Source: Tubulanus polymorphus (lineage: Eukaryota; Animalia; Nemertea). From it: a DNA stretch of 64,000 nucleotides. Of the stretch, positions 1 to 64,000 are shown one piece after another (the first letter of the stretch is position 1; every line of letters starts with the position of its first letter). Location: positions 11,331,263 to 11,395,262 of the forward strand of contig NC_134028.1 in assembly GCF_964204645.1 (NCBI RefSeq), in the 5' to 3' direction. The notes beneath the pieces were generated by a model that was not told the origin of the DNA, searched no databases, and worked only from the letters and a program-made list of their open reading frames with translations. The translations under genes were made by a program, and so were the position numbers.

Positions 1-230
1 TTATACATATTTTTTTACTAAATTGATTTCAGAAGTTCAATGATTTATATCATGTATTATTTCAATCACACTTTACTAACACTTTTAATGTTTAAAATCT
101 AACTCATACAAATATAAATATTGAAATAATGTTGTAAATATATCTATCTATATATCTATTCTATAAGAGCTTACACTTTTATATTGAATAATCTGTCAAT
201 TTAAATGTTATTCATTTACATGATTATTTT

Positions 231-425
231 AAGAGTTATAGGGATAATAAGCTTTCAGGTTAAAGGTTGAAGGGGCGAGTGAGTAAAAAATGAAAATAAC
301 AATAATTTACAGTTGAATTAGGAGTATGCGCGACTAATTCAACTGTAAATTATTGTCATTTTCATTTTTTTACGAGCTCGACCCTTCGACCTTTGATCTG
401 AAAGCCTATTATCCCTATTACTCTT
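231..425. repeat. Long imperfect palindrome (about 91-bp arms, 12-nt loop) at the boundary between AT-rich DNA and the DIRS RT ORF
   Basis: 231-321 pairs with 334-425 (about 10 mismatches plus 1 indel). The inner 23 bp (acaataatttacagttgaattag / ctaattcaactgtaaattattgt) are perfect; loop gagtatgcgcga. Confidence 0.92.
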
Positions 426-1521
426 CAGGTAAACGCGCCTCCCGCAAAACGGCATCGATCATGATTCAGGCGAACGTTAACTGGCGAACGGGTGGGAACG
501 TCTTATCTAGCTTAATGGGCACGCCTATCTCGTGACGTCGTAGAAAGTTGTTTAGATCACGCTGGCATTTGAGCTCGCCTTTTGCAATGAACAGAAAATC
601 GTCAAGAATATGTACAACGAAAGAGCACCCTAACTTATGAACAGCTACCCACTTTAAACAAGACGAGAAACGATCGAAAATAGCGCACGAACTAGAGGGC
701 CCCATCGGCAAAACAGCATCAACATAAAACTTGCCGTCCAAGGTAAAGCCCAACAAGGGTTGATCAAACTCGCTTATGGGGATAATGCGAAACGCGGATT
801 CTATATCTGTTCTTGCAAGGTAAACGTCCGGACCCAGAGATTTGATTATATCGATTGCATCTTGAATAGTTGAATATTTAATGGCGGATGCATCCACGGG
901 GACAAAGTCGTTAACCGAAGAACCCTTTGGGTAGGACAGGTGATGGATAACCCTAAAGCCCCCCGAGCTTTTGGGCACGACGCCGAGGGGCGAAACATGA
1001 ATTGGAGCGCCATCTGGCATAAATGGGTCACTGAAGGGACCCCTAACTCTCCCCAAATCAAGTTCTTTCGTAATCTTTTCCCGAACCACATTGGGATGAT
1101 CCCTAGCTGACTTTAAATTTGTGATACCGCGGCTTGCGATTGGTCCCCCGAAAAAACTGTCGATGCGGAAACCGTGTTGAAAACCGTTGATTAGTAAATC
1201 GCGTTGCTCAGAGTCGTAATCCAAAATGTAGGGTAGAAGTTTAGTTATTCTAACCGGTGTGGGGAGGCTTGGCAGCCTTGGGTCTTTCGGGACGCTGGTT
1301 GCCAGTGCCGGCTGACCGGGCACAATTGACTGCCGAGTGTGAGCCCCTGCAAAATTTACATCTGTGTGCATTAGATGCAGGATTTCCGGGTAAACCCAGA
1401 GAAGCTGTTGTACGCAAAACAGACTTTGGTGAGCGATTGCGAGGAGCTGTTGCGAAAGGACTGGTTGGAGGGGCGTCGAGTTTTGGACTCCATCCAAAGC
1501 TCCCAATCGACGGTGTCCCAA
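421..1521 (-). pseudogene. DIRS-type reverse transcriptase, with an in-frame stop and 3' truncation
   Basis: Motifs SPLGVVPK..GGFRVIHHLSYP, DIESAFRIIP, LPMG..SSCAIF and ILDDFLF. The frame reads through TGA 466-468 as LTFA*IMIDAVLREARLPEE and then meets the palindrome. Confidence 0.9.
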
Positions 1522-2243
1522 CTGCGAGTGGCCCCCTCGGATGAGAAACGTGCTGCCCGGAAATTCATGTCGTAAAATGACCAGTCCCCCCCTTGGGCGG
1601 CCAAATTTTGGACACTGCGGCCATATTTTAGTAAAGGTATGGCGTCAGCCGGACACCTTCGAAGATGCACCGTACAAAATATTTCATACGCACGCACCCA
1701 TTGTTCGATCGACTTCAAGGCGGCCACCTTGGATGGGGCGATGGACAGGGCAGGCGTTTCCTGACCCATGTTGGGCACCACACTGAACGAATATGTGCTG
1801 CTAGGCTTACGCAGGAGCATTGTGAAATCGACAAACTTCCCTGCCCATATGTTTTCCTTTAATTTTTCAGGAACCAGGGCATCCAGCGGGACAGACGAGG
1901 AGTGGAATCTGTCGAAGATGTTAGGCGGTTGCTCTAAAACCTGCACTGCAGTGCCCCCATTACCTTCATCTGATGGAATTGGCGGCTCGACCACGGTAAC
2001 CGATGGTGGTTGAGCCACATCGTGTTGTTGAATTTGGGGCAACAATGCCACTGTCCTCTCCAGAGTGTCCAAGAGGCGGTAGGCCCTTGCCTCTTTTTCC
2101 TGCATACTCGTCGACGCAGTTGAAACTAGGCTACTACTCGTCGGTGCGGCTGAATTTCGGGTACTACTAGTTGACGCAGCTGAAACTCGGATACGCTTCG
2201 CACCGCGTTGGGTTGCCGACAACGATCTTTTGCCTCGATTCAT
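1315..2243 (-). pseudogene. DIRS-type gag with a frameshifted C-terminal Cys/His finger
   Basis: Motifs VPEKLKENIWAGKFVDFTMLL, WVRAYEIF and WSFYDMNFR. Removing one A near 1372 restores CI-YAHRCKFCRGSHSAVNC. Confidence 0.8.
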
Positions 2244-2826
2244 TTTGAATGAATTCTACTACACAACAACACAACAAAAACAAAAATTTTCTTGGATATA
2301 GTAATTAAAACCCACTCAGGAAGGGTACCCGCATAGACGCTGGTAGGATTTTAAGCCTAAAATTAGAAACAGTAACGTATGTCACAAGCAGACCACACTT
2401 GAGGACGCTATGAGACCAATAAATTAAAGGCACCTAACCAAATGGCGGGACAATTAAACCCGAAACACATGAGCCCTAAGGGTACCCGGCATACACGACG
2501 GGAATTAAACTAACTCGTTGTTCTGAAAAGTGAGTATTTTGCATGTCTAAACGTAGATAAAATAATTGTACAACAAGCATTACGACTATCCGTGATGACG
2601 GACGGGGCAATTAAACCCTGCACGTGGGCTCCTGACACGTTGAAAATACGAACATCTGGACACCAGTCCCCAATGAACAGGAAAATTAAGTCCTTAATGT
2701 AGCTATCAACATAAACCACCTGCCGAATAACAGGACAATTAAGGCCATGAAATTAATAACAAAAACAGACCACCTGATAACCGAAAAAACACAGGGCAAT
2801 TAAGGTCGGTAAGAGTCGTTTCTACT

Positions 2827-2928
2827 AGATTAACAGTTTTACTGGGACGAACCGGCAGTTGACCACCGGTCGTTTCCCCACAGATTATCAGTTTCACTGG
2901 GACGAACCGGCAGTTGGCCACCGGTCGT
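2827..2928. repeat. Two-copy direct repeat (55-bp period) in the DIRS spacer
   Basis: actgggacgaaccggcagttg(a/g)ccaccggtcgt at 2841 and 2896. Confidence 0.85.
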
Positions 2929-3534
2929 CTTTTAGCTTGTGATGGGCATTCACAATGGCGCCACGTAGCGATCGATAAAACATCAACTGTCCCTGCAGGT
3001 TAAGGTGGACCCCATCTTGAGCAAAAACGTTATCTCGCGAATTCCAAAACCCGCGATGACGCCAGGAAAAAAAACATACTTGCAACCGTCGCAGACGGCG
3101 TGCAAGAACTCCTGCATCTCAAAAACTCTCTTATCCCCGGCTTCTCGACTAAAATTTCTATAGCTGGTATGGCGTACAGGATCACAAATGTACACTAAAG
3201 CACTAGTCTGCTCGGCCACTGATGTCGCGTATTGAAAAACTTTCATCCCAACGAATGCCAGCGTAAGGTACCGATTGCATAGGTCGTTCGACCCTATCTG
3301 TAAAATCACCAATGAGGGTTGGCATTCATTTATGGAGGACAGGATGTCGCGATTGACCAAAGTATCGATGGTTGCACCCCCAATACCGATCAACCGAGGT
3401 GTTGAATAATTAAAACGCTCCACATTCAGGCCCCAGTCCGGCTTCACGATTGAAGACGTGGAATGATTTCCCTCAATAAAGTCTTTCAAACGCCTGATAT
3501 AGCTATGTCCAACTATCACAATGTTCCTTGACAT
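2894..3534 (-). pseudogene. SGNH/GDSL-like hydrolase ORF of the retrotransposon, frameshifted near 3070
   Basis: Block I IVGHSYIRRL, block II GIGGATI, block III QIGSNDL, and block V DGVHLN in the adjacent frame (2894-3085). The frameshift lies in an A-run. Confidence 0.8.
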
Positions 3535-3937
3535 CCTGCCGTATTTTGTGAACAGAATTTAGACACGGAAGGCCTAGCAAAATAGGATAAAAGGGGGTAA
3601 ATAAGGACAAAAATAAAACGTAACCTTTCACGCTCGGGATGCGGAAGAGAAAGGAACTTGTACTCAACAGTGATTGGCTGAGAACAAAGAGATATTGGCG
3701 GCGCCACCAGCTGGAGGCGCCTGGCAAAGCGCTCGGTTCGTTTCGGTCGCAAAAATGTTGATGAGCAATCGTTACTCGCCCATCTCTTGTTTTATGTGTT
3801 TTTTACTCCCGATTTTCGAACGTTATTCCCCTTTTCCGTTTCGAGTAAAATTCGTATACGCTATAATCTTTATTTAAAATATCGTTGTTCCATTAATTCC
3901 GTATGCAACCCGTTGTAATACTCAGGAAGAAATCTTA

Positions 3938-4610
3938 AGTGTAAAACATATAAAACTATTGAAGCAATGAGACTTAATGTAGAAATCTGACGTTTTTTAA
4001 CTACAGAAAAATTTATTTTCGTGTAATCGATAAAACGATAGGCTCTCAATATGTAATCAACATTCCCAAACTCCCACGTTGTTTTTCACAGAAAACGATT
4101 TTTTTCTTTTTTAATCATGGGTCCCTTAATTCGCTCGAAGATCTATCATGGGTGTTCTTTGGTCACGCCACCGGGTGCCTTCCTTCAGCAAAACCTACAT
4201 TTTTTACAGTGTAGAACTTGGGAACCATTTTTTGTGTAAAACATATAAAACTATTAAAGCCGTTCGTAAAACATATCTGCAGATAAGTGCATATATAATA
4301 TCATATAAAATCTATTGTCGTATGAAAGATAAAACAAACAAGGCTTCCAATTTGTAATCAACACTCCCAAAGCATGTTTTTTTCCGCAAAACTGAATTCC
4401 TTTTCTACACATGTATTTGATCACGGCGAATCTTCGCTTGAATAGATCTCCGATATTTTGGGTGATTTTCTTTGGCCACGGACCACGCCGAACACAGGTG
4501 CCCCCGCAAAATCTATGTTTTTTTGGGAAGGGCACTCGACTCTATTTATTCATCAAAACTAAAGACTGGCTGTGCGCTTCACCAAGTTTCGACTTTGACA
4601 TATTAAGCGC
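3938..4610. repeat. Diverged tandem units (about 300-370 bp), continued at 14355-14723 beyond the Gypsy insertion
   Basis: gtgtaaaacatataaaact at about 3940, 4234 and 14356; 4233-4605 aligns with 14355-14723. Confidence 0.8.
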
Positions 4611-4940
4611 ACAGCGAGCGCCGAAGGCGCGAGCTGGAAGCTCCTTAAGTTAATCGCGCGCGTGAGGCAAATTCAAATTTTCTATATTTCTCCATACCGT
4701 CCTTCTCAAAAAGTGTAGTTTACATCCGGGACACATGGGCATTGGCTAAATCGCTGCAACGAAAATGACGGTCACGGACAGACTTTCGTCGAAACTTGCG
4801 GGCCGCGTCGCGCGGGTAGTTTAAATACGTAAATGAAGGATAACAAAATGATTTTGTGTAATTTTCAGAATATTTACAAAGAATATTCACAATATATTGT
4901 CAAACAAATTTTATTTTTAGTTCGTATTCCTCCGTAGAAG

Positions 4941-6425
4941 TGTAGCGGCACGGGGTCGACAATATATACGGCTTTAAATCTTGGTAGCGAGAGCAGGTAA
5001 GTCCAGAATAGGTCCGCTACAGGTGGGTACGCCTAGGTCGATTCTGCCCCTGGAGAGGACAGAATAAGGGGTCAATGACCGCCCTAGGACAATCGTCGAT
5101 AAATACTATGCGATTTGCTAACTCGTGAGATTCGATTCGGTTTCCCCGCCTAAACATAACTCTGACCAGTACAGTCGGTCGAATTTCTCAAGAACCACAG
5201 CCGGAAGTCACCACTTTCGTTACGTCGGCCATTCGTAATCGAATCGACTCCGACCGTAAATTCGAGAGAAACTAAAAATAGGCGATCGGTTTCTTCGACT
5301 ATAAAATTTAAGTGCAGTCTGAATTTTATTCCGGTTTCCATAAGCTCTACCGAATCCCACTGAATCTCGCGACAGTCATAGGCAAATAAGGCAATCGCAT
5401 TACTAGAATAACATGCTCGAATATATATACTCCGAAAAATCGAACGCATAATCAAAAGAAGTAACAATTCATAGTTAAAAATGACATGTATGAATATTTA
5501 TTGATTTATTCAGGTCGAGAATCGTGGCGAAATGAACAGGCTATTAGGATTTGACTAGGCCTCGGACCTCCGAGCGATCTCGGGTCTCGAGAGGCGGCAA
5601 GGGCGATTATCCGACTTCGAGAGAAACCCACGTTGTCAAGACAACGCAGATTACCCGAGTCATGATTCGAAAGAATTCGCTCGAAGCCCAGGCGATGAAA
5701 GTCTTCGAGCGAGAAAAGGTAGTGACTAATAATCGAGGCGAGTCCACTCGAAGTCGAATAAACGTAATTCATACGGGATAAACGGCTATGATGTTCTTCC
5801 ATTGCAGTGATCCTTGGTCGGATTCTCCTTTGATTTCGGGTTCAGATGAAGTATTCGAGCGGGGCCGGAGCCCTGTCCTAGGGACGTGGTTTGAAATGAC
5901 TTATCGCATCATTCCGGGGTCAATACAGACCTGAATAAGGCAATTAGACTGTTCGTCTGGCGATTTTTAAGAGATCGATTATTCAGCGAGCGATTACAAC
6001 CTCTCTCGACGTGTCTCAAACACGGAATGTCTGGAATGCGGTTCTGACCGCTCTTAAATAGGCCGCATTCTACGCTGATTGGCTAATAGCCAAATTACTG
6101 CGCGATAAAAAATGCCGGCGCACGCGGCTTTGGGTAGGCGTACATGACTGGAATTTTCGATGAAGTATCTCGAAATCAATCCTTGTTTGGATATTTGCTA
6201 TTAAAAGAGCAAAACCTTTCACGGAAAAGACTTGGCAATATCCCAGGTAAAAGGAACTATTCCGTAAAACGGCCGTCTACGATGAGGTGATACGGCACTT
6301 CCGGATTTCAGCGATTTTGAATAGTGCGGCTCTGAATTGGCGAGTTTTCCTCAAAAGACGGATATAATGCTATCGCGGACTGGTCATCAGGTCTGAAGGT
6401 TGGTTCCATGGTCAATCTCGCCACA
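4941..6425 (-). repeat. 3' LTR (1485 bp)
   Basis: tgtagcg...cgccaca termini; matches 12875-14337. Confidence 0.93.
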
Positions 6426-6442
6426 ATACACCCACCCCAGAC
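6426..6442 (-). other. Polypurine tract
   Basis: G-rich minus-strand tract gtctggggtgggtgtat immediately before the TG of the 3' LTR. Confidence 0.7.
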
Positions 6443-6703
6443 TCTTGTATGTCCTCATACAAGGAAGCATAACGCAGTAGTACCGGAAGAATAGACACGG
6501 AAAATCGAATATTTCTGTGAAAGCGAGAAACTGGTGACGGTGTCTTCGACCAAAAGATATTACTACATACAATGTATATGATAATAACATTCAATAAACT
6601 ATATTCTGTATAATAATAAAACATCTAAAACATCTTTATTACTTCTTTGTACAGATTGCACTATCATTTTAAATTTAATGGTGTTCGCGAAGCGGCGGAC
6701 GAA

Positions 6704-7783
6704 TTACTGATTTTTAAGTAGAGCGCAGAGTTTAAGTTGATAAAATTCACAGTAGACACACTGGTACTCTGAGCCTGCGTAGCCGAACAAGATCATATCG
6801 CCGTGTCGATGCAATTCTTTCCATGGTCGTTCTTCTGTTATCTTTCGATCTTCTTTGGTTTGCGTCGAACCGTCTCTCATATCGTTGTTTTGTTTAATCT
6901 GGGTAGAACTGATTTTTCTAAGCGGCATTGTCGGTATTGCATTGTTGGTGAAGGCACATGATTCGATAGATAATTCGGATTCTGTTGCACTCGATGATGA
7001 TCCGTTGATCTCGGGTAGCTTTACACACGGAATGATCGGTTTCTCCGCGGCGAATGATTTCAACTCGGGCACACACGGTGACTTAATATCGGCTTCGAGC
7101 AGCGGTTCGGTTGTTTGGTTGTCTTCTTCTATTTTTGACGCAGCAGACGTTTTTCTTTTAACGGAAATTATCCGCGCGGAACCATCCGGACGGGTAAATG
7201 TCGTTTTAGACAGTAACTGCAGCGGGCTTGGAGGCATTTCTTTCCTAATTTCCTCTAAAATTCTATGGAGATCGTCGTTCGTTGGAAATGAAGTTGTTTT
7301 ATAATGTGGACTCTTTGGCGTCGGTATTTCCTTGGTAATTGTGGGAGTTGCGAGTGGGTTTTCTTCCTTAATTACTGTCTGTGTCTTCTGCCTTTTGCCG
7401 GTTGGAACCTTGTTCTCTTTTCCCGATTTCCTTTTAGTTGGATGAAGGATCGGGGTCTCTGGGCGACTTAAGCACTGGATCTCCGGAGGGTCAAATTCAA
7501 ATTCATCATCGTCGTCTATCGCGACGAGTTTCACTTTTTCGATGATGGATCTGGTATCTTCCGAATGTCTTCTGTGCGTTTTTCTAGCATGTTGTCGAAT
7601 CAGGTCTCGACGTCCGTTCTTGTAACTGCAGAGTTTGCATCTATATTCATATCCCTGATGCGGCTTACTCTGACATCTTAAATCGTGCGACTCGAGGTTC
7701 CTCATCGACGCGAAATCTTTCTTACAGTGGACACATAAAAATGGCGTTGTCCCGTGCATTCTGAAATGTATGATCATTTTCAA
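6704..7783 (-). CDS. Accessory ORF3 of the Gypsy element with N-terminal C2H2-type zinc fingers
   Basis: 359-aa open frame starting 2 nt after the pol stop; fingers CVHCKKDFASMRNLESHDLRC and CKLCSYKNGRRDLIRQHARKTH. Confidence 0.8.
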   Translation of the reverse strand: MKMIIHFRMHGTTPFLCVHCKKDFASMRNLESHDLRCQSKPHQGYEYRCKLCSYKNGRRDLIRQHARKTHRRHSEDTRSIIEKVKLVAIDDDDEFEFDPPEIQCLSRPETPILHPTKRKSGKENKVPTGKRQKTQTVIKEENPLATPTITKEIPTPKSPHYKTTSFPTNDDLHRILEEIRKEMPPSPLQLLSKTTFTRPDGSARIISVKRKTSAASKIEEDNQTTEPLLEADIKSPCVPELKSFAAEKPIIPCVKLPEINGSSSSATESELSIESCAFTNNAIPTMPLRKISSTQIKQNNDMRDGSTQTKEDRKITEERPWKELHRHGDMILFGYAGSEYQCVYCEFYQLKLCALLKNQ

Positions 7784-7785
7784 AG

Positions 7786-10518
7786 TTACAGAGCGAGTAG
7801 CCGTGGTGGTATAACTCTTCTCCCCGACCTGGTGTAAGTGGGTGGATCTGGACTGGGTTTCCGGAAGGTCAATTCAGCGAATTGCGGTCTTGTTTCATTT
7901 TCTTGCTCGTATAATTTAAGTCGGTCGAAATGCACTCGTTTAATTTTCTCATCTTTGTGTATCTCATACACTACGTCATTCACTTTACGTTTGACTGTCC
8001 AGGGACCTTCCCACGGATGGTATAACTTTGGTGACATTCCCCGAGGGCAAGCGGGGTTATGAAGCCAGACTAATGCTCCGACAGAAAATGCGACTCCGGA
8101 GGCTTTAGTATCGTAGTTACGCTTCATTCTCCGAGTCCGAACAGTAGAATTGTGTCTTGCCAAATCGTGCGCTGCACGAATACGCTCTCTTAGTTCTACG
8201 GTGAACATATTTAAGCTACGAGAGCTTTCGTGAGGCGGGCCTTTATACATTAAGTCGATGGGTAGGCGAATCTCATGCCCGAACATCAGATAGTTCGGGG
8301 TGAATTTAGTCGAATCATGAACGGCCGATCGATAGGCCATAGCGATGAACGGCAATTGTTCGTCCCAGTCAGAGTGATTTTGATTCACGAACATTGACAA
8401 GCTATTAATTAGTGTCTTGTTCATTCGTTCGATCATGCCGTCGGATTGAAGTCTATAAGGGCAAGTTCTCGTCTTCTTAATTTCGAGAATCTTACATACC
8501 TCAGCCATGAGCTTAGACTCGAAGTTTGCCCCTTGATCGGTGTGCAATTCGAGGGGACACCCTAACTTACAGACGAAATGCTTTACGAACGCATCGGCGA
8601 CAGTGAGCGCCTCTTGGTTCGGTATCGGAACGAATTCGACGTATTTAGTGAAATAATCACCGATAACTAAAATATATGAATTACCATTATCGGTCTCAGG
8701 TAATGGGCCTAATATGTCCATGGCGACTCTTTCGAGAGGTACACCTGAACTTGAGGGTCGTAGTTCAGCCCTAGTTTTTCGAGCTTGACTCTTTCGCGTT
8801 TGACATTCGCGGCAAGTGACGCACCAATCACGAACATCTCTGGCTATGTTATTCCAGTAGAATCTATCGTGAATCTTATACAATGTTTTCTTGATACCGA
8901 AATGACCAGCTGTTTTTGTCGCGTGAAGTTGGTCGAATACATCTCGGTGGTACGGTTTTGGTAATAACAAGAGCGTCGACGTAGGCAAACCCGAACGCTC
9001 TTTTCTAATATATAGAACACCGTTGATAAGATGGAGTTTATCCCATCTAGCCCAAAGGAACTTTGTGGCTGAATTCTGCCCTGATACATTCTCCCAATTC
9101 GGCTTATCGTTACTCGGATTGAAATGGCGTATGATCCACTCGAGGTCGGTGTCACGTTTTTGGGCTTGAGCAATAGAAGCGTCGTTCCAGTCTTCGCACG
9201 GCGAGAACTTTATGTGACATGCGCGTGCGATATCAACCGCACCGGTCGCATTATATCGTCGTTCAGCCCTTTGACACTGCGAACATGCCCGCCTCGACTT
9301 TCCATCTGCGTTCGAATGTAAGCGCCCCGGTCGATGTTCAATACGAAATGCGAAACCTCCGAGTGTAGTTAACCAACGGGCTAGTTGACCCTCCGGCTCT
9401 TTGAAACACATAAGCCACCGGAGTGATCCATGATCAGTTCGGAGGAGGAATTCTCGTCCTCCGAGATAGTGTTTAAAAGCCTTGATAAGGTGTACCACGG
9501 CAAGTAACTCGCGTTTCGTGACGCAATAGTTTCTTTGAGCTTTTGAGAGAGCTTTACTAGCATACATGATTACGTGCTCTTTGTTATCGCCGTGTACTTG
9601 CGATAATACTGCACCGATGGATTCGTTACTCGCATCGGTATCGAGAATGAATGAGAGTTTTGGATCAGGATACGCGAGAATCGGAGCAGACACGAGCAGT
9701 CGCTTCAGAGTTTCGAAGGCGATCTGACAGTCGTTGTTCCACAAAAACTTCTTGCCTTTTTCGGTGAGTTTCTGAATTGGTCGGGCAATTTCAGCGTAAC
9801 CTTTGACGAACGATCGATAATAGGATGAAAATCCTAGGAATGACCTAGCTTCTTTGACACAGCCGGGAACCTTCCAACTAATGACTGCTTCGATCTTACT
9901 CGGATCGCATTTAATACCCTCTCCGGACACCAGGTGTCCTAAGAATGCAACCGAGGTCTGAAAAAAGTGGCATTTCCTAGGTTTCAGTTTGAGACCGGAT
10001 TCTCGAAATCTCTGTAGGACCGTTCTAAGATTTTTGATTGTATCACCTAAATCGGATCCGAACACAATAACGTCGTCAAGGTAGATTAGACAGGCTTCGA
10101 ATTGAAGGCCGTTCAATACTCGTTCCATGAGACGCTGGAACGTGGCTCCGGCGTTCTTGAGTCCGAAAGGCATTTTGACGAACTGGTATAACCCGTTATT
10201 CGGTATGGCGAAAGCCGTACGTTCTTTCGATTTCTCGTCCAACTTTATCTGCCAATAACCGCTAGCCATGTCTGCGGTGCAGAAATAGCGGGTACCAGTG
10301 AGCGAGCGCAGAGAATCATCGATGCGAGGAAGGGGAAAGGCGTCGATAGGACAGAGGCTATTGACTTTTCGTAGATCGACGCAGAACCTCTGACTGCCGT
10401 CTTTCTTGGTAACAAGTACGACTTGTGATACCCAACTCGAACTAGAAGGTTCTATAATACCTTTTTCGAGCATCTCTTTAACTTGTTTATTTGCCTCGAT
10501 TTGCTTGTCGTACGCCAT
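7786..10518 (-). CDS. Gypsy pol: RT, RNase H, integrase
   Basis: RT motifs RFCVDLRKVN, GYWQI, MPFGLKNAGATFQR and YLDD; RNase H LDTDAS..IGAVL; integrase HHCC finger, DQGANFES and GMIERMN; GPW motif. Confidence 0.97.
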   Translation of the reverse strand: MAYDKQIEANKQVKEMLEKGIIEPSSSSWVSQVVLVTKKDGSQRFCVDLRKVNSLCPIDAFPLPRIDDSLRSLTGTRYFCTADMASGYWQIKLDEKSKERTAFAIPNNGLYQFVKMPFGLKNAGATFQRLMERVLNGLQFEACLIYLDDVIVFGSDLGDTIKNLRTVLQRFRESGLKLKPRKCHFFQTSVAFLGHLVSGEGIKCDPSKIEAVISWKVPGCVKEARSFLGFSSYYRSFVKGYAEIARPIQKLTEKGKKFLWNNDCQIAFETLKRLLVSAPILAYPDPKLSFILDTDASNESIGAVLSQVHGDNKEHVIMYASKALSKAQRNYCVTKRELLAVVHLIKAFKHYLGGREFLLRTDHGSLRWLMCFKEPEGQLARWLTTLGGFAFRIEHRPGRLHSNADGKSRRACSQCQRAERRYNATGAVDIARACHIKFSPCEDWNDASIAQAQKRDTDLEWIIRHFNPSNDKPNWENVSGQNSATKFLWARWDKLHLINGVLYIRKERSGLPTSTLLLLPKPYHRDVFDQLHATKTAGHFGIKKTLYKIHDRFYWNNIARDVRDWCVTCRECQTRKSQARKTRAELRPSSSGVPLERVAMDILGPLPETDNGNSYILVIGDYFTKYVEFVPIPNQEALTVADAFVKHFVCKLGCPLELHTDQGANFESKLMAEVCKILEIKKTRTCPYRLQSDGMIERMNKTLINSLSMFVNQNHSDWDEQLPFIAMAYRSAVHDSTKFTPNYLMFGHEIRLPIDLMYKGPPHESSRSLNMFTVELRERIRAAHDLARHNSTVRTRRMKRNYDTKASGVAFSVGALVWLHNPACPRGMSPKLYHPWEGPWTVKRKVNDVVYEIHKDEKIKRVHFDRLKLYEQENETRPQFAELTFRKPSPDPPTYTRSGRRVIPPRLLAL

Positions 10519-12733
10519 TCTTCGGGGTCGATCACGGACCGGGGTGACTCTCCAGTATTGACTACAATCTCTACCCCAGCGGCGGTACCGAGGTCGTAAT
10601 CCGACTTCGCGAATACGTCCGCGAATTCACAAATCAAGGCCTCGATTTTTCTTTGTTCGTCGGGTTCGAATCCCTTAGTACTTCTTTCGATCAGGTGTTT
10701 GACATGGTCTGGGATTTCGGGTTTACTAGAGTGGTCTGGCGACCGACTATTCGTGACGTTATTCACTCGGAGTCCGTTATCTGGACAGGCAATTTTGGAA
10801 ATCGGAGATATCTTCCCGAGTGTGCAACCTCAAAAAACAGTCCTTGGTTGATCGGATAGATTGATTACTCGAATAGGAATAACCTCATTCTCCGTGTCTA
10901 CGATCCCCTTAGCGGCCAAAATATGTTTTGATATAGTCTTCGAGACTGCCGGTTCCACGATAGCCCACTTCCCTAATGAAGGTGACTTTTCAGCAATACC
11001 GGGTAAAATTACTTCGCCCCCAGGCGGGACAGACACGTTCTTTAACGCCGCGACTCGTATGTCTTTATCCGGTGTCTTAATGGCACGTGTGTCAATGTAC
11101 TGACGGCTTTTACTAACGACAGTACGACATTTCGGATAGATCTGACGATCGAAATGCGACAAAAAAATCCATGCCAAGAATACCGTCTTCGGTGATATCC
11201 GCTACGATCAGATCCCAAACTACTGTCCGGTCGAATATTTCAATCTTCGTCGTGATCTTACCGAGCACATTTAGATGACTATTATTAGCCGAAATTAGCT
11301 TCGACTGGCAAGGCAATAATCCCGGTCTTTCTTTAGACGGGATCTCATAATAACTACGAGAATTCAGTATGGAAGCGCAGCTTCCAGTATCAATAAGAAC
11401 ATCGCTGATCTCAGCGGTATATTGTAACGAGTCCGAACTTCCGGATATAATTACCTTATTAACTTCTAATTCGACAGCATGCGAGAGATTGAGGGTTTTC
11501 TGAGCAGTCGATCGAACTCTCACTGCATCGACTGCTGGGAGTTTCCCGCCGAACCGTTCGAACCTCGAAGTCGTGGGCAATTCGACTTGAAGTGTCCGAA
11601 CTCTTTACAGTGGAAACATTGTACACGTGAATAATCTCTCTTTGGCCTTGCGTCAAAACGACTTCGTTCGTTAGGACGTTGCTGCGCTTGTAAAATGTTT
11701 TCGAATAACGAGAACATCTTCGAAAATTCGGACTTGATCTCGGCCCTGAACTGTTCGACTTCACTGCCGACTCGAGCGCCATCTTTGACTTCTCGTACGA
11801 CTTCTTAGTTAAGCCATCGCGTTCGTCTTCGAGACGACGATAGCCTTCCAATTCTACCGCCATAGAGACTAATTCATTCAGGGTTGTACATCTACTTTGA
11901 TATAAAGCCATTCGAAGTTCACGATCGTCTAGCGCATCGAGGAAATGTGTCTTAATTAAACGATCTAGCTGTTCGGGAGGCATATCAGGGTATGCGAGCA
12001 AAGCTTTGGTAGAGAGGTCTTGGGACAATTCTCTGAGCGACTCCCCTCGTTTACGTCTTCGATTTCGTAATTCGGCTAAATACAGCTCGGCCTGTTGTCC
12101 AGGACCGAACCGACTTTCTAACGCTTGGCAAAGTGTATCGAAATCGACTCTCTCGTCAGGTCGGAGAGTACAGGCTAGTTGGCGAGCTGACCCACGCAAG
12201 TGAGTGAATAAAAACTCGGCTTTCATATAACCCGTCCATCCATTTATGCGAGCTATGGAATTGAAGACGGTAATATAATCGAGCCATGACTCGTTCCCAG
12301 AATAATATTCTGGTTCGACTCTCCCGAACCCTCTCGGAGTTATAGGATTGGGTCTATACATCTCGAATTCTTGTTGGCGGGCGCGGCGAAAGATTCGAGG
12401 AGTATTCAAAAATGCGCCTTGGTCTTCGTGAACATCATCGGGTACACTTGAATCTTGCGGGACGTTTCGTGTCTTTCTCATCGTGGATCGTGGGTTTGAA
12501 CGAGATATAGCTTCGTTCAAAGAGTGGAGTTCTCTCTCTATTAGGTCTCTTGAGGCATCGGGTTCAGCCCCCCTAAGTCTATTTTCCTTGGGTAAAGGCA
12601 AAACAATAGAGTCGCCGCAGGCAAGTAAGCGTTCGCTCGATGGGCGGTCACTAGAGATTTTATCAGAGGCATTTCGACCGTCGGGGTTTTTCGTGGACAG
12701 GTCAAATTCGAGCGGATTGCTTTGAGTTTTCAT
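10452..12733 (-). pseudogene. Gypsy gag and aspartic protease region broken by several frameshifts
   Basis: Gag 11459-12733, zinc knuckle CFHCKEFGHFKSNC in a second frame (11520-11717), protease LIDTGS (11113-11580), and further pieces at 10830-11177 and 10452-10766. Confidence 0.88.
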
Positions 12734-12853
12734 TTTTAGCTTTCAGTTCCTGAATCGTGGACATAGAAACGCATGTAATATTCTTGTTGAACAAAATGAC
12801 TTGTTACTTCAATTATGCGTTCAGACATGGAGTATTCGAGCAAAAAAACGACG

Positions 12854-12871
12854 ATCCCACCGCTGCCACCA
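12854..12871 (-). other. Primer binding site, tRNA-Leu type
   Basis: Minus strand TGGTGGCAGCGGTGGGAT, 3 nt from the 5' LTR; complementary to a tRNA-Leu 3' end (ATCCCACCGCTGCCA-CCA). Confidence 0.88.
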
Positions 12872-12874
12872 ATT

Positions 12875-14337
12875 TGTAGCGGCACGGGGTCGACAGTATA
12901 TACGGCTTTTAATCTTGGTAGCGAGAGCAGGTAAGTCCAGAATAGGCCCGCTTCAGGTGGGTACGCCTAGGTCGATTTTGCCCCTGGAGAGGACAGAATA
13001 AGGGGTCAATGACCGCCCTAGGACAATCGTCGATAAATACTATGCGATTTGCTAACTCGTGAGATTCGATTCGGTTTCCCCGCCTAAACATAACTCTGAC
13101 CAGTAGGGCCTACAGTCGGTCGAATTTCTCAAGAACCACAGCCGGAAGTCACCACTTTCGTTACGTCGGCCATTCGTAATCGAATCGACTCCGACCGTAA
13201 ATTCGAGAGAAACTAAAAATAGGCGATCGGTTTCTTCGACTATAAAATTTAAGTGCAGTCTGAATTTTATTCCGGTTTCCATAAGCTCTACCGAATCCCA
13301 CTGAATCTCGCGACAGTCATAGGCAAATAAGGCAATCGCATTACTAGAATAACATGCTCGAATATATATACTCCGAAAAATCGAACGCATAATCAAAAGA
13401 AGTAACAATTCATAGTTAAAAATGACATGTATGAATATTTATTGATTTATTCAGGTCGAGAATCGTGGCGAAATGAACAGGCTATTAGGATTTGACTAGG
13501 CCTCGGACCTCCGAGCGATTTCGGGTCTCGAGAGGCGGCAAGGGCGATTATCCGACTTCGAGAGAAACCCACGTTGTCAAGACAACGCAGATTACCCGAG
13601 TCATGATTCGAAAGAATTCGCTCGAAGCTCAGGCGATGAAAGTCTTCGAGCGAGAAAAGGTAGTGACTAATAATCGAGGCGAGTCCACTCGAAGTCGAAT
13701 AAACGTAATTCATACGGGATAAACGGCTATGATGTTCTTCCATTGCAGTGATCCTTGGTCGGATTCTCCTTTGATTTCGGGTTCAGATGAAGTATTCGAG
13801 CGGGGCCGGAGCCCTGTCCTAGGGACGTGGTTTGAAATGACTTATCGCATCATTCCGGGGTCAATACAGACCTGAATAAGGCAATTAGACTGTGCGTCTG
13901 GCGATTTTTAAGAGATCGATTATTCAGCGAGCGATTACAACCTCTCTATCGTCTCAAACACGGAATGTCAGGAATGCGGTTCTGACCGCTCTTAAATAGG
14001 CCGCATTCTACGCTGATTGGCTAATAGCCAAATTACTGCGCGATAAAAAATGCCGGCGCACGCGGCTTTGGGTAGGCGTACATGACTGGAATTTTCGATG
14101 AAGTATCTCGATATCAATCCTTATTTGGATATTTGCTATTAAGAGAGCAGAAACCCTTCACGGAAAAGACTTGGCAATATCCCAGGTAAAAGGAACTATT
14201 CCGTAAAACGGCCGTCTACGATGAGGTGATACGGCACTTCCGGATTTCAGCGATTTTGAATAGTGCGGCTCTGAATTGGCGAGTTTTCCTCAAAAGACGG
14301 ATATAATGCTATCGCGGACTGGTCATCAGGTCTGAAG
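12875..14337 (-). repeat. 5' LTR lacking about 27 bp at its outer end
   Basis: Identity to the left LTR stops after ggtctgaag; gttggttccatggtcaatctcgccaca is missing. Confidence 0.92.
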
Positions 14338-14734
14338 ATATTAACAAATTGCTTGTGTAAAACATATAAAACTGTTAAAGCCGTTCGTAGAACATATCTG
14401 ACGATACAGAAAGATTTATTGTCGTATGAAAGATAAAACAAACAAGGCTTTCAATTTGTAATCAACACTCCCAAAGCATGTTTTTTTCGCAAATATTCCT
14501 TTTCTCTATTTGATCACGGCGAATCTTCGCTCATAGATCTTCGATCTTTTGGGTGATTTTCTTTGGCCACAGACCACGCCGAACACCGGTGCCCCCGCGA
14601 AACCTATGTTTTTTTACAATGTAGAATTCTATATGAGTTGGGAAGGGCACTCGCCTCTATTTATTTATTCATTCAAACTTAAGACTGGCTGTGCGCTTCA
14701 TCAAGTTTCGACTTAGACATATTATTTAATCAAT

Positions 14735-14900
14735 GGGTACCACGAAACACAAGTTGTTTAATTGACACTGGTTACCACAGAACACAAATTATTTAATTGT
14801 CACTGGAGTACCACAGAACACGTGTTATTTCGTATTCACTGGGTACCAGCACTCGTTGTTTGATTGTCACAAGGTACCCACGGAACACTTGTTTTCATTC
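14735..14900. repeat. Minisatellite, about 35-bp units
   Basis: About five degenerate units of gggtaccac(a/g)gaacac..ttgttt.attg.cact. Confidence 0.7.
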
Positions 14901-15423
14901 TATGGTATATAATAAAACAATTTGTTTCGAACAAAATCTTTCTTATGAGTCGTTTGGATCGTTTAATCAATGTATAAATCACAAGGAATCGAACCCAACC
15001 ATGTTCCAGCAGACTAATTTAAAAGCGACTTTTGATAGAAATGTAAAACCTCTAAGAAACCGTGACGATAATACAGCCCATTTAACCAAACAGGAGCACC
15101 TGAGAAAGATCTATTATAGACATCAGGCGCAAAAAACATGCTATTCTTTTTTATAAATGGGTACCGGAATAGAGAAGAAATAGAAATCAAATCTATAGCG
15201 CCGAAATCGATAGCAATAATTAGAATGTTCAATAGAGTTTCCATTAGAATTTGAGTGGGCACGAGAGTCACACTGGGTATCACGAACTGGGTACTAGCGG
15301 ACACATGGCGTCTCCGTACACTGTTGGACTGATAACCGAATTTGGCCCAGAGTAGGTAGGGCCGGCAACCAGTCTAGTAGGTACCGCGGCCGAGACCGGG
15401 AATTCTGTATTTTCCTAACCAAG

Positions 15424-15561
15424 ATGGCAGCGGCTATGAAAAGCGTGCCGATCTTCAATTTCCCAGGGAATGAATCGTCAATAATCGGAATCAGTCCGGC
15501 CAATGAAGCCAAAAATGCAATAATGATATCACAAAAAAACCAAGGCCTTACTTTGTATGAT
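15424..15561 (+). CDS. NOL11: NOL11 exon 1 (MAAAMKSVPIFNFPGNESSIIGISPANEAKNAIMISQKNQGLTLYD)
   Basis: CAAGATGGCAGC start context, 46 codons, donor GTAGGT, phase 0; similar in length and character to the vertebrate NOL11 N-terminus. Confidence 0.75.
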
Positions 15562-17299
15562 GTAGGTAGCCTAACTTTCATAACATGCTAGATAATATGT
15601 GATACCACAGGGGCTCGTATCAAAAGTTTGGGGGTGAACTGTAGTGTAGCTTAGATCATCCAGTTGATGAGTTACACAGTATCCCTGGAACCATATATAT
15701 AATATGTAATAGATGAAATCTAAGTGACGGACGCTTCGTCACTGCAGCTTGATTTAATTTTTACGACTAAGATTAAGAAATCATAACGATTCGAAAACAA
15801 CCTCGTTCACGGAGTGTAACAAAACCACTCAAAATAATGTCAGTGACTAAAGGAACACCGAGAAAATTAATTGTTGTCAATGAAACTGCCAAGAAACTCT
15901 TACTATAACTCTTAAAGTCTATCAATTTTATTTCAATATTGAAATTGTTCTGTAGATTTGGGCCCCGAGCATTAAATTATTGAAGAAATTAAATCAATTC
16001 TTATTGTTAAGCTTGGAAAAATGAAAACTAATGCCATATAGTTAAGTGGTGGGGGAAAGATAGATGAAACTTCAACTTTAAGGTTCGATTAATTTCTGGT
16101 TATTAAAAATTTTGGCTTATATTTTGATTAGGAAAATTATGACGAACCTGTTCATTTCATCTGTAGATCTAATGGAATTCAGTTTTCTATGAAAATAACT
16201 TGACCCATTTCTTAACTAAATATAAACTGGTCTTTGGCTACCCGGGGTAGGTCGGTTTACCACTGCTAAAAAGATTACTATTTCGATTTGTATCAGGAAT
16301 TTTTCAATGGTTTATAAACCACTTTGCAAAACACGAAATGTAAAAACCGACATTATGGTGAAACTGAGACGGTTTGCGAGATTGAAGAATTTGACCTGGT
16401 GTTAATTTAGAGATTAGCTCCATTTGAAAAGTAAAGGAAGACAGGAAAAAAAGAAAGACACGTTGAAACGCATCGATCGCATAATTTTTTTCTGCCAGAA
16501 AAAAACTCGAATAAATCATCAGCAGTAAAATTCAAATGTCAATAAAAAAATTGATTTCTCGCGAAAAATATTCATTTGTCTCTAATTCTCGGGGGAATGT
16601 CGAGGGCCGGGAATCTACGGCTCAAAATTAATAGTGCAAGTGGCCAGCGGTAGCGAATTCCTTATTTGGTGAGAGAAGGGGCGGAGATTAATGTTTTTGC
16701 CGACCGCGATGTCGCTGCTCCTCGGAGCGAAACCGTGCCGATCCATCCTCGGGCCGCCGCGCTGCCGTGAAATTTTAAGCAAATCGTACAGCAACGCGAC
16801 TCATCGCAGTTTAAGGGTCATTAAATTTGATAAATAATTACATATTTCAGCGCTGCGGCTGGGGTTGACTGTCGCACGCGCGCACGAGAGCATAATTCTC
16901 CGGGATTCGAGCCTGCGATGGCACATTATGAGAATGCCGGTATGCTAGCGTATCTATTTAACACCCGTATTGCTCGGGTGACTTTTACTACCAACGGGTG
17001 GCGCTGTGTGTAAATTTCACATAAATCAACGACTTTCGGCTATTAGCGGTACTTAAGACCACTTGAAAACATCATAGTCAATTACGGTAGGGCCTAGTAG
17101 TGAAAATAAAAAGTTACAGTTCGGTGTACAGCACCATAGCACCCATATAATACCACATACATTTTATTCAGACTAAGGACTTAGTTAACACTGATCTTCA
17201 TTTCCATTAATTAATGATCTGTTGAAATAATTAGTAATTCAGTCTTTCGGTGGTTCGAGATAAAATGCCTGCAAAATAAGAACTAACGAACCAGGGCTG

Positions 17300-17960
17300 A
17301 CTACAAATTGCCCAACAGCTAAATTTTCCGAAACGACACAATAATGTTTAGTATCAAATAACTCGTGGCGTGGACCTTGGTCTATCAACTGACCAATGCA
17401 TGACCAGTACTGGCTATATAGTAAATTATCTGTTTTGCAAACAATTAAGTTATTTGGTGTCAAATAACTAGATATAATGTGGACATTAAACTAAAAATTG
17501 TTTAACTGACCAATGCTTGACCAGTACTGACCAGTTACCACTAACTAGAACCCACCATATGTAATTTATATGTTTAGTAAAGCAATAAAATCGTGTTTGG
17601 GCGTCGAGCTACTAGATACGGTGCGGGCTATGATCTAACAACTATTTAACTGACCAATATTTTACCAATACTGACCTTAAAGTAATTTGTTTATTCTAGA
17701 AGCAACACAGTCGTGTTTGGTGTCAAATAATTAGAAATGGTGTGGGCTTTCATCTAACAACTATTCAAGTGACCAAATCTTGACCAATACTGACCACATA
17801 GCTATATTTATCTGTTTCGGACACAACTTAGTCGTGTCTCGTATCAAATAATTTCATTCGGTCTGAAGGTAAATATAACAACTCTTTTACCTGTACAAGC
17901 TACACCAGTACTGTCTAATTACCGGTTAAATGTTTTTAGAAATAACACGGGGTATTGCCT
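17300..17960 (+). repeat. Degenerate tandem array (about 120-130 bp units) inside the Chapaev-like element
   Basis: Recurrent ctgaccaat..tgaccagtactg and tcgtgtttggtgtcaaataa. Confidence 0.75.
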
Positions 17961-20177
17961 GAATCCTTCGTCAGTACTACTCTTATTAAATGTGTTGTTT
18001 TAAAAGTCTTGTCCAATTTTTATTGTAGGAAGCGAGCTAACTTTGAAATTTCCCACTAAATGCCAAAGATTTTCACATCGGGTTTTGAACGAACAACGTT
18101 TCGATTTGTAATTGTAACGTGCGCATTTTAGCCTGTAACGTGCACATTTCACTAGTGTGAACGTTCGTATCGGTACCATTATGCGAAACTTGTCAAACTT
18201 TAGCGTTCAAGACGTTTAAACTGAACACTAAAGGAGATATTATATCATATATCATATCATATCTTATCATATATATGAATAATGAATAGATGGAAGATAA
18301 TGTAGTAGTTTTGAATGTTTCGTAACTGCTGTCCACTGACTGCAGATCATCAAAGTTAATCGCCTCATATGAAATATATATTCGTTATAAGGGATGTAGT
18401 AGTTCAGTGAGAATTCAAACTTATGGGTAATTTTAAGTGATCACAACGCTGACCAATAGAGAAAGCTGTATCACAACAAATGTGCGACTTACGTATCTTA
18501 TTGAAACATAGTAAAATACCGGAGAGTAAATGGGAGAACCCTGAATTCGAAACAATTCCACACTCGGATCGTTTACATTGAAAACACAATTTGCAATTTG
18601 TGGACATCCATTATTTCTGCACCAAAAGCATGAAGTATATTATCTTTGCTCGTAAAAATTTGTAATTTTGAGGAAGATTTTTGGCCTCGTTAACCTGTGA
18701 ACACGTCCTTCATATATTTTCTAAGACCGATCTTGATATAATGCTGAGAGTTTAGAGAAAATTATGGTAGGATGTAAACTTAGGCCGCTTCGTATCCGTG
18801 GAAGGTTGCTAATTATTGATCTTATACACAATAATCATAAGTACGTAACACGAGACTCCATAGAATATCGTTTTTCAATCATACGTACACAAATTATTGC
18901 GATATAAAGATAAATAGTACTTTAATATACTTTTTACTTCTTATACTGAATAGTTCTTTAGTAGTATTAATAAAGAGTGGATCAGCAGGCTACCTGAGCC
19001 CATTCCACGATTTGAGGTCAGTTGCCAAAAGTTAGTAAGTTTACATACCAGTGGATAGTTAACATTTAAAATGACAATTAAAACTTCATTGCTAAAAATA
19101 ACTTTGTATTCGTAGAATAGTCACACTCAAATGCGGAGAATTGATAATACCATAATACGATACGAAAATTCACTGTGTACAAATTCAAAAAGATGATCTC
19201 TAGTGAACGATCGAACATTGTGTCGTTATTTTCTAATGATAAAACTTGGTTCGAGATTTGAAATGTGTACATATTGGATCTTTTTCATATTAACAGTGTA
19301 TTTGGTCATGTATCATATTGTATAAAGGTTAATTTAAACTAACTGGTTTTAGAATTGTATCCTTAAATCCTGTAATAGAGGATGCAATCTTTTTGCGGCA
19401 AACAGTACAAATAGCTAGAAAAAGCAACGATAGTGCATTGGTAAACTTAAAGCAAGCGTACGTTGGTTGTTTAGGTTTTTCGTTGGGAAAACTAATGTTT
19501 AATCATTATTGAAATATCAGAGGCGAGCTTTTCCAGGAATTTACAAAGTTGAGCTTTACACAAGGAATTTTTTTGTAGTCCAATATCCGTGATTACCTCT
19601 GGCTTGGAGAGATACAATCTAAAACCAATCGTCGAGTCAAATATTCTACCACAATTTTCTATGATTAGTAAAAAGATTAAGTAATAGACATAGGCATGCA
19701 AACAGTAATATCTGAAGTCCACTCCATTTCAAACTCATTCATCTTTACACAAACTCCAACTTGTTGAACAGTTCAAAATCGCGTGGCTTGAATTATTACG
19801 ATAACTAAAATCAGGGACCACGATACTTGCTCATCTACACTGGCTTCCAATTTAACAAAGGATTGAATTTGAGTGTTTGATGTTGTAACAATAGGCCTAC
19901 CATACTGAATTACGGATTCACTTTCTACTTTTTGATTGAACATTTATATCACATATTGGGTCATTTCATTTTTACCAGTTGGCCTATAGGCCTAATTGGA
20001 AGAACCTATCCGTATATCATGTTTAATTTTATATAATCTGACTTTTGAGATGTCATTCAATCAATGCATTCATATGCGGTCGTCGCTTTCAAAAGCCACC
20101 ACGGACTGACTCCTTAGCGATACCTTGGCGGACGATCCCACACGTTTCGTGCTCCAGTCCTAGAATGCTCAATTATA

Positions 20178-20589
20178 AGGCGCTTTTACGAAATTGAATC
20201 TGATTCGGTTTAGCTAAATCCGATTCGATGTTGGAAAACGTAAGGATTAGTAAATCGAATCGTTTTTCGTAAATGAGTCGAATCAATTTATCAATCTAAA
20301 GGTCGCGATTCGAAAGAAAATGGGCGTCAATGGTGACCGAATTATTGATAGATGATGGTCTGCAATAGATGTCTTTAGCCTGCGGTCGAAGAGGACGCCA
20401 TGTTGGATTTCACTGACTAAATCGCCACTAACTTGCTCGCCTCGCCGATCAAGTTAGTCGATTTAATAAATCAATTTACTAAACCGCGTCCATAAACGAG
20501 TTGATTTACCAAATCGGATTCACTAAACCGCGTGCCGTAAACGTGAAACTTAAATCGATTTACAAAGATTCAGTTTCGTAAAAGCGCCT
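20178..20589. mobile_element. PIF/Harbinger-like MITE
   Basis: TIR aggcgcttttacgaaa / tttcgtaaaagcgcct; 3-bp TSD ATA. Confidence 0.8.
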
Positions 20590-22344
20590 ATAGTCGTCAT
20601 GAACACCCGATTTGAATTCAAATTCAAAAGACTCCTAAAAACGCACCTGTTTACTCGATTACTGTAAAGCGCCTTTGAGCATTTATATGCAAGAATCAGT
20701 GAAATTGGCGCTTTATCAGTTGTATTCATCATTCAAACCATTATTCTCCTTATCCTATGAATTTGGAGACCCATCCTTGCATGAGAATGAATATAATGTG
20801 ATTTCAATTAAAGATGACACATGGCCTCATATCATTACGTTATGTTTTTTAACGGGTGGGCGAGATTATATTCTTATGTTTTTGTTTCTCTGAATGTCGC
20901 TATTTAAGAGTTCAATAATAATTTCAGTCAACCAAACAAAGGATTTTTCTGTATGTTTCGTGTCCTGTTTTTCCATAACCCCAGGACTGCATTTTAGGTA
21001 TTTTTCATGGATGACCGAACGCTGCTGTCCCTTTCTAGTAATTTGATGATATCTGTCGAAATCTAAATTTTAAAAAGGAATCAGGCATATCTCCTTGTTT
21101 GACTAAGTAAGAACTCAACTTTAAGGGACACTCCCTTAAAGGCGCCGAAGTAAAATCATGTGTCGAGCGGAGATGATATTGTGTCAGAATTTCTTCAAAA
21201 GCGGAGAAAATTGAATATTTTGAAAATAATGATTTCACATGTATGTTTGAATCCGTTATAACTGGAGCAATTTTCATAAAAACATATCTATGGAATCAAC
21301 GAAATGTAATTAAGAAGAATACTATGTTTAAGATGTCATCAAAGGCATTTGAAAAAAGTTTTCTTATTTCGTCAACTGTGAAACTAGTGTCAACCAGATG
21401 TGTTCCCATTAAACGAACCGACTGCGAGCCGAGTCGATGTGAGATGTGACCTACACTGAAAATCTCAAGCACTACCACTGGTTTTTAGGTGCTTCTGAAT
21501 GTCGGCTGTTAAAAACCTAAACAATTGCCATTTGGAAAGGGCCTAGTTAGAGAAAATGCTAGATGTGTATATTGTGTGATATTTCATGTGCGTTTGGAAT
21601 TTAACCTTGTTTATAACGAAACACACATGTTCTTTTCTATTTTAGAAGAGCGCATGATAGTGCAATAAAGAACTGACAATGAAAAAGGGGTAACAGGTGA
21701 CTGATATCACACCGAATTTCAATTCCTATGAACACTTTTCATATAGTGAATTCTGTACAAGAGTTTAAAAAACTTGAAATATTAACGAAACAGTTTTTTG
21801 ACGGACAAATCGTTACCATCGAATTTTCAAAACTTTTTTAATGCCTTGGTGACCACTGGTCTAGTACGCGGTTTTCTGAATCAAAAGTGGCCAAGTTTAA
21901 AGAACGACAAATGATTACAAATATTAGGAGCCTAATGCGTTTAATGATTTAATTAATTGGCATCGCGCTGATTGGTTGAAAGACGGTTGTTAGTCATCTT
22001 GCCTGTGATTTAATAGTTTTTTTAAGCATCGATTAACCATAGATTTAATCTTATCATAACTTATTTGCAGGTGCTTCTCGCAAACATTTTCTATTCGTTT
22101 TCAAACGCAGTACTGTTCAGATGATTCGCGTCAAGCTTTGAGTCAAGTAGTAAAAAAGTTTATGTATTAGCATTACTATGCAGTCAAAATTACGCACTGC
22201 GGCAAGTGAGGTGCTGTGATCCAGATGTGTAACCTATTTAGGAGTAATATATTTCCATCATGTCAACGCCATTCAGAAACAGTAGCAAAACATACTGCTG
22301 GTCTCTAGAAATAACAATTCGACGACAACCACTTTCGAATTCGA

Positions 22345-22870
22345 CGATATTCGAGAAGTTTCACTTGGGCAGTGGTGGTCAGTGGTGGTCAGTGATGGTC
22401 AATTTATGAATTCTAATGGGGAATGCTTTCTAGTTTCACACCAAATGCGGTACCGGTATATCTTTCTTACATTCGAGAAGTTTCAATTGGTCAGTGGTGG
22501 TCAGTGAGGGTCAATTCATGAATTTTCAATGGCGAATCCTTTCTAGTTTGACACCATAACGCGGTATATCGTTCTCATATTCGAGAAGTTTGAATTGGTC
22601 AGTGGTGGTCAGTGATGGTCAATTTATCAATTCTCAATATCTATGGCGAATCCTTTCTAGTTTGACACCATAACGCGGTATATCGAACTCATATTCGAGA
22701 AGTTTGAATTGGTCAGTGGTGGTCAGTGATGTTCAATTTATGAATTTGCAATGATGATACTTCGGTAGTTTGAAAACAAACATGACTTGATAAATTTCCG
22801 AAATTCGCAGTCAGGTGTTCAGACTCGGGAATGTCTCAATTGGTCAGTTTCTGACCATCATTGTGTCACC
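22345..22870 (-). repeat. Tandem array (about 110-120 bp units) inside the Chapaev-like element
   Basis: Four or more units of attcgagaagtttgaattggtcagtggtggtcagtgatggtcaat...ttctagtttgacacca. Confidence 0.85.
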
Positions 22871-25071
22871 ATGTGGTCTATAGCTCAAATGAAACACGTG
22901 GGACCGACGAAAGGGCCCAAAAGCGTAAGTCATTTCCTGAGTGATGTGATCCAAAAATGCCCTAACTGGAAAAGGCAGTCTTTCAATTGGACGAAACCAA
23001 ATCGGACAGAACAATTAAAATTTTGGAAGGCCACAGGCAGTGGTCTTTCTACGAAGCCCACGCGGTAGGCCTATACTTTGAGCGTATTATTATGAAATCT
23101 TTTTTTAAACCACCATGTACCACATTAAGTAATAAGCATCGTTGTAAGCACTTGAAACACCCATTAACCACTTGAAACTGTCAGATCAAACATCATACCA
23201 CATCCCCGCAAAGAGGGGTAGTTCAGCAAACCGGAGCTTTCATTTGCCTATCTAGACTACCCCGCCAGTACGGGTAGCCGAGCAAACCGGAAAACTCATA
23301 ATGAGTGAACCGGGCGCCGGCGCGCGGTTTGTTTCATGAATTTGCTCCCGTTGCTAAGGGGATTTCAGCTATTTTCGAACTCGTTCGATCAACGCGGTTC
23401 ATTGTTAAACTATTCATCGACCCAATCTTGTTCGAAATTTCATGAAATAAATACATTCTGAATTAACCCGATTCATAAATTGCCGGATTTTAGTAAATGG
23501 GCTGCCGGATTTTAGCGTGACGTAATTCTATTTCCGATTTCCCCATGAACTTCAAACCGGACGTCAAGTGACGTCATTTTTTTCTGACTTTGTCAGCTAG
23601 TCAGAATCAGTTAAGAGGACACTTTCTAGAATCCACATATACGCGTTTATCAAAGGGACGTCCTCCGGGCGCCTTTGGCGCCCGTCGTCCGTCTATTTAA
23701 AGAAAAAGAGTGGAAACTCCTATACAGACACTTCAATTTAAAACTGCTATAACTCTTGAAATATCCAAAGGATCGATGAAATCTGTTTTAAACAGTTCAA
23801 AACATCATATATTTTCTAAATATGTCTACTTGTGGAGGCCAGTTGATAACGTTTCACCACTCAAAATCGCGATTAAATGGCCCGGAGACCCCCAAAATAT
23901 CCTGTACTGCAATTGCTATGGCAGCAAAAGTATAGTACCAGGGATACTGGATGATCTAAGCTACAGTTCACCCCCAAACTTTTGATACGAGCCCCTGTGA
24001 TACTTACTGATGATAGATGAAATCTTAAGTAACAGACCACGCACTCGCCGATGCGATCTTAAAGTCTATATATTTTCTACGTTCAGGCTATTTTTATGAC
24101 GCCGTAGACGGCCATATACATCCTACCACTAGACAACCGAGCTCGCTGAAAACCACTCGAATGTTTTAACTACATATAGCCTCACCTTTCCCTAATCCTA
24201 TCCCTAGGTAAAACGGACCCTTACTCTAACCAGAGCTGCCAACCCATATGGTTTTTACAGAATTTAATAAGGCCTATTGTGTACGGTGTTATGGTCGCTC
24301 TCTATTTAGTAAGGTCTTGAATAGAATTCTGAAAGTCTTTAAAATAATTGACTCAATAGTCAATAGTGGGCCTACAATTAGCAGTGGAACCCTATCAGCT
24401 ATTCATCTTAATACTGTAGTCTCACACACAGACACACTTCCCTGTTGTAGTAGCAGTGATCAATAGAGAACATCTATGGCTATTAATACATGCGCTGTAT
24501 TGTAACACTACTGAGACGCACCGGGAGAGCTCTGGCGCGCGCGTCTTATGATTTAATTCAAGGACAAAAAAAACTTTAAATTAAGAGTATAAAAAGACTT
24601 ATATGTATCATAAACTGTAATAAGGGGCTATGAATTAATAAAGCAATTAGATTTAGAATAAAAACCGCTATTTATTGAAGAGTTGTAGTGATACATAGAT
24701 GGACTATTTAATTAAAAAAATACATCACAACATGTATATCTCCACATTGCTATTGAATATCAAGATAGAATATGTAAAACTGAAATAATATACATGATTC
24801 ATTTTACATATTCATTTACAGATAGATTTACATCGAAACTTTCGATGTAAAATATATAAATCCTAGCATTAATTCTTACAATATCTTAATCTTGTGGTCG
24901 ACTCACTTGGCTAGAAATTCCATTTTTGGACAGGAACTGGAAGCTTTTTTCGTGTCGCGTTATTCTTGGAAGAATACTGACAACCTCAAGAAAATACTGA
25001 CAAACTCAAAAAACTGTACTGACAACATCTTTCTGAGATTTGCAGCTCTGCCTAACCCTCTTGATCCTCTT

Positions 25072-25896
25072 CTCACCTGCTTCCTACTGGTTTGCTATTT
25101 TCCATTGCAATTTGTGATGGGTATTCTTTGAAAAGGGATGACTTATACCTAAGATGGGTATTTTTGATCAGCCAATTATGACGAATTGGCGGCCATCTTT
25201 GTGCCATCAGTTTTCGTTCGTAGGTGGGAACAAGTTTTTCCACATTATATTGATACCTAAGCATATTTTGTTACAACAATCGATTGGAAGGTTGTAGCTT
25301 ATAACGTGTACTATGATTTTGGTGAGTTTCAAGGTGGTCATTGGTTTTTGTATATGGCCACCAGGGGGTGTTGTATAATACAATAACTTAGTATTTCTAG
25401 ATATTTATACCTATGAATATTTTGTCACCACAATAAATTGCAAAGTTGTAGCTCATGACATCATCTATGATTGTGGTGAATTTTAAGGACATTAGTTATT
25501 CTATACGGTCACCAGGGGGCGTTGAAAAGTAGAAAAACTTAGTTTATCCCTATTATATCGGTACCTAGGCATATTTTGCTACCATGATCAATTGCAAAGT
25601 TGTGGTTCATGACATGTTCTATGATTGTCGTGAGTTTCAAGGTCATTGGGTTTTGCATGTGGTCACCAGGGGCGCTGAATAGTAGAATCAGTTAATATTT
25701 CCATATTAAATTGGTACCTAGGCATATTTTGTTACCATGATCAATTGCTGTTGTAGCTCATGACATGTTCTATGATTGTGGTGAGTTTCAAGGTCATTGG
25801 TTTTTGTATATGGGTGCCAGGGGGTGTTGAATATTGAAATTGTAGATTGTTGAGCATTTGAAACAACTTCCCAAATGGGCATGGTGTCCTCTAGTT
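25072..25896 (+). mobile_element. Helentron/HINE-like repeat family A, 5'-truncated, with about 154-bp internal tandem units
   Basis: Units containing ggtcaccagggggcgttgaa; end cccaaatgggcatggtgtcctctagtt; similar to 37329-38592. Confidence 0.7.
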
Positions 25897-25982
25897 CAAT
25901 TTCGTCGTTTCATTAGTTTGTGTTGTTGTCCTGGCCTCAGTCCACAGGTGCCAGCACCATCCACATGTTTTCGTTACATGTT

Positions 25983-26250
25983 GGCCGCCGTAGAGTTGAC
26001 GGAAATTTCAGTGAGATAAGGCGTGATGCTGTTGAATCCACTATCAGTGCTGAGTGACAAGTGGGTTCGAGTCCTGCTGGCTTCGTACAGTGTATGGGCA
26101 ACACTTCAAAGCCGTGAGGTTAAATGAACAAAACCAAACAACGTAAAGCCAAACAAACAATCATAGCCAGCCTCAGTGACACTAACGCAGGCATCGCTCT
26201 CTGTGCGACGTTTTGCATGCGTGCGTTTGACCGGTTGATCTACGTATACA
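25983..26250 (+). mobile_element. tRNA-derived SINE
   Basis: B box gggttcgagtcc; second copy at 38609-38910. Confidence 0.65.
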
Positions 26251-26996
26251 TCAGAGTCGGTTCCAAATTTTAGAAAAAACTAAATCTGTGCGTGTGCGAG
26301 TGAGTTGGTGTGCATGCGTACGTGCGTGGACAGACAAGTTGTGTTCTAAATCTAGTTCTATTTTATTAGCTCGTCACCAATTCGTCATCAAGCTGATGTA
26401 GATGATTAATTCTTTATCTGAGCATGTGTTGCTAAAATTACCTAGAATCATAGGATGATGTGTCCAAATATAGGCCTATGATAAACTGCACATCATCAAA
26501 ATTTTTCAAATAAAAAGCAGTCAGGTACTCACAAAACTTATTTGCTGATCGTCGATTCAATTCTGTCAATTCTGCTGAATTCATCTCGATCAGCGCCGAT
26601 ATAATTTTGCCAAGGCGGATGCCCAAAAAATGGAATGTTACATAAAAAACTCAGTAAAATATTGCCGCTATGGTTCCTGTCATATTTTGAATTTGTTCCC
26701 AATTTGAAATTAGCACATTTCTCACGTGATTAAATAACAGCCCATAGAAGTAAAATCCAAACCAGTTTACCAGCCCCTGTGTTAAATTGGCCTAAACCTG
26801 CGTAAGGTCATACCAAAAAACCTGTTCCTTGGGTGGGACGATCATCAAATGGGTAGGTAGGTATGGATATTTTTTTCTTTTTATAGAACATAGATGATGA
26901 CGACGACGACGACGACGACGATGATCTTCCATAGATATTCATTTAGCCACACCATCTAGGCCTACCTCATAATCTTTATTTATTATTATCATTTAG

Positions 26997-27110
26997 CTGA
27001 CTGATCAACAATTACGGCAAAGTTGGTCAATACGTCAAGGTGTATGTATTACCTGTCCTTCTATCTACTGTGTAAAAACTCAGAAATATTACTGCATACA
27101 AAACAATAGG
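26997..27110 (+). CDS. NOL11: NOL11 exon 2 (LTDQQLRQSWSIRQGVCITCPSIYCVKTQKYYCIQNNR)
   Basis: tttag acceptor, gtaag donor, 114 nt; resembles vertebrate [23 protein letters not shown] (recalled). Confidence 0.9.
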
Positions 27111-27629
27111 GTAAGTTTTTACTAGGCCTACAAACAAATGAAATGTTTTAAGTGGGAATTTTCTTTCAAAGTGGTGAAAAATGCAGTCAACCCATTTCAT
27201 AATGGGTTGACTAAAATGAAATCAGAATGCACTGTTTTATGTAAATGGCTAGGATTTCGTCGTGAAAAATGACCCTCAAATGTGGTGATCATACCCTCAA
27301 AAGCTCCTCAAATACCCCTTAAATTTCATATCGATGGTCCTGTAGGAACCATGTTGCTTATGGGAGAATCTGTGCATATGTTTTAAGCCCAGTCGGGTGA
27401 AAGCCCCAGTGGGCTATTACGTTCACATCCATTTGTCCTGGTATTTAGGGACATTTTGAAACTGCTTGTGTTAGGTTCATTTGACATTTGTCTGTACATA
27501 TTCTTTCCAAGCCCAAAGACTGGCCAGATCTCTCAATGTAGCCCACTTTACTTAATTTACTTGATTTTAGTGCCTAGTTAATTGCTAGTTAATTTGTTGC
27601 TTTAGTCTCTGCATTCATTGCTATTTCAG

Positions 27630-27890
27630 ACTATAAGAATATTTACATGTGATGACAAACATTTAGATAAGAGCCTAAAGATTCATACAGCAGTCCATAT
27701 ACATAATCTGGTAACGTCGGTGTATTCTGAACCATGGGTTGTTTTTCATGATGGGCAAATTAGTTCTCTTGCGGATGCTACGGGTATCAAAGAAATTCGG
27801 GATCAATCGGATGGAGGGAATATCGTCTTTGCTGAATCTGTTGATTGTAATGGAAAAATTTATATTTTTGTTGTTCGATGTTCAAAATTG
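27630..27890 (+). CDS. NOL11: NOL11 exon 3 (TIRIFTCDDKHLDK...SEPWVVFHDG...VVRCSKL)
   Basis: tttcag acceptor, gtgagt donor, 261 nt, phase 0/0. Confidence 0.88.
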
Positions 27891-28199
27891 GTGAGTTGAA
27901 TTTATATTTCTTACTATAGGCCTAAATATTCATTTTCTGAACCAAATTCATCATAACGCAATTAATTATGCAATTATGTATTTTCTCTGTTATCAAGTGA
28001 TTTGTTTTTGGTGCAGTGAACAGATGATCTAGTTGCTCTGAGAGTTAAGCTAGCTGTTAATCTCAATCACTGCTTACTGAATAGAGTGTATTACAGAAGT
28101 TTCCCCTTGCAAACACTATCAAATACATGATTATACAAAATATTGTTTACTCAATTGGACTGAATTCAATCCACTATTCTTTGTGGACATGTTTTTCAG

Positions 28200-28353
28200 A
28201 GACATTTGGATATTAGTTTAACTATAGAAGGTCGAGGTAAAAGAAAGTTAGTCACCTGTGTATTGACACCTCCAGAAAGTTCCATGAAAAGCGACCAGCT
28301 TACAGCATGTTGTTTACAAGCGCAAACAACTGGCTATGACTTATTGACTCTTT
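28200..28353 (+). CDS. NOL11: NOL11 exon 4
   Basis: ttttcag acceptor, gtaagt donor; open frame RHLDISL...YDLLTL; phase 0/1. Confidence 0.8.
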
Positions 28354-28478
28354 GTAAGTAAAGGTCAAGCCACCAATAAAATGCCAAGTGATGTGAAAAT
28401 CTTGAGCCCTCCTAAATGCAGAACAGCCCCATACATTATGAGCTTAAAACTGCAAGTGTTCTTATCCATTTTTTTCAG

Positions 28479-28634
28479 GGTCTAGTGGTCATCTACAGTC
28501 AACCAGTCTTTGTGGTGAGGTCTTAAAAACAGTTCTACGCCATAAGATTCCTAACATCACCTTAAATACAACCGTAGCAGTAATCGACTCAAATCATATA
28601 GCATTAATGCCAATACAACAGGATGGCTGTTCAG
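28479..28634 (+). CDS. NOL11: NOL11 exon 5
   Basis: ttttcag acceptor, gtaaat donor; WSSGHLQ...VAVIDSNHIALM; phase 1/1. Confidence 0.83.
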
Positions 28635-28736
28635 GTAAATATAACTTAGGATAGCAAAGCAATGATGATGGAGGTTGAAGTATTCCCAAGTAACATTTCA
28701 TCATCATATATGGGGATCTACCATAATGGTATATCG

Positions 28737-29460
28737 GGCCATCCCAAAATAATAGTCTGTTTGCCGTAACACCAACTCAAGATTTCAGGATGAGTCGGTA
28801 GCTTGGTAGAAATTCTTTTTTGCAAAATCTTTGGCCAAAAAAAGATTAATCACCTATTTAACCGCTGTGTCCAATGGTTAGGAGTTGAACCATCGTCCGT
28901 TCTTTTGTTCGTTCGTTCGTTCGTTCGTTCGTTCGTGCGTCTGTCAACTTTTTTAGCTCCGCTGTGACCGAAGGTCAGTGGAGCTGATCGGTTAGGGGGT
29001 GAGCCGTCGTTGTCCGTTAGTTTGTTCGTTTCATGCGTCTGTCAACTGAAATTACAGAGTCCATTTTCTGCATTTGTCCCCCAGGGGGCACCCCTGTGGG
29101 TGAAGTTTCTATTTCTTCAAATTGCTACCAGTCTTACAGTTTTAATCAGATCAATTCCAAATTTGGAATGAATGTTCTATGGGCCTAGGCCTGTAAATTT
29201 ACTGAGCCATTTTTTGCATTCGTGCACCACGCCAGTTTTCTGGCAAACTTACACTAGGCCACACGTCAAGGCATATTTTCACACGAATCACCCTGGACTT
29301 CAAACATACGTAGCTCATACATCGGCAGTGAGTCGGTCGGTCACCGTTTTTATCAAAAATGAAATTTATTTCAATGAATCCCAGGAAGAAGTTTTCACTC
29401 GGTACCTTTGAAGTCGGGTCGTTTGGGTTACGGCAAACAGACCATTATTTTGGGATGGCC
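28737..29460. mobile_element. MITE with GGCC-ended TIRs, carrying a nested HINE-like family B fragment and (gttc)n
   Basis: ggccatcccaaaataatagtctgtttgccgtaac / gttacggcaaacagaccattattttgggatggcc; no clean TSD. Confidence 0.75.
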
Positions 29461-30443
29461 TAGTAATGTTTCTTAGTTACTAATCCTCGATATCTGACAC
29501 TTCCTACATTCGTAAACACGTTGATATTACTCTCCAACAATCAAACTGATTAAAAGCAATAGTCACGAGCACAGCATATGCTGTCTGCACCTGTATGTTT
29601 TGGTTGTATGATCCAAAGAATTGTCAACTTATTCTCTGAGGGGTTCAAAATATGAACTTGGCTGGTAGATTTCTAGTCAAGCGAGTGCATTTCGTCACTA
29701 GTTCACCCAGCAAGTTAGGTCTATTGTCATTTTTCCAAGTCTGTCCATGGACTGAATCGAGTTTCTACCTTCGCTGTGACTGAAGTTTAGCTGAGCTGAT
29801 GGTTTAGGGAGATAGCCATAGTCGTTCATTCGTCAACTTTTGAGCCTACTTGGGACTCAAAATAATGTTTTTAATTAATCCCTACAAGTTAGCGTTGCCA
29901 GATTTCTGATTAAATGGCCCAAAAAGTTATTCTATCGCATTTTTGGCGAAACGAACAAATGGTCTGGTGAAGCATTTTTCATTGAAAATGAATAGAGTAC
30001 CGGTGTGTCAACAAGGGACAAACATTGGCTGTTGAACCAATAGTGTTGATTTAGGTGTCATGGTTTGGTTTAATGAGTTCTCGAGCCCACAGAAATTTAG
30101 TGATCGAGTTGTTTTTAGGGTACTTATTCTTGAAAAACAGGTAAAAACCCACCTTTTTAGCACTAAGTAATGGCAGTGGTTTCCGCCGCATCAATACGGT
30201 CACAGGCAAAAGCGAAGCCGTTTCATCCCTTGTTATTTTAATATAGTAAGGTGTCGCGCCCGCTGATACTGATCCTTAACAGCCAATTGTTTATCGAAAC
30301 TCTATAGAGGATAAATAAACAACATTAACAAGAGGTATTTCTGTGATATTTTGAATTTATTTGCAGTTTAAATTTAGCGCCATTCTCGCGAGATTATCAA
30401 CAACCCGGAAGTAAAATCCAAGCCAGTTAACAAGCCCCTGTGC

Positions 30444-31250
30444 TTGGTCCCAATCGATACCGAAACACCAATTCCGTTAGAAACCGGTAGTGACTTTATA
30501 TCTCGAGTGTACAGGAAAGCTTCCAACACAGGCCTACTTTTGAATTATAACGCCATGTGCCCGTACAAATGGAAAATAGGACTCATCAATACCATGCTTT
30601 TTGTGGCTACAATATCTGCAGTGACTGGACCATCTTTTCAGAAGAAATCAATTTCTTGAAAAATCTGTTTAAATCTAATGCATTTCCCATTCATGTCATC
30701 GATCAATGTATCAATAGATTTTTGAAATCAAAACAACTCCGAACCTAAACCGAAACCTGTTGATGAAGATGGAATTGATTATTCATTTCATTACCGTATA
30801 TTGGATACCCGTCAATCCTATTTGCCCGAAAATTAAAATATCTATTTAAAAGGAATTTTGAAATCAACTTGAAATGCGCATTCACTATGACCAAAATTAA
30901 GAATTTTTTCTCTTTGAAATGTGCTACCCCTAAATCGCTGAAGGCTAAAGTCATATATAAATCTAATTGTTTATGTGATATAAACACTTCCTATATTGGA
31001 AAACTAAACGACATTTGGCCATCAGGATTAAAGAACACAGATCAAAGACTTCTGCGATTGGACTACATCTCGCAATTTGTCACACTTGTGATCAGGAATT
31101 CAGTGACAACAAATTCAAAATTCTAGACAAAGGTTCATCTGATCTCGACTGTAAAATTAGGGAGGCCCTGTTTATTTAATCGCAACGACCCTTTTTAAAT
31201 CAACAATTATTCAGAAACGGCTCATCCTTTATCCTAAATGTATTCAAATG
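30444..31250 (+). pseudogene. Penelope-like retroelement 3' fragment (RT C-terminus plus GIY-YIG endonuclease)
   Basis: VYRKASNTGLLLNY..CPYKWKIGLI, SLPYIG and VIYKSNCLCD..SYIGK; several frameshifts. Confidence 0.85.
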
Positions 31251-31364
31251 ATTAGCTTGTAATTAAATACTTGGTTTGTAATTAACTTAGAATTTAGCAC
31301 TTGTAATTTTGTAACTTAAGTTGTATATAAACCTGTAGTTTAATCATTTGATTCACTTGTATTT

Positions 31365-31403
31365 CACCTGATGAGGGGATATAATCGTGAAAACGTTCGT
31401 GTC
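31365..31403 (+). ncRNA. Degenerate hammerhead ribozyme motif in the Penelope pLTR
   Basis: cac-CTGATGA-ggggatataatcgt-GAAA-acgttc-gtg downstream of the PLE ORF; stem II only partly paired. Confidence 0.55.
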
Positions 31404-33054
31404 AATTAGGCCTAAATGTCTTTACTCATTAGAAAATGAGGTTTTTAGTGTTATCGCTTCTATGGTAATTCGGATACTTGAACTCTCTTCCTAAGAACGT
31501 TAGCATAGTTATCACACGTGTGCTGTTAAAAACAAACACAGATGAGACTGGGAGAAGTCCTGCTTTGGGCGTGTATTTTAATTTAATTCAAGGATGATAA
31601 AATCTGGAAATTGTGAGTACAATAATATCTTGTATGTATTAATCATGTAATAAGGGGCTAAGAATTAATGAAGTGATTAGATTTGGAATAAAAGATTGTT
31701 GTTTGAAGAATTTGTTCAGCCTATTGTCAGCTGATGGTTTTAATTCGGTAATCTATTCTACATTCGATTGCAATCCAAATTAATTTATAGTAAGTATAAT
31801 ATTTTTGACAATATACACGCAATGATTTGATGGTGAGCCATAGGGCCATCGTCGAGCCTTTATATATGGTCACGAGGGGCGTAGAATATTGAAATTGTTA
31901 GATTGTTGAGCATTTAAAACCACTTCCCAAGTGGGCATGGCGTCCCATGACCCCTAGTATTAATTATCATGATCTTTCACATGTTTGTATCCCACTATGG
32001 TGCACCTGCGTAAGAAAAATTGTGTCAGACCCAAGATGGCTGTCAAGTGACCTTTTGCCTGAATGTGCACTGAATTCCGAGACCTGTAGCTTCCAAATGG
32101 TGTGCCATTTATCATTGGAATTCGTGAAGGGTATACTTTGCGAATAAATTTTAAACATATAGGAACTTTTTGATCAGTCAACGGTGAAGCAATCAGCGTC
32201 TATCTTAGTGTCATCAGTCCTCATTTGTGAGTAGAATATGTTTTTTTTTTGGAAAAATATCTACAGGTTTTAACGTATCTTGATATTTGACGACTGTCAT
32301 CACTGTCATAGGATTCATCCCCACATGCAATTGGGGTTACCCAAGCAGGGCCGGATACAGGGGAGCGCACCTGCGGCACATGTGAATTTATTGACACCCT
32401 TGAATTTATTTAGTGCCCTTATAAATAAATGTTGTATCAAAAAATACCATCTGCTACAGCATCCAACTGCAAACAGTCTGAATTCTGTGAACTTCATGTG
32501 ATTCATAAAACATCCAGCACCCTCTGCTAGCCGGCATTTAGAAGATTCCGGATACTTGACCAACAGCACTTCCGGTAGCGGAGTCTATGGTCTACATTTT
32601 CATAGCAAGTGGCACTTTCATTACCGAAAACTATTTTAGAAATCCGAAAACATTATCCAAACATTTTAAAGAATTGCTCTTAATGACAACACTCATTGTA
32701 TCCTATAAAAGGGTTGGCTAGAATTGCAATAGAATATCCTTTGGAAAGCACGTTCATGTTGCCAAAAATCCTTTGAAGAACACGTTCATGATGCCAAAAA
32801 TCCTTGAAGGGCATTTTGTTCATGTAGCGTTGCCAAAATCCTTCGAAGGGCAGGTTCCTGTTTTGAAGTTTTGGGATATCTAATCTAGATTCCTTGCCCC
32901 GTTTACAATACATTGTGCCCTTTTGAAGTAGTGCTACCCTCTATATCTGGGTTGGGATCTGTTCCTGCCAAGGTGCGTTGAATAGCCGAATAATTTAGTA
33001 TTTTCTTGTTGTATTGGTACCCAAGCATATTTTGTAGCCGCAATCAATCGCTAC

Positions 33055-33512
33055 TAGTCGTACAGTTTTAACGAGATCAATTCCAAATTTTGGTGTGAAT
33101 GTTTCAAGGACCAAGGCCTTTGAAGTTACAGAGCCAATTTTTGGATTCATCCCCCAGGGAGCGCCCCTTGGGGTGGAGTTTCTATTTCTTCAAATCGCTA
33201 CTAGTCCTACAGTTTTAATCAGATCAATTCCAAATTTGGTATGAATGTTCTATGAACCAAGGCCTTTAAAGTGACTGAGCCATTTTTTGGATTCGTTCAC
33301 CAGGGGGTGCCCCTGGAGATGGAGTTTCTATTTCAAATTGCTATTAATCCTACAGTTTTAATCAGATCAAGTCCAAATTTGGTATGAATGTTCTATGGAT
33401 CAATACCTACAAAGTACAAACCCTTTTTGGATTTGGCCACCCCCCTAGGTATGCAGCTTCTATTTCTTCAAATCACACAGCGGAGCTATATAAGCGGTAG
33501 GCTCCTTGTTGA
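33055..33512 (+). mobile_element. HINE-like family B, 3' part with about 150-bp tandem units
   Basis: Repeated acagttttaatcagatcaattccaaatttgg. The end cagcggagct is inverted to the family start agctccgctg at about 28955. Confidence 0.65.
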
Positions 33513-33572
33513 TGGTTTCAATGATTTTTTCAGTATGTTTTGAACATTGAATATCTTTCATCTTTACTTTAG

Positions 33573-33652
33573 GAGTTGGTATATGGGATTGTAGGTATGG
33601 TACATTACAGCAGTGGTCGGCAATACCATACGCCATCCAAACCAAGTATAAG
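33573..33652 (+). CDS. NOL11: NOL11 exon 6 (GVGIWDCRYGTLQQWSAIPYAIQTKYK)
   Basis: tttag acceptor, gtactg donor, phase 1/0; W..xY/F.TLQ motif. Confidence 0.85.
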
Positions 33653-35498
33653 GTACTGTTGTAATAATATTGAATATAATAACTGTTATTTGAATAGTGC
33701 AAGTGGATCGGCTTAGTCAAAACGGCACAGCTGCAGTGTATGGCTAACCGTCCTTATCTGTATGGTGCATTGTGCGTGAGGGTACATGTAGTGTTGAAGT
33801 TGATTCCAAACCTGAGGTTATTGTGTTTTAGGAAGAGCACTGACATATTTACTGATTTTCAAGTTGGTGTCCCTGTTGCAGGGATTATAATTTTCCCCCG
33901 ATCGGCAGATTTCTGTCTTTTCAATCATTTTTCATCATTTTTCGGATCAATGCGAATCCGTTGAATAAAAGGGATTGCCATGAAAGCGTTTCCCGATTGG
34001 TTTTTAAATGCGACCATTTTGTAAGAGGCATGTGTATTCTAACAAAGTTTTCTCTGTTGGCTGACCGTGTGTCTGTGGATATATGTCTCTGCATTGTTGA
34101 TTTTTCACTGAGGCTTGCTCGCGTAGTGCTGAAAAAAAACTTTTGTGGCCCGTAAGGTGAGCTAAAGAGCATCTGACAAACAAATCCGCCATAGGACAAC
34201 ATTTAACTATCTGTTCCACTTGTTTTGTTCCACAGCTGGCACATGTGGTTCGCCACATGCAGTCCATACATTACATCTATCAGCTGGCTGTCACCAGTGC
34301 AACTTACTGCTTTTGGTGTCCTCTCTCCAGTGCCTTACTTATGCAGCGCACACTGCTAAGATAACAAAAATGTTGCTTGCATACGTACAATCGTTTTTTG
34401 CAGTAAACCCACTTAAGTTGATTAATTTGGGTATCAATTCCTGATTCTGCTTCATTTATTTAGCCAAATGAAAATGTAAAACTAATTCGAAAAAAAAATA
34501 TACCTGTAAGTGGCATTGGTTCTTAGCTGTAGTTCCGACAGCTGGGATCACGATGATTTGATGTATTTAGACATCATTTCATCCTATTAAAGTGATGAAA
34601 AACTTAATTAAAAACTTACCGGCAACAAAGAGAAGGAAGCCCACCATTTGAATATGTTACACAGTTAAGTTTCCTTGCATGGATACTTCAAAAAGCCTCA
34701 ACAGATACTCATTTTTAGCTCAAAGAGCTATATAACGATGCCTGGAGATCAGTTGTGTATGTAACCTATCGTGCCAAACACACACTGTCTGTATGAATGT
34801 GTTGACATAAAGAAATAGATCCAGGATTTTGGCTGAAAGTTTTTAACATTGTATCACACTGAACAGTGATGATAGACGATCAGAATCATTTTGAATAAGA
34901 GTTAGAGATTTTGAATAAGAGTAAGAGATAGAAGTTAGAGATTTTGAATCAGCTAGTAGTTGATATTTATTCATTTACGACAGGATGACTATGTCACTTA
35001 GTTTGAACAGCTAGCTGTGCCAATACGCGTGAAAACAGCAAAATCATTTCTACAGAAATGTCTTTGTCAATAGGTACTTGACTGTTAGAAGAATCCTTTT
35101 ATTGGTTTATACAGCTAAATAGGCCTTTCGGCTTTGGTTCAGTCGTTTCTTTTTCTAATTACCTTTTGATAGTTTCATAATTCACATGGCCAGTTTGACA
35201 GAAATTAAGAAGTTCTTGCAGAGTAGATATAAGTTGCAAGGAACCAATCAAGCCAGCATATGTCAGCTGCTGTTCTTGTGAAACCCACAGCCGCGGTATC
35301 ATTGTCTTACTATAATACACTTTTACCTCTGCATGTCTGCATATGTTGTAACCACAATCAGTTGTAAATAGAAAGATCTGATCTTGAGTATAAACAATGT
35401 AGGGCCTATTGGTTGTTTTTTCTCATTATTTTGATCATAGGCCCTTGGTATTTCGCATAAACTCTAACAGTATATATATTGCACTATGTATTTTTCAG

Positions 35499-35720
35499 AT
35501 TTTCACTATGGATAGATATATATTTGTTCCATGTGGCGGTACAATTTATCAGTGCACATTTTCGAGTGATGCATTAACGTTGAACTCTGCACTTGGTAAA
35601 CAATCCGATCCTGAAGCTAGTGTAGAAAGCTATTGGGCAGCAGCAAATAAAAATAATAAAGCTGAAACATATCAGTTGGAACCTCTCACTAAATTGCTGA
35701 AACAGATTGATAAAGAAACG
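35499..35720 (+). CDS. NOL11: NOL11 exon 7
   Basis: ttttcag acceptor, gtagga donor; TLNSALGK motif; 222 nt. Confidence 0.87.
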
Positions 35721-35885
35721 GTAGGAATAGGATTTGTGCAATAATTTTGATAAAGACCCATCAAACATGAAATCTTTGAATATTATTTATTCGTATAAGT
35801 TATGCATCAATTCATAGATCAGGGCTTGAAACTTGTTCTAATAAACCTGCATCAAGTTAAGGTTTAACATTTGTCGAACTTTCAG

Positions 35886-36070
35886 GTTCAACCGGCAGAA
35901 TTCAAGAAAATATTGAACGATGTTCTTGTTCTAGTTCACAACATTAAGCAACCAGATGCAGCTATTGCCAGTCAGTTCCATTCCTTATGGAAGACATGTT
36001 GTGAGAGCAAGAATATTTGGCCTGAAAATCTTCTGCTGGAACTCATTGAGCGGAAACTTCTACCAATGAG
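35886..36070 (+). CDS. NOL11: NOL11 exon 8
   Basis: tttcag acceptor, gtaaat donor; WPENLLLELI; phase 0/2. Confidence 0.85.
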
Positions 36071-37328
36071 GTAAATCTTGACTTGGTAAATCTTGTGCCA
36101 GATGCAAGATGGCTATCCTGTGACTTTTTTGCTCAAAATTTTATGTCAGAATTCTGAGGTTTGATTGTGTTCACTTTGCAAGGCCATCTATAGATGGAAT
36201 CTAGTTATTTTGAGCTTTCGATGCGCTGTATGTGTTTCTTTTTATGTATGTGTTTGTTTTTGGTCTATGTATCTACCCTAGGTACATATTCAGTCTTAAA
36301 ATTGGTTTGAATAGAATTTAGACAGCTGACTGGTGACCATCGAGTTGATTTTAGAACTTTAACAGGGATTACAATTCCCCGCGGTTTCCCGCGGATTTCG
36401 GTATTGAAAAATATCAATTATCCAAATAGTCCAAAAATGATGTAAAAGTATGAGGGGGGTGATCTCACTCAATTGGTCTGGCGCGATCGGTAATCAGGCG
36501 AACCGTAAGCTTTCGGTGCCTGTTTTACTTATCTTCGCGTAAAAGTATCACATTTCAATTCATATCTATTGCAACAGTGATTTTGTATCTACATTTGTAC
36601 ATAGAACTCGAGTTCTATGATTTGTACTACGATGAGTGTGTATGTATTTTATTGATCGGTGCAGACACCAGTAGTAATGTATAGAGGCCTACTTACTGTT
36701 GCCGCGCGTGTGTGGCGAATGCCTTCAGATATTATACACTACTGGGTGATGATTTTTAGTGAGCATTCATCGGCGCACTTTAACTGCAGTAATAATCCAC
36801 CTCGACCCGTAGTGCATTAAATGCTGAATGTCATCGAATGAGGATGTACCACATTGGAACTAGCCATTACCTTCCAAAATAAAGTAGTCGTTCATGCGTT
36901 CAAGATCGCTCTTTCGTGCTCGGAAAACGCTTTTAATTTCTAAAATTTTCTTACGGGAGTACCCCCTCATATCCCTGATGGTCTCATCAAAGGTGATTTT
37001 TCTAGTTAGCATCGGTTGACGTACATTACGTCATGCCAATGCTAGTAAAATGGATCGAAAATAGTAATATGAAAGAATAGCGCAGACTCTTCTCATTTTC
37101 ATAGTAACTTCAAATTGTCACTCCGTTCACGTAAAACATTAGAAACAGCTGAAAATGACTCAAAATAATGTTTCATTTATTCCCCAAAAAAGTGTTCTAT
37201 CGCATTTTTCTCGTTAGTTATCTGTTGGATGAGAGGGGTTAAGCAATGGCGTAGTGATATGTCCGCATTGACATATGCAGTAAAGCTTAATTATCTGAAA
37301 ATGTAGGTGTATTCAATAAATTATCAAC

Positions 37329-38592
37329 TTTTTAGCCCACTTGGGACTTAAGTCCCAGCGGGCTATTGCGTTCACTTTTTTTATGCTGTTGTCCTTCGTC
37401 CGTAGACAGAATCAAGTTATTTTGGGAAGTTTTGAAAACGCTTCAATGTAATGTCTTGATATTTTGGTTACCCATGTATCTACCCTAGACACATCTTCAG
37501 CCCAAAAATTGGCCCTGTCAGTCAATATGGCCGACTGGCAGCCATCGTTGTTCGCCAAAATCATCACTCTTAATAGGTTTTTGAACCTTTTGAGGGAAAT
37601 TTTGAAAACGCTTTGATCAATTAACTTAATCTTTCGTATATATTTGAATCCCCCAGGGCCTATCAGCATAACAAAAATTGGGTGGATTGGACTCAAGATG
37701 GCCGTGTTATGACCTTTTAAGTGCCCAAAAATGTCAATTTTGGCCCGAATTCTTAGTCCTGTACCTTCCTACTGGTTTGCCATTTCTCATTGCAATTGCT
37801 GATGGGTATTCTTTGGAAAGGGATGTTTTATACCTGGGACAGGTATTGTTGATCAGCCATTTATGACGCAATTGGCGGCCATCTTGGTGTCATCAGCACT
37901 CATTCATAGGTGGGAATAAGTTTTTCGACATTATATTGATACCTAAGCATATTTTGTTACCACAATGAATTAGCAAGTTGTAGCTTATAACGTGTTCTAT
38001 GATTGTGGTGAGTTTCAAGGTCTTTGGTTTTGTATATGGCCACCAGGGGGCGTTGAATAATACAATATCTTAGTATTTCTATATCATATTTGTAACAATG
38101 CATATTTTGTTACCACAATCAATTGCAAAGTTGTTACGCATGACATCGTCTATGATTGTGGTGAGTTTTAAGGACATGAGTTATTCTATATGGTCACTAG
38201 GGGGCGTTGAATAGTTGAATAACTTAGTATTTCCCTATTATATTGGTACCAAGGCATATTTTTTTACCATGATCAATTGCAAAGTTCTAGCTCATGACAT
38301 TTTCTATGATTGTGGTGAGTTTCAAGGTCATTGGGTTTTGAATATGGTCACCAGGGGGCATTGAATAGTAGAATAACTTAGTATTTCCATATTAAATTGG
38401 TAACGAGGCTTATTTTGTTATCACAATCAATTACAAAATCGTAGCTGCTGACATGTTCTATGATCGTGGTTAGTTTCAAGGTGATTGGTTTTTGTATATG
38501 GTCACCAGGGGGCGTTGAATATTGAAATTGTTAGATTGTTGAGCATTTGAAACCACTTCCCAAGTGGGAATGGTGTCCCTGGACCCCTAGTT
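37329..38592 (+). mobile_element. Complete HINE/Helentron-like family A element
   Basis: ttttagcccacttggga start, subterminal inverted cccaagtggg, four units of about 154 bp, and ctagtt end. Shorter copies at about 31860-31960, 44440-44655 and 46350-46524. Confidence 0.75.
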
Positions 38593-38608
38593 TAGAATTG
38601 GATCGAAT

Positions 38609-38910
38609 GGCCACAGTAGCTCAGTGTCAGTGAGATAAGGCGCGATGCTGTTGAATCCACTGTCAGTGCTGAGTGACGACATGTGGGTTCCAGTCCTGCT
38701 GGCTTCAACAATGTGCAACACTTCAAAGGCTGTCCCATTGTGAGGTTAAATGAACAACCAATATGGTAAGTTTTGGGAAACCAAACAACATAAAGCCAAA
38801 CAAGCAATCATCAGCCGGCCTCCCTCAGCTGCTGAGTGACACCAACACTGGCATTGCTCTCTGTGCGACATTTTGCATGGGTACGTTTGACCGGTATATC
38901 TACGTACTTA
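38609..38910 (+). mobile_element. tRNA-derived SINE (second copy)
   Basis: A box tagctcagtg, B box-like ggttccagtcc; aligns with 25983-26250. Confidence 0.65.
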
Positions 38911-39375
38911 TTATGTATCAGAGGATCTTGTATTCAGAAAATTGTTGTTTTTGTTTTCATTATTCAGTAGGGCCTAACGGTTCATGCAAAAACCACAGTC
39001 AGTCGAGAGTCACCCTTACAGTTGTACATCGTTGATACGAATGTCGTGGAGGCGAAAGTGTCGAAATTGTTGTATTAAATGGGTTTTTGTATCCAAATCT
39101 TGATTTATATAAATATCTTAGCTGGGACATGATGGAAAACATCAGAATAAACTAGTTTCGTCTTTTTAACAGAATCGCATTAATGAGGTTTAACAATACA
39201 AATAGCAGTTTAATCATTTTAACAGTTTAATCTACCAATGCTTCAAGGCCCATGGGCCTCTTGTTCAATTTTCATCTTACCAAAATTTGCTACCCAATAT
39301 TCCGCTGAGGATAGTTGCATTGTTTAGATGGTACGAAGCTAAAAATTTATTTCGAATTATTCCATTATTTTGCAG

Positions 39376-39501
39376 TTCTATGGTTGATGTCTTTGATGTT
39401 ATTGTGCAGCGGAAGTGCACACAAATGTTGATTACTGCCATTGGGGTTCTAAAGCATATCCCGGAAGCTTGTATTGTTGGATCACTTCAATTCATTCTAA
39501 A
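39376..39501 (+). CDS. NOL11: NOL11 exon 9
   Basis: ttgcag acceptor, gtaaga donor; HIPEACIVGSLQFIL; phase 2/2. Confidence 0.87.
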
Positions 39502-39793
39502 GTAAGAATTCAAATACAGTGAAACTCTTAATTCAATTATTCCCAATGGATTAAATTGTTTCATTATGAGCAGTCTTGGACATGGCCTCTGGACTTCCAT
39601 ATGCTCCAAGGGATAAAATTGGAGTATAATTCTTTATTTTATCTGTTGGTTCTCTGGTCATGGATGAGTTTGGAAGCATTCACTGTCCAGGCCAGATGAC
39701 AAATACGACCAATACCTGATACCATTTGTTATAACAAAATGTGTATGTGTGTCTCTGTCTGGGTCTGTCAAATTGTGTTTGATATGACAAATG

Positions 39794-42056
39794 CAGGGAT
39801 GAAAATCTTACGTGGAAATCTGCGGTTGGATATCTATTTTTATCATTCTTGTGATTCATGTAGATCCGTTGAGAAAATAGTACCAGGTAGTGGTTATAGT
39901 TTTGAGGAAAAGTTCTGAGTTGAGATCATAGCACACTTAATGAACAGACCGTAAAAGCGTCTTATAAAACCGGTGCTACGATCTATAAAACTTTCATATA
40001 CAACATTGTTGCGAAACATCGGTATTGTCTAAAGCCACCTGTCAGCGCGAGTTTCAACAAATCAATAATTGCATAAAATAGCGCTGGCGCTGCGCGGGAG
40101 TTTTATATTTAGAATTTGCGGTCGCGTTCATTCAACAAGGAATATGTATATGTAATCAATAATAAAATTAGTCATTGTTTCAATCCACGCACTTTGTGTT
40201 GGTCCTGAGCAATGGATAGGAAAATTATAGATAGGGGCTCTGCTTTGGACCCCTCAACCATTGACTCAGGGATTAAGTATAAATGGAACTGGTCCTGGTT
40301 GGAGACTGAGGTTGAGGAAATCACTTTGAACCAGTGTTTCAGAAAGGTTAATATACCTGGTAAAGCTATTTGCCTATGGTGTAATGCTGAAATCAAATAT
40401 GGTGGAAGCACTGTCCGATAACTGTAAATCAACGAAACATCGAGATATTATCCAGATAAGAAAGACAAATTATTCTTTACCCAGATCAGGTAGGTCTCAT
40501 TTATTTTTCAGTCGCAAAACATTATGAGGCCTAATTCATGGATTTTATCATTTAATTCCAAAATCCATCCATAATATGGAGCCTACATTGACGGATAATG
40601 GCCTTTCTTGTCTTGCAGAGAAATCTCAGGGTGGAAATGAACCATATGGTATCCACCCCATGTTTCAGAAATGTTTATCATCAAGTTCCAGTCATAACCC
40701 GCCTGCACCCACACCGTTGATCCCTATCCAAGACCGTATTCATAATTCTGAAGCTATTTTGCTCGGATTCATCGCAGAACATAATTTACCATTTTCAATA
40801 GTCCGGATTTAATAAGACTTTCAAAATCATTTGCCAAGGACAGGAAAGCTTTGTCTCGTTTGAAAATGTCTCGTATAACTGCATCATATAAAATGAAGCA
40901 GTGTCAAAACTTTTGCTGATGTTCTCAGCGCCGAATAAAAACTACTTTGCGTTAAATGTGGAGGAAGCAACGAGTTTGAATTTAAAAAAGGTGCTATAGT
41001 TTTCTGATATTGTCGACTCCACGACAATTAGGATGCACATATCTAGGTATAGTGCATTGCAGACTGTTAGACATTCGCTGGCTGATAAATCTGCTTTTGA
41101 TTCATTGGAATGATGTCAAACATGATCAAATTTATCCTGGCTTGGCAGTAAACATGTCTAAAGCTGCTGAGCGACACAAGAATGAGCTCGAAGAAGCAAG
41201 GACCCAAAAGAAACAAAGGTTAACTAACCATCAAGCTCTGGAAATGACAAGAATCACCAAACGAAGGGCACGGACATTGACCATGGAAATGTCTAAACGA
41301 GCAAGAAATACCTATGCAAGTGCGCTTCAAGTGAAGGTAAAACGAGCAGAACGTCTGGAGAAACTTAAAAAATTGGCGGAAAAACTGAGAAACAAGTATC
41401 AACACAATTAGGACCATAGTCTGATCGAAGTGTTATAAACTATTTTTTAAATTCACTTCATGTTATAAGCATTTGGAAAAAGTCAATAAAAAATCATCGT
41501 CTAATTTTGGTTTGTATGCTCATATAAGTTTTCCTATAATTGGTGAATCATTCAACAATTTTATTATAGAAAGTGAGTAGACATTAATTTGTTAACATGT
41601 GATTGATTTATAAAGAATTTACACATACATTTTGGAATACAATATGCTTTTATCAGAATTTTGATACATTTGGAACAATAACCTAAAATATTTTTGAAAA
41701 GTAATGTACTTCCTGCGTAGCAGCACCATTCGCATTCAAATTGAGAGAATTACCGCTATAAAATATTTAAAATATGCAGCTAGGGATTCGAAACCTAACT
41801 GGTCTCACTATATCTAAGGTTTGGATATTGTTGGAGCCATCCTTTTCATTGACTCCAGACATAAACAACAAACGATCGACCGTGCGTGGAAGCAGTCTTA
41901 TTTTGTCATTAGTCAATGCTGGATAATAACCTCAGATGCGCCAAGAACCCCTTGAAATTTCAAAATTTTCTTGGGGAAGGACCCCCAAACCGCCAGCAGT
42001 TTTATCGTAGTTTTACTTACTTCCGCGTTTTTCAAACTACTCCGTTTTCATCCCTG
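39794..42056 (+). mobile_element. Internally deleted hAT transposon with a 6-bp TSD (hAT6-like)
   Basis: TIR cagggatgaaaa / ttttcatccctg; TSD CAAATG. Transposase remnants KWNWSWLE..CFRKV..GKAICLWC (BED-like finger) and FIAEHNLPFS. Confidence 0.88.
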
Positions 42057-42721
42057 CAAATGTGAACACAATTTAAGTTTATTCTTAGTTTGATGTATTA
42101 CAACGAACGCTTTTTGGAATTTGCCTACATATTTTTATCTAAGCATTGTGTCCTTTCTCATTTTTTTAATATCAATTGATTGGCAATGATTTTTCTATTC
42201 AACTCTCAGAAGTACACCACAGAATTCTAAGCAGTTTAGAGCCGTCTTTTGGATTGTTTCGGTAAAAATCACAAAATGAAGGGATTCGGTAGTAGCATAA
42301 GGGGGCTTTCATTTCAGTTGTAGGAGTTGCCCATTTTCTATGCATACTGTATTCATTTTGCCATTTGTCCGCAGTGTTTTCTGTGCCCCAGTGCCTAAAC
42401 TGTTGAACGGATTTCCCTATCTTTCTACAATTGTAATGTACAAGATGTGGTAACTGATAATTGATTAGATTTTGGGTCCTGTTGGTACAAGTTCAAGCCA
42501 TTTTGCCATTTTCATTACTGGTTGGGGGTTTTTGGCTGTGTATAGAAAAATCGTTGACAATCAATCTGAAATCAGAGAATGCTGGTAAAAAACCATAGAA
42601 AAAGTATTGTTTGGAAATACACAATTTAGTTCTGTCAATTGAAATTTTCTCATATTATACTCAAAGCAACTTACTGACCTATATCATGTACAGTTATTCA
42701 TTTCCTGCATTTCTTTTACAG

Positions 42722-42808
42722 AAATTTATCGAACACAGATATATCGTCTCTAGTGAATTCAATTGAAGAAAGAAAGAGCTATCTATCTGGTGATAAATTC
42801 AAGACAAT
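42722..42808 (+). CDS. NOL11: NOL11 exon 10, followed by a U12-type donor
   Basis: tttacag acceptor; 87 nt open, phase 2/2; donor GTATCCTTA. Confidence 0.8.
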
Positions 42809-45800
42809 GTATCCTTATTCAGCTCGAATCTAGCAAGTGTATGCCTTCACTCATGTATGCCTTCACTTGTAGCCATTATCAACGCTTAGCGCTATTTGTC
42901 AGACTTAACTTGTCTCCAGAAAGGAGTATTTTATTGAAAAAATTTACATCAAATCCAATTCGATTTTATTCTGCAATTAAATCAATAAAATAAAGGGTAA
43001 AGGTTGAAGAATGGTTTAAAAGAAAGATGTACAAAAATATGAGATTTAAGGTACCCCAGTGTCCATTGAGGTAGTCCAATCTATTACCTCACGTTTTTTC
43101 CAGAGGCATTGAATAGCGGAATAACTTAGAATTTCCATATTATATTGATACCTAGGCACATTTTGTAACTCCAAAAATTGCAAAATTATAGCTCGGCAAA
43201 TCCAAGATTGTGGTTTCAAGGTCATTGATTTTTGTGGTCGGCATTGAGCCGACCACAATGTTTTAGTGGTTCGACGTGCAAGCACTTCATTTTCCCACTT
43301 TTCTCTGTTATTTGACATAAGATAGCTTTGTAACTTTCTCGGTCAGTCTGAAATTTGTTGCGTTTTCCTGAGTTTGTTAAAAGAAAGAATGAATTTATTT
43401 CTGAAAGGAGAAATTGAAGGAATTCTGTAAAATCATAATTATCTTCCTGTCTGATGTCATATCGGGATATCCCTTGACTTTTGCGCATCGATATGGCTGT
43501 GGTGATCGGCCTTTCTAAAAAAAGAATTCTTACTCTTTGAGGTGTGCCGCTTCTGGTTGTATTGTATATCGAAGGCCTAAAAAAACATTTTGCGATGTAA
43601 TTTAAATTAACAACGTATATTTGGTTATGATATGAGCCCTGGGCAAGGACATCAAACCAGCACTTCTCATGCGCGTAATCAGCTAGATTTGTGTTCCAAA
43701 AACCAATTCATCATGTATCACATGACTAGTAAAGTTTTCTGATCCTCACTTCAAAAGTTAAGAACTAAATTAAATTAATTGTTGTCATCCGATCAACTCT
43801 TACTAAAATTCAGAGAAAGATGAGAAAGATTGATTAGCATCTTGTACTGTGGTACCGTAGTTTGCAATATTTACGCGGAGCTGTGATGATAGTGCCCTCG
43901 TTTTAGTAACAGGTGTAGCTCTTCAAAATCAACAAAGCTGTTAATATTTCGATAAAGGGTAATCTGTTGATAGAAAAAGATTTTTACGAAAATATTTGAA
44001 CTAAAATTAATGATGCATATGCCCAGGGTCATCTTGACGGAAAAACGTTTGTATATGCAGATTAATTTTAAAGAATAGTAATTTGCATTAAAAAGCATTG
44101 TGTAGTATATACTTGAAATCGAACCCGTGAATTGATGCGGCTCATTCACTACGATCCTGCCTCTCTGCGGGTATCATCTATTTGACCCTACTTCATAATT
44201 GCACTGGATATCGATGAGACGATTACCCAACAGAGTAGCTACGGATTGGCGCGGCAGCTTTGAGAGTATGCAGACTGTGACCTTCTTATCGGTGTATAAG
44301 TTGCGTTCCCACGTGGCAGTGGCCTGGTGTTCGTAACTGTCACTGAGCTTCTTCGATCAAAAATGTTTCTAACCCGACCACATAGAAAGATTGTTTCTAG
44401 TTTGTATGTGCTAACCAGGGGCATATATACAACGTGAGAAATGTATTGGTACCTAGGCATATTTTGTTACCTCTATCAATTGCAAAATTGTAGTTCATGA
44501 CATGATCTATGAATGTGGTGAGTTTTCAAGGTGTGGTGAGTCTCAATGAATGTGGTTTCATTTCTCAATATGTTTAGTGGTGTTTAATGTTAAGATTTTC
44601 TGATTGTTAAGGTAACCACTTCTCAAGCGGGCATGGTCTCCCTTGAACCCTAGTTCATGAGCAGGAGCCAGTGGATGGAATCTTTAGAAATTTTTGACAT
44701 GATGTTCGTGTGACGATTTCGATGCTAGTGACGAATTACGTAGCTTCCTTTTATATTAGACGCGTATATTTTTCACATCAAACACTAGAACTAAAATAAA
44801 TAACACGACATAGAATAATATATAAAAAAAATAAATCTAATAATAAATTAATCATATATACACTTGGCTCACAAGCCTCCTATCCAACACAGTATCTGCA
44901 CACAGCCTACTGCTTCACACAGAGATCCACCCCAAAGTTCTCCCATATCAGATCCAACCCAGTACTTAAAGAACCAAACCCGACCAAGCCTAATAAGTAC
45001 ATACTAAAAACTCGACAACCATGACACACAATATAAACCACAGACTATAGACCACAACACCATTTACTGAAGAATGCCTACAAAATAAAAGCATTACCGC
45101 TCATACATAAATAAGTCAATTAGTAAATAAGTAAATCAATAATGAAAACACTGAAACCGTCACAGTTGGATCATGAAAAGGAGAACCCTATTTTATTTTA
45201 GACTAGCTGTAGGCTGAGCGTATTACCATACAAATGGAGCAAATTCAAATGACATGGTTTCCAGATGAATGGCCTTTTGACTATGCAACTGAGTAAATAT
45301 TTATTCAAATCAATCATTAAAGCATTATTCATTTTCCAATTCCTAAGGAGCTAAATTTTGAAAAAAGGTCTCGTTAAAATTTACATGAGGTTATTATCTG
45401 AACGCAATAATATCAGTTTTAAAAAGCCAAACGGAAAGCAAGGTCTCCTCTATGATTGGCTTTGCCGCAGAATTCAGTTGTTTGTGTGAACCTGCGATAT
45501 TGTGTACTGTTTTACTTCCAGCTTTTATTCTAAGATTTATAATTGTATTTCAAGATTGAATGTCTATGAAATCTTAAGTTGATTTGGTTTTTTGGGGGGA
45601 ACATTGTTATTTACACTACAGAGAATATCATTGACTATTGCGCAAGGTTTAGGAAATATAGCGTTTTCTCAAATCGGATGCACGACCTTGATATGCTAAT
45701 TTGCCATCTGCTCAAATAGCATATACAATCAAACTTTTTTCTGCAAAAAGAAAATTCAAATCCAATTTAATTTTACTTTATTGAACAAATGAAAGATCAA

Positions 45801-46768
45801 ATCCAATTTGGCAAATATCCTTGTGAGCTGGTAACAGGCTTAACCAGAGCATAGCTTGTTCTGATTTTTCCGTAACCTTTCCAAAAAATCAAGTGATAAT
45901 ACAGCTTTCTGTTTCAAGAAAATAATCATGGATTTTTTTTCTCTCAGAAATTGATTTGTAATGGACATGCTAAATCAATTTTTATGGCTAATTACATTTT
46001 TATGCCCCCTGGCTCAACTTTGGTTGAGGGGGTACTTGGTACACAACAAAGGCATCACTTTGAGCAGTACCCTATTCAAAATTGAGTTGATTCGATTCAA
46101 ATTATGGCCACCATATGGTGACATGAAAAAATGACATAGAGGCCGGAATTTACCAATATTTTTCAAACTTAGTACACAACTAGGGCTACAGAGCTACAGA
46201 GGGGCCGATATGAAAAACGTTAATGGCCATTAGGCTGCAATGGTTGACTGGTTTTTCAAACTTAGTACGCAGAACCCTTTTCAAAATCAGGTTCCTTCAA
46301 TTCAAATTGTGGCCACCAGGGGGTCGGCATAAAAAACTAGAGGCAATTTTTTTTAGCCCACTTGGGACATTCGCTGACATGTTCTATGATTATGATTATG
46401 GTGAGTTTGAAGATTATTGGTTTTTGTATATGGTCACAAGGGGGAGTTGAATATTGAAATCGTTAGATTGTTGAGCATTTGAAACCACTTCCCATGTTGG
46501 CACGGTGTCCCTGGACCCCTAGTTTGACTTGGAACACGACTAAGGTATCGCTTTAGACAGAACCTTATGAAAATTGGGTTGATGCAGTTCACACTAGTAG
46601 GCCGACATGATAAACGATTTAACCACTCCTAAGGCTGCAATTGTCAACCAATTTTCTCAAAACTTAGGGCAGAACCCTTTTAAAGATTAAGTTGATGTGG
46701 TTCAAATTATGGCCACCATATCTGTTCAGATAATTGCTCGCAGATTTAAGTAAGTGGGAAAACCCGCT

Positions 46769-46920
46769 AGGGATCATTCATTTATTAGGTACGCATGAAA
46801 TTTAAATTTTTTTCCCCTCCCCCTCTGTACGCAAGATCGGCCATTTTTTCATTACAGTACGCTATTGCACTTACCCCTCCCCCTCCCCTAATGCGTTTGT
46901 AATAAATGAATGACCACCTA
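46769..46920. mobile_element. Short Harbinger-like MITE
   Basis: Imperfect TIR tcattcatttatta..acgca / tgcgt..taataaatgaatga. Confidence 0.5.
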
Positions 46921-47128
46921 CCATGTATATTCATGATGAATCGTCATGCAGTTGTGTGTTATGGAGATCGTATCAATAGACAAATTTTCATGAAAACTTC
47001 TGGATTCAATCAAGGGGAACATCTTAGGCCTTTTGATTACTCGGAGCACGGATTCTCTGAAATTCTGCCAAAAACTTCATGGCGAAGATAGGTATGCGTT
47101 TCCATTCATAATTTGAATAAAGACATTT

Positions 47129-47895
47129 CTTGGCCAGACATAGTCTGAGCCTATTACTATACAAATGGAGCGAATTTAAAAGACATGGTTTCCAGAGTAA
47201 AGGCTCTTTGACTGTGCAACTGAGCATATATTCATACAAATCATTCATTAGAGCATTATCCATTCTCCAACCCCTATGAAGCGGAATTTGAAAGAGGGCC
47301 TCGTTGAAATTTATATGAGCTTTTTCGCGAAAGATATCTTGTTTTAAAAAGCCAATCAGAATGCGAAGACTACTCTATGATTGGCTTAGCCGCAAAGATC
47401 AGCAGATGTTCGCGTGAACCCACGGTATCGTCTACCGTTTTACTTCGGGATTTCATTTTAAGATCTAAAATTGTATTTCAATATCGATTTTCTGTGAAAT
47501 CTTTAGTTAATTTGGTTTTTGGGAGGAATATTTGTATTTGCACTACAGATAATGTCATTAACATTTGTGCAGAAAGTCTGGGAAAAATGGCTTTTCTCAA
47601 ATCGGATGGATGACCTTGATATGCTAATTAGCCATGTGCTCAAACTGCAAATTCAATCAAATTTTATTCTGCAAAAAATATCAAATTCAATTCATTTTTA
47701 CTTTGTTGAACAAGGTAAAACAGCAAATCAAATTCAATTTTGTTTTATTGAGCAAATTTCAGAAAATTCAATTCTATTCTGCCTTCAAATCAATAAGACC
47801 AAGGGAAAAGATTTATCTGAAGTATTTGTTCCTGCCAGCTCCAGTCACTGTCCTGTGCTACTGGCTGGCCATAGAGCCCCTTGGGGCTCTAGTTT
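47129..47895 (+). mobile_element. HINE-like family C; other copies at about 45203-45810, 52200-53530 and 54465-55331
   Basis: Shared ctgagc.tattac.atacaaatggagc...aaatcggatggatgaccttgatatgctaattagcc; end ctggctggccatagagccccttggggctctagtt with a 3' hairpin. Confidence 0.75.
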
Positions 47896-48793
47896 TCATG
47901 ATATTTTCCGTCCTAATTTTCGATCTAATTGTCTGTAAAAGGTCAGTCTTCTCCCATCAAGTTTAAAAGTTAAGTTTAAAAGTTCAAGGTTGCCATGATG
48001 AAATGAAATAATAATTTATGTTAGGCTACACTTGTATACCAATTAGTATTTAGAATGTTGAAAAAATAGTTTCTTATAGTTTGGAAATGGTTCAAAATTA
48101 ACTTGATATTAAAAATGAAATGAGAAAGAAAAGCATGCGCGTTTATAATTGTACAGCATTTCATATAGCCGCGCTGCTGTGGCAGTGTGCCAATAATCAA
48201 TACGCAGCAGTCTAACACTAGACTACAGGCGCGCGGCATTCAATGTATACACAATACATTCAACATGTGGATTCAATCGATGAGCACTAATCTGGTGATT
48301 TACTATCAGAAACAACCGATCCCAATGATTAATTGCAAACAGTGGTAAAGACTCAACTACTATGAGAATGACCATAGCAATGTCTTCAAAGGTGACATCT
48401 GTAAACACATGAGGAAGTGACTCGACTTTTTGAAAATTTGACCTGGACTTATACACCGAGTCGACTTGTACACCGGAAAATACGGTTCTCATGTAAATTT
48501 AGGAAAGTCCATATTTAGAATTTCGTTTCTTGTTACACTTTGTACACGTTGTTTAATATCATTCTTATAGAAATAATTGTTGCCTCGATATTTCTGATGC
48601 ATTTACCATAAATTATGTGGCCGTGAATTTCCTGGCCGGGGTATTCCAGGCTTTGCCTCGTTCTAGTTGCCCGATTTTCTCCATCCTTGCTTCCCAGGTT
48701 TGATAGTGCCTCATGCCAACACAAACCCTGGCCGCAGACCCTTGGTCTATTTCACCCCCGATTTCTTGTGTAGACAGGTTGCCACTCAGCGGC

Positions 48794-48884
48794 CACCATT
48801 TTATATATCTAGTCAGTCAGATGTGTTAGAGCGAATCTGCCAGTGAAAACAACACATCTGATTGGCTAGATATATAGACTGGTG
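48794..48884. repeat. Isolated palindrome (about 34-bp arms), probably a tiny MITE
   Basis: caccattttatatatctagtcagtcagatgtgtt ... aacacatctgattggctagatatatagactggtg. Confidence 0.7.
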
Positions 48885-49129
48885 CAAAATTGTTGCTCTG
48901 ATCCTGACTTTCGTATGGCTCCAAGTGTTTTCAATAAGGACCTGCCTGTTTCCTTTCCAACCTGGGAATCGTTTCTAGGACCGTGTCGGTTATTGCATTT
49001 CTTGATGATTTGAACGGCAGTTGCAAGCACTTCATTGTTTATTTTCTTCTATTCTTCAACAAGAGGTTTTGCCCCAGTCTCCTCTGGACCTAAACTGTGA
49101 GTGCTACACCAACTTTGAAATACCCTTAA

Positions 49130-49471
49130 GGGACCGTTCATTAAGTATGTACGCAAGCCCTAGGTAGGACCTCAACGGCAAAAGCGTATGATCTGCGTAC
49201 AAAGCTAGGTAGCTTTTCACACAAAGCGTACGCAATTAAACAATCAAAGTGCTCTAATTTCTATTGTTTAATATTGTAGTAGCCTGGCTATTCATCTGTA
49301 GTTATTAGTTCAGCCATGGAATGAGTCTGGAACATTATAATGAATTCATTGCCCTTTTTAAAAGGCTGTATCCTAGTAAATCCCTTCAAGAGGCCCATAC
49401 GATGTGCGTACTCAAGGTAGGACCTTGAAATAAGGTCTTATTTTTTGCATATGTACTTAATGAACGGTCCC
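49130..49471. mobile_element. Harbinger-like MITE
   Basis: TIR gggaccgttcattaagta / tacttaatgaacggtccc; flanks taa / aaa. Confidence 0.75.
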
Positions 49472-50246
49472 AAATTGCGTTGCAGGATTCACAAAAAAGA
49501 CCCAAAAGCTTCAAGGAATGGGGGGGACACGAATTATGAGACCCTCCTTTTTTCAAAGGGACTTGACTTGTCACTTGTCAATTTCAGTCTGTGTATTAAA
49601 GGCAGGAGTATATACCCTATGACAATTATACAGTTTGTTTCCTCCACAATGGGAGTTATATATTTTCCGTTGATATGTATGATTTTTAACTACTATTTAT
49701 TGCAACTTGTTTTTTTGTTCTATGGACGTTGTGAGTTTCAAATTCAATGCTGGTTTTGTATATATTCACCAGGGGCATTGAATAATGTAAAAATATGGTA
49801 TTTCTGTATACATGTACATTGGTGCTAAGTCATATTTCATGAAGACAATTTTGATCAAAATAAGTTCAACTGTGTATGTTATCCCATAGCAAGATTTTGA
49901 ACGTACACATTTCACCAGAGATTTTAACCCAAATCCATGGATATTCATCATTGTACTAAGCATGTGCATCCATGTTTGGGATAACTTGGGTATGCATGGG
50001 CTTGCGTAGTAAAATTGATGAAAATCTATAGATTTGGGTCAAAAAGTTAAGGAGAGTTTTCTCTTAAATTGTGTGATTTTGGAACAAGGTTCCTGTTAGC
50101 CTGCAAGCCATTTCATCCATTGATGTACACAGAAACCGGGGAATCAGAAATTTTGAAAGTGTCTGATTGTCGAGCATTCCATACCACTTTCCTAGGGGGA
50201 TGATGTCCCTGGACTATAAGTTTGATTTCCTTCACATCATGGATAG

Positions 50247-50325
50247 AAATACCCTTTTGACGATGCCATTCAGTGATGTATTCCTTGTCGAATCACTTCG
50301 GAAAATGTCATTCACTGAGGTTTTG
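50247..50325 (+). CDS. NOL11: NOL11 exon 11
   Basis: U12-like branch TTCCTTCAC at 50227-50235, then atag acceptor; NTLLTMPFSDVFLVESLRKM; gtaagt donor. Confidence 0.88.
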
Positions 50326-50555
50326 GTAAGTTATGGTCGTTGCATTTTACCAATAGCTCTTTGTATCTTTATTTTGGCCATTTTAACGAGTATTAGCCCT
50401 TTAAGGGCTGTGTATGCCTTATTTTTTCTTCATGAACTTTATGCAATTCGATAAATATTAAAAAGGAGTTTCAATTGATTGCAATGAATCCAAAAGCTAT
50501 TGGTTTCAAGTTTGACCAGCCGTATATTATGTAGCTGTAAAATTTGATTTTCTAG

Positions 50556-50645
50556 TTGCTGCTTAGATATCTGCATCATCTGTTGAAATTCGGCGTCGAA
50601 TCGTACTTGGATTTTATTGAAACAAAGTCGCTTACTATTCTACAG
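50556..50645 (+). CDS. NOL11: NOL11 exon 12
   Basis: ttctag acceptor, gtatgg donor; LLLRYLHHLL...LTILQ; 90 nt. Confidence 0.85.
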
Positions 50646-51899
50646 GTATGGGAACTTGGTTGATAAGTAGAGAAAATTGTTTTCCAATAATGATCAAATT
50701 TCCAGCCTGCTTGATCAGTTTCATTAAAGGGCACATGCCCAATAAATTGTACTTTTCGTTATTAATGCCAAATGCTATTTTTCTTTATAAATAATCTGAT
50801 ATCTGACTGATGGAAAAAGGATACTATTTAGCCCTAAATTTGTAATTTATTTATTTTCTTTGTTTACAAAGTTCACCTACAGCCTGCAGTCTGTGCTATT
50901 CTTGGTATCTCTGTGATAAACACAAGCATGTGTGTGCTCTCAGTATGCAGTAGCCTATATGAAATTGATTAAATCAACATCATTTGTTCGCAGCTATATA
51001 GTATCTTTATAGTACACCCACTAATATATATAATATAATATAATATGTTCATATATATAATATAATAATATAATATGTTCATTACCGTATTTTCTGGCTA
51101 ATAAGCCGATTTTCTAGCCCCAGATTTTTACCCTAAAATATCATGATCGGCTTATTGGACGGATACGATCTGACCTAAATAATTTCTTCCCAAACTATGT
51201 CAATCTAATGCTCCTGAAGATCATAAATGGTATTGCTGGACCCTGGTCCATTGACCCATGATGTGAACAAAGAACGGGCAGCAGTCTATTTCGTCATTAG
51301 TCAAGGCTGGAAAATGGGGCTAACATGCTCCAAGAATCCATTGACATTTCAAAATTTGATGCATGAAAATCACCTCAAAATGAGCTATTTAGTATCATGA
51401 TAAATGTGGATTTTCGGCATAGTAGACATTCCATAGCAAAATCCCATTCGTACTTCCCATTTGAAAGACGTGAAATTGTTGTTTGAGTATGGAAAAAGCC
51501 AAATAAACTTATCCAGATTAACATGGTTAGTGTGTATGGTGTATTCGTAGTAGAGCCAGTTGACTTCAACCGCATAGCAAATAGTCAATGTGCATTCTGT
51601 AATTTGCACACCTGTTATTTAATTTTGAAACCCATATATATATATATATATATTCAAGTTCAGTGTGAAAGAATAACATTTTGTCATGGATTAGTTTACT
51701 TATTAATAAGATCGTAAAAAGCATTTTGATAGATTAAGTGCTACTTGATCTTTAATATCATATTATTTCTCTTAGGGTTTACAGGTATAGGTTAATCATG
51801 AATAATGTCCAGATCAGTATTAAGTAGGTTATGTAGGTATGACTAGTGCTAGATTTAAAGAATACTATTGAAATCATTTCTTTTCTCTTTCGATTATAG

Positions 51900-52007
51900 A
51901 TTGTTGATTGGTTGTGTTTATTACTGGATGCTCACTTTGCTCAGTTAATTCTTTCTACTGATGCGAGATCAATTTTGGTAGAACTTCATCAAATCACGGA
52001 GTCGCAG
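51900..52007 (+). CDS. NOL11: NOL11 exon 13
   Basis: IVDWLCLLLDAHFAQL (NOL11/Utp8-type C-terminal motif); donor GTATCCTTT. Confidence 0.92.
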
Positions 52008-52145
52008 GTATCCTTTCCAGCATTGTGTCCAACTCTTAAGCTAATTTACTCTTAAGCTAGTTTCCCCGGCTAGTTTAACCTTTACCTGGCCTGAATAAAC
52101 TAGTGTGACCCTGAACCCCTAGTTTACTCTTCTTCAGTACTATTA

Positions 52146-54136
52146 CAGTCTACCTCAGATGTAACATCATTGGATTTACCGTAGATTCACTCCCCTGTGA
52201 AGCCGAATTTTGAAAAAGGGCCTCGTTAACATTTACATGAGCTTTTTTGCGAAAATCTGAATGCAAAAATATCTGTTTTAAAAAGCCAATCAGAAAGCAA
52301 AGACTCCTCTGTGATTGGCTTAGCGGCAGAGATCAGCAGGTGTTCACATGAACCCACGGTATGTCTACCGTTTTACTTACAGGTTTTATTTTAACCCTTT
52401 AACTGGCAAGTATTTTTCGGCCTATGAGAGATTTTGGACCTTGCAAGGGGAAAATTTAATAACTCAGTAGATATGAGGGATAACCCCATACTGTATGTAT
52501 TTTATGAAAGCTCTTTTCACAAGCTTTCAAATGATACCATGTTTGCGAACTTTGGGTGTTACCTTCAGGGTCTGACTCCAAGGTCACAGATCCCAAGGTC
52601 ATCCAGATTTTTGGGCCACCCATAATAAAAAACTGTCATGAGATTCATCCTAATATGAATTATCATCAGAATCTTTCATTACTATGTCCAAAAGATCAGC
52701 CAAACTCACTAGAGAACGTCTTTCGTGCATTGGCCATTACTACTAACGATATTCTCAATTTTCGAAATCTGACCCACGTGACACGTGGTTTCCATACCCC
52801 CTTCTACATGCCAAATGTATGAAATATCACTTTCCTGCCTTGTTAGACATTGTAGGCCGTCTGGTGTCGCCATCTGCTGATAGGAAAATGAGTTAGAATG
52901 CTTCACTGAAATCAATACTTGACTATTCTATTCACTATAGCTGGTCTATTCAAATCGGTCGCTAGCGACCGATTGCCAGTTAAAGGGTTAAGATCTAAAA
53001 TTGTATTTCAAGATCGATTTCTGTGAAATCTTCAGACGATTTGGTTTTTGGGAGGAATATTTTTATTTGCACTACAGAAAATATCATTGACATTTATGTA
53101 ATGTTCGGGAAAATAGCTTATTCTAAAATCGGATGGATGACCTTGATATGCTAATTAGCCATGTGCTCAAACTGCTAATTCAATAAAATTTTATTCTGCA
53201 AAAAATATCAAATCCAATTCAATTTTATTTACTTGCACAAATTAAACATAAAATCCAATTCAATTTTGTTTTATCGAGCATATATCGGAAAATTCTATTC
53301 TATTCCGCATTCAAATCAATAAGACTGGGAAAAGATTTATCTGAGGTATTGGTTGCTGCCAGCTCCAGTCGTTGTCTGTGCTACTCATGAAAACACGATT
53401 GTATTGTGTAAATTATAGGTATTGTCTCTGAGCTGGGAGTGTATTTTGACAAATATACCCCACAGAATGCATCATTTGCCATTTTATGAACAGCTGACTG
53501 GCTGGCCATAGGGCCCCTTTGGACTTTGTTTCCTTCCATTAGGCCTTAAAAAAAACTCGAATGTACCGTATTTTTTATAACGTAGATCACTTATATCTCA
53601 TGGATTATTTGGTCCCAATTAGTCGAATCAATGTAATTATCCTCGGTGAGAAGAATTATCGATAGTTTCCATGACAACACTTACATAAAGGCATATCATA
53701 GCCCTACACAATATGCTAACAGTAGTCTGTAGTGCCTGTTTCAAAGTGGCACAAAAAACTTTTATCTAACTTCTATTTCTAGTTTACTTTAGTCTATTTT
53801 AGTGTTTTATTTCTTCATAAGATATTTACCCAAAACAGTCAACCAAAAAAGAAATTACGAGGGCGGAAAAAATTATTCATTAATATGAGATCCTTTAGAT
53901 ATAGCCATGGACTTTAGATCCATGATAAGCAGATCGCATTCGCAAACATCGACATGAAACTTGAATGGAATTTCAAGCCACTTAATTCTTCTCTGATTGT
54001 TCAACACATTGAAGTCTTTTTATGCACGCAGGCATGCATGGATATCCCTTGGTTTTAAATGACATTCGGATAAGTTTCTACGGTATATACGTATACCGTA
54101 TTTCGGTTATAAGGTATAAATTATAGAGGTAGACTG
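52146..54136. mobile_element. Tc1/pogo (Tigger-like) non-autonomous element with nested insertions
   Basis: ta-cagtctacctc ... gaggtagactg-ta (11-bp TIR, TA TSD). Confidence 0.6.
52395..52987. mobile_element. piggyBac-type MITE
   Basis: TTAA-ccctttaactggcaa ... ttgccagttaaaggg-TTAA; the empty site ttttaagatctaaaa is seen in the family C copy near 47457. Confidence 0.9.
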
Positions 54137-54175
54137 TAGTTGATATTGAACTAATCAATAATCATCTCATTTTAG

Positions 54176-54298
54176 GTTGTGTTCTACAGTGAGTTGGTTA
54201 CACTGGAAACATTACTTCAACAACTCAAGAAAAATTGTACGATACCAACGAAAAAGAATGCCGGTCTTTACAACATCCATATACTTCATATTCCTTGA
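54176..54298 (+). CDS. NOL11: NOL11 exon 14 (last coding exon)
   Basis: tttag acceptor; VVFYSELVTLETLL...GLYNIHILHIP*; resembles vertebrate YSEL...GLYSIEVL (recalled). Confidence 0.9.
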   Translation, partial: VVFYSELVTLETLLQQLKKNCTIPTKKNAGLYNIHILHIP

Positions 54299-56339
54299 TC
54301 TTTCTTTTAGCCAATAGATATCCATACATGATATTTCTTCGTTTTGTTGGTTTGGAAATTCAGGTTGAGGCTAACTAAAAAATCTGTTTGATGTACTTTC
54401 TTGAAATTCAGTGGGTCAATAGGTCAATATTTCTAGCCTATTTCAGTGGATAATTGCATTTATTTTAGGGCAGCCGTAGGCTGAGCTATTACTCTACAAA
54501 TTGAGCAAATTTAAATGACATTGTTTCCAGAGCAAAGGCCCTTTGACTATGCAACTGAGCATATATGCATACAAATCATTCATTAAAGCAATATCCATTC
54601 TCCAAATCCTAGCGAGCTGAATTTTGAATAAGGGTGGCGGGTCTCGTTAAAACTTTAATGACCTTTTTCGCGAAAATCTGAACGCAAAATTGTTGGTTTT
54701 AAAAAGTCAATCACAAGGCAAATTCCTCCATAATTGGTTTAGCCACAGAAATCAGCAGGTGTTCGTCTACTGTTTTACTTCCGGGTATTATTTTAAGATT
54801 AAAAATTTTATATCAAGATCGATTTCTGTGAAATTTTTAGTTGATTTGGTTTTTGGGAGGAATAATTTTATTTAGACTACAGAAAATATCATTGACAATT
54901 ATGCAGTCGTGGAAAATAGCTTTTTCTCAAATCGGATGAATGACCTGTATATACTAATTAGCCATGTGCTCAAACTGTAAATTCAATCAAATTTTATTCT
55001 GGAAATGTATAAAATCCAATTCAATTTAACTTTATTGAACTAATATAACATCCAATTCAATTTGGTTTTATTGAGCAAATTTTGGAAAAAACAATTCAAT
55101 TCTATTTCGCATTCAAATCAATAAGACCAATGGAAAGATTGATCTGATGTATTTGTTCCTGCCTGCTCCCTGTCTGTGCTACTTATGAAAAGATGATTGT
55201 AATGTGTAAATTATAGGCCGACTCAGTCGGAGCTGGGAGTGTATGTTGACAAATATAACCCACAGAATGCATCATTTGCCAGTTTATTTAAAGCTGACAG
55301 GGTGCCATAGTGCCCCTTGGGGCTCTTGTTTCTTACAAGTTTTCAATGCTTTTTCATATATTGTCTTGGCATTTGGTTTGTTCTTGTATCTACCCTGGTC
55401 AGATCTGTGGCCTAAAATTTAGCCTGATTAGAATCAAGGGAATTAGATCAGGACCTTCGTTTAGCCTAGGTGGAAAGCTTTCCAAGTTTGATTGTTTTTA
55501 GAAAAATTGCTATATAGAAATTCATATGGCCTGGGCAAGACGCTCTTAATGCTGGGAACCTGATGGTATCGTAGTCTCGACCACAACACGGAACCGGGTG
55601 CGCACGTTTAAGCCAGTTCCATGAGAACCGCTGCTATGTAGTGAAGAAAATGACAATTTTATCATTTTTCATTTCATACTTTAGCAGGACCCGCGAAAGA
55701 ATGGCCATTTCGTAATTTCTTACTTTAGAAGGGCCTGATGTTAGTAAAAGTCATTGATGTTGTCAATAAAGTTTATTAGGGTTCATACCTATGTTCTATA
55801 TTTCCCGGGTCCTTTATTCCCCCAAGGGAAATTATACAAAAAGGGGTTCTTTTTATTCCCCGAGTCCGATGTTTCCGGGTTCTATATTATTCCCCTGGTA
55901 ATATATATCCCCACGGCAGATTATGGAAAATGTACAAAAAGGTCCTTTGTTCTCATGACCACACACACTAAATTTTGGCGCTGGCTATTGAGAGCATGAT
56001 AGAGGGCCAGCAGGCTGCCGAACCTGAAATGCAACCAATGTTAGTCGATGATGTGGAAAATCGGCACTATCTTCATTTTTGTTTATTTCATTGAATGAAA
56101 CGACATGAATCACAATAAAAAATTGCCCGGGCAAGTCTAAAAGCATTTTTACAGTTTGACGTAACTACTGCATGAATTACCGTGATCGATCGATATCGTC
56201 ATCTCGAACTGATCTCGTTCAGTTCTCGCTGTAGCAAAAAATTAAAAGCAACCTTGTCTGTATCAAATTTATAGTATTTTAGCTAATAAATGTTACAATT
56301 GATGGAATATTATTAAAAGCATGGGTATGGACGCTCCGG

Positions 56340-59067
56340 TCAACCTTTTTATTATTTGGAAAATATTGTAGAGTTGAATTCCGTAGAAACGATGAAACGA
56401 ACGACACACAACACAACGATCTCTGACGATACATAAACGATAGGTCGATCGTTTAGACAAGATTCAATCTCTATTAATACCATATACAATTCTACAACAG
56501 AAACCGACGTTATACTAGTACTTTTTTCAGACACATTTTTTGTTAGACCGATCATGCGTTCCCAGAAGCCTCCGTGCCAAGGCACTCGCTTGGTTATGAA
56601 TTTCCAGTCCACTTGACTTGAAGTTAAATACTGGGGAACTTTTGAGTCTAAATCTGCTTTAATCCAGTATGGGCACCGACGAAGGTAGAGGCATCATCGG
56701 ACACGGGCATCCTTGGCGCCGAGCGTCTGGCAGCAAAATGTCTGAAAGCGAATGAAAATTCTTCGGCAGTAGCATTGTTAACTATTTCAATATGAATGGC
56801 TCGTGTCACAGCATAAGTAAATAAACAGATCGAACACTTTTTACCACTTTCACAGTAAGATGTCCGCAATAGTCCACGCCTGTATAAGTAAATACAAGCG
56901 AATCTGCAACTCTACACGACGGTAAAGGCGGTGGATCAGGCAAAATGTATGGTCGACCCTGTAATCAACGACAAGTGACACAACGACGCGTTTGATGTTT
57001 AATATACTGACATAATTGAGGTACCCAAAATTTCTCTCTTATTTTGGCAACAGTTGTCGCAATCCCGAAATGAAATACAGCTACATGGGCACTACGAGCA
57101 ATTAAGTCGGATAAAAGCGTGTTCTTTGTAATCAAAGCTGGGTGTTTAGTCTCAAACAGCAAATTCGTGCATCTTACGTTTTTCAAAAAGCGTAGAACTG
57201 AAGCAGTAATACGAAAGAGCTTGGTTATAGACGAATATTCGTGAATATCTATCACTTGATCGATATTCTAACTATATTCCGAATTCTTAACGTTTGTTAC
57301 ATAAGAATCGACAGAAGCACAAATTGATTCGCCATGCTGGTTAGCAAGGGGAAGTCTCGAAACATCATCAATGAGCCAAATAGGACCTTTATGCCACAAA
57401 TTGTTTTCTTTAAATTGGATAGCTGTACATCCCCGTGACACAACAGATCAGTTGGATTGGAACTGGAAGGCCAGTAATACCAAATATCGGCTGGTAAAAT
57501 TCCCTTTATTTCCTTTACTAGATTCGTCACAAAGACCGGTAACTTTTTATCAGAACGTAGCCAGCCTAACACAATCTGACTGTCGCTCCATGCAAAAACT
57601 GGAATTGGGCGAGTGACCGCGATAGCGAGAGACTTTCTAACGTTTTCGACTAATCGCGCTCATGACAGCACTCATTAATTCTAATTTAGGAACTGTCTAT
57701 TCCTTAACAGGGGCTACTCTAGATTTAGCCTGACAACAGAACAGTCAACAAAACATCGAACATAGGTGACTGCACCGTAATCTACTGTACTGCTATCACA
57801 AGACACGTGCAATTCAAGATGTGTTTCAAACGTGATGGATTTCAGAACAATACGTGGGAATTTCATACGCAGAATTTCATGGAAATCAGAAATAATATCT
57901 CGCCACAAGTCACGAATTTCAACAGGTAATGGTTCATCCCACCCGAATTCCTGTTTCCAAAGTTTCTGGAAAAGTAACTTAGCACGAACCGTAACAGGAA
58001 CTAACCAGCCTTAACGGATCATATAGAGGCCGTTTTGTGCATTATTATACGTTTGGTTAGTAAATTCTGATCAGTTGAAAGATTACGAAAGACGAACCCC
58101 AATTGGTCGTTCTCAATATTCCAATTGAAACCAAATATTGTGACCAGATTGGAACTTTCTGAAACGTTCTGTTCAGTAGCAACATCTTGTAATAATACTG
58201 AATTAGACGACCAGCATCTTAAGTTAAAATTCACCTCCGACAGACGCTGACGACAGGATTTGTGAAAGAAGTGCAGAGCTTCCTCATCGGAACAAACGCT
58301 GGACACGATATCGTCGACGTACGTATATCTCTCAACAATTGTTGAGATAGAATGCAATCGTTCATCTTCAAATGATATATAATCGCACTGTTTAACAGAA
58401 ATGGCGAGCAAGTCGCGCCGAATAGTACTCTTAAAAAAATCGGGTGGCGTCACGCTCAGAAGGATGTAATAATTTTCAATGTCAGCTGGCACAATACCGC
58501 ACTGAAAAAGCCTAAATCGCATAATTATAGAACTCTAGGCATTGATTAATGATAGTCCCGAATCCAAACAATCATTCAACGGAGGTGACGATTTTGACTG
58601 GTGACTACTGCAATCAAATACAATGCGCATCGGTGTAGTGGCTGATTCACGAAAAACGGGATGACGCGGAATATAGTGTTCAATATTACTAATTAATGAA
58701 GGATCTTCTACTAGCTCAATGAAACCTCTGTTCATCTGGTCATTTATATTGCCATTGTATTTTTCTAATAACCCAGGAGTCTTAGATATAATACGCAACA
58801 AACCGTAGAACGAGTTCTAGCTCTAGCTACAGCATAATTAGTGGGCAAATCGCAGTGATTATCTTTCCAAGGTAGTCTTACATAATAGATACCATCCTCA
58901 AACTCAATAGATGAACTTTAAAATTCATCTAAGAAACTGATTTCAGTGGAGGATGCACTCTCAATCCCTAGCGTCTCTAAGGACCAAAAATTTCGAAGAT
59001 CGGTTATATCTGGTTCAGCTAAAACGTGTAACGTCTGAACACATTCTTGCTTCTCGAGAGGACTGTT
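56340..59067 (-). mobile_element. Decayed BEL/Pao retrotransposon pol, truncated at the 59068 palindrome
   Basis: FWSLETLGI, YYVRLPWK, TTPMRIVFDCS, LNDCLDSG, YVDD, LHVSCDSS, TRAIHIE and PWHGGFWERMIG; many stops and frameshifts. Confidence 0.93.
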
Positions 59068-59157
59068 AGTAAGGGGGAAATAGTTGTTCTATACTAAAGG
59101 TCGGGTCGAGCAAGCTCAACTCAACCTTTGATATAAAACAACTATTTCCCCCTTACT
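59068..59157. repeat. Imperfect palindrome (44-bp arms, 2-nt loop) at the start of the AT-rich region
   Basis: agtaagggggaaatagttgttctatactaaaggtcgggtcgagc-aa-gctcaactcaacctttgatataaaacaactatttcccccttact; 38 of 44 positions pair. Confidence 0.95.
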
Positions 59158-59380
59158 TTCAGTACTATATGTGTTAAATCAGAGAATACATAAATCTAAA
59201 TGTGTTAAATTCTTGATTTTAACATAAAAAGTAACGAGTAATTAACAAGTGAAAACTTGCGTCGAGAAATCAGTGAATATATTAATATTTAAATGTGTTT
59301 AATTCTTGATTTTAACACATTTAACGAGTAATTAACGAGTTGAAAGAAATATCAATTTTAATAAAAAATTTGATATTAAA

Positions 59381-59674
59381 ATGGAAGCAAATAAGTACTA
59401 CTGTCCGACATGTAAAATCAATATAGATAAATCTAAAAAATCAAGACACAATAAAACTAAATCTCACTTAGAGAATAAATTAAAGTTAGAATATAAAGAT
59501 GAAATATTAGAAAATAAATTAGATGAATTAAAGAATGAAAAAGAAATATATAAATGTGATACATGTAATCAATCATTCAGTGAAAAAAGATGTCATAAAG
59601 AACATTTTAAGTCTAAAACTCATATTAGAAATATGAGTAATGAGTTAAATAATATAAAAGATGACGAGTACTGA
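59381..59674 (+). CDS. Small protein with two C2H2/matrin-like zinc fingers
   Basis: YYCPTCKINIDKSKKSRHNKTKSH and YKCDTCNQSFSEKRCHKEHFKSKTH. Confidence 0.8.
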   Translation: MEANKYYCPTCKINIDKSKKSRHNKTKSHLENKLKLEYKDEILENKLDELKNEKEIYKCDTCNQSFSEKRCHKEHFKSKTHIRNMSNELNNIKDDEY

Positions 59675-59710
59675 AGAAAATATCAGTTTTAATAAAAAAA
59701 TGACTTATAA

Positions 59711-60282
59711 ATGAATGAACAGATACTACAGTTCAAAGATATCGATCTAAATGAATTAGAAAAATATTTTACAATTAAAAATTTCATTCCTATTAAAGAT
59801 TTGATTAAAATTGCACGCTTCCGTTTTCAAGTGAAAAATATTACTGAATTAATGTTTAAAAATTATTATCTAATGATAGAGTTATCGAATGATAAAGATA
59901 AAATCTTATTCAATACAATAATTCCAAAATTCACAACATAGAAGAAATAGATAAATATTTAATAATTACAGATGAAATACAATCACTTTTTAATAATGAA
60001 AATTCAGATAAATCATTATTTCTACACTTACGTTTTTGTCCTTTCAGAGAATGCTATGTAATGTTTTTCAGAGTAGAAGAGAAAAGATTCATCCCCGACT
60101 TTCCAAATGAAAAATCATTCAAAGATGTTGCAGTTCAATGTAACTTAGAGAATAAAATCGAAACACCTAAATATGAACCTAATGAAGTGTTATGTAATTG
60201 TGGAAAATATTATACTCGAAGCAATAAATCACACCATCTTAAATCAAAATATCATAACTCAAAAATAATAATTCAACTCTAA
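59711..60282 (+). pseudogene. Probable single ORF frameshifted near 59935, with a C-terminal CxCG..H..H zinc finger
   Basis: The frame of 60061-60282 is open upstream (IEEIDKYLIITDEIQSLF...). It ends VLCNCGKYYTRSNKSHHLKSKYH, a finger style I associate with virophage, Polinton and giant-virus small proteins. Confidence 0.65.
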
Positions 60283-60325
60283 TTATTTGATATTTTATAA
60301 ACTGTTTAATTTTTTTCTTAAATAA

Positions 60326-60490
60326 ATGGAAGATTTCAGCATTCCAATTGGGAAAAGTGATTTGAAGCATTATCTTTTAGCAGGAGGGTTAATATTGGCT
60401 GCATTATATTTCTATAATGAAATTATCAGTAAAGATTTGATGAATGAAAATATAAAATTGAGTAAGAAATTAAAAATTAAATGGAAATAA
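60326..60490 (+). CDS. 54-aa putative single-pass membrane protein
   Basis: ATAAATG start; MEDFSIPIGKSDLKHYLLAGGLILAALYFYNEIISK...; below the ORF-track size cutoff. Confidence 0.45.
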   Translation: MEDFSIPIGKSDLKHYLLAGGLILAALYFYNEIISKDLMNENIKLSKKLKIKWK

Positions 60491-61129
60491 AAATAACAAA
60501 AAAGTTATTGAATCAGATTAGTGAATTAATCGAATAATTAATTAAATGAGTGAAAATATATTAGATTTATTACACCTTATTTAAAGAAATCAACAGAATA
60601 TTAAATCTTAAATTTTACAGGTTTATTTTCATTCTCAGTTTACTCATTGAAACAGATGTTAGAATTCTATGATAATTGCAAGATTAGATATACAGAATTA
60701 AAAGATAACGTAAATTATATTTCAGATCGAATAAATAATATTAAGTGTTGTGAAATATGCAATAAAGATATAAAAATAAAAAGAGTTTAAGGAATCATAA
60801 ATATATTCATGAACTTGATGAAAAATTACATAATTCAAATTAAGTTTGATGATGAAAAAGATTAATTTCTATTTACATATTGATGGATGAGTGGATGAAT
60901 TGGAAGAATTGGATGAAAGGATGAGTGTGGATGAGTGTAATAATATATAATTTACATATGTTTTTTTATTTTTAAAACAGTAAGAGTTTGATTTTAAGTT
61001 ATTTTATCAATTTTATACTATATTTAAATATTATTTTAATAAAATATATATATATATTGTTAAATTTAATATAGAATACAAATATTATATTTATACTCAT
61101 ACTATTCTTCCAATTCATGTGTTAAAAAG

Positions 61130-61131
<2 letters not shown>

Positions 61132-61210
<79 letters not shown>
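61132..61210. repeat. (TA)n microsatellite
   Basis: About 40 TA units. Confidence 0.98.
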
Positions 61211-61214
<4 letters not shown>

Positions 61215-61228
61215 ATTTTATAAATTTA

Positions 61229-62473
61229 CTAGCTGAATACCCGTCCAATGGACGGCTTTGTCGTTGCGCATGGTTGTATTGGTCGTGAGCACACCACCTC
61301 GGCACATAAATCCTGCATCCTGCATTTTGCTTATGAAATACATTCATTTTAATTGGAAATGAATCTAAATGCTTCAAATGTTCAGAGTTCTTTCAACCGC
61401 CCCCACACCTGCGCTCCCCTACCCCGTCTGACCTGTCTGTGGTACAAAACCATTTGTTCAAATAACTAACCGTAGATAACCGGCCCCAGCGGTTTTTAGG
61501 CCCCCTCTTTCTTGTGTGAGCACTTACTATATTGACCACACCACCCGTACGTTCATTTAAAAGCCCCTCCATTCAACCAACGAATTGCATGATATCATGC
61601 TTAACTTGTGGGACTGCCATTAATTGAAAAAATACCAAGGTACGGTAATCGCTCGACGATGATATTAGGATTCGGTATTTTGTATCACTGTTTGACATTT
61701 TTTTTTTATATCGTATATTCATACATTTTGCAAGAGAGCGTTAGAAAATACGTACCTTTTTCTTTGACCCCCTCCCCGTACGAAGTTACTACCGGTACAT
61801 TATTTGTTACCCCTCCCCAAAAAACCGTATGTACTATTTGAACGCTCTTTTATAAAATCTACCACCAACGCACGCATCCGCAGCCCCCAGAGCCATTCCG
61901 AGAGGCTGCGTTTGGGCCTCCCTATTTGCCGGTAACCTGTATGTGGTATGGAACCATTCTGAAAAACTACGCAATGGGCCTGTCCCCCTCTAAGAACCAT
62001 TCTGAGACGCTGCATATGGGTGGGCAACACGGTCAGAACATCGCTAAAAATTCCAATCATATTAATTTTGATCCAAAGATTGTGTGAATGAATGTTTTAA
62101 CCAATGGTTTAAACACCCGAAATTCATAACTGAGGCACAAATCACAGTGTTGAGAGAACTGTACTGTCGTACTGTTCTGATGCTGCGTTGTGTATCCTAA
62201 GTCGGTCAGGTCAGTAAATTACTATAGTACTACTACAGAAGCATAGTACGGTACTTTACTGTTAGATGGCGAACACATCTTTTTTAACCAAATTTCAGCC
62301 CGGGCCTAAAATGAATATTGTGACTCCCTCGGACAACCAATCTGTTTAAAACATGTAACTTGACGACGGGAAAAACTGGTATTAAGCATCAGTAAAAGGA
62401 CGTTTCAATACATGCATTAATTTCCCTACAATGTGTCGCGGTAAATACCGTCCGTTCTGCTTTATAGTATAGA
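61229..62473 (-). mobile_element. Non-autonomous canonical Helitron
   Basis: Minus strand starts TC and ends with hairpin CCGTCC-ATT-GGACGG followed by CTAG; inserted at A|T; higher GC than its flanks. Confidence 0.88.
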
Positions 62474-62564
62474 TATTCATAAGGAATAAATAATATGTTT
62501 TCACTTAGTAAAAATAAAAAATAGATTCTATTATAACTATTTATATAAATAGTTTTATCATATA

Positions 62565-62920
62565 TATTTCTGTTTCAATATTTATTTATCTCACAGATTT
62601 ATTATATATATTTGGAAAAGTATAAATATTATTATTGAAACAGTAATATATAATAAATCTGTGTGATAAATAAATATTATTATTGAAACAGTAATATATA
62701 ATAAATCTGTGTGATAAATGAATATTATTATTGAAACTGTAATATATAATAAATCTATCAGATGAATGAATATTACTATTGAAACTGTAATATATAAAAT
62801 ATATTAGTTGAAATGTATGAAAATGAGTAAATTATATTTATGTTAAACAGGGGTTGAGATATCAATGTATTAAATACGTAGTTAAACAGGGGTTGAGATA
62901 TCAATGTATTAAATACGTAT
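62565..62920. repeat. About 48-bp tandem array (4 units) with one inverted unit, then a 39-bp duplication
   Basis: tattattattgaaac(a/t)gtaatatataataaatct repeated 62626-62797; inverted copy near 62565-62610; gttaaacaggggttgagatatcaatgtattaaatacgta x2. Confidence 0.9.
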
Positions 62921-63534
62921 TAAAGGTATTAAAATACATATTATGCTTTAAGTGAAAACATATAATTTATTCATTTTTATATTCTATTTATAAAATAAAA
63001 TTCTAATTTGAAATATTATAGAATTTTGAATGTGTATGAGTGGATGAGTTGGATGAATTGGATGAATGGATGAATATGGATGAGTGTAATAATATATGAT
63101 TTACACATGTTTTCATTTTAAAAAACAGTAAGAGTTTGATTTTAAGTTATTTATGCTATATTTAAATATTATTTTAATAAAATATATATATATATATATT
63201 TTGTTAAATTTAATATAGAATATAAATATTATAATTATACTCATAATATTCTTCCAATTCATGTGTTAAAAAGTAAAATATATATATTATTACACTCATC
63301 CATCCTCATCCACTCATCCATTCATCCAACTCATCCACTCATCCATCAATGTGTAAATTGAAATTGATCTTTTTCATTGTCAAACTTAATTTGAATTATG
63401 TAATTTATCATCTAATTCATGAAGATTCAATGTATTGTTCATTATTTGGGTCATTGTTCCATGATTCAATGAATTTCTTTGCTTTATCTAATTGCTCCAA
63501 ATATAACTGTAAATCTAGTTTGTTAGGTTTTTTT

Positions 63535-63999
63535 TTAATTTTCTTTCTTTTCGAGGGGCCTTAGATTCTTCCGATTCCATATCAATTTCTGGTTGTATTC
63601 ATCATTCATGTTAAATTTAGATACCGGTAACACATGATCTATTTGAAAATAATTTCCATAATTAATTATATTCATTTCATCATTGAACTGAAATATGATC
63701 CATAAAAATTTATCTGAACAATCCAATAAATTTGTTAGTTTTTCTGAGTGTGTATCTTTACTGAATAAATTTGATAATCTAATTCTCAAACATTGTTTCA
63801 ATTTAAAATTAAAATCTGTTCGACGCCTTTCTTTTTGATAATTATTATAATATTCATTAAAATGTTCTCTATTATTAGCTATACATTGTTTTTTCAGTGC
63901 TTTATATTTTTCTGAATTATTTGCTTGATATTGCTTAATCTTATCTTTGCGTGTTTCAATATTATTTCTATAATATTGTTTAACATATAGTTTACTACA
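63535..63999 (-). CDS. Giant-virus-type HNH / endonuclease VII-like protein, 5' end beyond the window, probably frameshifted at its 3' end
   Basis: Frame open from the window edge: Y..NN.E repeats, RRRTDFNFKL..LRIRL, NYGNYFQIDHVLPVSKF and NLRPLEKKEN. Confidence 0.75.
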   Translation of the reverse strand, partial: CSKLYVKQYYRNNIETRKDKIKQYQANNSEKYKALKKQCIANNREHFNEYYNNYQKERRRTDFNFKLKQCLRIRLSNLFSKDTHSEKLTNLLDCSDKFLWIIFQFNDEMNIINYGNYFQIDHVLPVSKFNMNDEYNQKLIWNRKNLRPLEKKEN

Positions 64000-64000
64000 A

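What the first reader, a model, noticed from the sequence alone, without database searches (positions are those of the whole stretch)
59062..64000. Hairpin-ended, AT-rich element with virus-like genes inserted into a BEL retrotransposon
Seen: the BEL pol frame stops at a 90-bp imperfect palindrome. Beyond it the DNA becomes extremely AT-rich and encodes small intronless proteins: a double zinc finger, a CxCG..H..H finger, a tiny membrane peptide and an IDH..P..NL.PL..EN nuclease. Known: such fingers and nucleases occur in giant viruses, virophages and Polinton-like viruses, while classical Polintons end in long TIRs with 6-bp TSDs rather than a self-contained palindrome. Inference: this is one end of a virus-like integrative DNA element using a palindromic recombination or replication site, resembling palindromic ends of some animal Crypton-type (tyrosine recombinase) repeats. 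It may be an undescribed class.
Basis: partly seen in the sequence, partly recalled or inferred. Interest (0 to 1): 0.85.

Follow-up and report, generated by a model that had tools for sequence, protein, structure and literature searches.

The report
Hairpin-tipped Polinton relic in a retrotransposon
This is the decayed end of a repeated, virus-like element, most likely a Polinton/Maverick transposon, that sits against an old BEL retrotransposon and begins with a 90-base palindrome likely used as a replication or integration signal, so it is a variant of a known element and not a new class.

Summary
A decayed BEL/Pao pol abuts a 90-bp palindrome (59068-59157; z -10), then 21-22% GC DNA. The junction is in short-read contigs of two samples, and other copies start at the same base with other flanks. 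The double zinc finger is 62% identical to the first 94 residues of a 1365-aa protein-primed-type DNA polymerase (L007). The nuclease is 59% identical to the HNH gene directly behind that polymerase, and an rve integrase follows (L006). So this is a Polinton/Maverick derivative with a truncated polymerase gene. No tyrosine recombinase was seen. The palindromic tip recurs in other genomic copies and in 1 of 78 polymerase loci (L045: 129 bp, AGTAGT...ACTACT, 150 bp before the polymerase). Terminal palindromes are already described for virophages and Polinton-like viruses of a protist (2026 preprint), mostly with other replicases. Earlier scan notes report Polinton end hairpins and palindromic satellites in other genomes. 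The far end, target duplication and core genes lie outside the window and are untested.

The parts
56300..59067 (-). Decayed BEL/Pao pol (RT, RNase H/Peptidase_A17, integrase), many stops and frameshifts; its 5' part is not in the window
59068..59157 (.). Element tip: 90-bp imperfect palindrome beginning AGT and ending ACT; arms match at 38 of 44, all 6 mismatches are transitions; no 3-10 bp duplication around it
   Evidence: boundary shared by other copies
59176..59345 (.). Two subterminal direct repeats of about 80 bp (82% alike), 91 bp apart; reads show other copy numbers
   Evidence: 'goes back 81' joints
59381..59674 (+). ORF A, 97 aa: N-terminal double zinc finger of a Polinton-type polymerase gene, without the rest of the gene; between two 28-bp direct repeats (59341, 59672)
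   Evidence: 62% identity to L007 residues 1-94, E 2e-34; also hits P0005, P0006
59711..59941 (+). ORF B, 76 aa, no homologue found
59902..60282 (+). ORF C, CxCG-type zinc finger protein; the finger type occurs in 5 of 78 polymerase loci and in 0 frames of window 1-59000
60326..60490 (+). ORF D, 54 aa with a hydrophobic stretch, no homologue found
60547..60845 (+). Broken ORF E fragments ending in the same 107-bp sequence (90%) as ORF F on the other strand
   Evidence: (I1)
60884..61211 (.). Truncated copy (87%) of the fold-back unit, ending in (AT)40
61225..62473 (.). Probable nested non-autonomous element (GC 0.42), Helentron/HINE-like ends; approximate limits
   Evidence: feature list from PMC4067079 passages; weakly tested
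62622..62924 (.). AT-rich tandem repeats (48-bp x3.7; 39-bp x2.2)
63039..63339 (.). Internal 301-bp fold-back unit with TGGATGAG-type repeats, between convergent genes
63410..63999 (-). ORF F, HNH nuclease, 59% identical to the gene directly behind the polymerase in L006/L007; open at 64000 and broken by a frameshift near 63535

Best explanation
The region is most likely the left end of a decayed Polinton/Maverick derivative that an rve integrase likely inserted into a BEL/Pao retrotransposon; its tip is a 90-bp palindrome that other copies share and that is predicted to fold into a hairpin during replication or integration. Shown: the boundary at 59068 is shared by other copies with other flanks; the block is multicopy and about 10% diverged; ORF A and ORF F are homologues of a polymerase N-terminus and its neighbouring HNH gene in a locus that also carries an rve integrase. 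Inferred: the visible part cannot replicate alone (polymerase stub, broken HNH) and depended on enzymes from fuller copies. The inner inverted arm would let a displaced single strand fold back at its own tip, giving a duplex end or a 3' primer without pairing with the far TIR (about 0.4 that the hairpin is functional in this way).
For: ORF A matches L007 residues 1-94 at 62%. ORF F matches P0001 at 59%, which starts 16 bp after that polymerase; an rve integrase (PF00665, E 6.5e-9) follows in L006. The L007 protein has 3667 relatives among 7984 candidates scored. Of 20 aligned relatives, 20 hit Endonuclease_7 and 4 hit DNA_pol_B_2 (best E 2.5e-20). Patterns that I recalled for OTU, exonuclease and polymerase motifs are all present. 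Related loci carry A32-type ATPases and rve integrases. Reads: X5 depth is about 1 in the flank (58577-59020), 62-166 over most of 59132-60907 and 545-1648 over ORF A; 4968 of 5637 laid reads are under 95% alike. Depth steps from 1 to 26-39 at 59064-59070, and contigs from X1 and X2 start matching at 59068 after unrelated flanks. 46 X5 reads join the inner arm (59141-59157) to the ORF A leader. 519 X5 reads leave the window together at 59643 (agreement 0.95), near where likeness to L007 ends (59647), as expected if most copies continue differently from this stub. L045 has the same layout with the published (AGT)2 end motif.
Against: No catalytic polymerase, integrase, ATPase, protease or capsid sequence was found in the visible 4.9 kb. 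The far end and a target duplication are unseen. The tip AGTAAG matches the published (AGT)2 motif at only 4 of 6 positions. L007's own polymerase did not hit PF03175 or any solved polymerase; its identity rests on relatives and motifs. The fold-back tip was found in only 1 of 78 loci, many of which hold no element end. A relaxed fold-back scan was at chance level (4 of 78 loci against 4 and 7 in two shuffles). The strict scan gave 3 hits in 20 shuffle rounds. 30 X5 reads carry only the inner arm behind other AT-rich sequence, so not all copies have the compact palindrome. Reads are unphased and one arm can be laid on the other, so the mirrored substitutions do not prove compensatory change.
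Confidence: 0.85

Rival explanations
1. It is a Polinton derivative, but the palindrome is a non-functional accident (a fold-back duplication of the tip, or collapse of a spacer) that spread with one subfamily.
For: Only part of the family has the compact form: about 19-25 reads cross the centre, against about 70 on the inner arm. The window's arms have decayed at 6 positions. The preprint names accidental annealing as an alternative.
Against: The same layout occurs in a different polymerase locus, L045. An inner-arm-like stretch lies upstream of the first ORF in L007 (7 of 2000 shuffles within its 5' 337 nt, chosen after the fact; 47 of 300 over the whole contig). At 2 of the 6 mismatched pairs many reads show the pairing base (unphased).
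Confidence: 0.35
2. The 90 bp is a free MITE, or a minimal two-tip satellite, that landed next to an ordinary Polinton fragment.
For: It is a self-contained inverted repeat with GC 0.40 against 0.22 beside it; depth dips to 18 at 59158-59168.
Against: There is no 3-10 bp duplication around it, only TT. 46 reads join its inner arm to the ORF A leader. Other copies share the outer boundary.
Confidence: 0.07
3. A new class of tyrosine-recombinase (Crypton-like) element that captured Polinton genes and uses the palindrome as a recombination site.
For: Only the palindrome itself; the rest of the element is unseen.
Against: No Pfam hit in six frames of 59068-61131. The identified genes and their neighbours are Polinton-type with rve integrase. 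Both arms sit on one end, unlike a split attachment site (established knowledge of tyrosine recombinases).
Confidence: 0.04
4. Assembly chimera at 59068.
For: One X4 contig of depth 3.6 skips 59046-59151.
Against: X1 and X2 records cross the junction with 5 and 1 differences.
Confidence: 0.02

Closest known systems
Polintons/Mavericks with Alpha-type (OTU-pfam03175) polymerase, 'adintoviruses' (PMC8502044, PMC8097293, 10.1101/2023.08.22.554363; passages read)
   Same: Polymerase N-terminus and HNH homologues, rve integrase in the closest locus, low-GC intronless ORFs, AGT-starting end; degraded copies are the norm (PMC8097293).
   Different: A compact palindrome at the very tip. 'palindrom' occurs 0 times in the main text of PMC8097293, PMC8502044 and 10.1101/2022.07.12.499685. 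Only a polymerase stub is visible; TIR and target duplication are untested.
Palindrome-tipped endogenous virophages and PLV subtype 4 of Halocafeteria seosinensis (10.64898/2026.07.28.741278; passages and section 7 read; supplements not seen)
   Same: Palindrome at the element tip, rve integration, hairpin-priming model proposed.
   Different: There 52 nt in subtype 5, in a protist, and preferentially with replicases other than the protein-primed polymerase; here 90 bp (129 bp in L045), directly ahead of a protein-primed-type polymerase gene, in what is probably an invertebrate genome (inferred).
Locus L045 (12,920-bp contig in a MAG bin, probably stray eukaryotic DNA)
   Same: 129-bp fold-back AGTAGT...ACTACT at the non-coding/coding boundary, no duplication around it, polymerase start 150 bp later.
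   Different: Longer loop; full-length 1248-aa polymerase ORF; little sequence likeness beyond the outer arm.
Crypton tyrosine-recombinase transposons (recalled)
   Same: Nothing tested beyond a palindromic end.
   Different: No tyrosine recombinase seen; relatives use rve integrase.

Membership tests
Polinton/Maverick | [quoted passage not shown] | tested here: inconclusive
   Window holds only the 97-aa N-terminal stub (62% to L007); L007 has the full 1365-aa gene of that family.
Polinton/Maverick | rve integrase | tested here: inconclusive
   Not found in the scanned window parts (six frames of 59068-61131; two ORFs of 63349-63999; tblastx of 59000-64000 against L006, top 30 rows); present in L006 behind the HNH homologue.
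Polinton/Maverick | Packaging ATPase, protease, capsid genes | not testable with these tools
   Element runs off the window and no genome is held; A32 ATPases occur in related loci L012, L026, L039.
Polinton/Maverick | End motif (AGT)2 or (AG)3 | tested here: inconclusive
   Tip reads AGTAAG, 4 of 6 with (AGT)2; L045 has the exact motif.
Polinton/Maverick | TIRs of 100-1500 bp and 5-8 bp target duplication | not testable with these tools
   Far end outside the window; sizes.
Polinton/Maverick | Interspersed multicopy insertion with a fixed terminus | tested here: met
   Depth step and other flanks at 59068; depth 62-166 against about 1.
Crypton / tyrosine-recombinase elements | Tyrosine recombinase gene | tested here: inconclusive
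   None in the scanned parts and closest loci carry rve; the unseen part cannot be excluded.
MITE | Own target duplication around the inverted repeat | tested here: not met
   No 3-10 bp duplication; only TT.
MITE | Free-standing, unlinked to coding blocks | tested here: not met
   46 X5 reads join the inner arm to the ORF A leader.
Palindrome-tipped virophages/PLVs (Halocafeteria type) | Palindrome at the tip, at both ends, next to the target duplication | tested here: inconclusive
   One tip shown; second end unseen.
Palindrome-tipped virophages/PLVs (Halocafeteria type) | Virophage or PLV capsid; mostly non-pPolB replicase | tested here: not met
   Replicase fragment is of the protein-primed type; capsid unseen.
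Giant palindromic Polinton satellites (earlier scan notes) | Two halves of the element are one long inverted repeat | tested here: inconclusive
   Beyond the shared 107 bp, the E side and F side align at chance level (50 of 200 shuffles); a centre outside the window cannot be excluded.
BEL/Pao retrotransposon (host of the insertion) | Pao peptidase/RNase H region and integrase zinc finger in pol | tested here: met
   PF05380 E 5e-19, PF17921 E 9e-10.

The most novel reading that the evidence does not exclude
A lineage of animal Polintons with protein-primed-type polymerase carries a conserved hairpin at the very tip and can restart replication by fold-back priming, which would let stripped, modular satellites like this copy be amplified by helper elements and would join protein-primed and hairpin-primed replication in one element.
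Probability: 0.25. Interest if true: 0.6.

Novelty: new variant of a known kind. Interest (0 to 1): 0.3.

Why it matters
How Polintons excise, replicate and re-integrate has not been shown experimentally in the papers read. A hairpin tip directly ahead of a protein-primed-type polymerase, in a genome with many diverged copies, would let conservation of pairing be tested and would extend terminal palindromes beyond the protist elements in which they were reported. If the hairpin is incidental, this is an ordinary Polinton fossil.

Tried and rejected
No genome is held, so the contig could not be extended. The tip pattern had 0 matches in viral contigs. ORF A alone gave no homologue within 53-170 aa; it was placed through loci fetched with ORF F relatives. 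ORF C gave 11 generic zinc-finger hits. ORFs B, D and E had no hits in Pfam, in the 83 loci or (B, D, E) in PHROGs at useful E-values. The AlphaFold model of P0001 was unusable (pLDDT 38), so no fold search was run. PDB sequence searches with the polymerase found only zinc fingers. The single-sequence polymerase scan of viral contigs found no relative; the alignment scans found 31 and 45 loci. The relaxed fold-back scan was at chance level. The L007 inner-arm likeness is not significant over the whole contig. A giant-palindrome architecture was not seen within the window. No RNA holder listed. Summed contig depths were not used as copy numbers. Kapitonov and Jurka 2006 was not held, so what it says about ends is known here only second hand. 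Paper searches listed no paper whose title or abstract start describes a palindrome at the tip of animal Polintons; only 7 papers were opened, and Repbase reports were not searchable.
Full report
Observation. The palindrome is at 59068-59157: two 44-bp arms, a 2-nt spacer, 38 of 44 matched, outer 21 perfect, all six mismatches transitions. It folds at -25.6 kcal/mol with z -10.1 and 0 of 200 shuffles as stable. To its left the minus strand carries a decayed BEL/Pao pol up to 59067 (PF05380 E 5e-19, PF17921 E 9e-10). To its right GC drops from 0.40 to 0.216; a 1.25-kb stretch at 0.42 interrupts the block, and the last 1.5 kb is 0.21. No whole genome is held, so only 4.9 kb of the element can be seen.

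The junction is real and is an element boundary. An X1 contig covers 57800-59220 with 5 differences and an X2 record crosses the junction with 1. These are two samples of one study, and X1 may be the source of the window. In raw reads of another study (X5, about 12% of the run read), depth is about 1 in the flank, 62-166 over most of 59132-60907 and 545-1648 over ORF A; 4968 of 5637 laid reads are under 95% alike. At finer scale depth steps from 1 to 26-39 at 59064-59070, about 19-25 reads cross the centre, and the inner arm has about 70. A 1580-bp X1 contig and a 245-bp X2 contig match from 59068 after unrelated sequence. So other insertions share this first base. 46 X5 reads join the inner arm to the leader of ORF A, and there is no 3-10 bp duplication around the 90 bp, which argues against a free MITE. 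30 X5 reads hold only the inner arm behind other AT-rich sequence, so the compact form is not universal. Mirrored substitutions appear in the two arms, but the reads are unphased and one arm can be laid on the other, so I do not count them as compensatory.

Identity of the genes. ORF F found one close relative, P0001 (59%), an HNH/endonuclease VII-like protein. Its loci L006 and L007 (GC 22%) encode a 1365-aa protein, then P0001 16 bp later, then two small ORFs and an rve integrase. The first 94 residues of the 1365-aa protein are 62% identical to ORF A (E 2e-34). That protein has 3667 relatives among 7984 candidates scored. Of 20 aligned, 20 hit Endonuclease_7 and 4 hit DNA_pol_B_2, and motif patterns I recalled for OTU, exonuclease and polymerase are present. 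It did not itself hit PF03175 or a solved polymerase. This fits the Alpha, OTU-pfam03175 polymerase class (PMC8502044 passages; PMC11161782 passages). Related loci carry A32 ATPases and rve integrases. 519 X5 reads leave the window together at 59643, close to where likeness to L007 ends (59647), which suggests that the window copy is a stub of a longer gene common in the genome (inference from position only). The ORF C finger type occurs in 5 of 78 polymerase loci and not in window 1-59000. ORFs B, D and E remain unplaced. ORF F is broken near 63535.

The tip in relatives. In 78 polymerase loci (L006-L083, 795 kb; many hold no element end), a strict scan for end-motif fold-backs found 1, L045 5614-5742; 20 shuffle rounds gave 3 hits in all. 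It starts AGTAGT, the (AGT)2 end motif of Mavericks (PMC8097293 passage), ends ACTACT, folds with z -10.3, has 0% coding to the left and 85% to the right, and lies 150 bp before a 1248-aa polymerase ORF. A relaxed scan was at chance level (4 of 78 against 4 and 7). A stretch like the inner arm lies near the start of L007, significant only in a window chosen after the fact (7 of 2000; whole contig 47 of 300).

Mechanism. Shown: a fixed terminus, multicopy dispersal, Polinton-type genes. From established knowledge and the papers read: such elements integrate by rve integrase with 5-8 bp duplications and are thought to replicate through annealed TIRs and a protein-primed polymerase. Inferred: this copy was inserted into the BEL element and then decayed, or was already a stripped derivative helped by fuller copies. 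The palindromic tip would let a single strand fold at its own end and provide a duplex end or a primer. I put about 0.85 on the Polinton origin and about 0.4 on a working hairpin.

Comparison and novelty. The element works like, and most likely derives from, a Polinton/Maverick. Strict membership (TIR, duplication, core genes) cannot be tested in this window. Terminal palindromes beside the target duplication, with a hairpin-priming model, are described for virophages and one PLV subtype of Halocafeteria, mostly with other replicases (10.64898/2026.07.28.741278, section 7 read; supplements not seen). Searches and the passages read showed no such tip for animal Polintons, but the founding paper was not held and Repbase was not searchable. 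Earlier scan notes describe a subterminal hairpin in Giardia Polintons and giant palindromic satellites in other animal genomes. They are leads only; the giant-palindrome layout was not seen here. Verdict: a real element end, a new variant of a known kind, interest 0.3.

Noticed in passing
window 61225-62473: GC 0.42 insert next to (AT)40, with a short 5' inverted repeat, a 9-bp subterminal inverted match and a small 3' stem; resembles a non-autonomous Helentron/HINE (features from PMC4067079 passages).
   Followed up: partly
window 60803-61143 and 63033-63426: Convergent ORFs E and F end in the same 107 bp and meet copies of a 301-bp fold-back unit that also starts AGT and ends ACT; possibly a bidirectional 3'-end signal or a small MITE.
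   Followed up: partly
window 59341-59368 and 59672-59699: A 28-bp direct repeat precedes ORF A and ORF B; reads from other copies skip ORF A between these repeats, which suggests cassette gain and loss.
   Followed up: partly
window 59354-59686: ORF A has about ten times the read depth of the rest of the block, pointing to a much larger family of polymerase-bearing copies in this genome.
   Followed up: partly
window 4941-14337: Gypsy-type LTR retrotransposon with 1466-bp LTRs 98% identical and a long pol ORF (7786-10626, minus); read from ORFs and self-BLAST only.
   Followed up: no
window 231-2255: DIRS/Ngaro-like RT and gag-like ORFs on the minus strand by eye, with a self-inverted repeat at 231-425.
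   Followed up: no
window 25233-25833, 37919-38521, 33046-33403, 45192-55332: 154-bp and 146-bp tandem arrays and a dispersed repeat family of several hundred bp, typical of invertebrate repeat landscapes.
   Followed up: no
L026 4657-4840: 184-bp palindrome between divergent genes upstream of the polymerase, with the end motif in the opposite orientation.
   Followed up: no
L039-L083: 45 loci in prokaryote MAG assemblies encode this polymerase type; probably eukaryotic DNA binned by mistake.
   Followed up: no
window 59046-59151: One low-depth X4 contig skips almost the whole palindrome; a hairpin artefact or a rare deletion.
   Followed up: no
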